Shown here one piece after another: positions 1 through 42,222 of a DNA stretch of 42,222 nucleotides. Made by a program: the position numbers and the translations under genes. The notes under the pieces were generated by a model. The model ran no database searches and had not been told where the DNA came from. It saw only the letters and a list, made by a program, of their open reading frames with translations. Numbering within the stretch: the first letter of the stretch is position 1; the number at the start of each line of letters is the position of its first letter. Source of the stretch: a virus; the IMG/VR virus record IMGVR_UViG_3300039008_000002, positions 1 through 42,222 of that record; one strand, 5' to 3'.

Positions 1-141
1 AGGTCAGCCCGTAGGCTAACCCCGTGCTTTTCGCCAGAGTGTGGACACTCCCGAGCGTATCCCCGCAGCTATCTGCGAGGGGGTCGGAAGCACCCAGCCG
101 AGGATGAGCAGAGCGATGATCCACCAGCTGGTCTGGTTGAT
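1..141. repeat. Terminal overlap: nt 1-141 identical to nt 42082-42222 (circular closure of the contig)
   Basis: Both copies read aggtcagcccgtaggctaac...ggtctggttgat. The overlap cuts through the 3' part of the CDS at 16-372, so it looks like an assembly overlap rather than a biological end. Confidence 0.9.
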
Positions 142-372
142 CTCGACAGTCTCCACCGTCTCGGCTTTCACTTTCTGGGCGTCTGATGTCTGGACGATGT
201 CTCGACCAGCACGAGGGCGTATCAAGGGTTTGACCTCAGTCGTCCCTATGGTCTGGCTGTTGACCGCTCCGACCTGCGTGTTGGGGATCACAAGCGTTGG
301 CTTGGGGATCATCCCACAGGACGGCAGCAGCAGCACAGCAGCGAGGCACAGGCTAATCAGGAGATGACGCAC
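16..372 (-). CDS. Lipoprotein-signal plus C-terminal TM protein; unimolecular-spanin-like topology
   Basis: GTG start with AGGAGG 8 nt upstream. N-terminus MRHLLISLCLAAVLLLPSCG is a signal peptide with a lipobox-like LPSC. A ~60-aa beta-rich middle is followed by the C-terminal helix WWIIALLILGWVL and a basic tail. This is the same topology as phage T1 gp11-type u-spanins. Confidence 0.45.
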   Translation of the reverse strand: MRHLLISLCLAAVLLLPSCGMIPKPTLVIPNTQVGAVNSQTIGTTEVKPLIRPRAGRDIVQTSDAQKVKAETVETVEINQTSWWIIALLILGWVLPTPSQIAAGIRSGVSTLWRKARG

Positions 373-553
373 GGAAGCGACCTCCTGCTATGTTGATGCC
401 TGCCACGGCGGCGATGAACACCAGCGTAGGCTCGACCAGCATGTCAACCATTTGGAGGTCCCCTGAGATGATCTCCCAAAGGAGAACGCCAAAGAGGACC
501 GCCGCATATTCCCTCGCCCCTGTCTTGTTGGAGAGGAACGGGAGGTTGAACAT
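353..553 (-). CDS. 66-aa two-TM membrane protein (holin-like)
   Basis: The ATG overlaps the scaffold stop (TAATG). Two hydrophobic helices (YAAVLFGVLLWEII, PTLVFIAAVAGINIAG). It sits directly upstream of the spanin-like gene. Confidence 0.45.
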   Translation of the reverse strand: MFNLPFLSNKTGAREYAAVLFGVLLWEIISGDLQMVDMLVEPTLVFIAAVAGINIAGGRFRASSPD

Positions 554-1425
554 TACCGCGTGATCATCACGTTGCTTGACGCGGCGATCTTCGCAGTGAC
601 CTTGGCGCGGAACGCCTCGCTGGTCTTGTACTCAGGCTTGGCCATGTCTTCGAGCATTGCTGCTTCGCTCTCATAGCCCGCCTCTGCCTGTGCAGTCTTG
701 CCGCCCATCAGGTTGCCTTCGATGCCGACCTCAGCGACGTACTTGGCCCGCATGTCCGAGACAGCCTTGGATGCCTTGGCGAAGTCGCCGGAGCTGACAG
801 CCTCGTTGTACGGAGCCAATGCGGCCTCGTCGAGGTTCTGGCCCATCCACTGCTGCATGTCGGCGAATGCCTGTTCACCACCTGCGAGGTCCTTGATCTG
901 GCCGATCTGTGCTTCGCTGATGGCGGCAGTGCTTTCGTCCTGTGCTTGGACACCACGGCGATAGGCATCAACCATCTCGCGGGGGTAACCAGCTTCGGCC
1001 AGCTTGGTGTACGTGTCCTCGGAGATCGAGCCTTCGGTGGTGAACTCTTCGGCCACTGCGGTCGGATCGAGGCCCGCCTTGGACAGAGCGTCGGTGACCG
1101 CCTCGCCGTACGGGCTATCGCCAGCCGGTGTCTCGTCGTTCTCGTTGGCTTCGGCTTCGTTGCCTTCCGGGGTCTCCTCAGGGGTAGCGGGGGTTTCTTC
1201 TGCTGCGGGGGTCTCCTCGGCAGGTTGCTGGGACGATTGCCCCAGCTTCTTCTCAAGCTCACCATACGCCTTTACCAGGTCGTCTTGGGTCTTGAACTTG
1301 CCTGCGAGAAGCTCACCGCCTTCGTCGGTCGCCGGGGGCTGAACGCTGTCGGTGGAAACCGTTGCGGTAGCAGCGCCACCAGCATGAGTGACGACTTCGG
1401 GGGTGGGGTTCTCAGTGCCGCTCAT
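553..1425 (-). CDS. Scaffolding protein (T7 gp9-like)
   Basis: 290 aa, very acidic, Ala/Glu-rich and low complexity. Positioned right after the portal, as T7 gene 9 is. Confidence 0.7.
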   Translation of the reverse strand: MSGTENPTPEVVTHAGGAATATVSTDSVQPPATDEGGELLAGKFKTQDDLVKAYGELEKKLGQSSQQPAEETPAAEETPATPEETPEGNEAEANENDETPAGDSPYGEAVTDALSKAGLDPTAVAEEFTTEGSISEDTYTKLAEAGYPREMVDAYRRGVQAQDESTAAISEAQIGQIKDLAGGEQAFADMQQWMGQNLDEAALAPYNEAVSSGDFAKASKAVSDMRAKYVAEVGIEGNLMGGKTAQAEAGYESEAAMLEDMAKPEYKTSEAFRAKVTAKIAASSNVMITR

Positions 1426-1427
1426 GT

Positions 1428-1565
1428 TCAGAACGTCTCCCGTGTTACGCCGTTGCCGAGGTCTTCCTTCTCAGCCTTGCGTACGCCGGTCGAAACTTCG
1501 CCGGGGTTCGAGGGGGTTGCCTTAGGGGTTTCATCCTTAGGCGCTTGGGACTTCTTCGCTGCCAT
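1428..1565 (-). CDS. Small 45-aa Lys/Pro/Glu-rich ORF (below the track cutoff)
   Basis: Translation MAAKKSQAPKDETPKATPSNPGEVSTGVRKAEKEDLGNGVTRETF. The ATG is preceded by the conserved CAACAACTGGAAGGAC initiation cassette. The stop lies 2 nt before the scaffold ATG. It overlaps the portal 3' end by 29 nt. Confidence 0.35.
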   Translation of the reverse strand: MAAKKSQAPKDETPKATPSNPGEVSTGVRKAEKEDLGNGVTRETF

Positions 1566-3123
1566 TTGGCTGTCCTTCCAGTTGTTGTTGAATTGCAGGT
1601 CCCGCCTGACGGATCAGTTCGGGGGCTAGTTGTTTGACCATGTCCATCCCCTCTGCTTTCTCTTGTCCTTCTTGCTGGACAGCTGCAGGGATGATGAGAC
1701 CATTGAGGTCGATGCCGTCCGCGATTGCGAAGCGGGCGATCAGCTCATCGACGTTGATCTTCTGTGCGATGGCTGGGTTGGCGAGAACACGCTCCACCTT
1801 CTCGATGAAACGCAACAGCTTCTCGCCGTCGTGTCCGCGACCGAGAGCGGCAAAGCCGGTCACGATTGCAGGCTTCACTTCGGACGGCAGCTTCGGCATT
1901 CCCTCAAGACTTTGCAGGAGGAACAGCCGACGCTTCACGTACGGAAGCTGGAACTCCTTCGAGAGGAGCGAGTAGATGCCGCCGAGGCTGTCGTCCAACT
2001 CCTGCGCAACATACCGAACCTCTTCGGCGGTGACGCGCTCGGCATCCCGCATAGCTTCGATGTTGATCAGGAAGGCGAAGGCCAGCTCTCGTTTGATCGT
2101 TGCGATCATCTCCTGCGCAACCCGCAGGTCGGCAGCTTTGTCCATCCGCAGGACGGTGACGTCATTGGCATCACCAGTGCGGACACTGTTGTTCGAGGCG
2201 TGGGCGATCACCTTGGGGTTGGTGGTGCCGTTGGGGCGTACGAGGAAGATCACCTTCGCAGCTGCAGCCGACGCATCGGTGACAGCTTTGGAGAGGATTT
2301 CCAGGTTGTTCAGGTCGCCGAGGAACATCTCGATGTAGGAACGGCCATAGGCTTCGCCGTCCACGATCAGGAACCGCAGCGGGAGCCACGGGTTACCTTC
2401 CTCAGGGACGTTGCCGTCAGTGCCGGGGACCTTGTGGCCACCAATCTCCTGATGCCATACCACCCGGCCATCCTTGCGGATCACGTGGGTGTACATCTTG
2501 AGTGTCTTCTCAGCGTGGTTTTCGTTCTGGAGCTTCCCATCACTGGAGAGCTTCGCTTTGATGTCTTCCGAGAGCGAGGCCGGTGCGACCTCTTCTTCGA
2601 TAACGATCTCTGTCCATTCACCCTCAGGCGTCCGAACCACCACGTACTTGTTCAGGTCGTATTGACGGGACCCGGTCTTGCCGATGTACAGCAAGGTGTT
2701 CCCGACGACGATCAGGTGCTTGAGCGCCTCGAACAGGATGGTGGTGTCGCCGCTGTTCTCGATCTCCCGCAGGGCCTGACGTTCGTAAACGCCGAGACCC
2801 TTCTCCACCTGCGTCTTGAACTCAGGATCGACATCAGGCCGGTTGAGCAGCGTGGTCGAGTTGAGCTTGAAGAACGGGGTGTTCATCGGGAGGAGAGAAA
2901 GCAGCATCTTGGATGCAAGGGTGTTGACCCCACGGGCACCCATGCTCTGGGCAGGGTCCTTGATCTTCATGTTGCGGACGGACTTGTTGTCACGCTGGAA
3001 GAGTGTGGGGATCGTCAGCTTGGCGCACTGGTCACCGCGTTGGGTGAAGTGGTCGCGGTCGCTGGAGAGTTGCGCATATCGCGTCTCGGCAGTTGCGGTT
3101 GCAGTGACTGCCTCTTCTGTCAT
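1537..3123 (-). CDS. Portal (head-to-tail connector, T7 gp8-like)
   Basis: 528 aa. AAGGAGA RBS. Size and position (before scaffold/capsid) match T7 gene 8. Confidence 0.85.
   Translation of the reverse strand: MTEEAVTATATAETRYAQLSSDRDHFTQRGDQCAKLTIPTLFQRDNKSVRNMKIKDPAQSMGARGVNTLASKMLLSLLPMNTPFFKLNSTTLLNRPDVDPEFKTQVEKGLGVYERQALREIENSGDTTILFEALKHLIVVGNTLLYIGKTGSRQYDLNKYVVVRTPEGEWTEIVIEEEVAPASLSEDIKAKLSSDGKLQNENHAEKTLKMYTHVIRKDGRVVWHQEIGGHKVPGTDGNVPEEGNPWLPLRFLIVDGEAYGRSYIEMFLGDLNNLEILSKAVTDASAAAAKVIFLVRPNGTTNPKVIAHASNNSVRTGDANDVTVLRMDKAADLRVAQEMIATIKRELAFAFLINIEAMRDAERVTAEEVRYVAQELDDSLGGIYSLLSKEFQLPYVKRRLFLLQSLEGMPKLPSEVKPAIVTGFAALGRGHDGEKLLRFIEKVERVLANPAIAQKINVDELIARFAIADGIDLNGLIIPAAVQQEGQEKAEGMDMVKQLAPELIRQAGPAIQQQLEGQPNGSEEVPSA
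1566..1605 (-). promoter_or_regulatory. Partial third copy of the cassette, embedded in the portal 3' coding end
   Basis: Minus strand GGACCTGCAATTCAACAACAACTGGAAGGACAGCCAA-ATG. It shares CCTGCAATT and the 16-mer CAACAACTGGAAGGAC with the 15.96-16.02 kb cassette but lacks the promoter core. Confidence 0.45.
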
Positions 3124-3132
3124 GGCGTCTCC

Positions 3133-3336
3133 TTACGGGATGTTGACGCCCGAGCCATTAGCCCGAGGTACGTTGAGATCGACGCGGAGGGCTTCAATCC
3201 CTCGCTTGCGTTTGTGGGGTGCCACCTTCAAAGCATCACCTGCGGCTGCGTAACCCATGGCCGTCTCTGACGGGGGCGGGGGCGCTGCCGGGGGAGGAGC
3301 TGGAGGAGGAGGCGTCTTCGGCTTAGGTGGGCACAT
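3133..3336 (-). CDS. Small protein with a proline-rich N-terminus, hypothetical
   Basis: ATG with GAGGAA 7 nt upstream. MCPPKPKTPPPPAPPPAAPPPP followed by a basic C-terminal half. Confidence 0.5.
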   Translation of the reverse strand: MCPPKPKTPPPPAPPPAAPPPPSETAMGYAAAGDALKVAPHKRKRGIEALRVDLNVPRANGSGVNIP

Positions 3337-3505
3337 AAGCGGTTTCCTCTTGGGTCTGTTTGACCGCCTTCAAGTGCCTGATCACCTCAGCATTCCCGAA
3401 GGCCACAGCAGGGTCCTTCTTGGAAGGATCGACAGCTTGGTCGGGGTAGACGGCTTCGAGGTAGGTGATCAGCTCGTCACTGAGTTCGGGGCATTTGATT
3501 TGCAT
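3323..3505 (-). CDS. Hypothetical 60-aa protein
   Basis: Internal ATG (MQIKCPELSD...) with an AAGGAA RBS, directly downstream of the variant promoter at 3523-3538. The longer track ORF begins inside that promoter. Confidence 0.5.
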   Translation of the reverse strand: MQIKCPELSDELITYLEAVYPDQAVDPSKKDPAVAFGNAEVIRHLKAVKQTQEETAYVPT

Positions 3506-3522
3506 GGCGGGGTTCCTTTGGA

Positions 3523-3538
3523 ATGGTGGCACCTAATT
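3523..3538 (-). promoter_or_regulatory. Variant phage promoter (2 mismatches) upstream of the late/structural block
   Basis: Minus strand GAATTAGGTGCCACCATTCCAAAGGAACCCCGCCATG. The consensus GGGACC is replaced by GGTGCC. It leads directly into an RBS and ATG. Confidence 0.55.
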
Positions 3539-3540
3539 CT

Positions 3541-3566
3541 GGGGAGGACCCCATAGGGTCCCCTCC
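3541..3566 (-). promoter_or_regulatory. GC-rich hairpin between the RNR stop and the variant promoter (no U-run)
   Basis: Minus strand GGAGGGGACCC-TAT(G)-GGGGTCCTCCCC. Possibly an RNA processing or stability element. Confidence 0.4.
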
Positions 3567-3568
3567 TG

Positions 3569-5437
3569 CTACTCACATGTCCGCTTCCCTGTGGCGGGAT
3601 CGAACGTACAAGCTGCCCCTTCGTCCCACGGCTCATCGTCGGGGAGAGGGTCGCCTGTCTCAGGGTCAACGCCATACATCTCGCAGATGCGATCAGACAC
3701 ATCGAACGGGTTCTTGAGATCGGCATAGGTGATAACCACTGCGGTGATCGCAGCCGCGTACCAGCCCTTGATCTTCGACCAGATCGACGGCTTCTTGGTC
3801 TCCTCGATAGCGTTGAGGATGCCGAAGCGTTTACCTGCCGAGCGGAAGGTCGTGCATCCCTTCGCGCCGCCGAGCCACGCCTTCATGTACACGTCCTTGA
3901 ACTCCTCGAACGTCACATCGTCGCCGATGTTGCAGGTCTTGGAGCAAGCACTGTCCACCCACTTCTGGAAGGCGATCAGCATGTCCACGTGTTCAGCCGG
4001 TGCGAGGTCAGCTGCGGTGCGTCCCTCGATCCCCCACTCGCGGTAAGCGTAGTCGGTCACACGCTCTACCTTGGCACCGTCGAACTGCTGCACAGTGCGG
4101 TCGTACTCAAGGAGAAACGGTGGCTCGATGCCGGAGCTGATGTTGTCAGCAGCCAGAGCGATGGAGCCGGTCGGAGCGATGGAAGTCAGGTGCGAGTTGC
4201 GGATGCCCCAGCGACGGATCGCGTCCTGTACCCACGGGTCGAGCTTCTGGATGAACTTCGAGTTGACATACATCGTCTCGTCGTAGAGCGGGAACGCGCC
4301 CTTCTCACGAGCCAGATCAACCGAGGCCATGTAGCAGGCGTTGGTGAACGCTTCCATGGTCTCTTCGACGAACTGGACAGCATCGTCAGTGCCGTAGGGG
4401 TAGCCCAGAGCTTCCAGTGCATTGGCCACACCAGCTGCGCCCAGACCCATCCGACGCTTGTCCTTGGCTTCCTTCTCCTGCTCGGGCAACGGGTAGATCG
4501 TACGGTCGATCACGTTGTCCATGGCACGGACCACATGCGGGATGTCCAGCATGAGCTGGTGCATGTTGAAGCGGAAGCTGCCGTCTTCCCGGCGCACGAT
4601 GTACGCTGCCCAGTTGAAGCTGCCGAGTAGGCAAGCACCATGGGGAGGGAGCGGTTGTTCGCCGCAAGGGTTGGTCGCCGCGATGGTCTCGCAGTACCAG
4701 AGGTTGTTCATCTTGTTGATGGTATCGAGGAACAGCACACCGGGTTCAGCCCAGTCCCAGGTCGCCTGCATGATCTCGTCCCACAGCTCGACAGCACGGA
4801 TGGTCTTGACCACCTCGCCGTTGAATTTGAGATCGAAGTCGGTGTCGTTCATGACAGCATGCATGAAGGTGTCGGTGATCCCGACGGAGATGTTGAAGCG
4901 ACGGAGCGTGGTGTTGTCCTGCTTGGCGCGGACGAAGTCGAGGATGTCAGGGTGATCGACACGCAGTACACCCATCTGGGCACCGCGACGGTTACCAGCT
5001 GAGGCTACGGTGCCGCAGGTGGCATCGAAGGGTTCCATGAAGGAGAGAGGGCCAGACGCTTTGGAGCCGAGGGATTTGATCTCAGCGCCACGGAAGCGGA
5101 TGGTCGAGAAGTCATAGCCGATGCCGCCGCCCTTTTGCATGGTGAGGGCAGCTTCTTTCAGGCGGTCCATGATGCCTGTCATGCTGTCAGGGATGGAGCC
5201 AGAGACGAAGCAGTTGAAAGCTGTGGTTGAGCGGAAGGAGCCAGCTGCGGATTGGACGCGGCCAGCGGGGAGGAAACGACGGTTGAGCAGGATTTGGTAC
5301 AGCGCCTCTGCATGCTCGGGGCTGTCCGACAGAGCGTCGGCGATACGGCGCATGGCGACCTCGAAGGTCTCGCCGGGTTGGCGGTGCTTGTCTCGTCCTG
5401 TTTCCTCGGAGATCGGGAGTGTGGGTCCGTGGTTCAT
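3569..5437 (-). CDS. nrdJ: Ribonucleotide reductase, class II (adenosylcobalamin-type, NrdJ-like)
   Basis: 622 aa. Contains the motif ATNPCGEQPLPPHGACLLGS, LPAGRVQSAAGS...NCFV near the N-terminus, and a C-terminal Cys pair (ACTFDPATGKRTCE). Confidence 0.85.
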   Translation of the reverse strand: MNHGPTLPISEETGRDKHRQPGETFEVAMRRIADALSDSPEHAEALYQILLNRRFLPAGRVQSAAGSFRSTTAFNCFVSGSIPDSMTGIMDRLKEAALTMQKGGGIGYDFSTIRFRGAEIKSLGSKASGPLSFMEPFDATCGTVASAGNRRGAQMGVLRVDHPDILDFVRAKQDNTTLRRFNISVGITDTFMHAVMNDTDFDLKFNGEVVKTIRAVELWDEIMQATWDWAEPGVLFLDTINKMNNLWYCETIAATNPCGEQPLPPHGACLLGSFNWAAYIVRREDGSFRFNMHQLMLDIPHVVRAMDNVIDRTIYPLPEQEKEAKDKRRMGLGAAGVANALEALGYPYGTDDAVQFVEETMEAFTNACYMASVDLAREKGAFPLYDETMYVNSKFIQKLDPWVQDAIRRWGIRNSHLTSIAPTGSIALAADNISSGIEPPFLLEYDRTVQQFDGAKVERVTDYAYREWGIEGRTAADLAPAEHVDMLIAFQKWVDSACSKTCNIGDDVTFEEFKDVYMKAWLGGAKGCTTFRSAGKRFGILNAIEETKKPSIWSKIKGWYAAAITAVVITYADLKNPFDVSDRICEMYGVDPETGDPLPDDEPWDEGAACTFDPATGKRTCE

Positions 5438-5462
5438 TCTTGTTCTTTTTGCGAGGGGTTGG

Positions 5463-5490
5463 AAAGAAAAGCCCCCGCCGAAGCGAGGGC
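5463..5490 (-). terminator. Intrinsic terminator between mazG and the RNR gene
   Basis: Minus strand GCCCTCGC-TTCG-GCGGGGGC-TTTTCTTTCC. Confidence 0.7.
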
Positions 5491-5496
5491 CGTGGG

Positions 5497-5979
5497 TCAG
5501 ACCAGATCGGTCAGATCGGGTTCCCGGTAGTTGGGACCCTTGAGGATTTTGCCGTCCTCTCGGCGGATGGGTTTGCCGTCCTCACCCAGCTTGCTCATGT
5601 TGCTGGCGTGGACCCGGTCGAAGGCTTCCATGAAGACAGCCTCGTCGAAGTAGCAGGTGTACGGCTCGGTCCAGACACCGATGTCGAGGAACAGGCGCTT
5701 CATCGCCTCGGCTTCCTCTTCCGGCATCAGCTTCTCCAGATCGTCCAGAGTGCGACCACCGTCGGTCACGTTGAGGAAACCCATGGTGACGTAGATCAGG
5801 TCCACGATCTCCTTGAGCTTCTGCACCTCGTCGTCACCTTCGAAGGCTTCTTGCACCTCGTCGAACTCTTCACGGATCAGCTTGAGCCAGAGCCGGGGAT
5901 CGAGCGATGCTTCGAACGTGCGGATGAACTCGGCGGTGATCGCCATGCAGTGTGCTTCTGCTTGCAGTGCTGTCAGCAT
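5497..5979 (-). CDS. mazG: MazG-like nucleoside triphosphate pyrophosphohydrolase
   Basis: Internal start MLTALQAE. Contains REEFDEVQEAFEGDD...EIVDLIYVTMG (an EExxE...D MazG-type helix pair) and C-terminal HASNMSKLGEDGKPIRREDGKILKGPNY. Confidence 0.7.
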   Translation of the reverse strand: MLTALQAEAHCMAITAEFIRTFEASLDPRLWLKLIREEFDEVQEAFEGDDEVQKLKEIVDLIYVTMGFLNVTDGGRTLDDLEKLMPEEEAEAMKRLFLDIGVWTEPYTCYFDEAVFMEAFDRVHASNMSKLGEDGKPIRREDGKILKGPNYREPDLTDLV

Positions 5980-6266
5980 GCGGGACGTTTCCTTTTTCCA
6001 TTGAGGATTTCTGAGACGCGACCGGGATTGAGGCCGACAGCCGCAGCGATCTCGTGTTGGGATTTGGAGGTGACAGAGGAAAGGCGGACGACCTTGTCCC
6101 ACTGTTCAGGGGTGACGCCCCGGTTCTTCGACGGGGCAACACGTGACGCACTCTTACGGGTCATGAGCGAGAGAGCTTCCGCGATCTTCTCGGCCTCAGG
6201 CCCTTCGAGGTAGGAGCTGTCAAGCACCTCCTCCAGCAGCCCTCGTGCCTTGGGGATGTCGCTCAT
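5973..6266 (-). CDS. Small helix-turn-helix protein
   Basis: ATGA overlap with the upstream gene. SQHEIAAAVGLNPGRVSEILNGKR is an HTH-like segment. Confidence 0.5.
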   Translation of the reverse strand: MSDIPKARGLLEEVLDSSYLEGPEAEKIAEALSLMTRKSASRVAPSKNRGVTPEQWDKVVRLSSVTSKSQHEIAAAVGLNPGRVSEILNGKRKRPAC

Positions 6267-6523
6267 AGGATTTCTTCCCCTTCGAGTTGGTTGATGCGCA
6301 TCTCGCAGTAGCGGATGACTTTGCGCAGATCGGTGATCTCGCTCTCGCGTTCGTCCTGACCTGGGTAGAGCTTGGAGCCAGCGCGGCAGACGTACTTGAT
6401 GACGTTGCCTTTCCAGAAGGAGAGGCCGTTGCGCATGATGAAGGTGATGGGTTCGATCACGAACTGGGTGTAGTGCGAGGGCCGTACGACGACGTCCTCG
6501 GCAGGTTCTGTCACGGTGTCCAC
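6263..6523 (-). CDS. DUF3310-like phage protein
   Basis: SHYTQFVIEPITFI...GNVIKYVCRAG...DLRKVIRY matches the pattern I recall for DUF3310. There is no in-frame ATG, so the start is inferred as GTG (6523 or 6514). Confidence 0.55.
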   Translation of the reverse strand: MDTVTEPAEDVVVRPSHYTQFVIEPITFIMRNGLSFWKGNVIKYVCRAGSKLYPGQDERESEITDLRKVIRYCEMRINQLEGEEIL

Positions 6524-7368
6524 AGGATGGGTTCCTTGGTTTTGAAGTTGTAGTCTGAGGCGCGGAGGATGCGGGCCACCTGTGCTTGGCGGATGGCTTC
6601 CTCGACACCCAGACCAGCTGCCTCGAAGTGACTGACCACGACTTCCCATAGGTCGTCGCATTCCTCTTCGCGGTAGCGGATCACGGTGTTCCCTTTGTTG
6701 GGACCACTCTTGAGCGTGTGTTCGTACGGGACCTTCTTGAGACCGCCGTCGATGATCTTGTCGGCAATGGTGGTCCCTATTCCGGGGCACCCGCCGTAAC
6801 CGTCTGTGACATCGCCTGACAAAGTCTGCTTGAGCCAGTAGCAATTGGCCTCAAATGCGGAGACTTCGGTGATGTCCCATGCGCCTACGATCTCGACGCC
6901 GTCCTCGCTGAACTGCGCCTTGGTGCGGACGTACTTGCCGGGGATCGTCTTCATGTCCTTGTCGATGGACACGATGATCTGCTCGGCCTTGGAGGGACGT
7001 GTGGCGAGGATGCCCATGAGGTCGTCGCCTTCGAGGCCCGGTGCCATCTTGGCGTCCATGTTCTCGATCATCCATTGCTTCACAGCGAGGAGGACCAGAG
7101 GCTTGCGGACGGTTTTGCGGTGGGTCTTATAGGTGGGCAGGACGTCGAGGCGGAAGTTGTGTTCAGGGTCGGTGAGGCAGAGGACGTGCTTGTCGCCCTC
7201 CAGCTTCTCCATGATGTCCATCACGGTGCTTTCGACACGGGCTGTCACCTCGTCGAAGTTCACGTTCCATGTCCAGTGCCCCGGCTCCCATTCGAGAGCT
7301 GTCTCGCAAGAGGCGGCGCACTGGTAGGCCACCACATCCCCGTCAATGAGGAGTGTGCGTTTTGCCAT
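6511..7368 (-). CDS. 5'-3' exonuclease (T7 gp6-like)
   Basis: Start MAKRTLLIDGD (TGATG overlap with thyX). LEGDDLMGILA, SIDKDMKTIPG, SGDVTDGYGG and the C-terminal ARILRASDYNFKTKEPILWTP parallel T7 gp6. Confidence 0.9.
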   Translation of the reverse strand: MAKRTLLIDGDVVAYQCAASCETALEWEPGHWTWNVNFDEVTARVESTVMDIMEKLEGDKHVLCLTDPEHNFRLDVLPTYKTHRKTVRKPLVLLAVKQWMIENMDAKMAPGLEGDDLMGILATRPSKAEQIIVSIDKDMKTIPGKYVRTKAQFSEDGVEIVGAWDITEVSAFEANCYWLKQTLSGDVTDGYGGCPGIGTTIADKIIDGGLKKVPYEHTLKSGPNKGNTVIRYREEECDDLWEVVVSHFEAAGLGVEEAIRQAQVARILRASDYNFKTKEPILWTP

Positions 7369-8054
7369 CAGTTGGCTCCATGTTTGAGCAGTGCTTCGGT
7401 CGAGACCGGGAACAGTGCTTTCAGGTTGTTGAGGATTGGTTGTGCGACGTACGAAGCCTCGCGCTGGGCGTGGCCATCGAGACGCAGCTGGCACATCTTG
7501 GCGAAGGCGTAGACAGACCCCGACCAAATCCACGTGGTCATGAGGGACTGCGGCAGGAACATGCGGGCTTGCTCACGGCAGAGGCCGTCAGCGATGGCTT
7601 GGAAGTAGCAGTCCTTTGCGGCCTCGATCAGCTTGGAGTACCGCATCGAGATGCGTCCTGCTGCGTCCCAGTCCACAGGATTGCCGCTACCTTGCTTCAC
7701 CGCGTCAGGCTGCGAACGCCAATCATTCCTGTCCTCTGGCCAGTAGAACTCCAGATCACCCTCGACATAGCGACGGCTCACCTCGTTCCACGGCAGGTAC
7801 TCGTGCTTCACCAGCTGCCGCGCAATGAAGATCGGAGCGGTGACACGGAACGAAACGAATGCGTGGTTGAAGGGGGACTTGTGCTTGTGCCGAGCGAGGT
7901 AGTCGATCAGCTTTTCGTCTTGCTCTGGAAGGGCATAGGTGCCGATCTTCATGTCGGTGCAGACGTAGTCGCTCTCAGCGTCGAAGGACACACGAGCGGC
8001 GTTGACCACAGCCAGGTCATCCCCAGAGTGGCGCAGGTATTGGACGTCGATCAT
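7368..8054 (-). CDS. thyX: FAD-dependent thymidylate synthase (ThyX-like)
   Basis: 228 aa. Contains RHSGDDLAVVNAARVSF, HKSPFNHAFVSFRVTAPIFIARQLVKH...NEVSRRY (a ThyX-type RHRxxSxxxxSxRY-like motif in which the first Arg is Lys). Confidence 0.75.
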   Translation of the reverse strand: MIDVQYLRHSGDDLAVVNAARVSFDAESDYVCTDMKIGTYALPEQDEKLIDYLARHKHKSPFNHAFVSFRVTAPIFIARQLVKHEYLPWNEVSRRYVEGDLEFYWPEDRNDWRSQPDAVKQGSGNPVDWDAAGRISMRYSKLIEAAKDCYFQAIADGLCREQARMFLPQSLMTTWIWSGSVYAFAKMCQLRLDGHAQREASYVAQPILNNLKALFPVSTEALLKHGAN

Positions 8055-8057
8055 TGG

Positions 8058-8471
8058 CTATCTCTTTCGGAAACCCGCGTAGGGGCAGTTGATGTCTTTG
8101 GGGTGGAGGGTGATGGTGTCCTTGCCATCCAGCAGAGATGCCGGGATCAGCCAGAGACGGTGCTTGTGGACGACAGCCAGCAGGTCGTACCTGTCAGCTG
8201 GGTCGAGTGCATTGGTGGCCCCTAATTGTCTGACACGGACAGCTTTGTCCGCAGCAGCTGAGGTTTTCACCTGTACTCGCTGGAAGCCATGGCCGGTCTG
8301 GATAACCAGATCGACCCAACCGGGAACGGCTGGCCAGTAGATCGGCATACCTTCTGCGAGGAAGTACGAGGCGACAAGGTGTTCCCCTGCCGCCCCGAGG
8401 TAGTGGCTCGGGAGTGAGCCGTTGTGGTCAATGGGTCTCTGCCCAGTTGGCCCCGTACTTGTACTCGCCAT
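8058..8471 (-). CDS. PD-(D/E)XK nuclease-fold protein (free-standing, homing-endonuclease-like)
   Basis: GAAGEHLVASYFLAEGMPIYWPAVPGWVDLVIQTGHGFQRVQVKTS has the D...QVK signature of small PD-(D/E)XK nucleases. The start is uncertain: the ATG at 8471 overlaps the DNA polymerase 3' end by 44 nt. Confidence 0.45.
   Translation of the reverse strand: MASTSTGPTGQRPIDHNGSLPSHYLGAAGEHLVASYFLAEGMPIYWPAVPGWVDLVIQTGHGFQRVQVKTSAAADKAVRVRQLGATNALDPADRYDLLAVVHKHRLWLIPASLLDGKDTITLHPKDINCPYAGFRKR
8212..8227 (-). promoter_or_regulatory. Variant phage promoter-like sequence (2 mismatches) inside the PD-(D/E)XK ORF
   Basis: Minus strand ACAATTAGGGGCCACCAATGCAC. Lies ~160 nt upstream of thyX. Confidence 0.35.
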
Positions 8472-10431
8472 CGAGAGGACACTGGAACCCGAGGGCATCT
8501 CCAGCTTCTCGCATGGCTTCGACTGCGGTTTCTCCGACAACGTCTTCCAGTCCTTTCTTCACGAGGGTTTGAACCTCGTCGTGGACGTGAGCTACGAGGA
8601 GGAAGTCCTCGCCGGGGACGAGACCCTTCTCGGTCAGCTTGTCGTAGAAGAGGATGGTGGCTACCTTCACAGCGATGGCTCCTGCCGATTGTAGTAGAGT
8701 GTTGAGGGCCGAGTGATCGGAGCGGACCATGAGCAGGCCACCGTCGATCCCCATGACGTGCATGTCGCGCTTCTGGACAGCCTTCTTGAGGTCTTCCTTG
8801 AGCCGCGCCAGTGCAGGCACACGGCTGAGGAAAGCCTTGATCAGCTTGTTCCCTGCCCTGAGCTTGGCTGTGGACGTGCCCTGCGGAAGCATGATCTCAC
8901 CAATGGTCTCTGCCCCTGCCCCGTAGAGGAAGGCGTAGATGAACCGCTTGGCGATCTTGTTCCGCCACTTGGCGTGTTCCTCGTCATGCTCATCGTACTC
9001 GACCCCTTCGAAGAGACCGTCAGCCAGAGCCTGTGCGTTCACCCAATGGATGTCGCCGTCGAGGACAACAGCGGTGTACTTGCCGCCGTCATACCGTGCC
9101 ATGTAGTGAGCGAAGCAACGCAGCTCCAAGCCCGAGGCATCCCAACCGAGAAGGCTGTAGCCCTCAGGGGCGCACAGCAGCTCACGGAAGTCCTTGCCGA
9201 AGGGCACGGTAACCGCTGGGATTTGAGCCATGTTCGGCGAAGCGTGTGTGCAACGTCGTGTGACTGCGCCATTGGTGTTGACGCTGCCGTGGATGTTGCC
9301 GCCGCCCTTGCGAGCTGCCGGGATCAGACCCCTACCGCCCTTGCCTTCCAGCATGCCCAGACGTTTGTCGAGCAGGAAGTACTCAGCCAGTAGCTTGGCC
9401 TCAGGGTACTTGAGCTTCTTGAGGACCTTCTCGTCCACCATCGGCTTGCCCTGCTCGGTGAAGTCCTTCGGTTTCCAGCCGTACTTCTGCTTGAGCCAGC
9501 GGGCGATGTGATCGCGGGAGCCGGGGTTGAAGATGATCTCTTTCGACTTCTTGATCGTCTTGCCCTTGACATACCCGAGCTTCGAGTTGTTGGCCTTCGG
9601 GGTGAAGTCCCACTCCTCAGTGATCGGAGGGAATGCCTCTTGCAGGTCGGTGTAGATTTCAGCCTGCCGACGCATGAGCCGCTGCTGTAGCTTGAGCGCC
9701 CGTTCCATGTGGAAGGGGAAGCCATTGCGTTCCATCTCTGCGATGATCCACGCGAAGTTGCGTTCGATCTCGATGGCACGAGATGAGTAGCCCTTGCTTT
9801 CCTGCAGCTTGATCAGCTTGCGGGTGACGATCACGTCCTGCTCACAGTACTCCTGCATCGGGACGTTCCACGTAGCCCATGGATCGAGGCCCTGCTCCTT
9901 CATGTCTTTGGAGTAGTCGCCCTTCCATTCGCCGAGGCGGTAGCCCCATGCTTCGAGGCCGTGGGAGCCGATGAGACGACCGGGGAGGATCGTGTCCATC
10001 AGGGACTTGAAGGCTTTCACTTCATCCAGGTCAGGGTCTTCACGCAGCATCGCCTGCACCTGCCGCTTGAACTTGGGCGTGTGCTTCTTACGGAGCTTGA
10101 AGTCGTTCTCCCTGATGTCAGGCCAGATGAGGCGCGACAGGATCAGGGTGTCGGTGACCTTGTGCCGTGGCATGTCGAACCACGGGTAGATTTTCTTGAT
10201 TGCGGGGAGGTCGAACTTGATGGTGTTGTGCCCGATGTTCTCATCAGCTTCCAGCAGGAGCCGCAGCCCCTCCTTGATCGACACCACCTTGAAACCCAGT
10301 GGGGAGACATAGCCGGGATGATCCGTACAGGACCACCCCTCGCCAGTGTCGATGTCCATGAGGACCATGGAGTGGATGACAGTGAGTTGATCGAGCAGCC
10401 CATCGGTTTCGATGTCGAAGGCTAGACGCAT
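8428..10431 (-). CDS. Family A DNA polymerase (T7 gp5-like)
   Basis: Start MRLAFDIETDG with an AAGGAGA RBS. Exo motif FDIETDG, motif A GWDASGLELRCFAHY, motif B RNKIAKRFIYAFLYGAG, motif C VAHVHDEVQ. Confidence 0.95.
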   Translation of the reverse strand: MRLAFDIETDGLLDQLTVIHSMVLMDIDTGEGWSCTDHPGYVSPLGFKVVSIKEGLRLLLEADENIGHNTIKFDLPAIKKIYPWFDMPRHKVTDTLILSRLIWPDIRENDFKLRKKHTPKFKRQVQAMLREDPDLDEVKAFKSLMDTILPGRLIGSHGLEAWGYRLGEWKGDYSKDMKEQGLDPWATWNVPMQEYCEQDVIVTRKLIKLQESKGYSSRAIEIERNFAWIIAEMERNGFPFHMERALKLQQRLMRRQAEIYTDLQEAFPPITEEWDFTPKANNSKLGYVKGKTIKKSKEIIFNPGSRDHIARWLKQKYGWKPKDFTEQGKPMVDEKVLKKLKYPEAKLLAEYFLLDKRLGMLEGKGGRGLIPAARKGGGNIHGSVNTNGAVTRRCTHASPNMAQIPAVTVPFGKDFRELLCAPEGYSLLGWDASGLELRCFAHYMARYDGGKYTAVVLDGDIHWVNAQALADGLFEGVEYDEHDEEHAKWRNKIAKRFIYAFLYGAGAETIGEIMLPQGTSTAKLRAGNKLIKAFLSRVPALARLKEDLKKAVQKRDMHVMGIDGGLLMVRSDHSALNTLLQSAGAIAVKVATILFYDKLTEKGLVPGEDFLLVAHVHDEVQTLVKKGLEDVVGETAVEAMREAGDALGFQCPLDGEYKYGANWAETH

Positions 10432-10459
10432 GGCGTCTCCTTTCGTGGCTGCTTGGTTG

Positions 10460-10816
10460 TCAGTAGAAGTCGTGGGTGCGGCGGTATGCGTCCGTCGCGT
10501 CCTCACCCGGCAGCATGAACTTGTCGATCATGAGCAGGTGTTCAAGCGGGGTGTCCGTCAGGAGGATCATCCACTCTTCGCGGTGGCGGTGGTGCCAGCT
10601 GTCGGCCTTGGTTTCGTGCTGCCATTCCACCTCGAAGTCAGCGCGGTCCATCGCGAAATCAGGGACCGACCCTTTGCGGTAGTACCGACCGGGGATTACG
10701 TACTGCCGTGCTATGCAGGCCACTGAGACCATGCGGCCATGGATCGGGCGATCCACGGTGAGGGTGCCGAGGAAACGGTCAGGGTTTTTGCGGTCATAGA
10801 CCTTGAGTTTTGCCAT
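10460..10816 (-). CDS. Hypothetical protein (118 aa)
   Basis: ORF in the coding frame between primase/helicase and the DNA polymerase. No motif recognised. Confidence 0.55.
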   Translation of the reverse strand: MAKLKVYDRKNPDRFLGTLTVDRPIHGRMVSVACIARQYVIPGRYYRKGSVPDFAMDRADFEVEWQHETKADSWHHRHREEWMILLTDTPLEHLLMIDKFMLPGEDATDAYRRTHDFY

Positions 10817-10829
10817 TAGCTATGCGTCC

Positions 10830-10841
10830 TTGCATTGATCA
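10830..10841 (-). promoter_or_regulatory. Conserved motif TGATCAATGCAA (copy a); its TGA is the primase/helicase stop
   Basis: Minus strand TGATCAATGCAAGGACGCATAG. Confidence 0.5.
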
Positions 10842-12500
10842 GAAGATGGCTTCACCGCCATCGACAGGTTCGAAGCCTGTCTCGGTGTCGCTCTTGCTCA
10901 TGGGCACCAAGCGCCCAGAGCTGTGGTCGTAGCCGAGGAGGAAGGTCTGGCCTGTGGCCTGCCCTGTCACCCGGTCCTTGAGTACGCGGAAGGTTGTGAC
11001 CGATCGCTCGCTCTCGTCCTCTGCCTGCTGGTCACGCTCCAGCCCGTACATGTGGTGGCACCAGAAGCCGATGGCTCTGGACCCCTTGAACTGACGGATG
11101 GTTACCCTGCCGCCTTCCTCGTGGGACTTACCCATGTCGGGGGTGGTGAGGTGCGAGATGATGCAGACCCAGATGTCCAGCTCTTTCACCAGACCGCCGA
11201 GCTTGCTCATGATCTTCTCCAGCTCCTTGCGTTCGTCGTCCGCTTGGGATGCGAGTGCAGTGAGGTGGTCGATGTAGAACAGCTTGACGCCTTCGTGGTG
11301 GTAGAGATACCGGATGGTCTCTTCGATCAGGTCGTAGTCAGCCGAACCGAAGTGGTCGTACATGTAGAGGTTGTCACCATTGGCCAACCGGTCCACAGCA
11401 TCGACAAGCTCCTGCGTCTCCCACGGATTTTCGTCACTCGCTGGGATGTGGAACTTGCGCCCTGCTGCCTTACCGGCGATGCGCTTGGCGGTCTCTCTCG
11501 GCTGCTGTTCGAGGAAGAACAGGCCGACCTTCTGGTTCAGGGTGTTGACATCGTACTCGATCTGCTGGGTCAGCACGTCGGTCTTGCCGATGCCGGTGCC
11601 TGCGCCGAGAGCATCAAGCTCACCGTAGCGACGACCGAAGACAGCGTTGTTCAAGCCTTCGTGGAACCACGGTAGCCCCCACTCGGGCAAGGTCATGACG
11701 TCGTCCTTGATGTCGCCCAACCGGACAACACCTTCGGGACGCCACGCCTTGGCCTCGAAGATCGCGTCGATGATCTCAGGTCCGCGCTTGGCCATGAGCA
11801 TCTCGTTCGCATCCTTGAGCGGGAGCGAGGCGATCTTGCACTTGCCGGGGCTGAACAGGCGGGCACAGCGTTGCGCTGCTTCCTTACCAGGTTCGTCCAT
11901 GTCGAACATCAGGATCACCTCGTCGGCTTTCTCCAGCCACTTGAGGTTCGCTGCGATGTCCTTGTGTGCAGACTTGGAACCGCTTGAGATGGACACTGCG
12001 GCCCAGCGGTTGCGGCCACCGGAGATGACCTCATACACAGACATGGCGTCGATCTCGCCCTCGGTGATGATCACCTTCGGCGCTGCGTCACGAGCGATGT
12101 GCTGCCCGTACAGCTGCAGCTCTTTCGTGTGCCCGATCCAAGGGAAGTCCTTGTCCTGCAGACGGATGTGCTGGGCGACGATGTCACCAGCTTGGTCGCG
12201 GTAGTTGGCAATGTGTGCTGGGTCACCGCTGTACTTGCCGACGCGGTAGTCGTAGCGTTTGCAGGTTTCTTCGGTGATGCCGCGCTTGGTGAGCGCACGG
12301 ACCTTGCCATTGCGGATCAGATCAGAGGCCATCTTGCGTCCTTTGTTGGAGGGGGGTTGGGTCTCGTCGTCCGTCGGAGGTTCGTAATGCTCACAGCCGA
12401 AGCAGTAAGCGTGACCGTCCGAGTACCGGGCGAGGTTGTCGCGGGAGCCGCACGAGGGGCACGGCTCCTTTGCTACGAACTCAGACGTGTCTTCGCTCAT
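10839..12500 (-). CDS. Primase/helicase (T7 gp4-like)
   Basis: N-terminal zinc finger CPSCGSRDNLARYSDGHAYCFGCEHY, a TOPRIM-like EGEIDAMS, and Walker A GAGTGIGKT in the DnaB-like half. Confidence 0.95.
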   Translation of the reverse strand: MSEDTSEFVAKEPCPSCGSRDNLARYSDGHAYCFGCEHYEPPTDDETQPPSNKGRKMASDLIRNGKVRALTKRGITEETCKRYDYRVGKYSGDPAHIANYRDQAGDIVAQHIRLQDKDFPWIGHTKELQLYGQHIARDAAPKVIITEGEIDAMSVYEVISGGRNRWAAVSISSGSKSAHKDIAANLKWLEKADEVILMFDMDEPGKEAAQRCARLFSPGKCKIASLPLKDANEMLMAKRGPEIIDAIFEAKAWRPEGVVRLGDIKDDVMTLPEWGLPWFHEGLNNAVFGRRYGELDALGAGTGIGKTDVLTQQIEYDVNTLNQKVGLFFLEQQPRETAKRIAGKAAGRKFHIPASDENPWETQELVDAVDRLANGDNLYMYDHFGSADYDLIEETIRYLYHHEGVKLFYIDHLTALASQADDERKELEKIMSKLGGLVKELDIWVCIISHLTTPDMGKSHEEGGRVTIRQFKGSRAIGFWCHHMYGLERDQQAEDESERSVTTFRVLKDRVTGQATGQTFLLGYDHSSGRLVPMSKSDTETGFEPVDGGEAIF

Positions 12501-12748
12501 CAGCCGAAGATGTCCTTCAAGCGGTCAGCCTTGTGCTGGGCATGGGCCGAGCTGATGGTGGCGATGTTCGCCTCAGCGGCCAGCTTCATCGAGGTGTCGC
12601 GCAGGCGGTTAGCCTTGGCTTCCTCGGCAGCAGACAGGGCTTCCAGCTGACGGGTGGCTTTCGAGAAGCGACCCATGATGTGGTCAACACTGTCGGCACG
12701 GGTGACGCGGCGGATCAGGGCGGGGATGATGTCTTGGATGCGGATCAT
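12500..12748 (-). CDS. Hypothetical coiled-coil protein (82 aa)
   Basis: Its stop overlaps the primase ATG by 1 nt. Ala/Lys/Glu-rich helical sequence. Confidence 0.55.
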   Translation of the reverse strand: MIRIQDIIPALIRRVTRADSVDHIMGRFSKATRQLEALSAAEEAKANRLRDTSMKLAAEANIATISSAHAQHKADRLKDIFG

Positions 12749-12763
12749 GTGAGGGTCCTTCGG

Positions 12764-13267
12764 TCAGGCTTCGTTCAGGGAGTAGCGGGTGTACGGACGG
12801 CCCGTGATCGGGTGCGTCTTGCGGGTGCGGACGATCTCGAACCCGGCCTCTTCGATGTCCACGATGCGGCGCGAGAGCGAACCGCCAGTGACGCCGTAGT
12901 CGTTCATGGCTTCACGGTGGGAGATCGAACCGGCGCGGCGCATGTGCTGCACCAGCTTCTGTGCCAGCGGCGACAGAGCCATGTAGCCCTGCGGCTTCGG
13001 CTTGGCTTCCGGCTGAGGCAGGCGGGCTTTGGCGTCGGCGATCATTGCCTCGGCATGGGAGATCAGCACTTGCGGATCGACGTGGGCCTTGACCTCTTCC
13101 ATCAGGTGGACGGACAGGGCCATGAGGGTGTCGGTGTCGAGGGCGACCTGCGCGTGTGCGCCGCCTTCGTAGGCATCGAGTACCGCTTCACCAAAAGCGA
13201 AGCTGGTGACCACGAGCTTGTCGGTGGAGACGAGGGTGTCGTTGAAGGTGATGATACGCTGGGCCAT
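12764..13267 (-). CDS. Winged-helix DNA-binding protein (167 aa)
   Basis: C-terminal SPLAQKLVQHMRRAGSISHREAMNDYGVTGGSLSRRIVDIEEAGFEIV looks like a wHTH. It is preceded by the promoter/terminator/leader cassette. Confidence 0.5.
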   Translation of the reverse strand: MAQRIITFNDTLVSTDKLVVTSFAFGEAVLDAYEGGAHAQVALDTDTLMALSVHLMEEVKAHVDPQVLISHAEAMIADAKARLPQPEAKPKPQGYMALSPLAQKLVQHMRRAGSISHREAMNDYGVTGGSLSRRIVDIEEAGFEIVRTRKTHPITGRPYTRYSLNEA

Positions 13268-13301
13268 GATGGTCCTTTCCAGTTGTTGGGTGCGTTGAAA
13301 C
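13268..13301 (-). promoter_or_regulatory. Conserved 5' leader / translation-initiation cassette (copy 2)
   Basis: Minus strand GTTTCAACGCACCCAACAACTGGAAAGGACCATC-ATG. Confidence 0.6.
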
Positions 13302-13336
13302 GAAAAACCCCCCGCCAGCCGAAGCCAGCGAGGGGG
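13298..13336 (-). terminator. Hairpin + U-run placed about 20 nt downstream of the 13358 promoter
   Basis: Minus strand CCCCCTCGCTGGC-TTCG-GCTGGCGGGGGG-TTTTTCGTTT. Confidence 0.65.
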
Positions 13337-13357
13337 AGGGAAATTGGAGGGATTGCT

Positions 13358-13373
13358 ATGGTGGTCCCTAATT
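13358..13373 (-). promoter_or_regulatory. Phage-RNAP promoter core overlapping the amidase stop codon
   Basis: Minus strand GATCAATTAGGGACCACCATAGCAATC. AAT TAG is the last codon plus stop of the amidase. Confidence 0.8.
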
Positions 13374-14084
13374 GATCAGCCGCAGCTTTTGGCCGGGGAT
13401 GATGTCGTCCGTATCCAGGTTGTTGTTGCGCATGATGTCCTTCACGGGGACACCAGTTACGCGGGAGATCGACCACAGAGTGTCGCCACGTTTGACGGTG
13501 TGGACACGGTGGACGTTCAGCTTCTCACCCCGCTGCGGCGCTGGGCGTTCCTTGCGGTTCCAGTTGAAGCTGAGGCGGCTGCGGTCATAGACCTTGAAGT
13601 CCATGTTGCCCTTGAACTCCTCGACGGAGAAGCAGGGGCATGCCTTGGGTGCAGCATTGGTCAGCTTGATCAGGTCGCGGTGGCCCATGACGTTCTCTTC
13701 GGGGATACCGAATGCATCAACGGCAGCTCCCAGCACCTGCTTGAGTGCTGCGAACTGGGCGTCGGTGAAGTTGTTCTCAGGGGTACGGCCATCTTCTTTG
13801 ACACCGCCTATGAGGCAGATGCCGAGGGAGCGTTGGTTCCAGCCGGGGCCGCAGCCGCCGACGTGAGACCCTGCCCTTCCGATGGGTCGCGTCCGTGCGC
13901 CGTTGCCGCTCCACTCGATGGAGCCGTCGCGCCGGATCACGATGTGGTAACCGCACATGCTCCAGCCTTTGCGGCGGTGGACGCGGTCAACCCATGCTGC
14001 GCCAATGTCCATCGACGGTGGTGTCGCGGAGCAGTGGACGATGCCGTGGTCATATACCCCCAGTAGTTCTGGGAAGTGGATCAT
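13368..14084 (-). CDS. N-acetylmuramoyl-L-alanine amidase (T7 lysozyme gp3.5-like) with a C-terminal LysM domain
   Basis: VHCSATPPS, GYHIVIRRDG, GSHV, SLGICLIGG and KACPCF parallel T7 lysozyme. C-terminal HTVKRGDTLWSISRVTGVPVKDIMRNNNLDTDDIIPGQKLRLIN is a LysM motif. Confidence 0.9.
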   Translation of the reverse strand: MIHFPELLGVYDHGIVHCSATPPSMDIGAAWVDRVHRRKGWSMCGYHIVIRRDGSIEWSGNGARTRPIGRAGSHVGGCGPGWNQRSLGICLIGGVKEDGRTPENNFTDAQFAALKQVLGAAVDAFGIPEENVMGHRDLIKLTNAAPKACPCFSVEEFKGNMDFKVYDRSRLSFNWNRKERPAPQRGEKLNVHRVHTVKRGDTLWSISRVTGVPVKDIMRNNNLDTDDIIPGQKLRLIN

Positions 14085-14530
14085 TTGATGCCTGCCTTTC
14101 GCAGTGCTTCCTGGCGAACGGGGTCCGCAGGTTCAGCGATCCAACCACTCGGGATGTCAGCCTTGGCGAACATGAAACCATGTTTGTCGCACCACATCGC
14201 GTAGGTGGTCTTCGACTTCTTGCTGATCTTGGTGTTGGGGTTGCTGAACACGAACCTGACATCCAGGTCAGGGTGTTGTTGCTTGATGAGGATGTGCTTC
14301 TGCCGGTCGGCTGTGACGAAGCGACCTTTGGTCTCGATCACGATGCCATTGGGCAGTAGGAAATCTGGGGTGTACCTGCTCTTGCGGGCAGGCTTGGTGT
14401 AGAACACCGGGTGTTGCTCGTATTCGTATGGACAACCTATGTGGTCGAGGTGTGCAGCAGTGCGGTCCTCCAGACCTGAACGGTATCCAGCAGCACGAGC
14501 GCGTTGTTCGGCTGTCTGCTTGGTTGTCAT
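14081..14530 (-). CDS. Endonuclease I / Holliday junction resolvase (T7 gp3-like)
   Basis: YRSGLEDRTAAHL, YTPDFLLPNGIVIETKG, KHILIKQQHPDLDVRFVF and WCDKHGFMFA closely parallel T7 endonuclease I. Confidence 0.9.
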   Translation of the reverse strand: MTTKQTAEQRARAAGYRSGLEDRTAAHLDHIGCPYEYEQHPVFYTKPARKSRYTPDFLLPNGIVIETKGRFVTADRQKHILIKQQHPDLDVRFVFSNPNTKISKKSKTTYAMWCDKHGFMFAKADIPSGWIAEPADPVRQEALRKAGIK

Positions 14531-14537
14531 GTGTGTA

Positions 14538-14571
14538 AACGCAGAAAGGGGCAGAGCCGTAGCTCCACCCC
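14538..14571 (-). terminator. Intrinsic terminator after the SSB gene
   Basis: Minus strand GGGGTGGAGC-TACG-GCTCTGCCCC-TTTCTGCGTTT. Confidence 0.7.
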
Positions 14572-14587
14572 AATCCAGTGCCTTTCC

Positions 14588-15298
14588 TTAGAACGGGATT
14601 TCGTCGTCGTCGTCGTTGCTGTCGTCCTGATCGTCGTCGTTGACGTCGTCGTCAGCAGCGTTGCCTTCGTACTCTTCCAGTTCATCGGCGTCGAAGTCGC
14701 TGTCTTCCACCGCGCCGAAGGACGAGGTGCCCGAGCCTGCCGAGACCAGCTTGGTGATCTGGACCTCGTTCAGGTAGAACGACAGGTAGCAGTCAGCATC
14801 CTTCGGGATGAAGACGTTGCCGACAGCGAATGCCACGCGGCCCATGGTGCCACCGTAGACCAGCGGACGCTTCTTCGCGGGGATCACTTGGCCCCGGCCA
14901 TCGACCAGCTTCACGACCTTGTCGATCATGCGGCCAGACTTGCGGTCTTGGAACTGAGCCTTGGTCTTCATCTTGAGGATGATGTTGCCGGTCGGGTCGC
15001 CTTCGTCGTCGTACTCTTCCTCGTACCACGGGTTGATGGTCGGCTCGGTGATGCCCTTCTTCTTCCACTTGGCTTTCTGCTGGCCGTTCGCCTCGTCGAA
15101 TTTCTCTTGGGCTTCTTCGGCTGCGAGTTTGGCCTTGCGGTCAAGGTCCTTCATCAGCTTCTTGACGGCAGGGTCTTCCTTGTCGAGCAGGACGTTGACG
15201 GAGAACTCGCCTTCTTCCTTGTAGCGGGTGTCGGGCTTGTTCAGGTGGCAGTACTTGAAGACGCCAATCGGGGTGAACAGTTGTTCGCGTTTAGCCAT
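14588..15298 (-). CDS. Single-stranded DNA-binding protein (T7 gp2.5-like)
   Basis: Start MAKREQLFTPIG (AAGGAA 9 nt upstream). Extremely acidic C-tail ...DDDVNDDDQDDSNDDDDEIPF ending in an aromatic residue, as in gp2.5. Confidence 0.8.
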   Translation of the reverse strand: MAKREQLFTPIGVFKYCHLNKPDTRYKEEGEFSVNVLLDKEDPAVKKLMKDLDRKAKLAAEEAQEKFDEANGQQKAKWKKKGITEPTINPWYEEEYDDEGDPTGNIILKMKTKAQFQDRKSGRMIDKVVKLVDGRGQVIPAKKRPLVYGGTMGRVAFAVGNVFIPKDADCYLSFYLNEVQITKLVSAGSGTSSFGAVEDSDFDADELEEYEGNAADDDVNDDDQDDSNDDDDEIPF

Positions 15299-15437
15299 TG
15301 CGGGCATTCCTTTCGAGTTCGTTGATGTTGACCCCGGCGGCGTCCAGTGCAGCGTAGAGGTCGAGGGGGATGGGGTTGCCTTTGCGGATGTGGCGCTTGG
15401 CCACGCGGATCAGGCGTTCAGTGCGAGAGAAGATCAC
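15291..15437 (-). CDS. Small 48-aa ORF (below the track cutoff), hypothetical
   Basis: GTG start overlapping the upstream TGA (GTGA). Translation VIFSRTERLIRVAKRHIRKGNPIPLDLYAALDAAGVNINELERNARNG has a protein-like composition and fills an otherwise empty 130-nt gap. Confidence 0.35.
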   Translation of the reverse strand: MIFSRTERLIRVAKRHIRKGNPIPLDLYAALDAAGVNINELERNARNG

Positions 15438-15694
15438 TTGAGTTCGTTCTCCATGTAGGCGCGGACTGCAGCGAACTCGACGCGACGTCCATCGGCGTGG
15501 TTCATCACGTTGTCGGCGACAGTGAAGGCGTCCTGCGGCGGCATGTCGTACCGCTCCATCAGGAGCTTGAAGGCTGCGGTGATAGCGACGACCTGCACAT
15601 GCGAGGGCATGTCTTGGATGCGGTCGATGATGGCCATGGTGGAGGTAGCGGCCTCGCGTACCCCCACGCAGTTCATGTCGTCACGGTTCAGCAT
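15434..15694 (-). CDS. Hypothetical protein (86 aa)
   Basis: TGATG overlap with the upstream gene. Codon usage is consistent with its neighbours. Confidence 0.55.
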   Translation of the reverse strand: MLNRDDMNCVGVREAATSTMAIIDRIQDMPSHVQVVAITAAFKLLMERYDMPPQDAFTVADNVMNHADGRRVEFAAVRAYMENELK

Positions 15695-15954
15695 CAGAAG
15701 GTGATCTCGACGGTGTCGCCTTCGTAGACAGGCGTGTAGGATGTGGTGTTCCCGCTTACGGACGTGATGTCCAAGCTGCCGTTCCTCTTGACGCGGTGCT
15801 TCTTGCCGTACTGCCCGCCGAGGATGACGTGCTGCCCTTCTGCGGCAGGTCCTAGCCCGCTAGGGTCGAGCTGCAGGTAGAGGACACTGCCGTCGTTGCT
15901 GATCAAGGCAACAGGGCGGCGCGGGTCGCAGCCTCGTTTGACTTTGAATTTCAT
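15694..15954 (-). CDS. Hypothetical protein (86 aa)
   Basis: Internal start MKFKVKRG, preceded by the conserved leader ...CAACAACTGGAAGGACCATCA. The longer track ORF begins inside the promoter at 15999-16014. Confidence 0.55.
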   Translation of the reverse strand: MKFKVKRGCDPRRPVALISNDGSVLYLQLDPSGLGPAAEGQHVILGGQYGKKHRVKRNGSLDITSVSGNTTSYTPVYEGDTVEITF

Positions 15955-15990
15955 TGATGGTCCTTCCAGTTGTTGGATGCGTTGAAACGC
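15955..15990 (-). promoter_or_regulatory. Conserved 5' leader / translation-initiation cassette (copy 1)
   Basis: Minus strand GCGTTTCAACGCATCCAACAACTGGAAGGACCATCA-ATG. Confidence 0.6.
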
Positions 15991-15998
15991 TTGATGCA

Positions 15999-16014
15999 AT
16001 GGTGGTCCCTAATT
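15999..16014 (-). promoter_or_regulatory. Phage-RNAP promoter core just downstream of the RNAP gene
   Basis: Minus strand TGCAATTAGGGACCACCATTGCATC, followed by the conserved leader. This is the same position as T7 phi1.1. Confidence 0.8.
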
Positions 16015-16032
16015 GCAGGGACCTATGCCGCC

Positions 16033-16044
16033 TTGCATTGATCA
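16033..16044 (-). promoter_or_regulatory. Conserved motif TGATCAATGCAA (copy b); its TGA is the RNAP stop
   Basis: Minus strand TGATCAATGCAAGGCGGCATAG. Confidence 0.5.
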
Positions 16045-18690
16045 GGCGAAAAAGAAGTCCGACGAACGCACCTCTTCGAGATCGAGGTCGCCCTTCGCCG
16101 GGACACTGGGTACTTTCTTCTCGTCGGCCTCATCCACCTGCCGCAGGATTTGCTGACGGAAGTCGTCCAGCACGTCCAGCTCGGAGTAGAGGTTGACGAA
16201 TGCTTCACGCAGGCAAGCAGCCAACAGGTTACTGTCGGCGGCATGAGTGCCGAAGCTGTCGTGGATCATGGCAAAGCTGTCGATGCCATTCTCCGTGGCG
16301 TAGCACACGCTCATCATGAGGTGCGTTGCGTCCATCGAGTGGACGAAGTTGGGGCTGATGGCATTGGCCATACGCCGACGGTCAATGGTGTCCTGCTCGG
16401 ACGACAGCGACAGCCTGATGGTGGTCTCACCGAGCTTCGTCTTCACACGGCGGGACTTGTGGTTCTTGTACTGCTGCATGACACGGAAGCCGGTCGGTGT
16501 TGTCCAGTACACAGGCAGCTGCTCTGCTGCTACGACCTTCGCACACTTCTGGAGCCAGTCCATGGCAGCACGAGCTGCGATCACGACCTCACCAATGGCG
16601 TCCCAGATCAGGGCCGACATGTACTGCGTGGCCTTGAAGGTCTTGTCCTTCGTCCACGGCATGGTGAAGCCAGACGACAGCTGGTCACGGAGCCATTCCT
16701 CGGTGTACTCCCGGCAGCTGTACTGCGTGGAGCCGTAAGGCAGGGTCATGACCTGACGCTTGGTTGTCTTACGCGACGGCTGCAGCGACAGCCAGCCCAA
16801 GGCATAGACCTCCTCATCTGAAAGTCCCTTAGCTTCAGCTAGTTCAGCTATAGCTACAGCTGAAGAGTGGTTTTTCAGCGAGGAGTTATTCGTCTCTTCG
16901 GAAATAGCTTTAGCTATGGTGGTCCCTAATTCCCCAGCAGCCAGCTTGAGCTTGTCCATCACCTTGTCACAGACCCGTTGATAGATGTCCTCAGGGGTCT
17001 CAGCAGGCAGCAGGTTCACTGCCCGTCCACCCACGCTATCAAGCAGCATGGCCGAGAAGTGCTGGATGCCCGAGCAGCTGCCGTCGAGAGCAACAGCGAT
17101 GCGGGACATGTAGCCATAGCCCTGCTCCACGAACTCTGCCCACTCGAAGCAGAACGCGAGGAACTGCCACGGCTTGTCGGCATCGTGCCAGAAGCGACAG
17201 CCGAACGGATCGTTGGCGCACATGATGATCTCCTGCTCGTGGTCTTCAACCCAGCCGATGCGGTCCTCAAGCGAGGCCTTGTCGTAGCCGAACACGTTGG
17301 AGCCGTGGATGGCCAACCAGCCTGCGCCCACGCCGTCCTCGATAGGCTTGGCATCGGCGAACTCAAGCAGGCCCTTGGTCACGTCGTTGCCCTGCGGGTT
17401 GAACGAGGGGATGGCATACACCCGACCACGGAAGTCCAGCTGGTACGGGAAGTAGATCGCCTCAGCTTCGGCCAGCATGTCAGCCACCTTGATGGTCTTG
17501 GCGAGAGACAGACGCTTCGACCGGAGCGACACGTTGCCAGCATGTGCAGCGTACGCACGTTGCTTCCACTCACGCAGCACGTCCTCATCCTCGAAGCAAT
17601 CGTGGTCAGTGGAGCCACGGGTGTTCAGCTTAGGCAGGTCGATGGGTGCCGAGCAGCAGGGGCATGCCACATAGGCGGTGTCGTCCCGTGCCGGGAGCTT
17701 GGCCACGTCCTGACCACGTTCCCACAGCTCGACGAGGGTCTCCCGCACACGCGGGTTGATGCGCCAGCGGGTGGACTGCAGCGCGTTGATGGACTGGTAG
17801 ACCATGGGCATGTCCTCTGCGTGGTCGGCCAGCTCGGTGAGGTAGTTCCGGTTGCCGGTCTTGACCATGTTGTTTCGGGACTGCGCATCCTGGGTAAGGT
17901 AGCCACCGTTGTACGGGTCCGTCCAATCGAGAGGCTTCACGATCATCGGCATGTAGGCAGGCGACAGCAGCTCAGTGCGGGCAACCTCCTTCTCGATCCA
18001 CTCGACCAGCTTGGTGGTGGGCTGCAGTACCTTGACGGTATCGCGGCGGGTGTTCACCTCGTCAGCCACCTCGATCAGCCCGGTCTGGGTGATCATGTTG
18101 ACCAATGCCGAACCCACCTGCAGGCAGTCGTCCTCAGGCCATGCGTTCCACTCGGTCTCGTTGAAGCGGCGGTCATAGCCAGCCATGGTAGCCTTGCGGC
18201 GGTGGTAGGCGGTGGCCTTCCCTGCCCGGTCCAATGCCCGGTCATACATCTTGCCCTCGTTCTCCTTGAACTGAGCGAAGCGGACCTCGTCTTCGATGCG
18301 CTTGCCGATGTTGACACACACACGCTGCATCAGCTGCTTCTTGCCGGTCAGGCTGTCCACGACCACACGCATAGCGATGAACCCGGCCACGTCAGGCTCG
18401 ACCTGTTCGAGGTACTTGATGGCGACGTGACGGCGACCAGCCTTGGCTTTGCCTTGAGTGATGAAGCCGGTGATTGCCTCGGCCAGCTTGTCGATGGACA
18501 TGGCGACCAGCGTCTTACCGTAGCCGGTGCCGCTCTCGTTCCCGCGCTGACGTGCAGCCTCGATCTGCTTCCTGATCTGGTCACGGCCAATGCTGACCAT
18601 GCGTTCTTCCAGTGCGATCTCAGCGGCCAGCATTTCATCTCCATATGTTGCGGACAGCTCGTTGATCGGGCGGCGAAGGGTGGTTTCCAT
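16042..18690 (-). CDS. Single-subunit DNA-directed RNA polymerase (T7 gp1-like)
   Basis: 882 aa. Contains ALDGSCSGIQHFSAMLLDSVGGRAVNLLP, MIHDSFGTHAADS, ISPNFVHSMDATH and a C-terminal SSDFFFA (T7 has DFAFA). Confidence 0.97.
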   Translation of the reverse strand: METTLRRPINELSATYGDEMLAAEIALEERMVSIGRDQIRKQIEAARQRGNESGTGYGKTLVAMSIDKLAEAITGFITQGKAKAGRRHVAIKYLEQVEPDVAGFIAMRVVVDSLTGKKQLMQRVCVNIGKRIEDEVRFAQFKENEGKMYDRALDRAGKATAYHRRKATMAGYDRRFNETEWNAWPEDDCLQVGSALVNMITQTGLIEVADEVNTRRDTVKVLQPTTKLVEWIEKEVARTELLSPAYMPMIVKPLDWTDPYNGGYLTQDAQSRNNMVKTGNRNYLTELADHAEDMPMVYQSINALQSTRWRINPRVRETLVELWERGQDVAKLPARDDTAYVACPCCSAPIDLPKLNTRGSTDHDCFEDEDVLREWKQRAYAAHAGNVSLRSKRLSLAKTIKVADMLAEAEAIYFPYQLDFRGRVYAIPSFNPQGNDVTKGLLEFADAKPIEDGVGAGWLAIHGSNVFGYDKASLEDRIGWVEDHEQEIIMCANDPFGCRFWHDADKPWQFLAFCFEWAEFVEQGYGYMSRIAVALDGSCSGIQHFSAMLLDSVGGRAVNLLPAETPEDIYQRVCDKVMDKLKLAAGELGTTIAKAISEETNNSSLKNHSSAVAIAELAEAKGLSDEEVYALGWLSLQPSRKTTKRQVMTLPYGSTQYSCREYTEEWLRDQLSSGFTMPWTKDKTFKATQYMSALIWDAIGEVVIAARAAMDWLQKCAKVVAAEQLPVYWTTPTGFRVMQQYKNHKSRRVKTKLGETTIRLSLSSEQDTIDRRRMANAISPNFVHSMDATHLMMSVCYATENGIDSFAMIHDSFGTHAADSNLLAACLREAFVNLYSELDVLDDFRQQILRQVDEADEKKVPSVPAKGDLDLEEVRSSDFFFA
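16843..16864. promoter_or_regulatory. 22-bp near-palindrome (20/22) inside the RNAP ORF, ~55 nt downstream of the internal promoter
   Basis: Plus strand ttcagctatagctacagctgaa against its reverse complement ttcagctgtagctatagctgaa. Confidence 0.4.
16916..16931 (-). promoter_or_regulatory. Phage-RNAP promoter core inside the RNAP ORF
   Basis: Minus strand GGGGAATTAGGGACCACCATAGCTAAAGC, read in frame as GELGTTIAKA. The 16-nt core matches perfectly. Confidence 0.6.
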
Positions 18691-18705
18691 GGGTGCAATT
18701 CCTCG

Positions 18706-18718
18706 TGTTGCGGCAACA
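18706..18718. promoter_or_regulatory. Perfect 13-bp palindrome TGTTGC-G-GCAACA, 2 nt upstream of the RNAP Shine-Dalgarno
   Basis: Plus strand tgttgcggcaaca. Adjacent inverted repeat GCAACAG-TTGTTG-CTGTTGC at 18713-18732. Operator-like. Confidence 0.5.
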
Positions 18719-18766
18719 GTTGTTGCTGTTGCACATCATCTAATGCCACCCTGCATAGGTGGCGCG

Positions 18767-18797
18767 AAAAGAAAAACCCAACGCCTAAGCGTCAGGT
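18767..18797 (-). terminator. Intrinsic terminator between tRNA-Leu and the RNAP gene
   Basis: Minus strand ACCTGACGC-TTAG-GCGTTGGGT-TTTTCTTTTCG. 9-bp stem, tetraloop and U-run. Its last nt lies 76 nt upstream of the RNAP ATG. Confidence 0.7.
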
Positions 18798-19071
18798 TTT
18801 ACTGATGTTTCAGGGAGTGATGCCAGTGTGCATTGGCGGCGGACGAGAACCTAAATCTAATTCAGCCGCTTCTTCAAACCTGTAAGCTATTGATTTCTCA
18901 ACAACTTCTTCTCACTCCTACGTTGCAAACACTGCCTGTTTCGGCAACATCTGCAACAGCTTCTGCAACAAAATCCCAAGAGGGAAACTGCTGCGTTCCG
19001 CAGGTAGACACACGTCCATTGGCGCATCTACCAAATCTACCAGACACCCATCGTGTTGCCGATGTTGCGGC

Positions 19072-19156
19072 TGGTGCGGGCGGAGGGACTTGAACCCCCA
19101 CGCCTTGCGGCGGCTGGACCTAAACCAACTGCGTCTACCAATTTCGCCACGCCCGC
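19072..19156 (-). tRNA. tRNA-Leu, anticodon UAG, class II (long variable arm), CCA encoded
   Basis: Minus strand GCGGGCG-TG-GCGA-AATTGGTAGA-CGC-A-GTTGG-TTTAGGT-CCAGC-CGCCGCAAGGCGT-GGGGG-TTCAAGT-CCCTC-CGCCCGC-ACCA. Perfect 7-bp acceptor stem, 5-bp anticodon stem (one G-U), variable-arm hairpin CGCC/GGCG. Confidence 0.9.
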
Positions 19157-19218
19157 ATCGAGGCGAGGTGATAGCGCGGTCGCATGGTGTTGGCAAGTGT
19201 GCATCGGACGCCGGAGTA

Positions 19219-19234
19219 ATGGTGGTCCCTAATT
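19219..19234 (-). promoter_or_regulatory. Phage-RNAP promoter core upstream of tRNA-Leu
   Basis: Minus strand GAGAATTAGGGACCACCATTACTCC. Lies ~60 nt upstream of the tRNA 5' end and overlaps the stop codon of the 68-aa gene. Confidence 0.75.
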
Positions 19235-19435
19235 CTCCAGAGCGTAATCAACAGCCCTCTTCCGTGCTGCCCAGCCTGCGTTGAAGGCGTCACGGGCTTG
19301 CTGTTCCCAGCAATCGCCCCGCAGAGGGCCGTTGGTCTGTGCTGTTCGCCACGTGGCGAACGCGGCGTCCCGTTTCTCGTACTGCCCGGTCGGCACCACA
19401 CCGTGCGGGATTTCGTCAGTGTATTGGTAAGCCAT
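19229..19435 (-). CDS. Hypothetical protein (68 aa) downstream of int
   Basis: AAGGA RBS. Its last codon and stop (AAT TAG) are supplied by the promoter at 19219-19234. Confidence 0.5.
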   Translation of the reverse strand: MAYQYTDEIPHGVVPTGQYEKRDAAFATWRTAQTNGPLRGDCWEQQARDAFNAGWAARKRAVDYALEN

Positions 19436-19438
19436 CTC

Positions 19439-20476
19439 TTATCCTTCCAATGCTTTGACTGCGTTCATCAGGTCCTGCGGATACAGGTGCGAGTAACGCA
19501 TGGTGGTTGCGATGTTCGAGTGCCCGAGCCAAGCCTGCACGACAGGCAGGGAGACACCCTTCTGCACCAGCCGCGAGGCTGTGGTGTGACGGCAGACGTG
19601 GAGCGTGAAGTCCTTGTCCTCGGTCAGGTTCATGTGGGCACGTGCCTTGTCCCAAGCGTGGCGCATCTCTGCCTCACCCAGGTTGAAGCACCTGCTTCCC
19701 ATGGTGCGACGTTCCATGATGGACGCCACGCGCTTGGTCATAGGCACCGACCTGATCTTGCCGTTCTTCGTACCCTTGCCTTCCTTCCCGTAGACCATGA
19801 TCACACCAGTGGTGAGGTCCACGTCTGTCGGGCGCAGGTTGAGCAGCTCACCCCGACGCATGCCGGTGTCGATCAAGACCATCACGGCCTCGCCCATGTC
19901 GTCAGCCCCGACGTTGAAGAACCACGTGAGCAGCACGTCTTCTTCCTGCCTGCTGATCTGGCGGATGCGACCGACCGGCTCCTTGCGCTGTCGTGGCAGC
20001 TTGAGCGGGACCTCAAGACCACCGTAGTCGTACGCCACCTTGGCCATCTTCGAGAGAGCCGACCGCTTCCTGTTGATGGTGCTGTCGCTGTTCCCTCGGG
20101 TCTCGCAGTCATGCAACCATGCATCAATCCGGTCACGAGAAAGCTCTGCCAACTTGGTGTTGGGTCCGAAGAATGTGATCGCGTCCTGTGCGTTGAGCGT
20201 GGCCTGCTTCTCGTAGCTGATGCCTCGCCACCCCTCAGGCTTGGGCAGGGACAGCAGCTTGTCGAGCGCCTGCTGTAGCGTCCAGCCTACGGCATTGGCC
20301 CGCACCTGTCGGACCTCCTTGCCTGTCTCAAGCGCCTGCTGCAGCTCATCCTTGCGGGTCATGGCCTCGACCAGCGAGGCACAGGTGGCTGTCTTGCGCT
20401 TGCCGTTCACCGTCACATCGACGAAGAACTTCTCGCCGCGCATGCGGATGCCTCGTGGTAGGTTCAATGCGTTCAT
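19439..20476 (-). CDS. int: Tyrosine recombinase / phage integrase
   Basis: 345 aa. Catalytic-type signature: RRGELLNLRPTDVDL (Arg), HVCRHTTASRL (HxxR), WLGHSNIATTMRYSHL (His...Tyr). Confidence 0.9.
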   Translation of the reverse strand: MNALNLPRGIRMRGEKFFVDVTVNGKRKTATCASLVEAMTRKDELQQALETGKEVRQVRANAVGWTLQQALDKLLSLPKPEGWRGISYEKQATLNAQDAITFFGPNTKLAELSRDRIDAWLHDCETRGNSDSTINRKRSALSKMAKVAYDYGGLEVPLKLPRQRKEPVGRIRQISRQEEDVLLTWFFNVGADDMGEAVMVLIDTGMRRGELLNLRPTDVDLTTGVIMVYGKEGKGTKNGKIRSVPMTKRVASIMERRTMGSRCFNLGEAEMRHAWDKARAHMNLTEDKDFTLHVCRHTTASRLVQKGVSLPVVQAWLGHSNIATTMRYSHLYPQDLMNAVKALEG

Positions 20477-20488
20477 GTCTTATCCCTT

Positions 20489-20824
20489 TCACTCCATCAG
20501 TTGTTCGATCTCAGCCAGCACGGTTGCTCCTTTCTTGGTCAGCTGGCAGCGGACCCGGCGTGGGTCCTCGTGGTCAGGCACCATCTCGATCCAGTCGAGC
20601 GGATGCTTATGTCCCCGCAATGGCTTCTCGCCCAAGTGAGCGAGGATGCGGGCGACGGTGGATTGGTTGAGACCTGTTGATGTCACGATGTCTCGAACCA
20701 GTACGCCTTCCCGTGCCCCCTTACGTGCCACGATGAGCAGCACTTGGAGCCGGGTCAGGGTCATCTCCCTGTCGTACTTGAGAAGGTGTGTACTAACCCT
20801 CAGTAAATTCGCAGTTCCTTTCAT
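20489..20824 (-). CDS. MarR-family winged-helix transcriptional regulator (candidate repressor)
   Basis: Start MKGTANLL with an AAGGAGAGG RBS. LTRLQVLLIVARKG...VLVRDIVTSTGLNQSTVARILAHLGEKPL...DPRRVRCQLTKKG is a typical MarR wHTH plus wing. Confidence 0.7.
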   Translation of the reverse strand: MKGTANLLRVSTHLLKYDREMTLTRLQVLLIVARKGAREGVLVRDIVTSTGLNQSTVARILAHLGEKPLRGHKHPLDWIEMVPDHEDPRRVRCQLTKKGATVLAEIEQLME

Positions 20825-20855
20825 TGATCCTCTCCTTTTTCCTTCCTGCTGCACT

Positions 20856-20985
20856 GGTAACGTACAATGCCAATCTGCCTAGATCGAGGCAAATCTCCTC
20901 CCGGCCTGTACATGTGATAGCAGGACGCTTCCATGCAAGGAAGCGAATATAAGTTACCGTAACGTCAAGCATCCCCGGTAACGTG
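20856..20985. promoter_or_regulatory. Three CGTTAC-containing sites upstream of the MarR gene (candidate operators)
   Basis: GGTAACGTAC (20856-20865), the palindrome-containing GTTACCGTAACGTC (20953-20966, GTTAC-C-GTAAC) and GGTAACGTG (20977-20985). A CTTGAC box overlaps the middle site on the minus strand. Confidence 0.35.
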
Positions 20986-21139
20986 AGTGGTCGCCACGCT
21001 TTCATTCGTTATTGTTTCCTTCACCAGCAGCTAGTGGTGCTGCTCCTGTTGCGCGTTTTGTGAGTGTGTCCTGACCCGTCTGCCTACTTTTTGTGCAGAG
21101 TGTGAACACTAGGTGACGGGTCAATACTAGACCAATCGG

Positions 21140-21292
21140 TCAGCTTTCAAGGGCAATCTGGGAGAGTATCTGCCTGACCCGACGTGCGCCTACGTAATGC
21201 CGCTTTTCGCCTCTGATCCGCCGCGCTCGTGCCAGTTTCCTGACATGGTTCTCAACTGCGGGTGGTGTTGCCTTCCTGTAGATGCCAGCCAT
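21140..21292 (-). CDS. Small basic 50-aa protein, hypothetical
   Basis: Internal ATG (MAGIYRKATPP...) with GGGGGAG upstream. Arg-rich. It is the last gene before the MarR control region. Confidence 0.4.
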   Translation of the reverse strand: MAGIYRKATPPAVENHVRKLARARRIRGEKRHYVGARRVRQILSQIALES

Positions 21293-21297
21293 GGTAA

Positions 21298-21801
21298 TCA
21301 CTCCCCCAGACGTTCGCGCAGCAGGCATAGCGGGTATGCGTTGACGGCATAAATACCCTCGGCTTCCAGCACAGACGGTGCGTCCACCTTGACGACCTCG
21401 ATCCCCCTCTCGTTCGCCCGGTGCTTACACCAGAAGCCATCCCGCAGTGTGGCCTCGGGGTCCCACAGGTCAGCCTGCAGTGCCCACGGGTTGTAGCGGG
21501 CGAGGTAGCCCAGCACGGTCTCGTAGTCCTGCGGGCAGCGGCTGATGTACTCCATGCGTGTCGCGTCGGTGACGGTGTCGCACTCGACCCAATCGGAGCT
21601 GTCCACATCCTGGGTATCGTCCTCTTCCAGCGCCTCGGTGATCCATGCCATGCAGGTGGTGATCTCATCCCACTGGCGGTCGTAGTCGCGGTCCCCCTCG
21701 GGCAGTAGGTCCTCGCGGACAGCGCCAAGCGCCTGCCAAATGACCTCAAGGGCCTGCGTGGTGTCGAAGCTCGTGGCTCGTGCGGTGATGATCTGGTTCA
21801 T
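21298..21801 (-). CDS. Strongly acidic 167-aa early protein, hypothetical
   Basis: Internal start MNQIITARA. By my count ~33 Asp+Glu against ~14 Arg+Lys. Confidence 0.55.
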   Translation of the reverse strand: MNQIITARATSFDTTQALEVIWQALGAVREDLLPEGDRDYDRQWDEITTCMAWITEALEEDDTQDVDSSDWVECDTVTDATRMEYISRCPQDYETVLGYLARYNPWALQADLWDPEATLRDGFWCKHRANERGIEVVKVDAPSVLEAEGIYAVNAYPLCLLRERLGE

Positions 21802-21811
21802 GTGTTCTCTC

Positions 21812-22492
21812 CTATGCTGCGATTGCGTTGAGCTGTTGCGAGGCGTAGCTGCCCCACTGCTTGGCCATGGCCTTTGCCATGCCGGGGAAGAAGCGGCTGC
21901 GTTCGGTGGCGCGATCCTCGCCCGGTGTCGCGAAGTGGACGCTGTTGCGGGCTGTGGTCCCATCGACCTTGCCGGTCGGCACCAGCTTGGGCAGACCACG
22001 GCACCAGAAGCCGGTGCGTTTCTTCTCGTTGTCGATGCTGTCCTCGGTCTCGGCGAACTGCCACGGCTGGACGTAGAAGGGCTTCACGTCGCCGAAGTTG
22101 ATGCGTTCCTTGGCGTACTTGTGCATGACCGGGTTCTCGACCGCGACGAAGGGCACGGCGTCGGTGTTCAGGCAGTAGTCGAACAGGGCAGCGCCCTCGT
22201 CCAGCTCGGCCCACATCTCGTCCAACGTCCGACCGGGCGGCGGCACCTTGAGCCAGCGCACACCGCTGTTGCAGAGGCGGGTGCAGGGCGGGTGCATCAC
22301 GAACAGCATGTCCCACTCGCCGTAGACCAGCGGGTTCTCAAGGACCTCCTGCACGGTGGCCTGAATGTGGTAATTGCTGCGGGTCTCATCGGGTTTGATG
22401 TCGCAGCTGTGGGCGTCGTGTCCCTCGGCTCTCAGGGCATCACGGACGGTGCCGCTGCATTCGCAAGCGACAAGGATGCGAAGTGGTCGCAT
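21812..22492 (-). CDS. Mini C5-cytosine-methyltransferase-like protein (226 aa)
   Basis: AGGAGAG RBS. RILVACECSGTV (motif I-like), MHPPCTRLCNSG (same spacing as the motif IV FPCQAFSISG), FVAVENPV (motif VI ENV-like), C-terminal RSRFFPGMAKAMAKQW (motif X-like). Only ~55 aa remain where a target-recognition domain would sit. Confidence 0.45.
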   Translation of the reverse strand: MRPLRILVACECSGTVRDALRAEGHDAHSCDIKPDETRSNYHIQATVQEVLENPLVYGEWDMLFVMHPPCTRLCNSGVRWLKVPPPGRTLDEMWAELDEGAALFDYCLNTDAVPFVAVENPVMHKYAKERINFGDVKPFYVQPWQFAETEDSIDNEKKRTGFWCRGLPKLVPTGKVDGTTARNSVHFATPGEDRATERSRFFPGMAKAMAKQWGSYASQQLNAIAA

Positions 22493-22569
22493 TGGTTCTC
22501 TCCTGTGTTGTGTGGAAGCTCATGCTTGGCGCATGGGATGCAGCCCCCGAGAGGGCTGACACCGATACG

Positions 22570-22914
22570 TCAGGCGCAGAGGCCGTGTGCTTCGACGATC
22601 AGCGGCTCGGCCTGCTCGGCCACCACGATCAGACCCCAGCCGGGACGGTACGTCAGGGTCACGTGTTCAGCCTTGCCAAGGTCGCCCAGAGTGGCCCCGA
22701 CAATGTCCACGATAGGACGCCCCGGCTTGCCTGCGATCTTGCGCTTGCCGTCGTCGCTGCGCTGGATCAGGAAGCCCCCGTTGATGGGCACGAGGTCCCA
22801 ATGGTTGCCGTGGTCAAGCCCTGCCTCGACCAGCAGCTTGCCCTCGATCCACAGGCGCGGTTTGCCTCGGTTCTGGCCGATCTTGCGGGTGGCGGTTTTG
22901 GTGGTGTTGGTCAT
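22570..22914 (-). CDS. AbrB/SpoVT/SymE-fold-like protein, apparently two tandem half-domains
   Basis: KPRLWIEGKLLVEAGLDHGNHWDLVPINGGFLIQR resembles the SymE/AbrB swapped-hairpin motif. A second similar unit is RPIVDIVGATLGDLGKAEHVTLTYRPGWGLIVVAE. Confidence 0.45.
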   Translation of the reverse strand: MTNTTKTATRKIGQNRGKPRLWIEGKLLVEAGLDHGNHWDLVPINGGFLIQRSDDGKRKIAGKPGRPIVDIVGATLGDLGKAEHVTLTYRPGWGLIVVAEQAEPLIVEAHGLCA

Positions 22915-22983
22915 GGGTTTTCCTTTCGTTTGGGCTTGAGTTTGTTCAGGTCCCGGTCGGACCAGTCGTCACAGGGATCACAG

Positions 22984-23091
22984 GTCAGCATCTGCGAAGA
23001 CCCATGCGGCAGCGGTTGCGAAGACCACGCAGGCAAGGACGCCAAAGCCGTGGTCATGGAAGACGAATGTCAGGAAGCCGTGCAGCGTCAT
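22984..23091 (-). CDS. 35-aa hydrophobic peptide ORF (below the track cutoff)
   Basis: MTLHGFLTFVFHDHGFGVLACVVFATAAAWVFADADL. The ATG lies 2 nt after the upstream stop. Confidence 0.3.
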
Positions 23092-23093
23092 GG

Positions 23094-23213
23094 TCAGCCC
23101 CCCATCAGCAGGGTTTTCAGCTCGGACACGGCCCAGCCGGTGATCTCGGCCAGACGGCGCAGCGTCAGGTCAGGGTTCATGTCGTACAGGTCGATGATTT
23201 GCTCAGGGGTCAT
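23094..23213 (-). CDS. 39-aa HTH-like peptide
   Basis: MTPEQIIDLYDMNPDLTLRRLAEITGWAVSELKTLLMGG. This ATG has a strong TAGGAG RBS, whereas the longer track ORF has none. Confidence 0.4.
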   Translation of the reverse strand: MTPEQIIDLYDMNPDLTLRRLAEITGWAVSELKTLLMGG

Positions 23214-23304
23214 GGTTTCAGCTCCTATGTTTGGTTGGCTCATCAGTGACCGGGACCCACCCGGCCAGACGCCCCTTGCGGAGCGTTTCGCCTTTGATGC
23301 CACG

Positions 23305-23316
23305 TTGCATTGATCA
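23305..23316 (-). promoter_or_regulatory. Conserved motif TGATCAATGCAA (copy c); its TGA is the stop of the 251-aa early gene
   Basis: Minus strand TGATCAATGCAACGTGGCATCA. Confidence 0.5.
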
Positions 23317-24069
23317 AGCCGCAACAAGTTCCTTGGCTTTGCGCTTGGCCCCGCCATGGGCCACGATTGCGACCGACTTTGCCTTGACGCTGTTGCCAGC
23401 GCAGAGACCGCATTTGTCGCACTGGACCCGCTTGCCCATTTCTTCGCTGGCAGGGCAAAGGAACTCGCGTTTCTTGTCCATGTCGGCCACGTCAGCGATC
23501 ACCCGGAATGTGCGTTCACCGCGCATCCATGCCTCTGCAGCTTGGCCCTTGCTTTCCGCACTGGTCATGTAGAGCTTGGCCGACGTGTCAGCCGATGCGA
23601 CCCCGTTCTGGTGGGTGTAGGCCGTCCAGCCCTTGGCGTCCTCGATCAGGCTTTCCCAGATGTAGCTTGGCACTGCAGCACCATCGCCATACGTGCCAAT
23701 CCGCACCATCCGGCCAGCGCCAATTGCCTTGATTGCCTCATGCCCTACCGCGTCAGGGTAGAGACCACGCTGCAAGCCTTTCCACTTCTGCAGTGGGCCA
23801 TGGGCCAAGGTGACGTAGCAGGTGCGATCTTTGGCCGTGCCCTTGTCGCCGTCATGCGCCTTACCACGGTGCGGGCAGGTGCCACAAATGGCGTGGTCTG
23901 CCCCGGTACGGTTGGCGGTGATCGGGTCCATATCGGCCCGCATGATGAAAGTCTGCACCATGCTGCCAGTCTTAGCGTTGCGGCTAGAGACTTGAGCAAT
24001 GGCGACAATCGGCTCCCCGTCAATCAGGGAAGGTCCGCGATAGATGATGAAACTCTCGGCTTTTGCCAT
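23314..24069 (-). CDS. First large early gene: Cys-rich 251-aa protein, hypothetical
   Basis: Internal start MAKAESFIIYRG with a GAGG RBS. Cys clusters CGTCPHRG...CYV and CPASEEMGKRVQCDKCGLC, and a conserved-looking RIGTYGDGAAVPSYIW...GWTAYTHQ. Confidence 0.6.
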   Translation of the reverse strand: MAKAESFIIYRGPSLIDGEPIVAIAQVSSRNAKTGSMVQTFIMRADMDPITANRTGADHAICGTCPHRGKAHDGDKGTAKDRTCYVTLAHGPLQKWKGLQRGLYPDAVGHEAIKAIGAGRMVRIGTYGDGAAVPSYIWESLIEDAKGWTAYTHQNGVASADTSAKLYMTSAESKGQAAEAWMRGERTFRVIADVADMDKKREFLCPASEEMGKRVQCDKCGLCAGNSVKAKSVAIVAHGGAKRKAKELVAA

Positions 24070-24501
24070 GGGATTTACCTCAATTTGGCTGGTGTTTCGC
24101 TGTTGCTGCAGCTCATCAGTGAACCCCGGCAGCGATGCCACGCTGCATAGGTCCAGACACCAGTTTTCGAAGGCGGCGGTGTGTGCCATTGCTCATTCTG
24201 ACGCTAACTCGACAGATAAACCCTCATCAGCCGGGGCGTTGCTACTCCCTTTCCACGTTACGTTTCAGGGCGCGTTGCCGACCGTCCTTCCCTTGTGCCA
24301 TTCTGGGGCTGTCCAGCAGGGTGGGTGTCGCTGGATCGTTGCGGCGCTGTCTGCGTCGTTTCGATGTGATGGTTATCGCCGATGCCAATCTGCATTGCAA
24401 GCACAAATTTCGCATCTACCTGCACTTTTCTTGTAAGCTACTGTTTTTCTTACGTAATCTCCTGCTATTTCTTTTACTACTGCAACAGATACCACGCCAC
24501 A

Positions 24502-24512
24502 TTGCATTGATC
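24502..24512 (-). promoter_or_regulatory. Conserved motif GATCAATGCAA (copy d), non-coding, in the early leader
   Basis: Minus strand AGATCAATGCAATGTGGCGTGG. Confidence 0.45.
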
Positions 24513-24952
24513 TCGGGTAATAGCTCGCGCGTGAGGCTGGGGCTATGGCTGTTGCGTGATTTGCAAGCACAAATGCAGAAGAAAGACAGAAGTGCAGACA
24601 AAGCGCAGCGACGTTGCAACAGCCTCGCGGTGGCCGTCACTTGGGCTGAAACTCGCGCTAATCCGTGCATGAATGGATATGGTATCTAACGCGGAACCCT
24701 GCAGAATAAGGCTTTCCCGCGCCACGATTGCAGGATTGTTGCAGGGCTGTTGCGCGGCGCATGCTTTTCCACAGGTGGGCGGCGGCTCCTTACCCCCAGG
24801 GGGGGATCGCAGCGCCAGCCTATATCGGTAAGCTGATCACATTTTTCACCCCAAAACATCTCGGGTGGTAGCCTGCGATAACCCGCACAGGCGACGGGAG
24901 ACACTGATCACCTCCTTTCAAGGGCTTTCCACGAGGAGGGGATGAAGCAGGT

Positions 24953-25115
24953 GGTCAAGCTGTTGCTACCACATAAGTGGTCAAGCTGTAGCTATTCCCT
25001 ATTGCTATGTGCCTCACGGAGGGTAGGCTGTTAAGCCTTCCCCGGAGTGAGGCGGGAGGCTTCCACGAGGAGGGGTCTGTCCCCCTAGCCATTCGCAACT
25101 GGTCAAGCTGTTGCT
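24953..25115. repeat. Three copies of GGTCAAGCTGT(T/A)GCT interleaved with two copies of TTCCACGAGGAGGGG
   Basis: 15-mers at 24953-24967, 24979-24993 and 25101-25115. Second family at 24927-24941 and 25061-25075. A 42-nt imperfect hairpin (25011-25052) lies between them. Confidence 0.75.
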
Positions 25116-25151
25116 TCTCTCTATAGGTATAGCAACGGCCCAGCATTTGCA

Positions 25152-25167
25152 ATGGTGGTCCCTAATT
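25152..25167 (-). promoter_or_regulatory. Phage-RNAP promoter core (start of the early leader, after terL)
   Basis: Minus strand AATAATTAGGGACCACCATTGCAAA. Confidence 0.75.
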
Positions 25168-25214
25168 ATTCCCTTGTTATATCAAAGGCTTAGAGACCAC
25201 CACCTCGTAAGAAC

Positions 25215-26993
25215 TTAGGCGTCAGTCCAGCTGAGGTCTTCACCGTAGTAATTCCCAGCGATTTCAATGGCTTGCTCTGGAGATGCCCCCAGTGCCAGCG
25301 CATCGAGGCTGATACCGATGTTCCCATGGAAGATTGCCAGCTCTGCATCGAGGATCATCTCCTCACGCTGCTGCATCTTCTCTTCCTCGTCCTGACCCAT
25401 CTGTTCGACCCAGTAGGCCACAGCGATGGACAGAGCGTCCACACGGTCGTCGTACGCAAGCGCACCACGGTCCTTGGTCATACGGCTGATCTGGTACATC
25501 AGCTGACGCTTCACGGCCTGCTCCGGTGGGTACTGCTTGGTCAGCTCCTGATCGCGTTGGATCACGGTAGGACAGAAGACGAGCTTGTGCTGGTTCATGA
25601 CAGGCTCAAGCGTGTCGATGATCCGCAGCTCCTTCTGCTTGTTGTGCCGCACCTCTTCCACGGACATGTTGTATCCCACCTTCTTGAGGAAGGGGGTGAA
25701 GAGGCGAGTGAACATGCCGTCACCGAAGTTGCTCTCGATGATACCCAGGTTGCACTTGTTCCGCTTGGCGATGTTTGCCAGCTCAAGCATGACCTGGTCC
25801 TCATAGCCACCCTGTAGGCCACCGGCTTCGGTGACGAACAGCTGGCCGTTGAGCATCTTCACGACAGCGTACGTGGTCTCGTCCTTGCCCCGGCCCGAGG
25901 GGTCGATAGCGATGACAGAGCCTTCGTACTTCACCCAGTCCCCGACCACGGCTGCAGGACGGTGGTAGCGGTCCCCATTGAGGCCCACACAGGCGATGTC
26001 CTCGATCCGGTAGTTCCGGTCCCCAGACCAGATGACCCTCTCAGGGGCCGTCTCAGGGTTCAGGGAGGTGACAACCAGATCACGCAGCTTGAGCGGATAC
26101 TTGTCAGCATCACTCAGGCGAGTGTCGAGCATGAACTGCAGGGCGAAGCCAGAGCGTCCATACGACAGCTCACGCTCCAGCAGGTCCTCGTCGTCGAAGC
26201 GGACGGGATCGACTGGCTCACGTTCAGCTGCACCCTTCTCCATGAGTGCCACCACAGACGGAGCGAGGCGGTCGCCATAGCTCGTAGCCAGTGCTTTGGC
26301 ATCAGGGATGCGGGAAGGCCAGATGCGGACTTCATAGCCACGGTTCGGCAGGTCGTTGTACAGGCTCTCTTCGGTCTGAGGAGTGCCGAGGTACTTCACG
26401 GTGCCACCGGGCTTGAGAACAGCATCGAACTCCTTCACACGCTCCGACAGCTTGTCGCGCATGCTCTGGGTCTCGGAGTTGTTCGGGACTTCCACGTCGT
26501 CGGCGATGATCTCATCAGCACGACCACCAGTCAGCTGGCCGAAGATGCCCACGGACTTCACCGAGGGAGAGTGGTCAGGCCGGGACGGGCCGACATCAAA
26601 GGCGATCTTCGACTGCCGTTGGTCAGCAGTAGGTTGCAGGTGCTGTAGGATTGGCATCTCGCTGATGAGACGCAGTGTGAAGGTGGAGAACTGGTCAGCC
26701 CTTTCCTTCGATGCTGAGACCACCATGATCTTCAGCTGAGGGTTCCGCAGTAGACGCCAGCAGACGTACGCTGAGGTGATCCAGCTCTTGCCGACACCAC
26801 GGAACGCTTCGATGATGAGGCGGCGTGGGCCGTGTTGCAGGTACGTGGCGATGTCCATCTGTACCCAGGTTGGCGACGGTAGAAGCAGGTGCTTCCACAC
26901 GAGGATCAGGAAGTAGCGGAAGTCCTCGAAGACACGCCAGTCCTTCTCGGGGTATTCATCACGCCACCACTTCTTGTCGTTCTCTAAGCTCAT
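25215..26993 (-). CDS. terL: Terminase large subunit (T7 gp19-like)
   Basis: Start MSLENDKKWW (GGAG RBS). Walker A-like EAFRGVGKSWITS. Size and last-gene position match T7 gene 19. Confidence 0.9.
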   Translation of the reverse strand: MSLENDKKWWRDEYPEKDWRVFEDFRYFLILVWKHLLLPSPTWVQMDIATYLQHGPRRLIIEAFRGVGKSWITSAYVCWRLLRNPQLKIMVVSASKERADQFSTFTLRLISEMPILQHLQPTADQRQSKIAFDVGPSRPDHSPSVKSVGIFGQLTGGRADEIIADDVEVPNNSETQSMRDKLSERVKEFDAVLKPGGTVKYLGTPQTEESLYNDLPNRGYEVRIWPSRIPDAKALATSYGDRLAPSVVALMEKGAAEREPVDPVRFDDEDLLERELSYGRSGFALQFMLDTRLSDADKYPLKLRDLVVTSLNPETAPERVIWSGDRNYRIEDIACVGLNGDRYHRPAAVVGDWVKYEGSVIAIDPSGRGKDETTYAVVKMLNGQLFVTEAGGLQGGYEDQVMLELANIAKRNKCNLGIIESNFGDGMFTRLFTPFLKKVGYNMSVEEVRHNKQKELRIIDTLEPVMNQHKLVFCPTVIQRDQELTKQYPPEQAVKRQLMYQISRMTKDRGALAYDDRVDALSIAVAYWVEQMGQDEEEKMQQREEMILDAELAIFHGNIGISLDALALGASPEQAIEIAGNYYGEDLSWTDA

Positions 26994-27101
26994 GTAAGCT
27001 CCAGACAGCACGAGACGGCCCCTGCGGTGAGGCAGGAGCTGTCAAGCACTTTGGTTTTGGGTGGTAGGGGCCGTAGCCCCCAGAGGCTCTCCTGAGGCTT
27101 C

Positions 27102-27335
27102 TCAGCTGCCGTAGATCGGGTGGACGTTGCCGCCCAGATCGTCTGGCAATTCGTCGGAGAGAGTTTTGAGGTTGGGGTTCTCAGCGCCGTCGCTGTTGAT
27201 CCCGTTGTCCTTGAGGAACTGGCGGATCACATTGAGGTCTGAGGCGGTCGCATCGCCTTCGCGCAGCTTCTTAGCCATGGCCTCAGCCATAGCGCCGTGC
27301 AGCTCGGCGAGTGCTTCTTCTGATGCTTTGCTCAT
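27102..27335 (-). CDS. terS: Terminase small subunit (T7 gp18-like)
   Basis: 77-aa helical acidic protein immediately before terL. The call rests mainly on position and size. Confidence 0.55.
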   Translation of the reverse strand: MSKASEEALAELHGAMAEAMAKKLREGDATASDLNVIRQFLKDNGINSDGAENPNLKTLSDELPDDLGGNVHPIYGS

Positions 27336-27523
27336 CCTTTACTCCCTGCGTCAGGTTTCAGTCCGAAGATGCGGATACGTGCCCACTCGAAGATGCGAAT
27401 GAGCAACCAGCTCACCGACAGGAAGGCGGCGACCTCGGGAAGCCAGCTGAGGTATGCGGCAAGGGCTGTGCTGCCAGCAGCTACATCCCCGGCGTTCTCA
27501 GCCAGATCACGTTTGGTACTCAT
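27332..27523 (-). CDS. Holin-like small membrane protein (T7 gp17.5 position)
   Basis: 63 aa. Hydrophobic STALAAYLSWLPEVAAFLSVSWLLIRIF followed by a charged tail. ATGA overlaps on both sides. Confidence 0.45.
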   Translation of the reverse strand: MSTKRDLAENAGDVAAGSTALAAYLSWLPEVAAFLSVSWLLIRIFEWARIRIFGLKPDAGSKG

Positions 27524-28038
27524 TCGGAGGTCTCCCCTCGGATGTCGCGGATCAGGATCGGGAAGCCTCGTTCGTCCAGCAGGCCGGTGTTGACCGTGCG
27601 CGGCTGGGCCTCAAGGAACTCGATGATCTGTGGGGTTGCGGGCCGGAAGTGGATCGTCCAGTCGTAGAAGCCACAGCCATCCCGAGCGGCAAGCAGGGAC
27701 TTGGTCAGCCCTTGCTCCCAGTAGTCAGGATGAACGTAGATCATCATCGAACAGGCGACACGTCCGAAGTCGTAGCCGTTGTTGTACAGCCAGAGCTTCA
27801 AGGGGATCGTAGACCCCATGGATAGGATGTGTTCTGCTTTGGTCATGAGACAGAAGCCGATGATCTTATCCCCGTCGAAGGCCACCGTGGCAATATCACC
27901 ACGGCGGCTACCTTCAACGAGATGCTCATGCGGGTACGCTTCCTTGTCGATCTTCTCGTTCACAGCGGAGCCAATGGCCCACAGCTCGTCAAGCCGATCA
28001 GCGAAGGTGTGAAGCGGTGCGATCTCGTAGCGGATCAT
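27520..28038 (-). CDS. Hypothetical 172-aa protein, weak GNAT-acetyltransferase resemblance
   Basis: IIGFCLM...MMIYVHPDYWEQGLTKSLLAA looks like the GNAT beta4-alpha3 region but lacks a clean QxxGxG/A motif. Confidence 0.35.
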   Translation of the reverse strand: MIRYEIAPLHTFADRLDELWAIGSAVNEKIDKEAYPHEHLVEGSRRGDIATVAFDGDKIIGFCLMTKAEHILSMGSTIPLKLWLYNNGYDFGRVACSMMIYVHPDYWEQGLTKSLLAARDGCGFYDWTIHFRPATPQIIEFLEAQPRTVNTGLLDERGFPILIRDIRGETSE

Positions 28039-28041
28039 TTG

Positions 28042-28470
28042 TTACACCTCGATTGTTTGGGCGATGGAGAACAGCTCGTCCATGTCAGCCGTGGACAGAG
28101 AACTGCCATCAGGCCATGTGACGTATTCAGCCAGCGCGTTGAGAAGTGGGCTTGATCGCTTGTAGGTGGAAGCCTCAGCCCAAGCGAGTTGGGTCAATGG
28201 GTCCATCGCAGCGATCAGAGCTTCGACTTGTGCAAGCAACCCCATCTGCAACAGGGCTGCTTTTGCTTGGAGGCGTGTGCAGGTCACTTCCACAACGACA
28301 GGTCCGTCGTCCACGTCAGGGACGTATGCTCCCACCGCGCCGTACTTCCCGGCCACTGCCTCATTGAAGAGAACAGGGTCGGTCCTCGGCTCGATGATCA
28401 TCACGTCGTCATCGCTGACAGTCAGCCTGATCACAGTGCCTTCATCATTCAAGTAAACTGGGTTATACAT
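28042..28470 (-). CDS. Fibre-associated protein (tail-fibre chaperone-like)
   Basis: TAATG overlap with the fibre gene. C-terminal TRLQAKAALLQMGLLAQVEALIAAMDPLTQLAWAEASTYKRSSPLLNAL resembles a helical module common next to phage fibre genes. Confidence 0.4.
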   Translation of the reverse strand: MYNPVYLNDEGTVIRLTVSDDDVMIIEPRTDPVLFNEAVAGKYGAVGAYVPDVDDGPVVVEVTCTRLQAKAALLQMGLLAQVEALIAAMDPLTQLAWAEASTYKRSSPLLNALAEYVTWPDGSSLSTADMDELFSIAQTIEV

Positions 28471-29750
28471 TACCAGCCCTCCGAGTTTGCGCCGCCGCCG
28501 AGAGGGTAGTAGTCGCTACCGTCCGTCAGGAGGCGGAAGTTCTTTATGTAGCCCGTCGTGTTGACGTAGCCCTTACCGCCGTCGAATTGGTTGCCCTTCA
28601 CGCGGGCGTAGATGCGGTCCCCCGGATAGACCGAGACCGAGGAGATCGACTTGTAATCGCCGGTCGTGGAGGTCGTGGTGAACGATTGAAGCAGGGTGTC
28701 GCTCCCGTTCCGCACACGCCGCACCTCCACCGTCGCATTGTACGAGCCATTGCTGGTTCGCAGTGCGCAGGAGATCCGCACGGTTCCTTCTTGGAGGAAG
28801 TAGAAGGAGTACCCAACCCCCCATGACCCGCTCCCACTGCGGCTAACTTCGGTGTCGTAGCGAGCGCGGACTGTCCAACCTGCAGTCAGGGTTCCAACAA
28901 CACCGTCAGCACCTGCAGCACCTGCAGGACCCTGTGCGCCAGTCGCACCTTGAGGGCCAGTCGCACCAGTAGCGCCAGCGGTCCCTTGAGGACCCTGAGG
29001 ACCAGTCGTGCCTTCCCATGTGCCGATGTTGGTGTAGGTGCCAGCACCTGTGACCTGATAGACGTTGCCGTTGGTGTGGTAGTAGATGTCCCCCACGGTC
29101 GAAGCTGTGGAGTACGCACCGACGTTGGAGCCAGTTGCGAACTTGTCACCGTCAGCACCAGCAGGGCCAGCAGGTCCAGTTGCACCTTGGGCACCAGTTG
29201 CACCTTGAGGGCCGGTCGGGCCTTGAGGGCCTGTATCACCAGTCGTACCTTGTGGGCCTTGGATACCTTGGATGCCCTGAGGCCCTTGTGTGCCCTGTGG
29301 TCCTACGAGGTCGGTAAACGCAGGCCATGCCCCGTCGGGTTCTTGGAAGCGGACAGCAGAGGTCGGAGCGTTTGTGCCATTCCCCCACTCATGGTCAGGC
29401 GCTGCACCTGTGTTGCCGACAGGGCCTTCTGGTCCGGTCACACCTTGCGGGCCTTGCAGGCCTTGGTCGCCTTGGACACCCTGAGGGCCAGTCGCACCAG
29501 TTGCACCCGTAGGGCCAGTCGCACCTTGAGGACCTGTTGCACCATCGACGCCGTCTACTCCGTCAGCACCGGCTTGTGCCATGAGCTGCCAGTAGGTGGC
29601 GTTCGAGGGAGCGATCCCTGCGGTCGTTGTGAGGATACAGACATAGCTGCTCCCTTGGTACGTCACAGCGTCGAGCGGGTTGTAGACCGTCACCGCGCTG
29701 TAAGCACCTTTCCAGCCGATACGAACTCGGCCAATGTTGAGTGTTCCCAT
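28470..29750 (-). CDS. Distal tail-fibre protein with three collagen-like G-X-Y tracts
   Basis: 426 aa. The N-terminal [34 protein letters not shown] is a carbohydrate-binding-like repeat. Three G-X-Y runs are followed by a ~150-aa non-repetitive C-terminal domain. Confidence 0.75.
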
Positions 29751-29753
29751 AGT

Positions 29754-30827
29754 TTACACCGTTGTTACTGAGAGGTTTCCATCAGCGTCGATGCTGAAAT
29801 CATTGTCGTTTGCTTGCCCGTAGTATTCGATCTGCAGGACACCATCGGACGAGATCGAGAAGGCACCGAATGCCAGCCCGAGCGGGGTAGCCCCCATCGG
29901 CCCTTGGTCGCCGCGCGGCCCCTTGTCGCCAGTATCTCCGGGGAGACCTTGGACACCTTGAGGGCCAGCGACACCTGTGTTGCCTTGGATGCCTTGCGGT
30001 CCCTGTGAGCCAGTCGGGCCGGTAGCTCCGGTCGGACCTTGGAGACCAGTGGGACCTTGTAGGCCGGTGGGACCTTGAATGCCTTGGACACCGCGCGGAC
30101 CAGTCGGACCCATAGGACCTTGTGCGCCTTCGGGGCCGAGGATGCCTTGGTCGCCTTTCGGACCTTGGATACCCTGCACACCTTGGATGCCTTGAGGGCC
30201 AGTAGGACCAAGCGGGCCAGCAGGACCTTCGGGACCGGCGGGACCCTGAGGCCCTTCCGATAGATGGAAGCGCAGGATGCCGTTGGCCTTGTCCACTTCG
30301 ACATAGCCGTCCTGTCCCCATGGCAGTTGCTCCACCACGGTCGTCATGTTGGCGAGGTTGTCGAGGATCAGCCGTGCCTCGTCGAGACTGGCTTCCCCGT
30401 ACTGTGTCAGGTAGGCCTTACTCACGGCATCGCCGTCGAGGATAGCATCAGCCACGTTCATGACACGCCGGTCGAGCGCATCGTATTGGCCGTTGAGGGC
30501 GACACCCATCGTCTCGCTGAGGAAGTCTTCTGCTTCCTGTGCAACGAACACAGCCTGCATTGAGGAGGTGTCGAGGTCGTCCTCGGTCAGGGTCTCACCG
30601 TCGTTGAAGTCCACCAGCCGTTGGCGAGGTGTTTGACGTACGATGCGGACCTTGGTGCCGTAAGGCGGGGCGGGTGTGACTGAAAGCGAGGATGCGTTCA
30701 ACCACGAGAAGTTGGTTTCGACCTCCTGAACGAAGACCTTCACATGGGTCTTGTCGAGGTAATCGAAGGAGAAGTTGAAGATGGTCTGTGCGCCATCTCC
30801 TGTGTAGTCAACATATGCGTTAGCCAT
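29754..30827 (-). CDS. Tail fibre, T7 gp17 N-terminal adaptor domain plus ~40 uninterrupted G-X-Y triplets
   Basis: [24 protein letters not shown]...[17 protein letters not shown] parallels the T7 gp17 N-terminus. It continues as [22 protein letters not shown]...GDQGPMG. Confidence 0.85.
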
Positions 30828-30883
30828 GCACCATCAGCCCACCCCTTCGCAGGGGCAGGCTCCTCTTCGGTTTGTTGTTGAGA

Positions 30884-33800
30884 TCAGTCGGCCAGATCAG
30901 CGATGCCGCTCAAGCCGGTGCGGATGTTCGACCGCATCTCGGCCCTTTGGGCACGTACCTGTTCAGCGATCTCAGGGTACTCTTGGATCAGCTTACGCCG
31001 AGCCAGTTCACGGTAGCCTGTGAGGATGCGCTGAGTTGCCTTCACACGCGGGTCAACAGACGGATCACTGACGTCGGTCGGGTATGCACGGTAGCGGTCG
31101 CTTTCGTACAGCCGTTCCAGCTTCTGATACATCGTGAGCCTCCCAGAGCGGACGGTCCCATGCAGCTCCATCAGACGTGAGTACTGCTCGGTCGTCAGCT
31201 CCACGCCCATCACCTTGCGGGTCGGGGCAGAGAAGGCGAAGTCCAAGCCAGCCAGCTCGTCCAGCACCGGGTCCTGTTTCCAGTCACCAGCGATGATCGG
31301 GTTGGCTGCAGCGAATGCGTCCCCAAGTGCCGAGGTCATGTCGCCACCCCACCCTTTCGGGTACATGATGGGTTCGCCAGTGATCCACGAGCGTTTCGCA
31401 GGCAGATCATCAGAGAAACCGGGGATGGTGTTCATGATGGCATCAGCGATGCTGCGGACCTCACGCATGGCAGGGTCCTGTTGCTTACGCAGCTCACGGA
31501 GCGCAGCGGACTGCGGCACCATGTTTGAGGCGTACGTCCGCATCAGCTTCGGCAGGAACCGTTCAGGGTCGTTGATGGCTTCCACCACATCGAACAGGCC
31601 GGTCATGAACGTCTTCGACGCCACGTTGTTGACGAGACCTACGACAGCGGCTGTTGCCAGCTCATCCATCTCAGCCTCACCTACCTGCCCGCCGATCTCC
31701 GCTACATCCGCAGCGATGCCGAGGAACATAGCGAAAGGCTCGAACCGACGATACTCGATGTACCGCTTCCCACCTTCGCCGTCACTGACGACAAAGCTGT
31801 AGGGACGCCACCCCGTCTCCATCATACGCGCCTTCAAGGCAGGGTCCTTAGGCCCAGAGCCGGTGATGTTACCGTTCATGGCCATGGTGATGCCCGCGCC
31901 CCAGATGACAGAACCCGTGACCAGCTTACCGTTGGCTGCTGCCAAGCGCCGTGGGTCCCCGCTCTTGAGATCAGCCTGTAGAGATTTACTGAACGTGCGG
32001 AGGTACGGAGTGCGTTGGACACCTGCTTTCAGGATGTTGGTCGGGGTACGCACGAAGGGCATGATCAGCTTGAGGCCGGGGTGCCGGTTCGTGGTGTCTT
32101 GGACCGTCTTGAAGATCGAGCCAGAGCGGAGGTCTTGGGTGAACGTCGCTTCACGTGCGAAGTCGAGGTCCACTTGCGACCGGGCACCGCCCTTGGCATC
32201 GAAGGCCGTAGCCATACGATCCGACACGTACTTCGCCATCTGCTCCTTCGTCAGCTTCCCAGCTGCTACCAGGTCAGCCGCCTCAGTGGACAGCCGCGAG
32301 TACAGGTTGGAGCGGTAGCTCAACTGCTTGAACAGCTCGTCACCAGTCAGAAGCATGCGCGACGGCAGGCGGATCATGTTGCCAATCCCCATCCGACCGT
32401 TGATCACGTTAGCCAGCACCGGGTTCTCGCCTTGGTACTTGATGGCATGGAAGTCCACACCGTTCGCTTCAAGGATCGCAGCCTCAGGGTCGAGGATGTT
32501 ACGGCCAGACTTGAACGCCTGCCCCATCATCTTGAAGCTATCGAGCAGAGCCAAGCGGATGCCAGTGAACTGACGCATCCCTTCGCGCATCATCGCAGCA
32601 TCGCCACGGAATGCACCACCGATCATCTTCTCCGAGGGGAGCAGGACGGTGTTGAAGGCGTTGGACATGAAGTTGACCATGTGCGTCTTCGGGCCTGACA
32701 GGATCGAGTTGATGTAGACCTCGTTGACCACCCGCATTGGGGTGGCGCGGTCCACGTCCACGATACGCATCAGACCTTGGGCACCGCCGCCGGTCTCCTT
32801 GTTCAGCTTGATCGCACGGGCACGAGCTTTGATACCCTCGACCCCACCGTCCTTCGACAGGTGTGAGCCAATGGCGTCCTGAGTGTTCAGCGCATGGCCG
32901 TCAACCCAGTCAGCAGTACGGATGCGGCCAGCTGCAGTGGTCTGAGCCGAGCCAGTGATCACGGACTTGAGGTTAGCCGAGGTCTCCACGAGGCGTTGCT
33001 CGTAGCGGACGAACTTGTCCATCTCCATCTCAGTGGCTGTACCAGCGTCGATCTTGTAGACCAGCGCCTCGATCTCACGCGACAGTGATTGAACCAGAGC
33101 TTTACCGGCGATGACCATGCCCTTCTGACGTTGAGCATCCCCAGCCATCCGCGCCAGCGAGGCGTCGATGATCTCAGGTGAAACGTCAACAGCCTCAGCG
33201 AGGAAGCCTTCGGCGTCCTTCACCCAAGCGTCGAACGTCTGCCCAGTCTCGTTGGTGATCTGCCCGGTGATGTCGTCGGTCGCCATCTCCATGACTTCCT
33301 TGATGCTCACGTCGCTGTCCATCTTGTCGAAGTTGAACAACGTCCCCTCAAGCTCCCGAGTGGGATCAGGGAATGAGCCACCACGCCGCAGTGCGATCTC
33401 ACGTTGGAGGGCTGCGTTCAGACCATCGGTGTTGACCGGGGTCTTCGGCTCGGGGATTGCGTCAGCGGCTTCTGCGTTAGCTCGGGTTACCTCGCCTGCA
33501 GCCTCCCCTTCACGGGCAGGTGCGTCCAGCGACGGAGCTTCAACAGCACGGCCATCAGCCAGCTCGACCCGTTTGCCTGCGCCGGGATTGGCGAGGTTGG
33601 GATCAGAGACTTCGTCGAACAGCTCCAGCTGCCCGAACAGCTCGGGTTCTTGTTCAGCCATGTCGGCCAGACCGTCGTTCATGATCTCAGCAGCGGCTTC
33701 ATCGCCCTGCTCGACCTGAACCTGCTTGGCCCGCTTGAACAGCTTGAACATACGGAACACACCGTCAGCTGCCAGACCCATGCCCAGACCTTCGAGCGCG

Positions 33801-34495
33801 TTCTTGAACTTACCCTCCAGCACACTGTCGTCGCCGTCCGCAGACAGGTATTCAGTGATGGGGTCTTGTAATCCGACGTTATCCCGCAGGAAATCGGAGA
33901 AGCGATCTTCATGTGCATCGAATGCCGCGAAGTCCGCGACTGCACCTTTGGTCATGGCCACGCCAGCTTTGCCAGCAGTGGTGGTTGCTTTCAGGCCTTT
34001 GAGTGCCTTACCCGCCACGCCGTAGCCAGCGAGGAACTGAGTGACCCCAGCCGTCATTTGACCAGCCATGGTCTCAGCCGGAGCGAGGTCGGTCATTTCG
34101 TCGAGAGCTGCCAAAGGCTGCGGGCCGAGCGCCTTGCCCTCACGGTTGGCTGCTTCCACTTCTTCACGTGTCAGCCAGCCCTCACCTGGGTAGTAGTTCT
34201 GTTGCGTCCCGGTGATCGCACCGCTTGCTTGGAACATCAGCTCATCGCCTGCCCAGCCGACGGTTTGTACCGTCTCCGAGATGCCTTCTTGAACGCCATC
34301 CACAGCACCGTACGCCATGTCAACAGCACCATGCGCAATGTTTGCGATGCCACTGCCCATTCGGGACAGAAGCCCCGGCTGTTCAGCTTCGGGAACAGGG
34401 GTTTCCCCCTGCTCCTGCTGCGGCGCGTCAGGTGCAGTAACGCTTTGGCCACCTACGATGAGGTTGCCTTCGTCGTCAAACTGTAGTCCTGCCAT
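30884..34495 (-). CDS. Internal virion protein D (T7 gp16-like)
   Basis: 1203 aa. The largest ORF, located between the gp15-like gene and the fibre gene. AAGGAAAG RBS. Confidence 0.75.
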   Translation of the reverse strand: MAGLQFDDEGNLIVGGQSVTAPDAPQQEQGETPVPEAEQPGLLSRMGSGIANIAHGAVDMAYGAVDGVQEGISETVQTVGWAGDELMFQASGAITGTQQNYYPGEGWLTREEVEAANREGKALGPQPLAALDEMTDLAPAETMAGQMTAGVTQFLAGYGVAGKALKGLKATTTAGKAGVAMTKGAVADFAAFDAHEDRFSDFLRDNVGLQDPITEYLSADGDDSVLEGKFKNALEGLGMGLAADGVFRMFKLFKRAKQVQVEQGDEAAAEIMNDGLADMAEQEPELFGQLELFDEVSDPNLANPGAGKRVELADGRAVEAPSLDAPAREGEAAGEVTRANAEAADAIPEPKTPVNTDGLNAALQREIALRRGGSFPDPTRELEGTLFNFDKMDSDVSIKEVMEMATDDITGQITNETGQTFDAWVKDAEGFLAEAVDVSPEIIDASLARMAGDAQRQKGMVIAGKALVQSLSREIEALVYKIDAGTATEMEMDKFVRYEQRLVETSANLKSVITGSAQTTAAGRIRTADWVDGHALNTQDAIGSHLSKDGGVEGIKARARAIKLNKETGGGAQGLMRIVDVDRATPMRVVNEVYINSILSGPKTHMVNFMSNAFNTVLLPSEKMIGGAFRGDAAMMREGMRQFTGIRLALLDSFKMMGQAFKSGRNILDPEAAILEANGVDFHAIKYQGENPVLANVINGRMGIGNMIRLPSRMLLTGDELFKQLSYRSNLYSRLSTEAADLVAAGKLTKEQMAKYVSDRMATAFDAKGGARSQVDLDFAREATFTQDLRSGSIFKTVQDTTNRHPGLKLIMPFVRTPTNILKAGVQRTPYLRTFSKSLQADLKSGDPRRLAAANGKLVTGSVIWGAGITMAMNGNITGSGPKDPALKARMMETGWRPYSFVVSDGEGGKRYIEYRRFEPFAMFLGIAADVAEIGGQVGEAEMDELATAAVVGLVNNVASKTFMTGLFDVVEAINDPERFLPKLMRTYASNMVPQSAALRELRKQQDPAMREVRSIADAIMNTIPGFSDDLPAKRSWITGEPIMYPKGWGGDMTSALGDAFAAANPIIAGDWKQDPVLDELAGLDFAFSAPTRKVMGVELTTEQYSRLMELHGTVRSGRLTMYQKLERLYESDRYRAYPTDVSDPSVDPRVKATQRILTGYRELARRKLIQEYPEIAEQVRAQRAEMRSNIRTGLSGIADLAD

Positions 34496-34504
34496 TGTCT
34501 TTCC

Positions 34505-36679
34505 TTAGTTTGCGCCGAACTGAGCCAAGTACTCTTGGGTGGTTACACCTTGAGCTTTAGCTGCAGCGGCAATGAGTTGAGCCTGTTCAGGCGTCAGGGT
34601 TTCAGGGTTGGTGACCGCCGTCACAACAGCCCCCGTCAGCTCGATGGTCTGGCCATAGCTTCGCTGTTGAGGGACGTAGTCAGGGTTCTCCTGCTCGGTG
34701 GGCTTCCAGATCGGGGACTTCTGAATGAACTCCAGCTGCTTGTAGGCGTACTCGCGCACAGCAGCGGCTCCGGCTTCTGGGTTCTCCCTGATGAAGTCGA
34801 GGATGTTCCCACGCATGAAAGCCTCAGCTTCCTGTGCCTTGGCCGTACCGGGGACACGGATCATGCCGTCGTTCACCGCGAACAACTCGCCCACGAGCTT
34901 GCCAGCATCCGAGATCGCCGCCTGCACCTGCCTGTCAGAGAAGGTGTCGGAGTAGCGGTCGCGGTTTGCGAAGTCGTCCATGAGCTGCATTGCAACAGAC
35001 GACGGGAAGTGGATGCCCGTTTCCGTACGGATAGCCTTGATGAAGTCCTCATCCGTGATCTCACCCGTGGCGACACCGATGCGAAGCTCTGCGATACGCT
35101 CGTGGTTGGAGCGCACCTTGAAGTCGCGGTCGATCAGCTGCTCTTGGAACGATGCCATTGCTTTCGCCAGATCGGGTTGACCTGCCTCAATGGCGGCTTC
35201 TTGGAGCGAGGTGATGTCCATGTACGGGTCAGCGAGGATTGCTGCTGTACTGTCGGTGTTGATCTGGATGTTGACCTTCTCACGTTCGCGTTGTTCACGG
35301 ACATGAGTACGGCTTTCCTCCTGCCACAGCTGGTCTTGGATACGAGCCTCAGCAGCTGCCACTTCGGCCTTCACCCATCCGATGTTCCCGAGGGGACCAC
35401 TGCCGGTGTGGATGTCGTTCAACGTAGCCAGAAGCGCCGGGTCCTTGTTCTGGATGGCACTCGTGATCACTGCTGCGACGATGGTCTTGTTCGCCTTGGT
35501 CGGGTCGATCCCATCAGCGATGGCGTCGTCCAGTTGACCTTGCAGCTCGACAGAAGGCCCAGCGAACTTGGTGTAGTAATCCGTCAGGCTGGTGCCGTAG
35601 GCGTCCTTCGGGTTGTACTTGTCCGCTGTCCCGTGGGTCATAACGAACCGCTTCATGCCGCCGATACCGCCAAGGTGAGCCACAGCCCGTAGGCCGTCGA
35701 GGGACCACCCCTTGTCGAGGAAGCCTTGCTCACGGATCACACGGTCGATGTCGTGGATGTGCCAACGATTGGCCTTGTCCTGCAGCGCCGTGTCTTCCTT
35801 GAACTGAGCCAGAGTGTAGCTCGTGCCATGGGCGTTGTTGTAATCGTCGAGGCGATCTTGACCGAACTGCAGAAGGCCGGTGTACCCGAGGGTGTTGACG
35901 GACGAGTAGTTGCCACCGCTCTCCCGGCCAGCCAGCCTGAGGATGAAGTCATCGACAGAGCTTGCGCCTGTGCCTGAGTAGGTCATGAGCATGCCAGCGT
36001 TGGCCGACATCTCATCCATGTACTCCTGCTTGTAGCGGTTGAGACGGAGATCAGTGTGTGCGCCCATGAGGCTGTCCTGCGCCTGCATGGCAAGCGGTTG
36101 GAACACCTCAGCTGCAAGCAACGGGTCGATCCCGTCCATGCCGTACTTGGCGGCGTAGGCTGCTGTCTCCTGCTGCGCCCAGGTTGCGAGGGCTGTCGCA
36201 TCATCCAGCGACTGCAGGTTCACCATCTGGCCGTTGACTTCGACCTCAGGGTTGCGGCTGTACAGCGACATCAGGTGATCATTCAGCGCCATGCCCATGC
36301 GACGGGCACGTGCCTTGTACAGCCCGCGCCGGAAGTGAGGGGAAGCAGCTGCGAGGCGGTCTGCGTGGGCCGTCCCGTTCTCACGGTCAACCCGGCGCTG
36401 GCCGTCGATCATCGTCTTCCAGCCTGCGCGGTTCTCAGCGAGTGCGATTGATGGATCGACATAGCTCTCAGCTTGGATGCCTTCGGCTTCCTCGGCTGCT
36501 GCTTGGTCGTCGTAGCGGCCTTTCAGGAACTGCTGCAGCTGGGGGTTCACCTTCTCAAGTGTACGCGCCAGTGCCAGCATTGGGTCTTCGCCGACCTGCT
36601 CACGCAAAGGCGCGACGAAGCGGTCCACGGGTGCCGCGACAGGTGTCAGCGACGGGGCGGGAACAATACGTTCAGCCAT
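34505..36679 (-). CDS. Internal virion protein C (gp15 position) carrying a lytic-transglycosylase-like motif
   Basis: 724 aa. GRESGGNYSSVNTLGYTGLLQFGQ resembles the ESGGN...GLxQF signature of SLT-type transglycosylases. Confidence 0.7.
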   Translation of the reverse strand: MAERIVPAPSLTPVAAPVDRFVAPLREQVGEDPMLALARTLEKVNPQLQQFLKGRYDDQAAAEEAEGIQAESYVDPSIALAENRAGWKTMIDGQRRVDRENGTAHADRLAAASPHFRRGLYKARARRMGMALNDHLMSLYSRNPEVEVNGQMVNLQSLDDATALATWAQQETAAYAAKYGMDGIDPLLAAEVFQPLAMQAQDSLMGAHTDLRLNRYKQEYMDEMSANAGMLMTYSGTGASSVDDFILRLAGRESGGNYSSVNTLGYTGLLQFGQDRLDDYNNAHGTSYTLAQFKEDTALQDKANRWHIHDIDRVIREQGFLDKGWSLDGLRAVAHLGGIGGMKRFVMTHGTADKYNPKDAYGTSLTDYYTKFAGPSVELQGQLDDAIADGIDPTKANKTIVAAVITSAIQNKDPALLATLNDIHTGSGPLGNIGWVKAEVAAAEARIQDQLWQEESRTHVREQREREKVNIQINTDSTAAILADPYMDITSLQEAAIEAGQPDLAKAMASFQEQLIDRDFKVRSNHERIAELRIGVATGEITDEDFIKAIRTETGIHFPSSVAMQLMDDFANRDRYSDTFSDRQVQAAISDAGKLVGELFAVNDGMIRVPGTAKAQEAEAFMRGNILDFIRENPEAGAAAVREYAYKQLEFIQKSPIWKPTEQENPDYVPQQRSYGQTIELTGAVVTAVTNPETLTPEQAQLIAAAAKAQGVTTQEYLAQFGAN

Positions 36680-36689
36680 GGTTTATCCT

Positions 36690-37271
36690 TTACGTGAGGG
36701 TGTAGGTGCCGGTTGCGGGGTCACGAACAGCGTAGTCTTGGTATGACCCGAGGGCAGACGAACCGATGCCGAGCAACGTCAGGCCGAGGCTTGGCTGGGC
36801 GATGGGGGTGTTGTCCCATCCGCCGTTGATCCGGCTTTCAGCCTGAGCTTCGATGCTCTCGCGGTTACGTGCGATCTGGTCGGTGTTGAACCCGAGCTGC
36901 TGCATCTGGCTGTCGGCGTAGTTGAGGTACTGCTGGTCGTAGTCAGCCATCAAGGCCTCGAACGACAGGCCAGCACTCTCGCTGGTAGCCCCAGCCGTAG
37001 CTGCTGCACGTTGCGCTTGCTGCTTCTGGTTTTGGATGTTGAGAGCAGTCGAGGCGTTCTCTTGCTGCTCACGTGAGTTGAGGTCGTTACCCTTCTGCAC
37101 CATGTCCGAGATGGACGCATTGCGCAGGGCTTCGTTGTTGGCGACCTGTGCTTCGTACTGGGCCTCAGCCATGTTCTGCTGGCCGATGTACCCGACGATG
37201 CCTGTCACAGCGGTCACCGCCAAAGACGCAGCATACATCGTAGACGCTGCGATTGAGATCGGCTCACACAT
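36690..37271 (-). CDS. Internal virion protein B (T7 gp14-like)
   Basis: Internal start MCEPISIAAS. 193 aa with an N-terminal hydrophobic segment. The call rests on position and size. Confidence 0.55.
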   Translation of the reverse strand: MCEPISIAASTMYAASLAVTAVTGIVGYIGQQNMAEAQYEAQVANNEALRNASISDMVQKGNDLNSREQQENASTALNIQNQKQQAQRAAATAGATSESAGLSFEALMADYDQQYLNYADSQMQQLGFNTDQIARNRESIEAQAESRINGGWDNTPIAQPSLGLTLLGIGSSALGSYQDYAVRDPATGTYTLT

Positions 37272-37722
37272 GCTTATGCCTTTCAAATGGAATGACACGG
37301 ACCTTAGCCGCGCCGTAGTTGTCGATAGGCTCCTTGAACTCGAAGCCGAGGTGTTTGATGAGACGTATGTGGACGTCGTTGCTTTCAGTGACCACATTGG
37401 CCAGCACGGGATAGAGAGCGTTCAGCTCATCCAGCCACTCACGTCCTTCACGGACCAGCTGCAGAGCGTGTTGCTCCACCGCGTCAGTTGACAGGAACCA
37501 GATGGAACCCACTTTGTTGCGGACAACAGGTGCAACCCCTGCGATGCCTACGATCTCCCCGTCAGACGCAACGCATGTGATGCACGGCGAGGAGTGGAGG
37601 AGACCGAGGGAGAGGACAGCGAGGGGATCGAGACCCGTGAGAGCCTCGACCTCCTGCTTATCTGCCTCGCGCATACGCTGGGCCACGTCCATGATGTCCA
37701 TCGGTGTTGATGGTCTGATCAT
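37264..37722 (-). CDS. Internal virion protein A (T7 gp13 position)
   Basis: Start MIRPSTPMDI with an ATGA overlap onto the gp12 stop. 152 aa. The call rests on position and size. Confidence 0.5.
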   Translation of the reverse strand: MIRPSTPMDIMDVAQRMREADKQEVEALTGLDPLAVLSLGLLHSSPCITCVASDGEIVGIAGVAPVVRNKVGSIWFLSTDAVEQHALQLVREGREWLDELNALYPVLANVVTESNDVHIRLIKHLGFEFKEPIDNYGAAKVRVIPFERHKHV

Positions 37723-40097
37723 GCTCTTGACGTTTTCCTTTCGTAGCGCCCCTCCCATTCAGCTGCTGTGATGTAACTGGGGAGGAAGCTGTCGTTGATG
37801 ATGGTGATGCCCACCTTCTCGGCGCGGGTGTTCACACGGAACCCGAAGTCGCCATCGCTGAGATCGGTCTCGTTGATGATCGTGCTTGAGGTGCCGAGGA
37901 TTTTGCCGGTGAAGGTGTACGTGTAGGAGCTGCCGTTCGCGGTATCGACCACTGCACGGAAGTACCCGGTCTTGGCATACGAGACGAGCCAGCGGTTCAG
38001 CTGCAGCCTGCCAGCGAGAACAGCAGCATTGCCGCCACTCGGGCCGGGGCTTTTCAGCATAGGCTTGGAGAACTTGTACTCGAAGGTGTACGCCTCGCCG
38101 ACGTAGAACTTCTCGCCAGTGATGTCGCCTTGGATGACGATGTCACCCGTGGTGCCGAAGCCGTCAGCGTCAGTGTAGACGTTCAACTGCTTGTAGGCCG
38201 GGGACACACTACCAGGTCGGATCACTGCCTTGATGTCCGTCGTAGGCTGGTACGGAAGCGTGACCGTGGTCCGCTCAAGATCGCTGTCGTAGACCATGGT
38301 GACTTGGGTCTCGTCCACCAGCCTGTCCAGCCGGGTAACGAAAGGTTCGTCACTTTCAACCGCGCCCTCAGACACGCTCATCGTCTCGATGTAGGTGCCG
38401 TCAGGGTACTGCACGACGAAGTACGCATCGTCTCCGATGAAGTCCACGTTCCTGATCTTGGCGTCAGACCGCAGGTCCCAGTAAGACCAGCTTGACTGCA
38501 TCTTCTGATTGCCCTGCCAGTAGTACTTGTACACCCAGACACGGCTGCGATCAGTGCGGCTGAGTGCGAGGACCACGTCGTTGGTCGGCGATGCGGCCAG
38601 CTTGTACACGTCGCTCGGGATGTACCGAGGCACGTGCTTGGTCACATCAGCTGCGTCTGTGGTTTCGCTCTCAGGAACGATGAAGTACTCCATCATCCGC
38701 GTGTACGCACCACTCTTCACGGCGAAGTAGATCGTCTTGCCGACCGCCACAGGTTTAGCCCGTGCGTCGATCTCGAACGCGGTGATCTCCTTCACGCCCG
38801 GTGGCTTCGATGCCAGCAGCTCATCAGCGTCGATCACGAACTGCGTCTGATCAGAGAAGATCACGATCTGCTTGTTGAACGGCACAGCGTACTGCAGCTG
38901 CGACACCTTAGAGCCTGCTGCGGTTACGTCGATGGGATCGCTGTCGAGGAGCGTGGTGACCGTCGAGCGGAAGAACGCGAACAGCTCACGGGAGCGGGAC
39001 ATGATCACGTTGTCGTCGGACAGAACACACAAGCGGTTCCTGTCGTAGAACATGTCACGGATCGTCTTGCCCACGAAGGATGGCCACGGGTTACTCGCAA
39101 CAGAGCCTGCCTGTCGTTGATCCCAAGTGGCCTGCTTGAAGGTGAACGTCCCGTCCTCTTCCCGCACCAACAGGTGAGGCATGGTCGAAGCGTCCAGCTC
39201 GATCTTCCCACCCGGTTTCGCAGTTTCCTTCCAGATGCCTGCATCCATGCCGCTGCCTTTGTTGGCCTCGAACTCCAGCCAGTAGTCGTCAAAGCTCTCG
39301 CCATCGACCCCGGTGATACGGACCTTGTAGCCGTGAGGGCTGATGACAGGGAGTTCAGTGAAGCGTTGCACTTGGTGGTGGATCACCCGCGACATGGTAT
39401 TGCCGTTGGTGTCCTTGACCTCCAGATCGAAGTCGGTCTTGTCGTCCTTCCTGATGCGAATGACAGGCGAGGCCTTCGTGACCGTCCAGCCAGCACCGAG
39501 GTTGGTGTCCAGTTCCGTCTTGAGGTTGTCCACCACATCTTGGATCGAGACCTTGGGATCAGTCCCGTAGGCGTCAGCTGTGGTGTACGTCGCCTTCACA
39601 ACCCCATCGACCTTGACCGTGTAGGTCGTGTCGTACTGGACTGCGCGGATGAACACGAGACCACCGTCAACAGTGTCGTCAGCAGTGGCTGTCCCTTTGG
39701 TCACCTTCTTCGCGGTGTTCACGATGAACGTGCTGTCAGCCAAGGTGATGGCGCGGAAGTTCTGACCTGGGAATGCGTTGTTGATGTAGCCGGTGCCGTC
39801 AGGGTAAGCGACGGTCTTCTCGTTGCCGTCGATGTCAAACACCTTGATCACGCTGTCCTGCACCAAGACGATGTACCGCTCCGAGGTGTCGCGGTTGATC
39901 ATGTGCATGTAGGTGTCGCTGGTGGGATCGTTGGTGATCTTCGCCCTGAACCGCAGGGGCAGACGTTTGTTCACCCCCTCCACGATGGAGGAGAAGCCGT
40001 TCACTTGGTGTTCGGCCTGAGAGAACAGACGCATGGTCAGCGCCTGCTGGCTCACGCCGTTCATCAGGTTCGGCAGCTGTTCAGAGACAAGGGACAT
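37719..40097 (-). CDS. Tail tubular protein B (T7 gp12-like)
   Basis: 792 aa. N-terminal LPNLMNGVSQQALTMRLFSQAEHQVNGFSSIVEGVNKRLP parallels T7 gp12 (IKNLKGGISQQP...QVNGWSS..EGLQKRPP). Confidence 0.9.
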   Translation of the reverse strand: MSLVSEQLPNLMNGVSQQALTMRLFSQAEHQVNGFSSIVEGVNKRLPLRFRAKITNDPTSDTYMHMINRDTSERYIVLVQDSVIKVFDIDGNEKTVAYPDGTGYINNAFPGQNFRAITLADSTFIVNTAKKVTKGTATADDTVDGGLVFIRAVQYDTTYTVKVDGVVKATYTTADAYGTDPKVSIQDVVDNLKTELDTNLGAGWTVTKASPVIRIRKDDKTDFDLEVKDTNGNTMSRVIHHQVQRFTELPVISPHGYKVRITGVDGESFDDYWLEFEANKGSGMDAGIWKETAKPGGKIELDASTMPHLLVREEDGTFTFKQATWDQRQAGSVASNPWPSFVGKTIRDMFYDRNRLCVLSDDNVIMSRSRELFAFFRSTVTTLLDSDPIDVTAAGSKVSQLQYAVPFNKQIVIFSDQTQFVIDADELLASKPPGVKEITAFEIDARAKPVAVGKTIYFAVKSGAYTRMMEYFIVPESETTDAADVTKHVPRYIPSDVYKLAASPTNDVVLALSRTDRSRVWVYKYYWQGNQKMQSSWSYWDLRSDAKIRNVDFIGDDAYFVVQYPDGTYIETMSVSEGAVESDEPFVTRLDRLVDETQVTMVYDSDLERTTVTLPYQPTTDIKAVIRPGSVSPAYKQLNVYTDADGFGTTGDIVIQGDITGEKFYVGEAYTFEYKFSKPMLKSPGPSGGNAAVLAGRLQLNRWLVSYAKTGYFRAVVDTANGSSYTYTFTGKILGTSSTIINETDLSDGDFGFRVNTRAEKVGITIINDSFLPSYITAAEWEGRYERKTSRA

Positions 40098-40675
40098 TAG
40101 GCCCTCCCAATCATGTGGAAGTCAGGGCTGTCGGCGAGGAAATTTAGATCCTCATCTTCAGCTTGTTCATCGGCGAAACGGACGCGGGCCATTAGCTCAT
40201 CGCGTTCGTGGAACCTGTGGAGATCAACCGAACCGACGCTGTCGTCTTGGAACTTCCGTGCAGCGCGGACGGTGATGTAGTTACGTGCGCTCTCCGGCAT
40301 CTCCTCGAAGTCCAGACCAAAGACGATCTTGGCTTCTAGGTTCTCGGTGAAGACGTATGTGTGGTTCTCGCGGTCGTAGAGACGTTGGCCACGGGTCACG
40401 GGGTCGATCCCCGCGTACCGGCGTTTGGACACGTCCACGGACAGGGCGTTGCTTGGGATAGCGATCTCGCCGTCCACGTCACGCGAGAGCGGGTAGTTGT
40501 GTTCGGTGTTGAATAGCCAGCCCTCAGTCTGGACCGCCTTCATGACGGTGATCAGGGTGGCTCGTGCGGTGACGACGTCCACGCCGACCTCACCAGAGAG
40601 GGTGTTGGTAGGGCTTTCGCCGATTGCCTGCAGCAGCGTGTTCACTGCCTCAAGCTCAGTCGTTGGTGTGATCAT
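40097..40675 (-). CDS. Tail tubular protein A (T7 gp11-like)
   Basis: Internal start MITPTTELEAVNTLLQAIGESP (compare T7 ELSAVNDILASIGEPP). The longer track ORF starts inside the terminator. Confidence 0.85.
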   Translation of the reverse strand: MITPTTELEAVNTLLQAIGESPTNTLSGEVGVDVVTARATLITVMKAVQTEGWLFNTEHNYPLSRDVDGEIAIPSNALSVDVSKRRYAGIDPVTRGQRLYDRENHTYVFTENLEAKIVFGLDFEEMPESARNYITVRAARKFQDDSVGSVDLHRFHERDELMARVRFADEQAEDEDLNFLADSPDFHMIGRA

Positions 40676-40686
40676 GAGGGACCTCG

Positions 40687-40724
40687 AAAAAAAAGGGAGA
40701 CCCACGAGTAAACGCAGGTCCCCC
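40687..40724 (-). terminator. Hairpin + U8 terminator after the capsid gene (T-phi equivalent)
   Basis: Minus strand GGGGGACCTGCG-TTTACT-CGTGGGTCTCCC-TTTTTTTT. 12-bp stem including G-U pairs. Confidence 0.85.
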
Positions 40725-40747
40725 TATGGAGAGTGTTGGGCTATGCC

Positions 40748-41719
40748 TTAGACGACAGCGCCGGTTGCCAGTTCGATGGCCGAGGCCGGGTCGATGACAC
40801 CGTGGCCTTGGGCGTACTTGGCGACCATCATGGTGCCTTGGTACATCGCCTCGAAGTCAGCGCCGGTCTTCTGCATGGTCAGGTCCATGAGCTTCACGGT
40901 GCCAGCAGCGCCTTTCTGGAAGACCAGACCAGCGGTCGTCTCGAAGTTGCCAGCGTAGTTGTTACGCTCGCCGGTCACAGCCGCGACGTTGGTCGTCGGG
41001 ACGTTGTTTGACTTGTGCAGCGTGATGCCAGCGACTTCCGGCAGCTTGCCTTCAGCCCACGAGCCACGGCCATCCCAGTCGCGGTTCAGGTTGTCCTTGT
41101 TCTGGACAAGCAGGTAGAACTGCGCCGGTTTGAATACGCCGTAGCGTTCGCCTTCCCAGACGTCCTTCTCGTCGAAGGTCTGAGCAGCCGAGAACAGGAG
41201 CTTGGACAGCGCTGCGCCATCGGTCTTGGCGGAAGCGTGGGTCAGACGCGAGCCACCCGGCAGGTCGTCGATCTTGTTGGAAGCGCGAGCTGCCAGACCG
41301 ATAACGCGGGCGATCTTCTGGTCGAACTCACGGGCCAGAGCGGCACCGAGCTGCTTGGCGTATTCCGAACGCACGTCGTAGTGGTTCTTCATTTCTTCCA
41401 GTTCGTCGATGAAGATGTCAGCGATGAGCTTGTCGTCGATGTTGATGACGGTCTCGTTCGCCTTGATCTTGTTCGCACCCAGGACCGGAGTACCGGCGGT
41501 GTGGTAACGCGCCGAGGCTTTGCCCATGTGCGCGAAGGATGCCGACTTGCCTTGGGCGATGGTACGCACCATGTGGAGCGGCATGAAGATGTTGTGTTCG
41601 TTGAAAGCAGTGATCACTTCGCCAGTGAATTGCTTCATGAACAGAGCGTTGGCGGCGTCCCAGTCGCCGGGAGTGGCGGCGTTGACTACACCAAGCTGAG
41701 AGATTACAGCGTTAGCCAT
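40748..41719 (-). CDS. Major capsid protein (T7 gp10-like)
   Basis: Start MANAVISQL with an AAAGGAAA RBS. LFMKQFTGEVITAF, HMVRTIAQGKSASF and MKNHYDVRSEYAKQLGAALA parallel T7 gp10A. Confidence 0.95.
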   Translation of the reverse strand: MANAVISQLGVVNAATPGDWDAANALFMKQFTGEVITAFNEHNIFMPLHMVRTIAQGKSASFAHMGKASARYHTAGTPVLGANKIKANETVINIDDKLIADIFIDELEEMKNHYDVRSEYAKQLGAALAREFDQKIARVIGLAARASNKIDDLPGGSRLTHASAKTDGAALSKLLFSAAQTFDEKDVWEGERYGVFKPAQFYLLVQNKDNLNRDWDGRGSWAEGKLPEVAGITLHKSNNVPTTNVAAVTGERNNYAGNFETTAGLVFQKGAAGTVKLMDLTMQKTGADFEAMYQGTMMVAKYAQGHGVIDPASAIELATGAVV

Positions 41720-42060
41720 TGTGTGTTTCCTTTGAGATGAGTTCACAGGGGTTGTTGCGCCCTAGACACTCACTCGCTCCCGACAGGGTTATCCTCCGCA
41801 GAGGGCCAAGCGTTCCGCTCGTGTGTCTTGTGGTTGCCTACTCGCTTACAAGCGATGATGGCTTTCTCATCAAAGGAAGGGCCCGTCAGGGAGGCAAACG
41901 ACGGTGATTAACCGCTGTCACTTCCTCCCATCTGGGGGTCGGTTGTGGATGTTTTGTATAGCGACCTCACTAGCCGCTCCGTACGCACCGAGGCATCCAC
42001 GGTGATTAACTCCGCTTCGTTTGCCACTGGCCCGATCAAGGGCGAGGGGTGCGTATTGCA
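41720..42060 (-). other. ~340-nt ORF-free, repeat-containing 5' leader of the capsid gene
   Basis: The longest minus-strand ORFs here are 7-10 codons. Two copies of GTTAATCACCGT, plus the long-range complements GGCAAACGA/TCGTTTGCC and GTGGATG/CATCCAC. Confidence 0.6.
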
Positions 42061-42076
42061 ATGGTGGTCCCTAATT
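42061..42076 (-). promoter_or_regulatory. Phage-RNAP promoter core (capsid promoter)
   Basis: Minus strand AATAATTAGGGACCACCATTGCAAT. It shares a 25-nt identity with the copy at 25152-25167. Lies ~340 nt upstream of the capsid ATG. Confidence 0.8.
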
Positions 42077-42081
42077 ATTCG

Positions 42082-42222
42082 AGGTCAGCCCGTAGGCTAA
42101 CCCCGTGCTTTTCGCCAGAGTGTGGACACTCCCGAGCGTATCCCCGCAGCTATCTGCGAGGGGGTCGGAAGCACCCAGCCGAGGATGAGCAGAGCGATGA
42201 TCCACCAGCTGGTCTGGTTGAT
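42082..42222. repeat. Second copy of the 141-nt terminal overlap
   Basis: Identical to nt 1-141 by direct comparison. Confidence 0.9.

What the first reader, a model, noticed from the sequence alone, without database searches (positions are those of the whole stretch)
16805..16935. Perfect promoter copy plus a 22-bp near-palindrome inside an AT-rich, codon-atypical patch of the RNAP gene
A 16/16 match to the phage promoter core lies in frame inside gene 1, encoding GELGTTIAKA. It sits in a ~130-nt segment that I count at ~45% GC, visibly lower than the surrounding GC-rich sequence. That segment uses codons rare elsewhere in the genome (GCT for every Ala, plus ATA, CTA, GTA, TCA) and contains seven or eight AGCT tetramers. 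About 55 nt downstream is a 20/22 palindrome (TTCAGCTGTAGCTATAGCTGAA, 16843-16864). The segment corresponds to a variable surface region of T7 RNAP, just before the conserved ...KRQVMTLPYGS block. The nucleotide sequence appears to be selected for something other than coding. Possibilities: an internal promoter feeding the downstream class II genes, a promoter producing a C-terminal RNAP fragment, an autoregulatory RNAP or repressor binding site, or a recent insertion of a promoter-bearing element.
Basis: partly seen in the sequence, partly recalled or inferred. Interest (0 to 1): 0.65.

Follow-up and report, generated by a model that had tools for sequence, protein, structure and literature searches.

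The report
Phage promoter embedded in RNA-polymerase gene
A T7-like, probably temperate phage carries a full copy of its own promoter inside its RNA-polymerase gene, and relatives keep that copy matched to their own promoter variant at the cost of changing the encoded amino acids, so the DNA here is selected as a regulatory signal as well as for coding.

Summary
The RNAP gene is on the minus strand (16042-18690). It contains a 17/17 copy of the phage promoter (-17..-1 = 16931..16915, inferred +1 = G16914). The copy sits in a patch with 45.8% GC, the worst codon usage in the genome and the densest AGCT cluster, and it includes a 20/22 palindrome.

Comparison with 13 related phages and prophages (RNAP 57-97% identical) settles most of the interpretation.
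- Every relative has a promoter at the same codon.
- That promoter follows the phage's own specificity region (GGGACC, AACACC, GWGGAC, CCCGCC, AACTTC, RGTKCC), and the encoded dipeptide changes with it (GT, TP, VD, PA, TS, SS/GS).
- One relative has lost almost the whole loop but keeps a 17/17 promoter.
- Outgroups (49% identity or less) lack the promoter, and their loop is 30-50 residues shorter.

So this is an ancient, clade-wide, selected intragenic promoter in a disordered finger-domain loop. It is not a recent insertion. It most likely starts middle-gene (class II) transcription.

The downstream AT-rich AGCT/CTATAG palindrome array is also conserved at the nucleotide level. It partly resembles the leader of the left-end promoter. 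Its role is unresolved: a T7-type origin, a leader structure or a protein-binding array are all possible.

There is precedent for promoters inside RNAP genes (Syn5, KP34), so this is a new variant of a known kind.

The parts
16042..18690 (-). Single-subunit (T7-type) RNA polymerase gene, 882 aa
   Evidence: ORF and translation. PDB T7 RNAP match at E = 6e-149 over residues 8-882. Pfam RPOL_N and RNA_pol hits recorded for the identical protein.
16908..16931 (-). Intragenic phage promoter. -17..-1 = 16931..16915 (AATTAGGGACCACCATA). Inferred +1 = G16914. In frame as E-L-G-T-T-I-A (codons 587-593).
   Evidence: Exact match found. It is one of 8 gene-strand hits to a generic clade pattern, against 1 on the other strand. 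It contains the gene's only TTA codon and one of its two ATA codons. It is conserved and co-varies in relatives. The +1 is placed by analogy with the T7/K11 promoter ...TATAG (inference).
16904..16917 (-). Palindrome straddling the start site: ATAGCT-AA-AGCTAT (-3..+11)
   Evidence: Perfect inverted repeat with 6-nt arms. Arms of 5 nt or more occur in 9 of 14 internal promoters of the clade, against 5.5% of random positions, with a mean arm of 4.9 nt against 3.1 nt at other promoters. The sequence differs between phages (CCATAGC-AGAA-GCTATGG, AGCATATGCT, AGCTATAGCT, TGTAGCTACA).
16865..16903 (-). Hypervariable, low-complexity spacer of the loop (ISEETNNSSLKNH)
   Evidence: Length and sequence vary widely in the alignment of 40 relatives. 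pLDDT is below 50 for residues 587-609.
16827..16864 (-). Distal AGCT array: TTCAGCTGTAGCTATAGCTGAACTAGCTGAAGCTAAGG. It includes the 20/22 palindrome 16843-16864 and one of only two CTATAG hexamers in the genome (16848-16853).
   Evidence: It is the densest AGCT cluster of the locus in 10 of 13 relatives. Ala codons in the patch are mostly GCT in most relatives, e.g. 7/8, 8/8, 6/7, against roughly a fifth to a third in the rest of the gene for most of them. A 22-nt segment is 77% complementary to the start-proximal segment 16894-16915.
16801..16935 (-). AT-rich, codon-atypical patch, codons about 586-630. The finger-domain loop is about 30-50 residues longer than in the nearest outgroups.
   Evidence: composition and codon usage; loop segment 69-101 aa in the clade, with two exceptions of 49 aa, against 41-51 aa in P0042-P0050; position in the protein, low confidence.
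15999..16012 (-). Core of the next phage promoter, 30 nt after the RNAP stop codon (positional analogue of T7 phi1.1A/B)
   Evidence: A promoter in the same position is seen in most relatives.
19219..19232 (-). Core of a phage promoter upstream of tRNA-Leu and the RNAP gene
   Evidence: Relatives have a promoter 60-150 nt upstream of the RNAP start. A comparable promoter in LUZ100 is described in PMC10134795.
25152..25165 (-). Core of the left-end promoter (after the terminase gene). Its leader carries the genome's other CTATAG (25121-25126).
13358..13371 (-). Core of the phage promoter that is identical to the intragenic copy over -17..+2
42061..42074 (-). Core of a phage promoter upstream of the capsid gene
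6767..6780 (-). Core of a second ORF-embedded promoter, inside the 5'-3' exonuclease gene, read in the same frame (G-I-G-T-T-I-A-D)
   Evidence: Conserved in L014, L016, L017 and L021, with bases that co-vary.
8212..8225 (-). Core of a weaker ORF-embedded promoter, same frame (Q-L-G-A-T-N-A)
3523..3536 (-). Core of a weaker promoter copy (2 mismatches)

Best explanation
The site is a genuine promoter for the phage's own single-subunit RNA polymerase, written into the polymerase's reading frame.

Location and constraint.
- It lies in a flexible, insertion-tolerant loop of the fingers domain.
- Only one of the two stop-free frames is used (..GAA TTA GGG ACC ACC ATA GCT..). This forces the peptide x-L-x-x-T-I-A and the otherwise avoided codons TTA and ATA.

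Proposed mechanism.
- Once polymerase has been made from transcripts that start upstream, it binds this site and initiates at about G16914.
- It then transcribes the last ~870 nt of its own gene and runs on into the DNA-metabolism (class II) genes, together with the promoter 30 nt past the stop codon. This pair resembles the tandem phi1.1A/phi1.1B promoters of T7.

Downstream element. The AT-rich leader, with a palindrome across the start site and an AGCT/CTATAG array 50-90 nt downstream, is a second cis element selected at the nucleotide level.

What is shown and what is inferred.
- Shown: the sequence identity, the conservation, the co-variation, the codon cost and the clade distribution.
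- Inferred: that the site fires in vivo, the exact +1, and which genes depend on it.
For: Match to the genome's promoters.
- 17/17 match to the promoter family, 19/19 to the copy at 13358. Chance expectation is about 0.
- All family members lie on the gene strand.

Conservation and co-variation.
- In 13 related phages or prophages the RNAP gene has a promoter at the same codon.
- Unbiased k-mer searches recover the site as the RNAP-internal sequence with the most copies elsewhere in the locus, 75-176 nt upstream of KRQVMTL.
- For four clearly distinct promoter types the internal site has 0-1 mismatch to its own consensus in -13..-7, against 3-5 mismatches to the consensus of the other distinct types. 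The encoded dipeptide changes accordingly. The AACTTC type of L121 matches an own promoter 17/17.
- L021 has the loop almost deleted but keeps a 17/17 promoter, encoded as KLVDTIA.
- 40 of 42 clade proteins keep a TI/TL motif at the homologous point of the loop; in most it reads L/I-x-x-T-I.

Codon cost. TTA and ATA codons of the RNAP genes are concentrated in this patch across the clade.

Same solution elsewhere. The same frame is used for two other ORF-embedded promoters, in the exonuclease gene and in a small ORF.

Protein tolerance. The peptide lies in one of only two segments with pLDDT below 50. It aligns to a variable T7 loop.

Polymerase features. The AT-rich recognition loop (AGRRHIAVKYL) is conserved, in line with the conserved AATTA. 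The specificity-loop region varies between promoter types.

Precedent. A Syn5 promoter lies inside its RNAP gene, and KP34 has a weak one (PMC6834552; Syn5 position verified).
Against: - There are no transcript 5'-end data for any member of the clade.
- The promoter looks redundant with the one 30 nt after the stop codon.
- Its transcript would start with about 870 nt that cannot be translated into a useful product.
- In L015, L018/L065 and L020 the internal site differs from the phage's majority consensus in the specificity region (one position, GTTCC against GTGCC or GTCCC; L020 also differs at -12). It may therefore be weaker there, or the polymerase may tolerate both.
- P0039 has lost the site.
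- The relatives share ancestry, so the 13 cases are not 13 independent events.
Confidence: 0.72

Rival explanations
1. T7-type origin of replication embedded in the RNAP gene. The promoter plus its AT-rich, palindrome-rich leader primes leading-strand DNA synthesis from the transcript (R-loop), as phi1.1A/B plus their downstream region do in T7. The left-end promoter and its leader would be a secondary origin. This is compatible with the promoter also serving transcription.
For: - T7 origins are defined by a phage promoter, and the primary origin lies next to gene 1 (PMC8373140).
- Here the leader is the most AT-rich coding stretch of the genome.
- The non-template strand can form hairpins at and after the start.
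- By my tally, 21 of 29 CTATAG hexamers in 13 loci lie within about 140 nt downstream of just two promoters, the RNAP-internal one and the left-end one.
- L019's left-end leader also carries an AGCT cluster.
Against: - No replication data exist.
- That the T7 primary origin includes an AT-rich region is my recollection. The paper I searched for it does not use the term.
- L021 keeps the promoter but has lost the AT-rich array.
- L018, L065 and L025 have no AGCT cluster.
- The promoter just after the gene is an equally good positional analogue of phi1.1A/B.
- T7 origins have no known specific motif, so the shared CTATAG is not itself a known origin feature.
Confidence: 0.2
2. Protein-binding array. 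The palindrome across +1 and the repeated AGCT-NN-AGCT units bind a dimeric phage or host protein that switches the internal promoter off or blocks transcription through the gene, for example in lysogeny or late in infection.
For: - Palindromes centred on the start site are specific to the internal promoter.
- AGCTNNAGCT occurs 5 times in about 120 nt, with 0.6 expected in the whole genome.
- The phage encodes a MarR-like protein, an integrase and an HTH_39 protein.
Against: - The palindrome sequence differs between close relatives, whereas the MarR-like recognition helix is conserved.
- A different conserved operator-like motif (ATGC-N6-GCAT) already flanks the RNAP gene and is absent from the patch.
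- Symmetry kept while the sequence changes fits a nucleic-acid structure better than a fixed protein site.
Confidence: 0.13
3. Leader RNA structure. The start-proximal AGCU-rich segment pairs with the distal AGCU array to give a 5'-terminal stem that stabilises a transcript which carries no ribosomes for about 870 nt, or the hairpins form a processing site in the full-length mRNA.
For: - A 22-nt inverted repeat (77% complementary) joins +1..+21 to +48..+69.
- The 5' end is predicted to pair with the distal array in WIN, L017, L019, L022, L026 and L020.
- Proximal-distal complementarity exceeds random windows at about p <= 0.05 in 5 of 12 phages, with a sixth at 0.063.
Against: - 5'-end pairing probability is no higher than at random positions (0.53 against 0.47).
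- Fold z-scores are modest, from about +0.5 to -3.5.
- Complementarity is not significant in the other half of the phages.
- The start-site palindrome includes bases upstream of +1 that are absent from the internal transcript.
- There is no Rfam match.
Confidence: 0.15
4. Coincidence or protein-level conservation only. The peptide xLxxTIA is needed by the enzyme and merely looks like a promoter.
For: The motif is conserved at the amino-acid level in 40 of 42 clade proteins.
Against: - The variable residues follow the promoter's specificity bases rather than any chemical similarity (GT, SS, TP, VD, PA).
- The rarest codons are used.
- The peptide is in a disordered loop that outgroups lack.
- The same peptide frame recurs at promoters in unrelated genes.
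Confidence: 0.03
5. Recent insertion of a mobile, promoter-bearing element, or a promoter that makes a C-terminal RNAP fragment.
For: The loop is 30-50 residues longer than in outgroups. The composition is foreign-looking.
Against: - The feature is present at the same codon across a clade down to 57% identity, including two integrated prophages.
- No similar DNA is found in 50,697 phage records.
- No flanking repeats or tandem duplication are seen.
- On inspection of the sequences I saw no conserved ribosome-binding site plus in-frame start. A fragment starting at M648 would lack part of the O-helix (T7 K631 region; the role of K631 is from my own knowledge).
Confidence: 0.04

Closest known systems
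T7 class II promoters phi1.1A/phi1.1B and the primary origin next to gene 1
   Same: Phage-RNAP promoters at the 3' side of the RNAP gene that open middle-gene transcription. Two promoters lie in tandem in the same orientation. In T7 these promoters double as the primary replication origin (PMC8373140).
   Different: In T7 both promoters are intergenic. Here the first one lies about 870 nt inside the RNAP ORF and constrains the protein sequence. Origin activity is untested here.
Syn5 cyanophage promoter inside its RNAP gene, and the KP34 weak promoter inside its RNAP gene
   Same: A cognate single-subunit RNAP promoter located within the RNAP coding sequence (PMC6834552). In Syn5 it is also read as ..P-L-G-T-R.. 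(ATTGGGCACCCGTAA at 4929-4943 of gene 4120-6459).
   Different: The Syn5 site is at codon ~270, in the N-terminal half of the protein, not in the finger loop at codon ~590, so the positions are not homologous. Those papers report single genomes. I found no report of clade-wide co-variation with the encoded peptide, and no downstream palindrome array is described in the passages I read.
Other intragenic T7 promoters (for example phi4c within gene 4; from my own knowledge of the T7 map)
   Same: Compact T7-like genomes place promoters inside coding sequence.
   Different: Those sites are not in the polymerase's own gene. They have not, to my knowledge, been shown to drive amino-acid change as promoter specificity diverges.
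Temperate T7-like phages with an integrase and MarR-like module, and a phage promoter in front of the RNAP (LUZ100)
   Same: The window has a MarR-like gene, an integrase, tRNA-Leu and a phage promoter upstream of the RNAP. Clade members occur as prophages. The LUZ100 paper proposes positive feedback plus MarR control (PMC10134795).
   Different: The LUZ100 RNAP is only 41% identical. A search of that paper's text for 'intragenic', 'RNAP gene' and 'within the' found no mention of a promoter inside the RNAP gene. Outgroups at 49% identity or less lack one in my scans.

Membership tests
T7-group single-subunit-RNAP promoter | A conserved sequence of about 17-23 bp repeated at several places in the genome, all co-oriented with the genes | tested here: met
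   8-9 copies, all on the gene strand. Shuffles give 0.17. A generic pattern gives 8 hits on the gene strand and 1 on the other.
T7-group single-subunit-RNAP promoter | Three-part layout: A/T-rich -17..-13, a phage-specific block around -12..-7, and a conserved melting/start block (T7 CACTATAG; here CACCAT(T/A)G) | tested here: met
   Across 13 phages AATTA and CACCAT are conserved while -12..-8 varies. The polymerase AT-rich recognition loop is conserved and the specificity loop varies.
T7-group single-subunit-RNAP promoter | A cognate RNAP is encoded in the same genome | tested here: met
T7-group single-subunit-RNAP promoter | Transcripts start at +1 when the cognate RNAP is present | not testable with these tools
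   No transcript data. +1 = G16914 is inferred by analogy.
RNAP-gene-embedded promoter as in Syn5 | The promoter lies within the RNAP ORF | tested here: met
RNAP-gene-embedded promoter as in Syn5 | Homologous position, which would indicate common descent | tested here: not met
   Syn5 site at codon ~270. Here it is at codon 587-593.
T7-type replication origin | Depends on a phage-RNAP promoter | tested here: met
   A promoter is present. The requirement is stated in PMC8373140.
T7-type replication origin | AT-rich DNA directly downstream of the promoter (a feature of the T7 primary origin as I recall it; not confirmed in the paper I read) | tested here: met
   47% GC in +1..+120 against 59.5% for the genome. 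It is lower than the rest of the gene in every relative with a full-length loop, but the array is absent in L021.
T7-type replication origin | DNA synthesis initiates there | not testable with these tools
   Needs replication-intermediate mapping.
MarR-type operator | A palindrome shared with the other sites the repressor controls | tested here: not met
   The repeated operator-like motif is ATGC-N6-GCAT. The patch palindromes are AGCT-based and vary between phages, while the MarR-like recognition helix is conserved.
Recently inserted mobile element | Present or absent among close relatives; flanking repeats | tested here: not met
   Present in all clade members with DNA. No flanking direct repeats.

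The most novel reading that the evidence does not exclude
The RNAP gene carries a self-contained 'specificity cassette'. A cognate promoter lies about 480 nt upstream of the codons for the specificity loop, so the polymerase's recognition module and one promoter that it recognises are inherited and recombined together. The promoter's AT-rich, hairpin-forming leader doubles as the phage's primary, transcript-primed replication origin, embedded in an ORF. This linkage would explain three things: how promoter specificity can drift or be exchanged in this clade without loss of viability; why promoters inside RNAP genes have arisen more than once (Syn5, KP34, this clade); and why the loop is hypervariable, being a start-proximal and possibly R-loop-prone region.
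Probability: 0.15. Interest if true: 0.75.

Novelty: new variant of a known kind. Interest (0 to 1): 0.55.

Why it matters
- It shows a regulatory DNA signal and a protein sequence constraining each other inside the gene for the enzyme that reads that signal. When promoter specificity changes, the polymerase's own amino-acid sequence has to change at this site, and so does that of an exonuclease.
- It provides a set of about six naturally diverged promoter/polymerase pairs, each with a built-in cognate site. These are useful for studying how orthogonal T7-type transcription systems evolve, and for designing them.
- It marks a conserved AT-rich palindrome array that may be a replication origin or control element in a poorly studied group of temperate T7-like phages of Alphaproteobacteria.
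- It shows that a codon-atypical patch can flag an overlapping signal inside a gene.

Tried and rejected
- Close DNA relatives among 50,697 phage records: none for the gene (74.7% identity over 6% of it) and only chance hits for the patch.
- Tandem Repeats Finder on the patch: nothing. The hexamer periodicity AGCTNN is too degenerate.
- Rfam: only the tRNA-Leu.
- Sigma-70-type promoter scan of 15800-19400: none. A host promoter using CTATAG as its -10 element did not fit the spacing, judged by eye.
- 5'-stem hypothesis: pairing of the transcript's 5' end is no more likely than at random positions. Fold z-scores are modest. Proximal-distal complementarity is significant in only about half of the phages.
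- attP inside the RNAP gene, so that integration would split the gene: rejected. Two integrated prophages carry an intact RNAP gene as the first phage gene.
- MarR binding to the patch palindrome: disfavoured.
- Internal promoter in outgroups: about 45 loci with recognisable T7-type promoters have no significant match in the RNAP loop. The one exception is a partial copy (13/18, with 11 contiguous bases) in L103.
- Divergence against a relative with 94% nucleotide identity: synonymous differences are low in the patch but also in the next ~90 codons, so this is uninformative.
- The paper on temperate T7-like phages cited by the LUZ100 study ('Sheep in wolves' clothing') is not in the library, so I could not check whether it mentions this site.


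Full report
WHAT THE WINDOW IS

The window is a circularly assembled genome (bases 1-141 repeat at 42082-42222) of a T7-like podovirus with 59.5% GC. All genes are on the minus strand.

The gene order around the finding, read on the minus strand, is:
- a MarR-like winged-helix gene (20489-20854)
- a tyrosine integrase (19439-20476)
- a phage promoter (19219-19232)
- tRNA-Leu (19072-19156)
- a strong hairpin terminator (18800-18773)
- the RNA polymerase gene (18690-16042, 882 aa)
- another promoter (16012-15999)
- then SSB, endonuclease I, amidase, an HTH_39 protein, primase-helicase, DNA polymerase, ThyX and a 5'-3' exonuclease

This order comes, with matching gene tables of relatives.

The RNAP is 39-41% identical to those of Rhizobium, Bordetella, Ralstonia and Pseudomonas LUZ100 phages. 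It matches T7 RNAP structures at E = 6e-149.

CHECK OF THE OBSERVATION

Promoter copy.
- The 24-mer AATTAGGGACCACCATAGCTAAAG lies at 16908-16931 on the minus strand.
- The family TTAGGGACCACCAT(T/A)G has six perfect 14-nt cores, at 42061, 25152, 19219, 16916, 15999 and 13358. Three weaker copies lie at 8212, 6767 and 3523. All are on the gene strand, with 0.17 expected by chance.
- The intragenic copy is identical to the copy at 13358 over -17..+2.
- By analogy with T7/K11 promoters (..TATAG), +1 is G16914. This placement is an inference.

Composition and codon usage.
- The interval 16805-16935 is 45.8% GC, in the lowest 0.5% of 131-nt windows.
- It contains the lowest-scoring 44-codon windows of 9809 in the genome for codon usage.
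- It holds the only TTA among the gene's 71 Leu codons and both ATA among its 42 Ile codons.
- It has the genome's densest AGCT cluster (9 in 131 nt) and 5 of the genome's 9 AGCTNNAGCT (0.6 expected).

Palindrome. The palindrome at 16843-16864 is 20/22.

- The gene is on the minus strand.
- GCT is not a rare codon (28% of Ala), although 7 of 7 in the patch is unusual.
- The palindrome starts 50 nt after +1.

THE DECISIVE COMPARISON

Source of relatives. A protein search found about 40 RNAPs that are 57-83% identical, almost all from metagenomes. In their alignment the loop before ..RKTTKRQVMTLPYGS is hypervariable in length and sequence. The exception is a short motif, (E/Q)L-x-x-T-I-A, at its start.

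DNA obtained. I fetched flanking DNA for 13 distinct relatives.

Result. In every one the RNAP gene carries, at that motif, a 17-nt site that matches that phage's own promoters. The specificity block (-12..-7) differs between phages, and the internal site and the encoded dipeptide follow it:

| Phage | Specificity block | Dipeptide |
|---|---|---|
| Window, L122, L026 | GGGACC | GT |
| L017 | AACACC | TP |
| L021 | G(T/A)GGAC | VD |
| L022-L024, L027 | CCCGCC | PA |
| L121 | AACTTC | TS |
| The rest | (A/G)GT(T/G/C)CC | SS or GS |

For the window, L017, L021 and L024 types, the internal site has 0-1 mismatch to its own consensus in -13..-7. It has 3-5 mismatches to the consensus of the other distinct types. 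The L121 site matches one of that prophage's own promoters 17/17.

Independent confirmations.
- Searches that did not use the internal site as a seed agree. A k-mer family search found the promoter de novo in L017 and L019, with the RNAP site 1-2 mismatches away.
- Asking which 16-mer inside each RNAP gene has the most copies elsewhere in its locus returned this site, 75-176 nt upstream of KRQVMTL, in 13 of the 14 clade loci that have enough flank. It returned nothing comparable in about 80 more distant loci. The exception, L020, carries the site, but another repeat ranked first.

Most telling case. L021 has a loop cut down to outgroup length, yet it keeps a perfect 17/17 copy of its own, very different promoter, encoded as KLVDTIA.

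Conclusion. Selection is therefore on the DNA, not on the peptide.

WHERE IT SITS IN THE PROTEIN, AND HOW OLD IT IS

- The patch aligns to the variable stretch of the T7 RNAP fingers domain just before the O-helix motif.
- In an AlphaFold model (mean pLDDT 83), residues 587-609 are one of only two segments below pLDDT 50. The other is the tip of the specificity loop.
- The stretch from DIY.. to ..KRQVMT is 69-101 residues in the clade, with two members at 49. It is 41-51 residues in the nearest outgroups, P0042-P0050, which are 45-49% identical.
- Those outgroups, and about 45 further loci whose T7-type promoters I could derive, have no promoter in the RNAP loop.
- The single exception is L103, a Parvibaculum MAG prophage. 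It has 13 of 18 bases of its own promoter (the 11 start-proximal bases exactly) at the homologous position. This may be a decayed or incipient version.

The feature is therefore an old, clade-defining extension of a tolerant loop, not a recent insertion.

Members of the clade occur as integrated prophages in Pseudovibrio ascidiaceicola and in a Pseudomonadota MAG. In both, the intact RNAP gene is the first phage gene at the junction. This also rules out an attachment site inside the gene.

THE SAME SOLUTION ELSEWHERE IN THE GENOME

The promoter has stop codons in one frame (AAT TAG). Of the two open frames, the L-x-x-T-I-A frame is used at all three ORF-embedded promoters of the window:
- RNAP: ELGTTIA
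- 5'-3' exonuclease: GIGTTIAD (6767-6780)
- a small ORF before thyX: QLGATNA (8212-8225)

The exonuclease site is conserved in L014, L016, L017 and L021, with bases that co-vary (frames worked out by hand). Embedding promoters in coding sequence is therefore a general habit of this clade. The RNAP case is the one where the enzyme reads a signal written in its own gene.

THE AT-RICH AGCT/CTATAG ARRAY

This is a second element, and it is also selected at the nucleotide level.
- In 10 of 13 loci the densest AGCT cluster of the whole locus is in this patch.
- Ala codons in the patch are mostly GCT, for example 8/8 in L020 against 20/99 in the rest of the gene and 6/7 against 16/94 in L022. This holds although the surrounding peptide is hypervariable.
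- A palindrome straddles the start site in nearly all members. Arms of 5 nt or more occur in 9 of 14, against 5.5% of random positions. Other promoters have a mean arm of 3.1 nt against 4.9 nt here.
- The palindrome's sequence changes while its symmetry is kept: ATAGCT-AA-AGCTAT, CCATAGC-AGAA-GCTATGG, AGCTATAGCT, AGCATATGCT, TGTAGCTACA.
- L018, L065 and L025 use TCTATAGA instead.
- The hexamer CTATAG is rare. By my tally, 21 of the 29 copies in 13 loci lie within about 140 nt downstream of two promoters only: the RNAP-internal one and the left-end one after the terminase gene. In the window the only two copies are at 16848 and 25121.

What I could not establish is what the array does.
- RNA 5'-stem model. 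It has partial support: a 22-nt inverted repeat joins +1..+21 to +48..+69, and complementarity is significant in about half of the phages. However, 5'-end pairing is no better than at random positions. Part of the start-site palindrome also lies upstream of +1, so it is absent from the internal transcript.
- MarR binding. This is unlikely. A different operator-like motif, (T)GATC(A/T)ATGCA..G.GGCAT, flanks the RNAP gene at 18757 and 16039. In L020 that motif is a perfect palindrome, ATGCCA-NN-TGGCAT. The MarR-like recognition helix is conserved across phages with different patch palindromes.
- T7-type origin. This remains attractive and untested. The supporting points are a promoter followed by an AT-rich region, non-template-strand hairpins that could stabilise an R-loop, a shared motif with the left-end promoter leader, and a position next to gene 1. 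T7 origins are promoter-dependent, and the primary origin is phi1.1A/B (PMC8373140).

MOST LIKELY MECHANISM

Polymerase made from upstream-initiated transcripts binds the internal site. It initiates at about 16914, reads through the last 870 nt of its gene and continues into the middle genes, alongside the promoter 30 nt past the stop codon. This resembles T7's tandem phi1.1A/B promoters.

- Shown: the site is a full-consensus family member, it is conserved, it co-varies with promoter type, it is costly in codons, and it lies in a dispensable loop.
- Inferred: its activity, the +1 position, and which genes depend on it.
- Against: there are no transcript data. The site looks redundant with the next promoter. 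In L015, L018/L065 and L020 the internal site departs from the majority consensus in the specificity block.

COMPARISON WITH WHAT IS KNOWN

- Promoters inside the RNAP gene have been reported for cyanophage Syn5, and a weak one for Klebsiella phage KP34 (PMC6834552).
- I verified the Syn5 site (ATTGGGCACCCGTAA at 4929-4943, gene 4120-6459). It falls at codon ~270, so it is not homologous in position.
- LUZ100 and other temperate T7-likes have a phage promoter in front of the RNAP and a MarR/integrase module (PMC10134795). A text search of that paper found no mention of a promoter inside the RNAP gene, and my scans find none in outgroups.
- The core finding is thus a new variant of a known kind. 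The new elements are the clade-wide conservation, the co-variation that rewrites the enzyme's own peptide (and the exonuclease's), and the conserved palindromic AT-rich leader.

VERDICT

The internal promoter is supported. The recent insertion, the C-terminal fragment and the MarR site are not.
- Interest is moderate (0.55).
- The most novel reading not excluded is a linked promoter/specificity cassette that doubles as an ORF-embedded replication origin. I give it about 15%.

Noticed in passing
window 6767-6780 (-) and 8212-8225 (-); L014 22014, L016 17693, L017 21884, L021 16899: Two further phage promoters are embedded in ORFs (the 5'-3' exonuclease gene and a small ORF before thyX). Both are read in the same L-x-x-T-(I/N)-A frame as the RNAP site. 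The exonuclease site is conserved in relatives and its bases and peptide co-vary.
   Followed up: partly
window minus-strand motif starts at about 24149, 23311, 18757, 16039 and 10835; L020 1124-12681 (8 copies); L014 5886-17932 (10 copies): A repeated operator-like motif, (T)GATC(A/T)ATGCA(A/G)(G/C)G(C/T)GGCAT, which in L020 is a perfect palindrome ATGCCA-NN-TGGCAT. One copy lies about 60 nt before the RNAP start. Another overlaps the RNAP stop codon, 10 nt before the next promoter. It is possibly the MarR-like repressor's operator.
   Followed up: partly
window 19072-19156 (-); L120 and L121 around 9350-10000: A tRNA-Leu gene lies between the integrase and the RNAP gene, a likely attP region. 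In two integrated prophages the RNAP gene is the first phage gene after host genes, so integration separates the RNAP from the early region and the integrase/MarR module.
   Followed up: partly
window 18773-18800 (-): A strong intrinsic-terminator-like hairpin (12-bp stem plus a T run) lies between tRNA-Leu and the RNAP start. It recalls the read-through terminator proposed upstream of the LUZ100 RNAP.
   Followed up: no
window about 13300-13340 (-): A GC-rich hairpin followed by a T run (CCCCCTCGCTGGCTTCGGCTGGCGGGGGGTTTTT) lies 20-55 nt downstream of the promoter at 13358, before the HTH_39 gene. It may be an attenuator-like terminator directly after a promoter.
   Followed up: no
window 24940-25150 (-): The left-end region after the promoter at 25152 has three copies of GCAACAGCTTGACCA(C/G), which contain -35-like TTGACC elements. 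This is reminiscent of T7's phiOL followed by the host promoters A1-A3. The region also contains CCTATAG at 25121-25126.
   Followed up: partly
window 28470-30827 (-): Two adjacent ORFs (426 and 357 aa) are full of 9-nt-periodic Gly-X-Y collagen-like repeats. Pfam Collagen and Phage_T7_tail hits are recorded for the homologues in L014.
   Followed up: no
L103 11674-11695 (Parvibaculum MAG prophage, RNAP 42% identical): An outgroup carries 13 of the 18 bases of its own promoter (the 11 start-proximal bases, TGCACCAAGAC, exactly) at the homologous loop position (..EKLHQDIAEG..). This may be a decayed or incipient internal promoter.
   Followed up: partly
window 16843-16874 (+): Read on the antisense strand, the 22-nt palindrome is followed by GAGTGGTTTTT and scores as a weak intrinsic terminator. 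In relatives a purine/A-rich run likewise precedes the AGCT palindromes on the sense strand.
   Followed up: no
window 1-141 and 42082-42222: An exact 141-bp terminal overlap. The length equals a common assembler k-mer size, so this indicates a circular assembly rather than true terminal repeats.
   Followed up: no

Follow-up and report, generated by a model that had tools for sequence, protein, structure and literature searches.

Which protein reads the short repeat that crowds the spacer between the tRNA gene and the RNA polymerase (RNAP) gene of this phage? The window, i.e., the whole stretch of 42,222 nt that was analyzed, is the circularly permuted genome of a temperate T7-like phage whose genes lie on the minus strand. 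The gene order runs from a MarR-like gene through a tyrosine integrase gene (int) and a complete tRNA-Leu(TAG) to the spacer and the RNAP, a single-subunit T7-type enzyme (16042-18690, minus strand; Pfam PF00940 at 9e-115, and PF14700). This is the module layout of HTVC019P-type phages, with a single-subunit RNAP, int upstream of it and attP in the int-RNAP spacer. A megablast search of phage records for close cultured relatives returned nothing beyond a 168-nt match in the RNAP (Rhizobium phage RHEph01) and one to a tRNA, a genome scan using the window RNAP alone gave no matches, and an integrase-profile scan with one genome per species found no close integrated copy of the window phage. An earlier note on this DNA had offered two non-exclusive readings of the repeats, as integrase arm-type sites flanking an attP core in the tRNA, or as operators through which a phage repressor shuts off RNAP synthesis.

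The hexamer cluster between tRNA and RNAP

The nine copies of TGTTGC/GCAACA that the earlier note had counted, against a chance expectation below one, are all present within 18706-19068. Five lie on the plus strand (18706, 18721, 18727, 19054 and 19063) and four on the minus strand (18713, 18944, 18953 and 18965), and 0.48 copies are expected per 381 nt at the window-wide rate. The palindrome TGTTGC-G-GCAACA (18706-18718) and the inverted repeat GCAACAG-N6-CTGTTGC (18713-18732) can likewise be read in the sequence, as can their closeness to the RNAP Shine-Dalgarno sequence GAGGAA (18699-18704), which is separated from the repeat cluster by 1-2 nt. Eight of the nine hexamers extend to TGTTGCNG. 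This 8-mer occurs 8 times in 365 nt of the spacer vs 15 times in the other 41.8 kb, plus one copy at 18646 which falls just inside the RNAP gene.

A genome-wide count, as proposed earlier, gives 53 copies in the whole window vs 26.4 ± 5.4 in shuffled sequence, and the spacer holds the most extreme local cluster among all strand-collapsed hexamers (Poisson 2.3e-9; about 5e-4 after correction for hexamers × windows). The twofold excess over shuffled frequency could in principle reflect composition or codon usage. However, coding regions contain about 1 copy per kb compared to about 24 per kb in the spacer, so the two rates, whose equality the earlier note would have held against its reading, are far apart. 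A reading of the hexamers as sigma-54 or sigma-70 promoter elements was discarded because the GG-N10-GC spacing is unsuitable, and a sigma-70 scan of 18.5-25.3 kb returned 0 sites.

The probable attachment core and its arms

The probable crossover region of attP is GATTTAGGTTC at 18847-18857 (minus strand), which is identified as the probable attachment core by homology to the junctions of integrated relatives. These 11 nt equal the anticodon loop of tRNA-Leu(TAG) (TTTAGGT) together with the flanking 2 bp of stem at either end, and they sit 215 nt downstream of the complete tRNA gene. In two attL junctions (L003 and L004) host tRNA-Leu changes to phage DNA at GATTTAGGTTC, and the switch falls at the same place in three attR junctions (L018, from the Epibacterium sp. 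MM17-32 genome, L024 and L026). Equivalent cores of tRNA-Leu(TAA) are found in an attL/attR pair (L107/L108) and in a further attR (L033). Truncated host tRNA halves are visible at the relatives' junctions, and ARAGORN detected no intact tRNA at the attL loci. The suggested comparison with attL and attR of integrated relatives thus places the junctions at the 11-mer. A conserved CCAATGC element is found about 10 nt past the core.

The proposal of arm sites flanking an attP core is supported in that the core has hexamers to either side, but it is a separate 11-nt mimic and not part of the tRNA gene. A layout with the core inside the complete tRNA gene was rejected because the window has no arm sites on the int side beyond the tRNA, and because the relatives' junctions map to the downstream mimic.

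Around the core, the P arm toward int has five hexamers and the P' arm toward RNAP has four. The three proximal P-arm sites (18944-18970, minus strand) are spaced by 9 and 12 nt and, measured from the core centre, lie at -116, -104 and -95. The two distal ones, TGTTGCcgaTGTTGCgg (19054-19068, plus strand), lie at -214 and -205 in gene sense, and are the least certain members of the set since they have no exact counterpart in the relatives. The P'-arm sites (18706-18732, minus strand) are positioned at +122, +128, +136 and +143, and read GCAACA GCAACA ac TGTTGC c GCAACA in gene sense. P-arm clusters homologous to that of the window are found at -62 to -138 in eight loci (L014, L015, L016, L022, L023, L018, L024 and L026). 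Across seven related attP the P' sites span +122 to +147, with a site at +128 in six of the seven and one at +135-137 in all of them.

When these seven attP are compared, the geometry of the sites follows the core and not the full tRNA. In the window, L014 and L022 the tRNA is found beyond the P sites as seen from the core, whereas in L015, L016, L023 and L002 it falls between core and P sites; in L110 it is set apart from attP by a 500-nt gene. Furthermore, the arms stay when the core changes, as TGTTGC flanks mimics of tRNA-Leu(TAG), Leu(TAA), Leu(CAA) and a Met-type tRNA. Other integrase lineages exhibit the same layout with other hexamers, namely GTGACA, GGGACA, CGTGAC(CA), GTGCCA and GATGCA. 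Repeats on both sides of the core are also present in seven free attP relatives, and they split correctly between attL and attR when the phage is integrated. One relative with a 94% identical integrase (L021) was left out of the attP footprinting since its contig ends 245 nt after int. In L109, which has an integrase N-domain of the same type, there is no TGTTGC cluster near int and a RepL-like insertion is present; its attP may have been lost or moved. At the int end of the L004 prophage (L120), the 878 nt next to int, which stop short of attR, contain no P-arm cluster.

The same site arrangement bears on whether the repeats could act as RNA, i.e., as a hairpin in the 5'-UTR controlling RNAP translation. 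GCAACAG-CAACAA-CUGUUGC can fold into a 7-bp hairpin just upstream of the Shine-Dalgarno sequence, and an inverted pair is found in the P' cluster of six of the seven TGTTGC-type attP. On the other hand, the P-arm sites and all GTGACA-clade sites are direct repeats without hairpin potential, the P' sites of L015 are direct, and an Rfam scan of the spacer yields no RNA family besides tRNA. Taken together with the composition reading considered above, an explanation of this kind is highly improbable.

Known attP sites offer several parallels to an arm-site arrangement of the hexamers. As in lambda, short non-core repeats occupy both arms over a few hundred bp, in tandem at about one helical turn. 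Lambda differs in having five sites (P1, P2 and P'1-P'3 around COC') over about 240 bp, compared to nine over 363 bp in the window, and an intergenic core where the window has a tRNA anticodon-loop mimic. The attP of mycobacteriophage L5 has seven arm-type sites in mixed orientations over more than 350 bp, and L5 integrates into a tRNA gene. The window attP resembles it in the number and extent of its sites, their mixed orientations and the tRNA target, although phage type and motif are unrelated. To our knowledge, L5 has no compensating full tRNA beside attP.

Such a tRNA is present in the window (19072-19156, minus strand; ARAGORN, and Rfam RF00005 at 50.7 bits). Its probable role is to stand in for the host tRNA-Leu(TAG) split on integration, and compensation of this kind would explain why a full tRNA-Leu is found beside int. 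Across the relatives the type of phage tRNA and the core mimic switch together, from TAG to TAA in L016/L025 and to CAA in L031. Pelagiphages HTVC011P and HTVC025P likewise carry a complete tRNA-Leu(TAG) between int and RNAP, with attP in the spacer, and their phage tRNA has been proposed to substitute for the split host tRNA (bioRxiv 10.1101/410191). The same report, which is the only description of att sites that was located for this phage type, defines att cores of 11-46 bp for HTVC019P-type phages and does not mention arm-type sites (bioRxiv 10.1101/410191). The window phage shares with this group the T7-like podovirus type, int upstream of RNAP, attP in the spacer and the tRNA arrangement. 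HTVC011P and HTVC025P infect SAR11, whereas the hosts of the relatives studied here are Rhodobacteraceae and Pseudovibrio and the window phage has 60% G+C. A full-text literature search for arm-type sites in T7-like phages gave nothing relevant. The present map resolves attP to the base (core, nine arm sites, terminator and tRNA) for temperate T7-like phages of marine Rhodobacteraceae and their relatives, which are widespread.

Candidate proteins for the hexamers

The integrase (345 aa; 19439-20476, minus strand; Pfam PF00589 at 1.9e-25, PHROG 1) has R207, K237, R296, H297, H319 and Y328 invariant and H293 nearly so among 63 homologues. It is predicted to be a three-domain, lambda-type tyrosine recombinase, with an N-terminal arm-binding domain (residues ~8-51), a linker, a core-binding domain and a catalytic domain. 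In the AlphaFold model (mean pLDDT 90), the N-terminus forms a beta-beta-beta-alpha unit (beta10-13, beta16-23, beta26-32 and helix 35-51) with pLDDT of about 90, carried on a flexible linker with pLDDT 67. Like the lambda enzyme, the model has three domains, and Foldseek aligns it to full-length lambda Int (1z1b_A) over 351 columns; the alignment covers about 285 for constructs of 75-356. At sequence level the N-domain has no detectable similarity to that of lambda (hhalign E = 0.21), a Pfam search for an arm-binding domain gave no match, and a PDB sequence search with the integrase found matches in the catalytic and core-binding part only. The arm-binding domain is assigned from the predicted structure because sequence methods do not recognize one.

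Distant TGTTGC users share 51-55% identity in the N-domain, compared to 39-43% in the rest of the integrase. Judged from these comparisons, the motif tracks the lineage of the integrase N-domain and not the MarR-like protein. We regard it as likely, from sequence comparison, that the TGTTGC(N)G hexamers are the integrase arm-type sites of attP.

The MarR-like winged-helix protein (20489-20854, minus strand; Pfam HTH_27/MarR_2, PHROG 9665) is the candidate repressor in the second reading of the earlier note, in which the hexamers are its operators and RNAP synthesis and early transcription are shut off in the lysogen. In both motif clades, most relatives carry its gene immediately 5' of int. 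In addition, the P' cluster comes after a -10-like hexamer and borders on the ribosome-binding site of RNAP, and the motif recurs close to a promoter-like element in the leader. Nevertheless, the motif is kept where the MarR-like proteins of TGTTGC users are only 24-30% identical, as low as the 29% to a GTGACA user. It is also kept in L110, which has TGTTGC on both arms and in the leader and where neither tblastn over 21 kb nor a Pfam search of ten early ORFs gave a MarR homologue. No MarR gene was found near int in L032/L035 either. All seven GTGACA-clade sites are direct repeats and the inverted pairs of the TGTTGC clade have spacers of 1, 2 or 3 nt, which makes a rigid symmetric dimer a poor fit. 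Moreover, the P-arm sites remain with int at attR, distant from the starts of regulated genes. Two features expected of such operators, co-change of the motif with the MarR gene and a fixed two-fold symmetric geometry over the promoter, were both absent. The copy that the earlier note had counted in the MarR control region does exist upstream of the gene at 21047, but at background frequency. As operators of the MarR-like repressor the hexamers are thus quite unlikely, and this protein probably does not bind TGTTGC, to judge by sequence.

Another phage DNA-binding protein with a double role could also be considered. In phage P2, Cox is one protein acting both at attP and at a promoter, and an excisionase/repressor of this type would fit the occurrence of one motif in attP and in a conserved leader array, co-changing across clades. 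However, none of the candidates is conserved in every motif user. The integrase N-domain, in contrast, is the only DNA-binding module that all examined motif users have, and it diverges between motif groups. Directionality factors normally bind one arm, and here the motif is found on both, at about -100 and +135. A 68-aa ORF after int was tried as a candidate excisionase and set aside, as it has no family match and no homologue in L001-L016. We consider a Cox-type protein unlikely.

If the hexamers are arm-type sites, the small N-domain of the integrase would bind them and the other two domains would bind the core. Binding at arms and core would fold about 360 bp of DNA into an intasome, and recombination with a host tRNA-Leu(TAG) gene carrying CCAGATTTAGGTTCTGG would produce two junctions, attL and attR. 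The attL end would consist of the host tRNA 5' half, the core, the terminator, the P' sites, the RNAP and the remaining phage, with a chimera reading host tRNA 5' half + GATTTAGGTTC + TCGTCCGCC. The attR end would hold int, the phage tRNA, the P sites, the core and the host tRNA 3' half, with a chimera reading ...GAATTA + GATTTAGGTTC + host tRNA 3' half. The host tRNA would be split and the complete phage-borne tRNA-Leu(TAG) would take its place. The natural integrase/arm-motif pairs (TGTTGC, GTGACA, GGGACA, CGTGACC, GTGCCA and GATGCA) are possible orthogonal integration tools.

The early leader and the region upstream of RNAP

The anatomy of attP is most likely ordinary, save for the recurrence of the motif at the early promoter region. 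The earlier note had counted at least seven copies in the early leader. These copies exist (24482-25114), but only three, including the degenerate GCAATC, belong to a conserved array. This array, GCAACA-N5-GCAACA-N5-GCAATC with 11-nt spacing (24726-24753, minus strand; degenerate third unit at 24726-24731), begins 46 nt past a conserved C-run (24799-24805) and ends 37 nt ahead of a TAGATA -10-like element (24683-24688). Homologues are found in all 11 TGTTGC-type leaders examined. The leader motif changes with the lineage, being GCAACA in TGTTGC phages, TGTCAC pairs in GTGACA phages and GGTCAC in a GTGACC phage. Every lineage examined has 1-3 copies of its own arm motif at the homologous leader spot, 30-60 nt after the C-run and about 40 nt upstream of the promoter-like element. 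The array is 5.9 kb from attP and is left unexplained by a plain attP model.

Since each lineage's own motif recurs at the homologous leader spot, there are hints that arm sites also regulate transcription. That the motif extends beyond attP with the integrase doubling as a transcription regulator is a tentative possibility. A precedent is the KplE1 prophage with IntS/TorI, where arm-type sites overlap the intS promoter and Int thereby represses transcription. The window is similar in that its arm-type sites cover a promoter or 5' region, which could allow the recombinase to serve as regulator too. It differs in that the P' sites precede RNAP and not int and a further array lies at a distance, and here regulation is inferred. 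If the integrase N-domain binds all of these sites, the early promoter and the RNAP gene, which are the lytic control points of T7-like phages, would both be targets of the recombinase, and the integration state would be coupled to silencing. We know of no classical CI switch in T7-like phages, and the covarying leader arrays bear on how such phages keep their lytic program silent.

In the prophage, the RNAP gene lies at the attL end with no other gene between it and attP (L003, L004 and L107), and the attP map indicates how integration would disconnect it from the early promoters of the leader. The hairpin and U-run that the earlier note had placed before RNAP were recovered as an intrinsic terminator in the core-RNAP spacer (18763-18800, minus strand), where the scan finds 12 pairs at 18800-18773 followed by TCTTTT. 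A dG of about -16.6 kcal/mol applies to a 40-nt segment comprising the terminator stem and a short upstream hairpin. The position is kept in relatives of both motif clades; a hairpin with a T-run but another stem sequence is flagged at the same place in L015, L022 and L029, and can be read there in L014, L016, L023, L107 and L002/L005. In the lysogen, this terminator would halt read-through from the host tRNA promoter and insulate the RNAP gene from it.

Between the terminator and the P' sites lies a conserved element, ACCTATGCAGGGTGGCAT-TA-GATGAT (18735-18760, minus strand), of a family (D3) with four copies in the early region. Its -10-like hexamer GATGAT (18735-18740) precedes the conserved GCAACA site (18721-18726) by 8 nt. 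The P' cluster lies exactly between this hexamer and the ribosome-binding site of RNAP, so regulation may constrain it besides or instead of intasome geometry. The P' cluster may overlap a promoter. The element at 18735-18760 looks like a promoter or operator from its sequence, and the relatives carry ACCTATGC...GCATTAGATAAT in the same position.

Probable arm-type sites and crossover core

The window represents a T7-like phage genome in circularly permuted form. Every gene is on the minus strand, and the layout is the same as that of temperate HTVC019P-type T7-like phages. The terminase large subunit gene (27011-25215) is followed in gene order by roughly 1.1 kb of non-coding leader and the early genes, which include those for a DUF7227 protein and a methyltransferase-like protein; the last early gene before int encodes a MarR-like winged-helix protein (20854-20489). 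Then come the tyrosine integrase (20476-19439), a 68-aa ORF, a complete tRNA-Leu(TAG) (19156-19072), a 381-nt spacer with the hexamer cluster and, directly after it, the single-subunit RNA polymerase gene (RNAP, 18690-16042). An experimental precedent for this arrangement comes from the pelagiphages HTVC011P and HTVC025P, in which int and RNAP likewise flank a complete tRNA-Leu(TAG); their host's tRNA becomes split, and the phage copy is proposed to stand in for it (bioRxiv 10.1101/410191). No close cultured relative of the window phage was found; at the level of the clade, marine Rhodobacteraceae (Epibacterium, Loktanella, Roseicyclus) and Pseudovibrio are the likely hosts.

The nine spacer copies of TGTTGC or its complement GCAACA counted in the earlier note were all recovered where it had placed them, and their excess over chance holds, as the window-wide rate predicts 0.48 copies per 381 nt and coding DNA has about one copy per kb. 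No other hexamer forms so extreme a local cluster anywhere in the window (Poisson 2.3e-9). All but one of the nine sites extend to TGTTGCNG, an 8-mer enriched about 60-fold in the spacer, and in 14 related loci the second base after the hexamer is G at 69 of 82 sites. Both the palindrome and the inverted repeat, like their near-contact with the RNAP Shine-Dalgarno sequence, are directly legible in the sequence. The terminator described upstream of the RNAP gene is also present (18800-18773 plus a T-run), and relatives of both clades have a hairpin and T-run at this position, with different stem sequences.

The position of the core comes from key relatives retrieved via RNAP and integrase protein similarity. 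In the free phages L002 and L005, whose RNAP is 40% identical to that of the window, three GTGACA repeats follow int; then come a complete tRNA-Leu(TAG) and the 11-mer GATTTAGGTTC, and after a terminator four further GTGACA repeats precede the next gene. GTGACA is almost missing from the remainder of their 14 kb. In the integrated relatives L003 and L004, a host promoter precedes a 5' half of host tRNA-Leu(TAG) that extends to ...CTGGATTTAGGTTC, after which the sequence changes to phage DNA leading through GTGACA-type repeats to RNAP; ARAGORN found no intact tRNA at these junction loci. The same 11-mer occurs in the window at 18847-18857, 215 nt downstream of the full tRNA and between the triple repeat and the terminator. 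The earlier proposal of integrase arm-type sites around an attP core is supported, but judging from the relatives' junctions the core would be this 11-mer and not the tRNA gene. About 10 nt past the core, CCAATGC (18830-18836) keeps the same offset in L014, L016 and L022. It may be left over from the variable arm of the tRNA, whose host version is CGCCGCAAGGCG, or serve as a site of the core type or for an accessory protein.

Integrase homologues 40-94% identical were gathered. TGTTGC/GCAACA clusters lie on both sides of an anticodon-loop mimic in the free attP of L014, L015, L016/L025, L022, L023, L029 and L110, and TGTTGC-type sites are found in attR (P arm, core, host tRNA 3' half) of L018, L024, L026 and L033. 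The Epibacterium sp. MM17-32 genome contains L018, and past its junction lie host genes (yjeF, P-II and glutamine synthetase). In a Pseudovibrio ascidiaceicola prophage targeting tRNA-Leu(TAA), both junctions carry TGTTGC-type clusters, attR (L108) being taken from an NCBI assembly and attL (L107) from a separate Logan contig encoding the same RNAP protein. The enrichment is significant at every locus (P 3e-4 to 7e-12). On the RNAP side, the P' sites lie at +122 to +147 from the core centre in seven attP sites, with a site at +128 in six and at +135-137 in all seven, while the P sites on the int side of related attP lie at -62 to -138. Unlike the core, which keeps a fixed position relative to the sites, the complete tRNA lies either outside the P sites or between these and the core, and in L110 an inserted Acb2/Tad1-like gene puts it at a distance of 500 nt. 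When the target switches, the phage-borne tRNA and core mimic change jointly with an unchanged arm motif, to Leu-TAA in L016 and L033 and to Leu-CAA in L031 and L189-L192; L032 and L035, which have no complete tRNA, use the same motif with a Met-type tRNA target on the other strand.

The metagenomic, genome-length contigs L024 and L026 end at or just past the att core, in the host tRNA 3' half, and are assembled prophage forms; the contig of L021 stops 245 nt past int. L112 and L114 are related but non-identical int-attP-RNAP modules about 43 kb apart on one IMG/VR contig (3300046665_000193, 78,980 nt), and may stem from two phage genomes in tandem or from a chimeric assembly. In relatives, the int-attP-RNAP spacer can also hold cargo, namely the Acb2/Tad1-like anti-defence gene in L110 (11400-11768) and a RepL-like replication gene in L109 (11463-12026), which has lost the TGTTGC att cluster and may be an episomal variant.

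The protein that may read the motif and a proposed integration mechanism

Across about 60 integrase lineages, the top-enriched hexamer downstream of int varies by lineage, in step with the family to which the integrase N-terminal sequence belongs (GCAACA, GTGACA, GGGACA, CGTGAC(CA), GTGCCA, GATGCA). The first ~50 residues of the window integrase are 51-55% identical to those of the distant TGTTGC users L031, L032, L033 and L035, the remainder is 39-43% identical, and the N-domain of the GTGACA user L005 has almost nothing in common with it. Sequence-only methods did not detect the N-domain. In an AlphaFold model from a 63-sequence alignment (mean pLDDT 90), the N-terminus is predicted as a three-stranded sheet and a helix (residues 10-51), followed by a lower-confidence linker, core-binding helices and a catalytic domain, and Foldseek aligned the model to full-length lambda Int over 351 columns. 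Because of this covariation and the predicted structure, we assign the hexamers as putative sites of the integrase arm-binding domain.

The other model in the earlier note, in which these sites would be operators for a phage repressor that shuts off RNAP, is not supported with the MarR-like protein as that repressor. MarR identity does not follow the motif: the window protein shares 30% identity with its counterpart in the TGTTGC user L031, 24% with the one in the TGTTGC user L033 and 29% with the one in L005, a GTGACA user. Moreover, L110 has both arm sites and leader array, and no MarR homologue was detected in it by tblastn over 21 kb or by Pfam on ten early ORFs; nor was a MarR-like gene found near int in L032 and L035.

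Taken as a whole, integration through an arm-site intasome that splits the host tRNA and cuts off RNAP is, in our judgement, quite likely. Its observed basis is the motif clusters, their positions relative to the core and the conserved terminator; the core position is taken from junctions in relatives and the integrase domain plan from the predicted structure. The integrase N-domains would bind the nine TGTTGCNG sites and the two other domains the core flanks, with strand exchange inside TTTAGGT. The host tRNA-Leu(TAG) would be split and substituted by the phage copy. The RNAP gene would end up at the attL end, severed from the leader promoters, and read-through from the host tRNA promoter would be stopped by the terminator. 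The element would work like a lambda-type attP with arm-type sites and has most of the features that define one, with the shared core of phage and host seen in integrated relatives. A full-text literature search found no description of such sites in T7-like phages. The main finding is an attP anatomy of the usual sort, worked out for a group of phages that lacked such a map.

Leader arrays and promoter-like repeats

The one surprising feature is a covarying array in the leader. The seven leader copies of the hexamer listed earlier exist but are not all equivalent, as two lie inside a repeated unit, AGCWACAGCTTGACCA, and three, including a degenerate GCAATC, form an array with 11-nt spacing (24726-24753). 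This array is kept at the homologous position in 11 of 11 TGTTGC-type leaders examined, including MarR-less L110 and phages with an integrase only 42% identical to that of the window. The C-run of a conserved leader module precedes it by 30-60 nt, and a promoter-like TAAAAC/TTATAA-N17-(TA)GATA element follows after about 40 nt. At the homologous position, GTGACA-type phages have TGTCAC-N7-TGTCAC and a GTGACC-type phage has GGTCAC. In the 130 nt after the C-run, the own motif was counted 19 times and other motifs once in the 11 TGTTGC-type loci, and 11 times and once in six GTGACA-type loci. From these own-motif arrays, the same DNA-binding specificity appears to act in the leader too. The P' cluster, in turn, has a conserved -10-like GATAAT/GATGAT on one side and the RNAP Shine-Dalgarno sequence on the other. 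Together, the two placements hint at a second, regulatory role, which for these phylogenetically non-independent loci we regard as a tentative, testable and rather doubtful reading.

The leader module itself (~24799-24860, minus strand) reads GATGTTTTGGGG..AAAAATGTGA with TTCCCCCC about 30-50 nt on, and has homologues in L024, L026, L109, L110, L111, L117, L161 and L189-L192. It is shared across phages with RNAPs only 33-40% identical, and may be tied to genome ends, packaging or early transcription. At 24915-25130 there are three copies of AGCWACAGCTTGACCA with a TTGACC -35-like hexamer and two of CCCCTCCTCGTGGAA; these may represent early promoters in several copies or arrays associated with terminal repeats. 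The first 513 nt past the terminase gene differ at one position between the window and L021, and then diverge sharply. Close relatives have long arrays of other short repeats in their leaders. The L021 leader (~3060-3210) has five or six copies of AAATCACCT, of which the window has none, and that of L110 (5430-5800) has about 30 tandem 12-mers (CCACAGCCNNCA).

Two further repeats are promoter-like. Nine copies of the 17-mer AATTAGGGACCACCATT, each with no more than two mismatches, were found against 0.08 expected, always on the gene-sense (minus) strand (42060-42076, 25151-25167, 19218-19234, 16915-16931, 15998-16014, 13357-13373, 8211-8227, 6766-6782 and 3522-3538). One copy is directly upstream of the tRNA, and relatives have variants such as AATTAAGTTCCACCATTA (L107) and AATTAGGTGCCACCAT (L109); the nine copies are probably the promoters of the phage RNA polymerase itself. 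The partly palindromic ACCTATGCAG-N-GTGGCAT has four copies, each upstream of an early gene (18743-18760, 20867-20884, 23297-23314 and 24135-24152), preceding RNAP, the MarR-like gene, an 87-aa ORF and the DUF7227 gene. The copy upstream of RNAP is kept in relatives, with a -10-like GATAAT, and the element is a better operator candidate for the MarR-like protein than TGTTGC. Finally, strong local clusters of AGGGCC, ACCTTG, CCAAGG and AGGTGC within the structural genes (28900-30050) are probably coding tandem repeats.

Follow-up and report, generated by a model that had tools for sequence, protein, structure and literature searches.

Organisation of the locus

The window, that is, the whole stretch of 42,222 nucleotides of phage DNA that was analysed, has a GC content of 60%, and its ORF map is collinear and confined to a single strand, in a T7-like gene order. 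The features that follow the early genes, up to and including the gene for the RNA polymerase (RNAP), are given here in the order of the coding strand, which is the minus strand for all of them:

20489..20824, minus strand: compact MarR-fold winged-helix regulator of 111 aa, candidate lysogeny repressor (Pfam, PHROG, AF2, Foldseek)
19439..20476, minus strand: tyrosine integrase (int), 345 aa (PF00589, E 1.9e-25; PHROG 1 integrase, E 9e-57)
19229..19435, minus strand: conserved 68-aa ORF between int and the tRNA, with the motif QYEKRDAAF...AFNAGWxAR
19219..19234, minus strand: phage-RNAP-type promoter motif AATTAGGGACCACCAT, 5' of the tRNA, one of a 9-copy family
19168..19197, minus strand: candidate host sigma-70-type tRNA promoter, CTTGCC, 18-nt spacer, TATCAC (by eye)
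19072..19156, minus strand: full-length tRNA-Leu(UAG) with encoded CCA (ARAGORN, Rfam, fold)
18920..18975, minus strand: TGTTGC/GCAAC repeat cluster in the int-side arm of attP (hexamer count)
18846..18858, minus strand: attP core AGATTTAGGTTCT, 13 nt, copy of the host tRNA-Leu(UAG) anticodon arm (junctions of relatives)
18773..18800, minus strand: intrinsic terminator between the attP core and RNAP (hairpin call and fold)
18738..18760, minus strand: conserved box ACCTATGCAGGGTGGCATTAGAT (similarity among relatives)
18713..18726, minus strand: perfect palindrome GCAACA-AC-TGTTGC, candidate MarR operator (conservation)
16042..18690, minus strand: T7-type single-subunit RNAP, 882 aa (PF00940, E 9e-115, and PF14700)

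The module elements named in an earlier, sequence-only reading of this DNA were all recovered on the minus strand, at or beside the positions where it had placed them. Its description of an intact lysogeny and integration cassette also holds, as the MarR-fold regulator, an intact integrase, the tRNA and an att core are all present.

The mechanical ORF of marR begins with a GTG at 20854. The likely start is the ATG at 20824, after AGGAGAGG, which was picked by eye, agrees with the end coordinate of the earlier reading and gives a protein of 111 aa. This protein is assigned to the MarR-type winged helix-turn-helix group by Pfam HTH_27 (25.4 bits, cut-off 22.2), and it matches PHROG 9665, 'transcriptional regulator', with E 4.6e-17; the MarR_2 model gives 22.9 bits, under its cut-off of 27. 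The AlphaFold (AF2) model has a pLDDT of 92.3 and the topology H-H-H-H-E-E-H, and a Foldseek comparison with the PDB lists 50 matches, all 50 from the MarR family, including MexR, MarR, MepR and SlyA. The TM-scores of these listed matches are 0.52–0.71 when normalised to the query and 0.39–0.64 when normalised to the target, the regulator spanning about one half to two thirds of the structural targets (the full-length MarR architecture has ca 140 aa and a complete bundle of dimerisation helices). According to the model, the winged-helix core and the flanking N- and C-terminal helices of the MarR fold are present.

A marR homologue stands directly 5' of int in all close relatives, and in the window the stop codon of marR and the ATG of int are 12 nt apart, in agreement with the direct coupling proposed earlier. 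The palindromes that had been suggested as operators upstream of marR do exist (20945..20926), but their conservation does not extend past the closest, 87%-identical relative, and for this reason an operator role is not favoured.

Turning to the integrase, R207, K237, R296, H319 and Y328 are invariant in an alignment of 41 sequences, and H293 is at least 90% conserved. Disruption of the catalytic residues, which the sequence-only reading had raised as a point against itself, is not seen. The catalytic roles were assigned by reading the structure alignment, in which the motif stretches align with the corresponding stretches of XerC-like and XerA structures. The catalytic domain of the HP1 integrase (1aih) is also a sequence match (E 2.6e-11). 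HP1-type integrases, which Williams (2002) is said to place in an anticodon-loop class, reportedly have their crossover in the anticodon arm of the tRNA.

The tRNA had been placed ca 280 nt downstream of int; the distance measures 282 nt (283 if counted from the final stop-codon base to base 1 of the tRNA), and this gap is occupied by the 68-aa ORF (19435..19229). Pfam and PHROG searches with this ORF gave no match. Its motif recurs, as seen by eye, in an ORF just 5' of the tRNA or the attachment site in two of the relatives discussed below (L001 and L002), and we tentatively regard the ORF as a candidate excision cofactor. The phage promoter proposed to precede the tRNA can be identified with AATTAGGGACCACCAT at 19234..19219, whose family has nine copies within two mismatches, all on the minus strand, where 0.01 would be expected by chance. 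The candidate sigma-70-type promoter ends 11 nt before the tRNA, and its geometry is kept, again by eye, in L001 and L010 (CTTGCN, 18 nt, TAnnAn, and 9–11 nt to the tRNA). A strict sigma-70 scan of positions 18500-25300 detected no promoter, and a host-type tRNA promoter is proposed from this conserved geometry. The tRNA-Leu(UAG) itself scores 50.7 bits with the Rfam tRNA model (gathering score 29), and its MFE fold is a cloverleaf with the encoded CCA and a long variable arm that holds a hairpin.

Attachment site

Homologues of int were found on long bacterial contigs, and the junctions of these integrated relatives define the attachment site; all of this evidence comes from relatives with only 55–69% integrase identity. 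The closest of them are in Rhodobacterales-type marine Alphaproteobacteria. The 13-mer AGATTTAGGTTCT is the phage-host junction both at attL (L008, L171) and at attR (L001, L002, L032). It occurs once in the window (0 expected by chance), in the gap between the tRNA and RNAP, 215 nt 3' of the tRNA.

At the attR of the Epibacterium isolate (L001), int is followed by small ORFs, the full phage tRNA-Leu(UAG) and ca 120 nt of phage spacer that is conserved in the window. Past this spacer the host sequence sets in within a tRNA-Leu(UAG) gene, of which the 3' half alone is present (starting CCAGATTTAGGTTCTGG), and host genes come next. The attR structure of a Rhizobiales genome (L032) is equal to this one. 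At the attL of a MAG (L008) and of Roseicyclus (L171), the 5' half of the host tRNA ends with AGATTTAGGTTCT and continues into non-tRNA DNA, the terminator and the palindrome; ARAGORN called no tRNA at either, and the attL of L004 likewise holds just a tRNA 5' half. The host tRNA-Leu(UAG) gene, which had been named as the target, is thus what is seen at the junctions of related prophages. Relatives L002 and L006 carry a tRNA 5' half that rebuilds the host gene at attR, so the replacement-tRNA design considered below is not universal.

These junctions bear on the position of attP, which the sequence-only reading had considered to lie inside the full-length phage tRNA. In that case, integration would yield two complete hybrid tRNA genes, one at each prophage end. 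For most integrases that target a tRNA, the phage site is indeed a partial copy of that tRNA, and here the phage tRNA and the host tRNA-Leu(UAG) agree in the 7-nt anticodon loop and over much of the 3' half. However, in Epibacterium the phage tRNA is intact and the conserved spacer separates it from the host junction, and at the attL of L008, L171 and L004 no tRNA is rebuilt from the 5' half. In addition, the phage anticodon stem is unlike that of the host at five of five pairs (GTTGG/CCAGC against CCAGA/TCTGG), and an exact match to the host is found instead in the 13-mer at 18858..18846. For the relatives, an attP inside the tRNA is already contradicted by these observations, and we judge it very improbable.

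The core is therefore taken to lie past the tRNA. Its int-side arm is rich in TGTTGC/GCAAC repeats: seven hexamers are counted in the 300 nt at 18973..18674, compared to 0.38 expected, and a similar block is present at the same position in L001, L002 and L006. These repeats are candidate integrase arm sites or regulator sites. TGTTGC repeats are also present at 24471-24770. Site-specific recombination between attP and attB by the integrase is predicted from the junctions of the relatives; the predicted attL of the window phage is ...GGTAGACGCACC-AGATTTAGGTTCT-CGTCCGCCGCCAATGC and the predicted attR is ...GCGGCTGAATT-AGATTTAGGTTCT-GGCGCCGCAAGGCG.

Role of the carried tRNA

Comparison of the phage tRNA with the host tRNA-Leu(UAG), as had been suggested, gives a divided picture. 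The variable arm and the anticodon loop are identical, and the anticodon stem differs at every pair. Where the acceptor and anticodon stems depart from those of the host, the changes compensate each other and leave the structure of the phage tRNA intact. With its anticodon stem recoded, the phage tRNA does not duplicate the attachment site.

In a census of 16 int-tRNA-Leu-RNAP loci, 11 have the anticodon loop of their carried tRNA repeated exactly, over all 7 nt, in the short gap before RNAP, and a twelfth has a near match. Mimic and carried tRNA share one anticodon (UAG, UAA or CAA) in each of these 12 loci. The 25-mer that represents the host anticodon arm occurs too widely to tell much about host identity.

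One option considered was that the tRNA is a passenger from an imprecise excision, or a supply of codon capacity for lytic growth, and not a replacement of a disrupted host gene. Capture by imprecise excision has been proposed as the origin of such tRNAs in LUZ100 and the pelagiphages (PMC10134795), a phage promoter lies upstream of the tRNA, and the phage uses CUA for 3.8% of its Leu codons, 2-3 times the share in candidate hosts (0-2%, from small gene samples), so that the tRNA may have a translational role. On the other hand, CUA is still rare in the phage, with 34 of 11,662 codons, the isoacceptor match in 12 of the 16 loci is not what codon supply would predict, and the stem differences from the host tRNA keep the structure. 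Capture as the origin is, moreover, compatible with a present use as a replacement. As an explanation, a passenger or codon supply is accordingly considered unlikely, with codon supply as the main reason for the tRNA ranked low.

We favour a replacement role. As the host tRNA is split and not rebuilt, the full-length phage tRNA is best read as a replacement copy, and the region as a whole as the lysogeny and integration module of a temperate T7-like (Autographiviridae) phage with a split-tRNA/replacement-tRNA mechanism, to which we assign a probability of roughly three in four. The parts, their conservation, the junctions in related prophages and the isoacceptor match between carried tRNA and core are demonstrated, and from these we infer integration by the window phage itself.

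RNAP leader

The terminator (18800..18773) has a folding energy of −16.8 kcal/mol with a z-score of −5.0, and a hairpin with a T-run is found at the matching place in eight relatives, with compensatory changes in five pairs. The box ACCTATGCAGGGTGGCATTAGAT occurs in similar form in L008, L004 and L010, and partially in L011, L014 and L094. The 14-bp palindrome GCAACA-AC-TGTTGC is located 22 nt before the RNAP start codon and is the sole perfect copy in the genome. The form GCAACA-N1-2-TGTTGC is found at the equivalent place in L008, L010, L014, L094 and L004, and in the island L171 it stands directly before marR. This distribution makes the palindrome a likely operator of a MarR-type repressor, and GCAACAACTGTTGC in the RNAP leader a candidate binding sequence of the 111-aa protein.

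It had been proposed that integration uncouples RNAP from the early operon, and the topology of the relatives agrees with this. RNAP lies directly behind the host tRNA promoter and tRNA 5' half at the attL of L008 and L004, an arrangement also seen in the island L171, and the early genes, marR and int are at the other prophage end (L001, L002, L006). The insulation that was thought to be provided by a terminator and a palindrome is also found, in the form of the terminator and the GCAACA-N2-TGTTGC palindrome that is conserved before RNAP in relatives. The conservation of this operator-like element argues for active repression in addition to the cut, which had been proposed as the silencing mechanism.

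Integrated copies and lifestyle

The search for integrated copies that the sequence-only reading had suggested succeeded in part: attL and attR could be defined for the relatives, and no integrated copy of the window phage turned up. Every contig with 100% identity shows the unintegrated arrangement, as does every exact copy of RNAP, and an exact look-up of the integrase returned nothing on record. Samples in which this phage is present are SRR21418665, SRR21418658 and JGI 3300045498. The predicted attL and attR 23-mers are absent from the JGI metagenome contigs, and the attP/attL arm of the window phage is absent from IMG/VR. A near-identity DNA search of GenBank phages yielded no close relative; its matches were limited to a tRNA and a short stretch of RNAP. 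A profile search of genome contigs with the integrase alignment gave one close match. It lies in a MAG that carries the label Bacteroidetes, on a contig of 7.5 kb that may be of phage origin and wrongly binned. The other matches are distant integrases (ca 35% identity), many of them with a tRNA-Ser(GCU) within ca 2.5 kb, and the Epibacterium and Pseudovibrio prophages were not recovered by this search.

The missing integrated copy in the contig collections would fit a phage that is effectively lytic despite its module, with integration being rare and transient and leading to no stable lysogeny. There is experimental precedent for this in T7-like cyanophages, which integrate without forming stable lysogens (PMC8776855), and stable lysogens of LUZ100 were not obtained (PMC10134795). 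However, a Pseudovibrio isolate and a MAG each have both prophage ends on one contig, and genes for RNAP, replication, tail and terminase are present in the flanks read there. It is on such related prophage loci, and not on ORFs of the window, that the T7-type domain assignments for replication, tail and terminase are based; the Epibacterium prophage was read at its int-side end only. Furthermore, the clade has, unlike the cyanophages, a conserved regulator and an operator-like palindrome, and the catalytic residues of the integrase are all intact. An effectively lytic phage is thus an improbable explanation, and the reading as the module of a temperate phage is retained.

Comparison with known systems

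The premise of the sequence-only reading that no maintenance repressor was at hand for int-carrying T7-like phages is outdated. MarR and int are annotated together in pelagiphages, in the Rhizobium phage RHEph01 and in the CRP roseophages, and MarR has already been discussed as the lysogeny switch of LUZ100 and Pasto (PMC10134795). A MarR-like gene immediately 5' of int, with both 5' of RNAP, is the order present in the window. Since the layout of MarR, int, tRNA and attP before RNAP has already been described for temperate marine T7-like phages, the window is a new example and not a new type of system.

A close parallel in layout is offered by the HTVC019P-type pelagiphages, especially HTVC025P and HTVC011P, in which a MarR-family gene and a tyrosine int lie upstream of RNAP, attP is in the non-coding gap between int and RNAP, and a full tRNA-Leu(TAG) is present 3' of int (bioRxiv 10.1101/410191). 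Reads across their attR contain int, an intact tRNA-Leu and a tRNA-Leu 3' end, and in place of the disrupted host tRNA-Leu the phage copy is 'likely used instead' (Zhao et al., bioRxiv 10.1101/410191). The window resembles them in MarR and int, in the location of attP and in the spare tRNA-Leu(UAG). It differs in that the integrase and MarR are each only ca 30% identical, the genome has 60% GC, the nearest integrated relatives are in Rhodobacterales-type hosts and not in SAR11, the tRNA and the core are separated by 215 nt, and the tRNA is preceded by a phage promoter.

The LUZ100 paper discusses a MarR-based lysogeny model, for which it credits the Pasto study, and in which MarR represses RNAP expression via sites near the RNAP promoter (PMC10134795). 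Agrobacterium phage Pasto (Boeckman et al. 2022) is, according to papers that cite the study, a temperate T7-like phage with MarR-based control. The Pasto/LUZ100-like phages reportedly share with the window a MarR-like regulator directly 5' of int, a tRNA-Leu adjoining int and a phage-specific promoter that feeds the RNAP gene. The integrase of LUZ100 is 37% identical to that of the window, and its tRNA-Leu is upstream of int, whereas that of the window is downstream. A further difference is that the phage promoter of the window is on the int side of attP, and would hence be parted from RNAP upon integration. The Roseobacter CRP phages (e.g. CRP-171, OR420737) and RHEph01 are Autographiviridae with alphaproteobacterial hosts and the annotated order MarR, integrase, RNAP. 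Their integrases are 29–32% identical to that of the window and, unlike the window, CRP-171 has an int-RNAP gap of 247 nt without an annotated tRNA.

Classical tRNA-targeting elements carry the 3' part of the tRNA, such that the gene is rebuilt at the int-proximal end. In the window and its relatives, by contrast, a whole spare tRNA or a 5' half is carried, and the displaced host 3' half adjoins int.

Proposed mechanism

In the mechanism that we propose, the crossover made by the integrase would join the 13-nt core to the matching anticodon arm in the host gene for tRNA-Leu(UAG). Because the phage has no tRNA 3' half after the core, the host gene would be left split, with its 5' half at attL and its 3' half at attR. 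The full-length phage tRNA-Leu(UAG), now located beside attR, would then stand in for it; both its expression and the need for it in lysogens are predicted from the sequence arrangement. Integration would also bring RNAP to the prophage end opposite to the early promoters, marR, int and the phage promoter at 19234..19219. There it would lie behind the truncated host tRNA, the terminator and the palindrome that is the likely MarR-type repressor operator.

A well-resolved high-GC case from a different host lineage adds to the evidence for temperate T7-like phages, which matter for marine phage ecology and for assumptions made in phage therapy. It also suggests a simple rule by which the att site of an uncultured T7-like phage can be located: the stretch from int to RNAP is searched for a brief match to the anticodon arm of a tRNA-Leu, and if the phage carries a tRNA, the isoacceptor of the two should agree. 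Several regulatory parts are open to test, namely the 14-bp palindrome before RNAP, the conserved terminator and the promoter that integration would detach from RNAP.

One can speculate further that integration itself makes up a large part of the switch, that the host comes to depend on the prophage tRNA and that the cassette is portable; that all three hold jointly is possible, but we do not expect it. RNAP would have two feeds, transcription that runs on from the early operon and the phage promoter (19234..19219), which would give positive feedback. Both are on the int side of attP and would be severed by integration, after which a non-functional host tRNA remnant, the terminator and the MarR operator would precede RNAP. 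A host that relies on the prophage for its tRNA-Leu(UAG) would, in addition, find any loss other than precise excision costly, which would act as an addiction-like stabiliser. Finally, the non-phage island L171, which holds a type I restriction system, uses the same cassette of MarR, int, core, terminator and operator, and the cassette may therefore be a portable module for integration and regulation.

Gene order and elements of the module

The genome is that of a T7-like phage with about 60% GC and every gene on the minus strand. Its ends are identical over 141 nt (1-141 and 42082-42222), giving a unit of 42,081 bp. On the map these ends fall inside the late-gene end, away from where T7-type genome ends are expected, and we read the repeat as overlap left by assembling a circular or permuted contig, not as a physical terminal repeat. 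In coding-strand order, the elements are:

25215 to ~20900, minus strand: non-coding stretch of ~1 kb and early genes, first in coding-strand order
20824..20489, minus strand: small winged-helix regulator
20476..19439, minus strand: tyrosine integrase (int)
19435..19229, minus strand: 68-aa ORF
19234..19219, minus strand: phage-type promoter motif
19156..19072, minus strand: tRNA-Leu(UAG)
between tRNA and RNAP, minus strand: non-coding stretch of 381 nt
18690..16042, minus strand: gene of the T7-type single-subunit RNA polymerase (RNAP)

The components that the sequence-only reading had named in and around a lysogeny module (regulator, integrase, tRNA, promoter and terminator) are borne out by profile, fold and motif evidence. 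The integrase matches PF00589 with an E-value of 1.9e-25 (Pfam). An alignment of 41 homologues shows no variation at R207, K237, R296, H319 and Y328 and at least 90% conservation of H293; the motif stretches align with the corresponding stretches of solved XerC-like and XerA recombinases, and the catalytic roles were assigned by reading that alignment. Translation of the regulator most likely starts at ATG 20824, picked by eye after AGGAGAGG. The resulting protein of 111 aa scores above the Pfam cut-off for HTH_27 and below that for MarR_2, and it matches PHROG 9665. Its AlphaFold model has a pLDDT of 92.3, and all 50 of the 50 listed fold matches in the PDB are MarR-family proteins (MexR, MarR, MepR, SlyA and others), all longer than the regulator.

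The tRNA-Leu(UAG) is called by ARAGORN and scores 50.7 bits in Rfam (gathering score 29), with a class II cloverleaf fold and an encoded CCA at its end. The AATTAGGGACCACCAT motif upstream of it belongs to a set of nine, every one on the coding strand, where 0.01 copies would be expected by chance. A strong hairpin followed by a T-run at 18800..18773 (z-score −5.0) is a predicted terminator.

Attachment site

The attachment site had been placed tentatively within the full-length phage tRNA, a location that the junctions of related prophages do not support. Integrase homologues with 55–69% identity were found on long bacterial contigs. At the int-side end (attR) of a T7-like prophage in Epibacterium sp. 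MM17-32 (L001), tail and terminase genes, early genes, a MarR homologue, int, small ORFs and a promoter-like motif lead to a complete tRNA-Leu(UAG). Some 120 nt, partly conserved with the window (TTTGTTGCnGAnGCTGTTGCAGATGTTGC), separate it from a second tRNA-Leu(UAG), present as a 3' half only from CCAGATTTAGGTTCTGG, after which host genes begin. The same pairing of full tRNA and 3' half is found in a Rhizobiales genome. At the RNAP-side end (attL) in a Pseudomonadota MAG (L008), the 5' half of the host tRNA-Leu(UAG), ending in ...CCAGATTTAGGTTCT, is followed by non-tRNA DNA, a terminator, a conserved box and the RNAP start codon; ARAGORN called no tRNA at this junction.

In the window, AGATTTAGGTTCT occurs exactly once, at 18858..18846 (0 expected by chance), 215 nt past the tRNA and 45 nt ahead of the terminator, and the DNA after it is not tRNA-like. 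Together with the junctions, this single occurrence indicates that the predicted attP core is a 13-nt copy of the host anticodon arm at 18858..18846, not the phage tRNA gene, and that integration would leave the host tRNA-Leu(UAG) gene split.

It should be noted that the junction evidence comes from relatives of this phage; no integrated copy of the exact phage was found in the contig collections searched. We infer the host solely from the integration sites of relatives, since the anticodon-arm sequence is widespread. Assemblies of this phage and of its closest relative break near the tRNA: a Logan contig (L175) begins inside the tRNA 3' half, and an ENA contig of 41,630 bp (L172, with an integrase 93–94% identical) stops 245 nt past int without reaching a tRNA. 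Such breaks, probably due to the near identity of the tRNA 3' half to host tRNA genes, could hide integrated copies.

A host neighbourhood of YjeF, P-II, GlnA, HODM-like and M24 peptidase genes flanks attR in L001 (12291-20562) and attL in both L008 (2475-9548) and a Roseicyclus sp. MAG chromosome (L171, 1113-5169), so the tRNA-Leu(UAG) gene is inverted relative to those genes between genomes.

Role of the carried tRNA

Loci with related integrases were gathered from IMG/VR and genomes, and int, MarR, RNAP and tRNAs were mapped. The order int, tRNA-Leu, RNAP was found in 16 loci. In 11 of these, the short gap before RNAP contains a second, exact copy of the carried tRNA's 7-nt anticodon loop, usually ~11 nt past the tRNA; a twelfth has a near match. 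In all 12 the anticodon of this mimic is that of the carried tRNA (UAG, UAA or CAA). The mimic flanks differ from the carried tRNA's anticodon stem. This isoacceptor match is what a role in replacing the split host gene predicts; a role in codon supply makes no such prediction. The variable arm of the window tRNA is identical to that of the host halves in L008 and L001, and the acceptor-stem and anticodon-stem differences from them are compensatory. Of the phage Leu codons 3.8% are CUA, against 0–2% in candidate-host genes (small samples), so a secondary translational benefit of the tRNA is possible.

The clade also shows another solution: beside the core, a MAG prophage (L002) and the Pseudovibrio ascidiaceicola prophage (L004, L006) have the 5' half of a tRNA, by which a complete gene is rebuilt at attR. 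The Pseudovibrio attR tRNA-Leu(UAA) (L006, 11303-11387) pairs A5 with T68, whereas position 5 of the host 5' half at attL (L004, 9726-9769) is T. Joined to the 3' half seen today, this 5' half would have given the original host tRNA a U-U mismatch; a mutation arising later, gene conversion or another history could account for it.

Regulation around the RNAP gene

The related prophages open at attL with the RNAP gene, which follows the host tRNA promoter, the tRNA 5' half and the terminator; the early genes, marR and int lie at the far end, beside attR. This is the topology that the sequence-only reading had proposed. In the window, the phage promoter preceding the tRNA would be separated from RNAP on integration. 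Two relatives (L094, L011) and the Pseudovibrio prophage differ in having a phage-type promoter that overlaps the core or is located on its RNAP side. The attP core of L094 (5400-5425) and L011 (5010-5035) is embedded in sequence closely resembling their own phage promoter (AGATTTAGGTTCCACCATTAC versus promoters such as AATTGAGTTCCACCATTGC). Promoter and anticodon-arm copy thus overlap, and integration would restore the promoter at attL.

The hairpin and T-run between core and RNAP are kept at the same position in eight relatives, with compensatory changes in five pairs. Next come a box resembling ACCTATGCAGGnTGGCATTAGAT and, just before the ribosome-binding site, a palindrome GCAACA-N1-2-TGTTGC, whose window copy at 18726..18713 is the sole perfect one in the genome. 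TGTTGC and GCAACA hexamers number seven in the 300 nt at 18973..18674 (0.38 expected), and a second cluster lies at 24770..24471, in the non-coding DNA that precedes the early genes.

In the Roseicyclus sp. MAG chromosome (CP180348.1; L171, 5400-12731), the split tRNA-Leu(UAG) site is likewise occupied by a MarR-int pair, whose integrase is 62% identical to that of the window. The host tRNA 5' half, the core, a terminator-like element and the GCAACAAATGTTGC palindrome directly precede this pair, and a type I restriction-modification system (HsdM, HsdS, HsdR) follows in place of phage genes; a non-phage island thus uses the same cassette. A palindrome directly before marR fits an autoregulated repressor, which favours the palindrome before RNAP as a putative MarR operator. 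Operators had also been proposed upstream of marR in the window itself; the palindrome is present there (20945..20926) but is not conserved beyond the closest relative. The conserved operator-like palindrome suggests that silencing the phage would take repression besides topological uncoupling.

Relation to known systems

The same layout occurs in published phages, so the module is a further example of an already described system and not a new kind. Pelagiphages have MarR and int upstream of RNAP, with all attP sites in the int-RNAP gap, and HTVC011P and HTVC025P carry tRNA-Leu(TAG) genes there (10.1101/410191). Their host gene is disrupted and the phage tRNA is "likely used instead"; in other members the gene is rebuilt from a phage 5' part, and environmental attR reads contain int, an intact tRNA-Leu and a tRNA-Leu 3' end (10.1101/410191). 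In LUZ100, MarR and int are co-transcribed and a phage promoter lies ahead of RNAP (PMC10134795). The same paper discusses a model, attributed to Boeckman et al. 2022, of RNAP repression by MarR (PMC10134795), and another paper summarizes that work likewise. CRP-171 and similar GenBank roseophages are annotated in the order MarR, integrase, RNAP. T7-like cyanophages use tRNA-Leu as their integration site but do not form stable lysogens, and no repressor was found in them (PMC8776855), in agreement with the sequence-only reading. In the present phage, MarR may bind the palindrome, and the tRNA may be expressed and needed in lysogens.

Other features of the genome

The ~1 kb non-coding stretch that separates the terminase gene from the first early gene (24200-25215) has a phage promoter motif at 25167..25152 and three copies of GCAACAGCTTGACCA along with the hexamer cluster, and is probably the genome-end and early-promoter region. 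An adjacent ORF pair at 28470-30827 (426 and 357 aa), rich in 9-nt-periodic repeats as in collagen-like Gly-X-Y tracts, probably encodes tail-fibre proteins. The early-region ORF 21812-22492 matches the PHROG 757 DNA methyltransferase (E 2.7e-50), with no match in Pfam, and possibly has an anti-restriction function.

A full-length match to the type II hammerhead ribozyme (Rfam RF02276) lies at 23229-23293 on the minus strand (47.2 bits, gathering score 37), with further full-length matches in L172 (3483-3548 and 4209-4271), L094 (1076-1144) and L001 (7605-7682). The matches sit in the early gene region in this phage, three relatives and the integrated Epibacterium prophage, and early transcripts may be self-cleaving. 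Finally, a motif of roughly GATCAATGCAAnGnGGC on the coding strand has five copies (10824-10851, 16027-16054, 18745-18772, 23299-23326 and 24496-24523), one right after the RNAP stop codon, one over the conserved box before RNAP and one beside the hammerhead.
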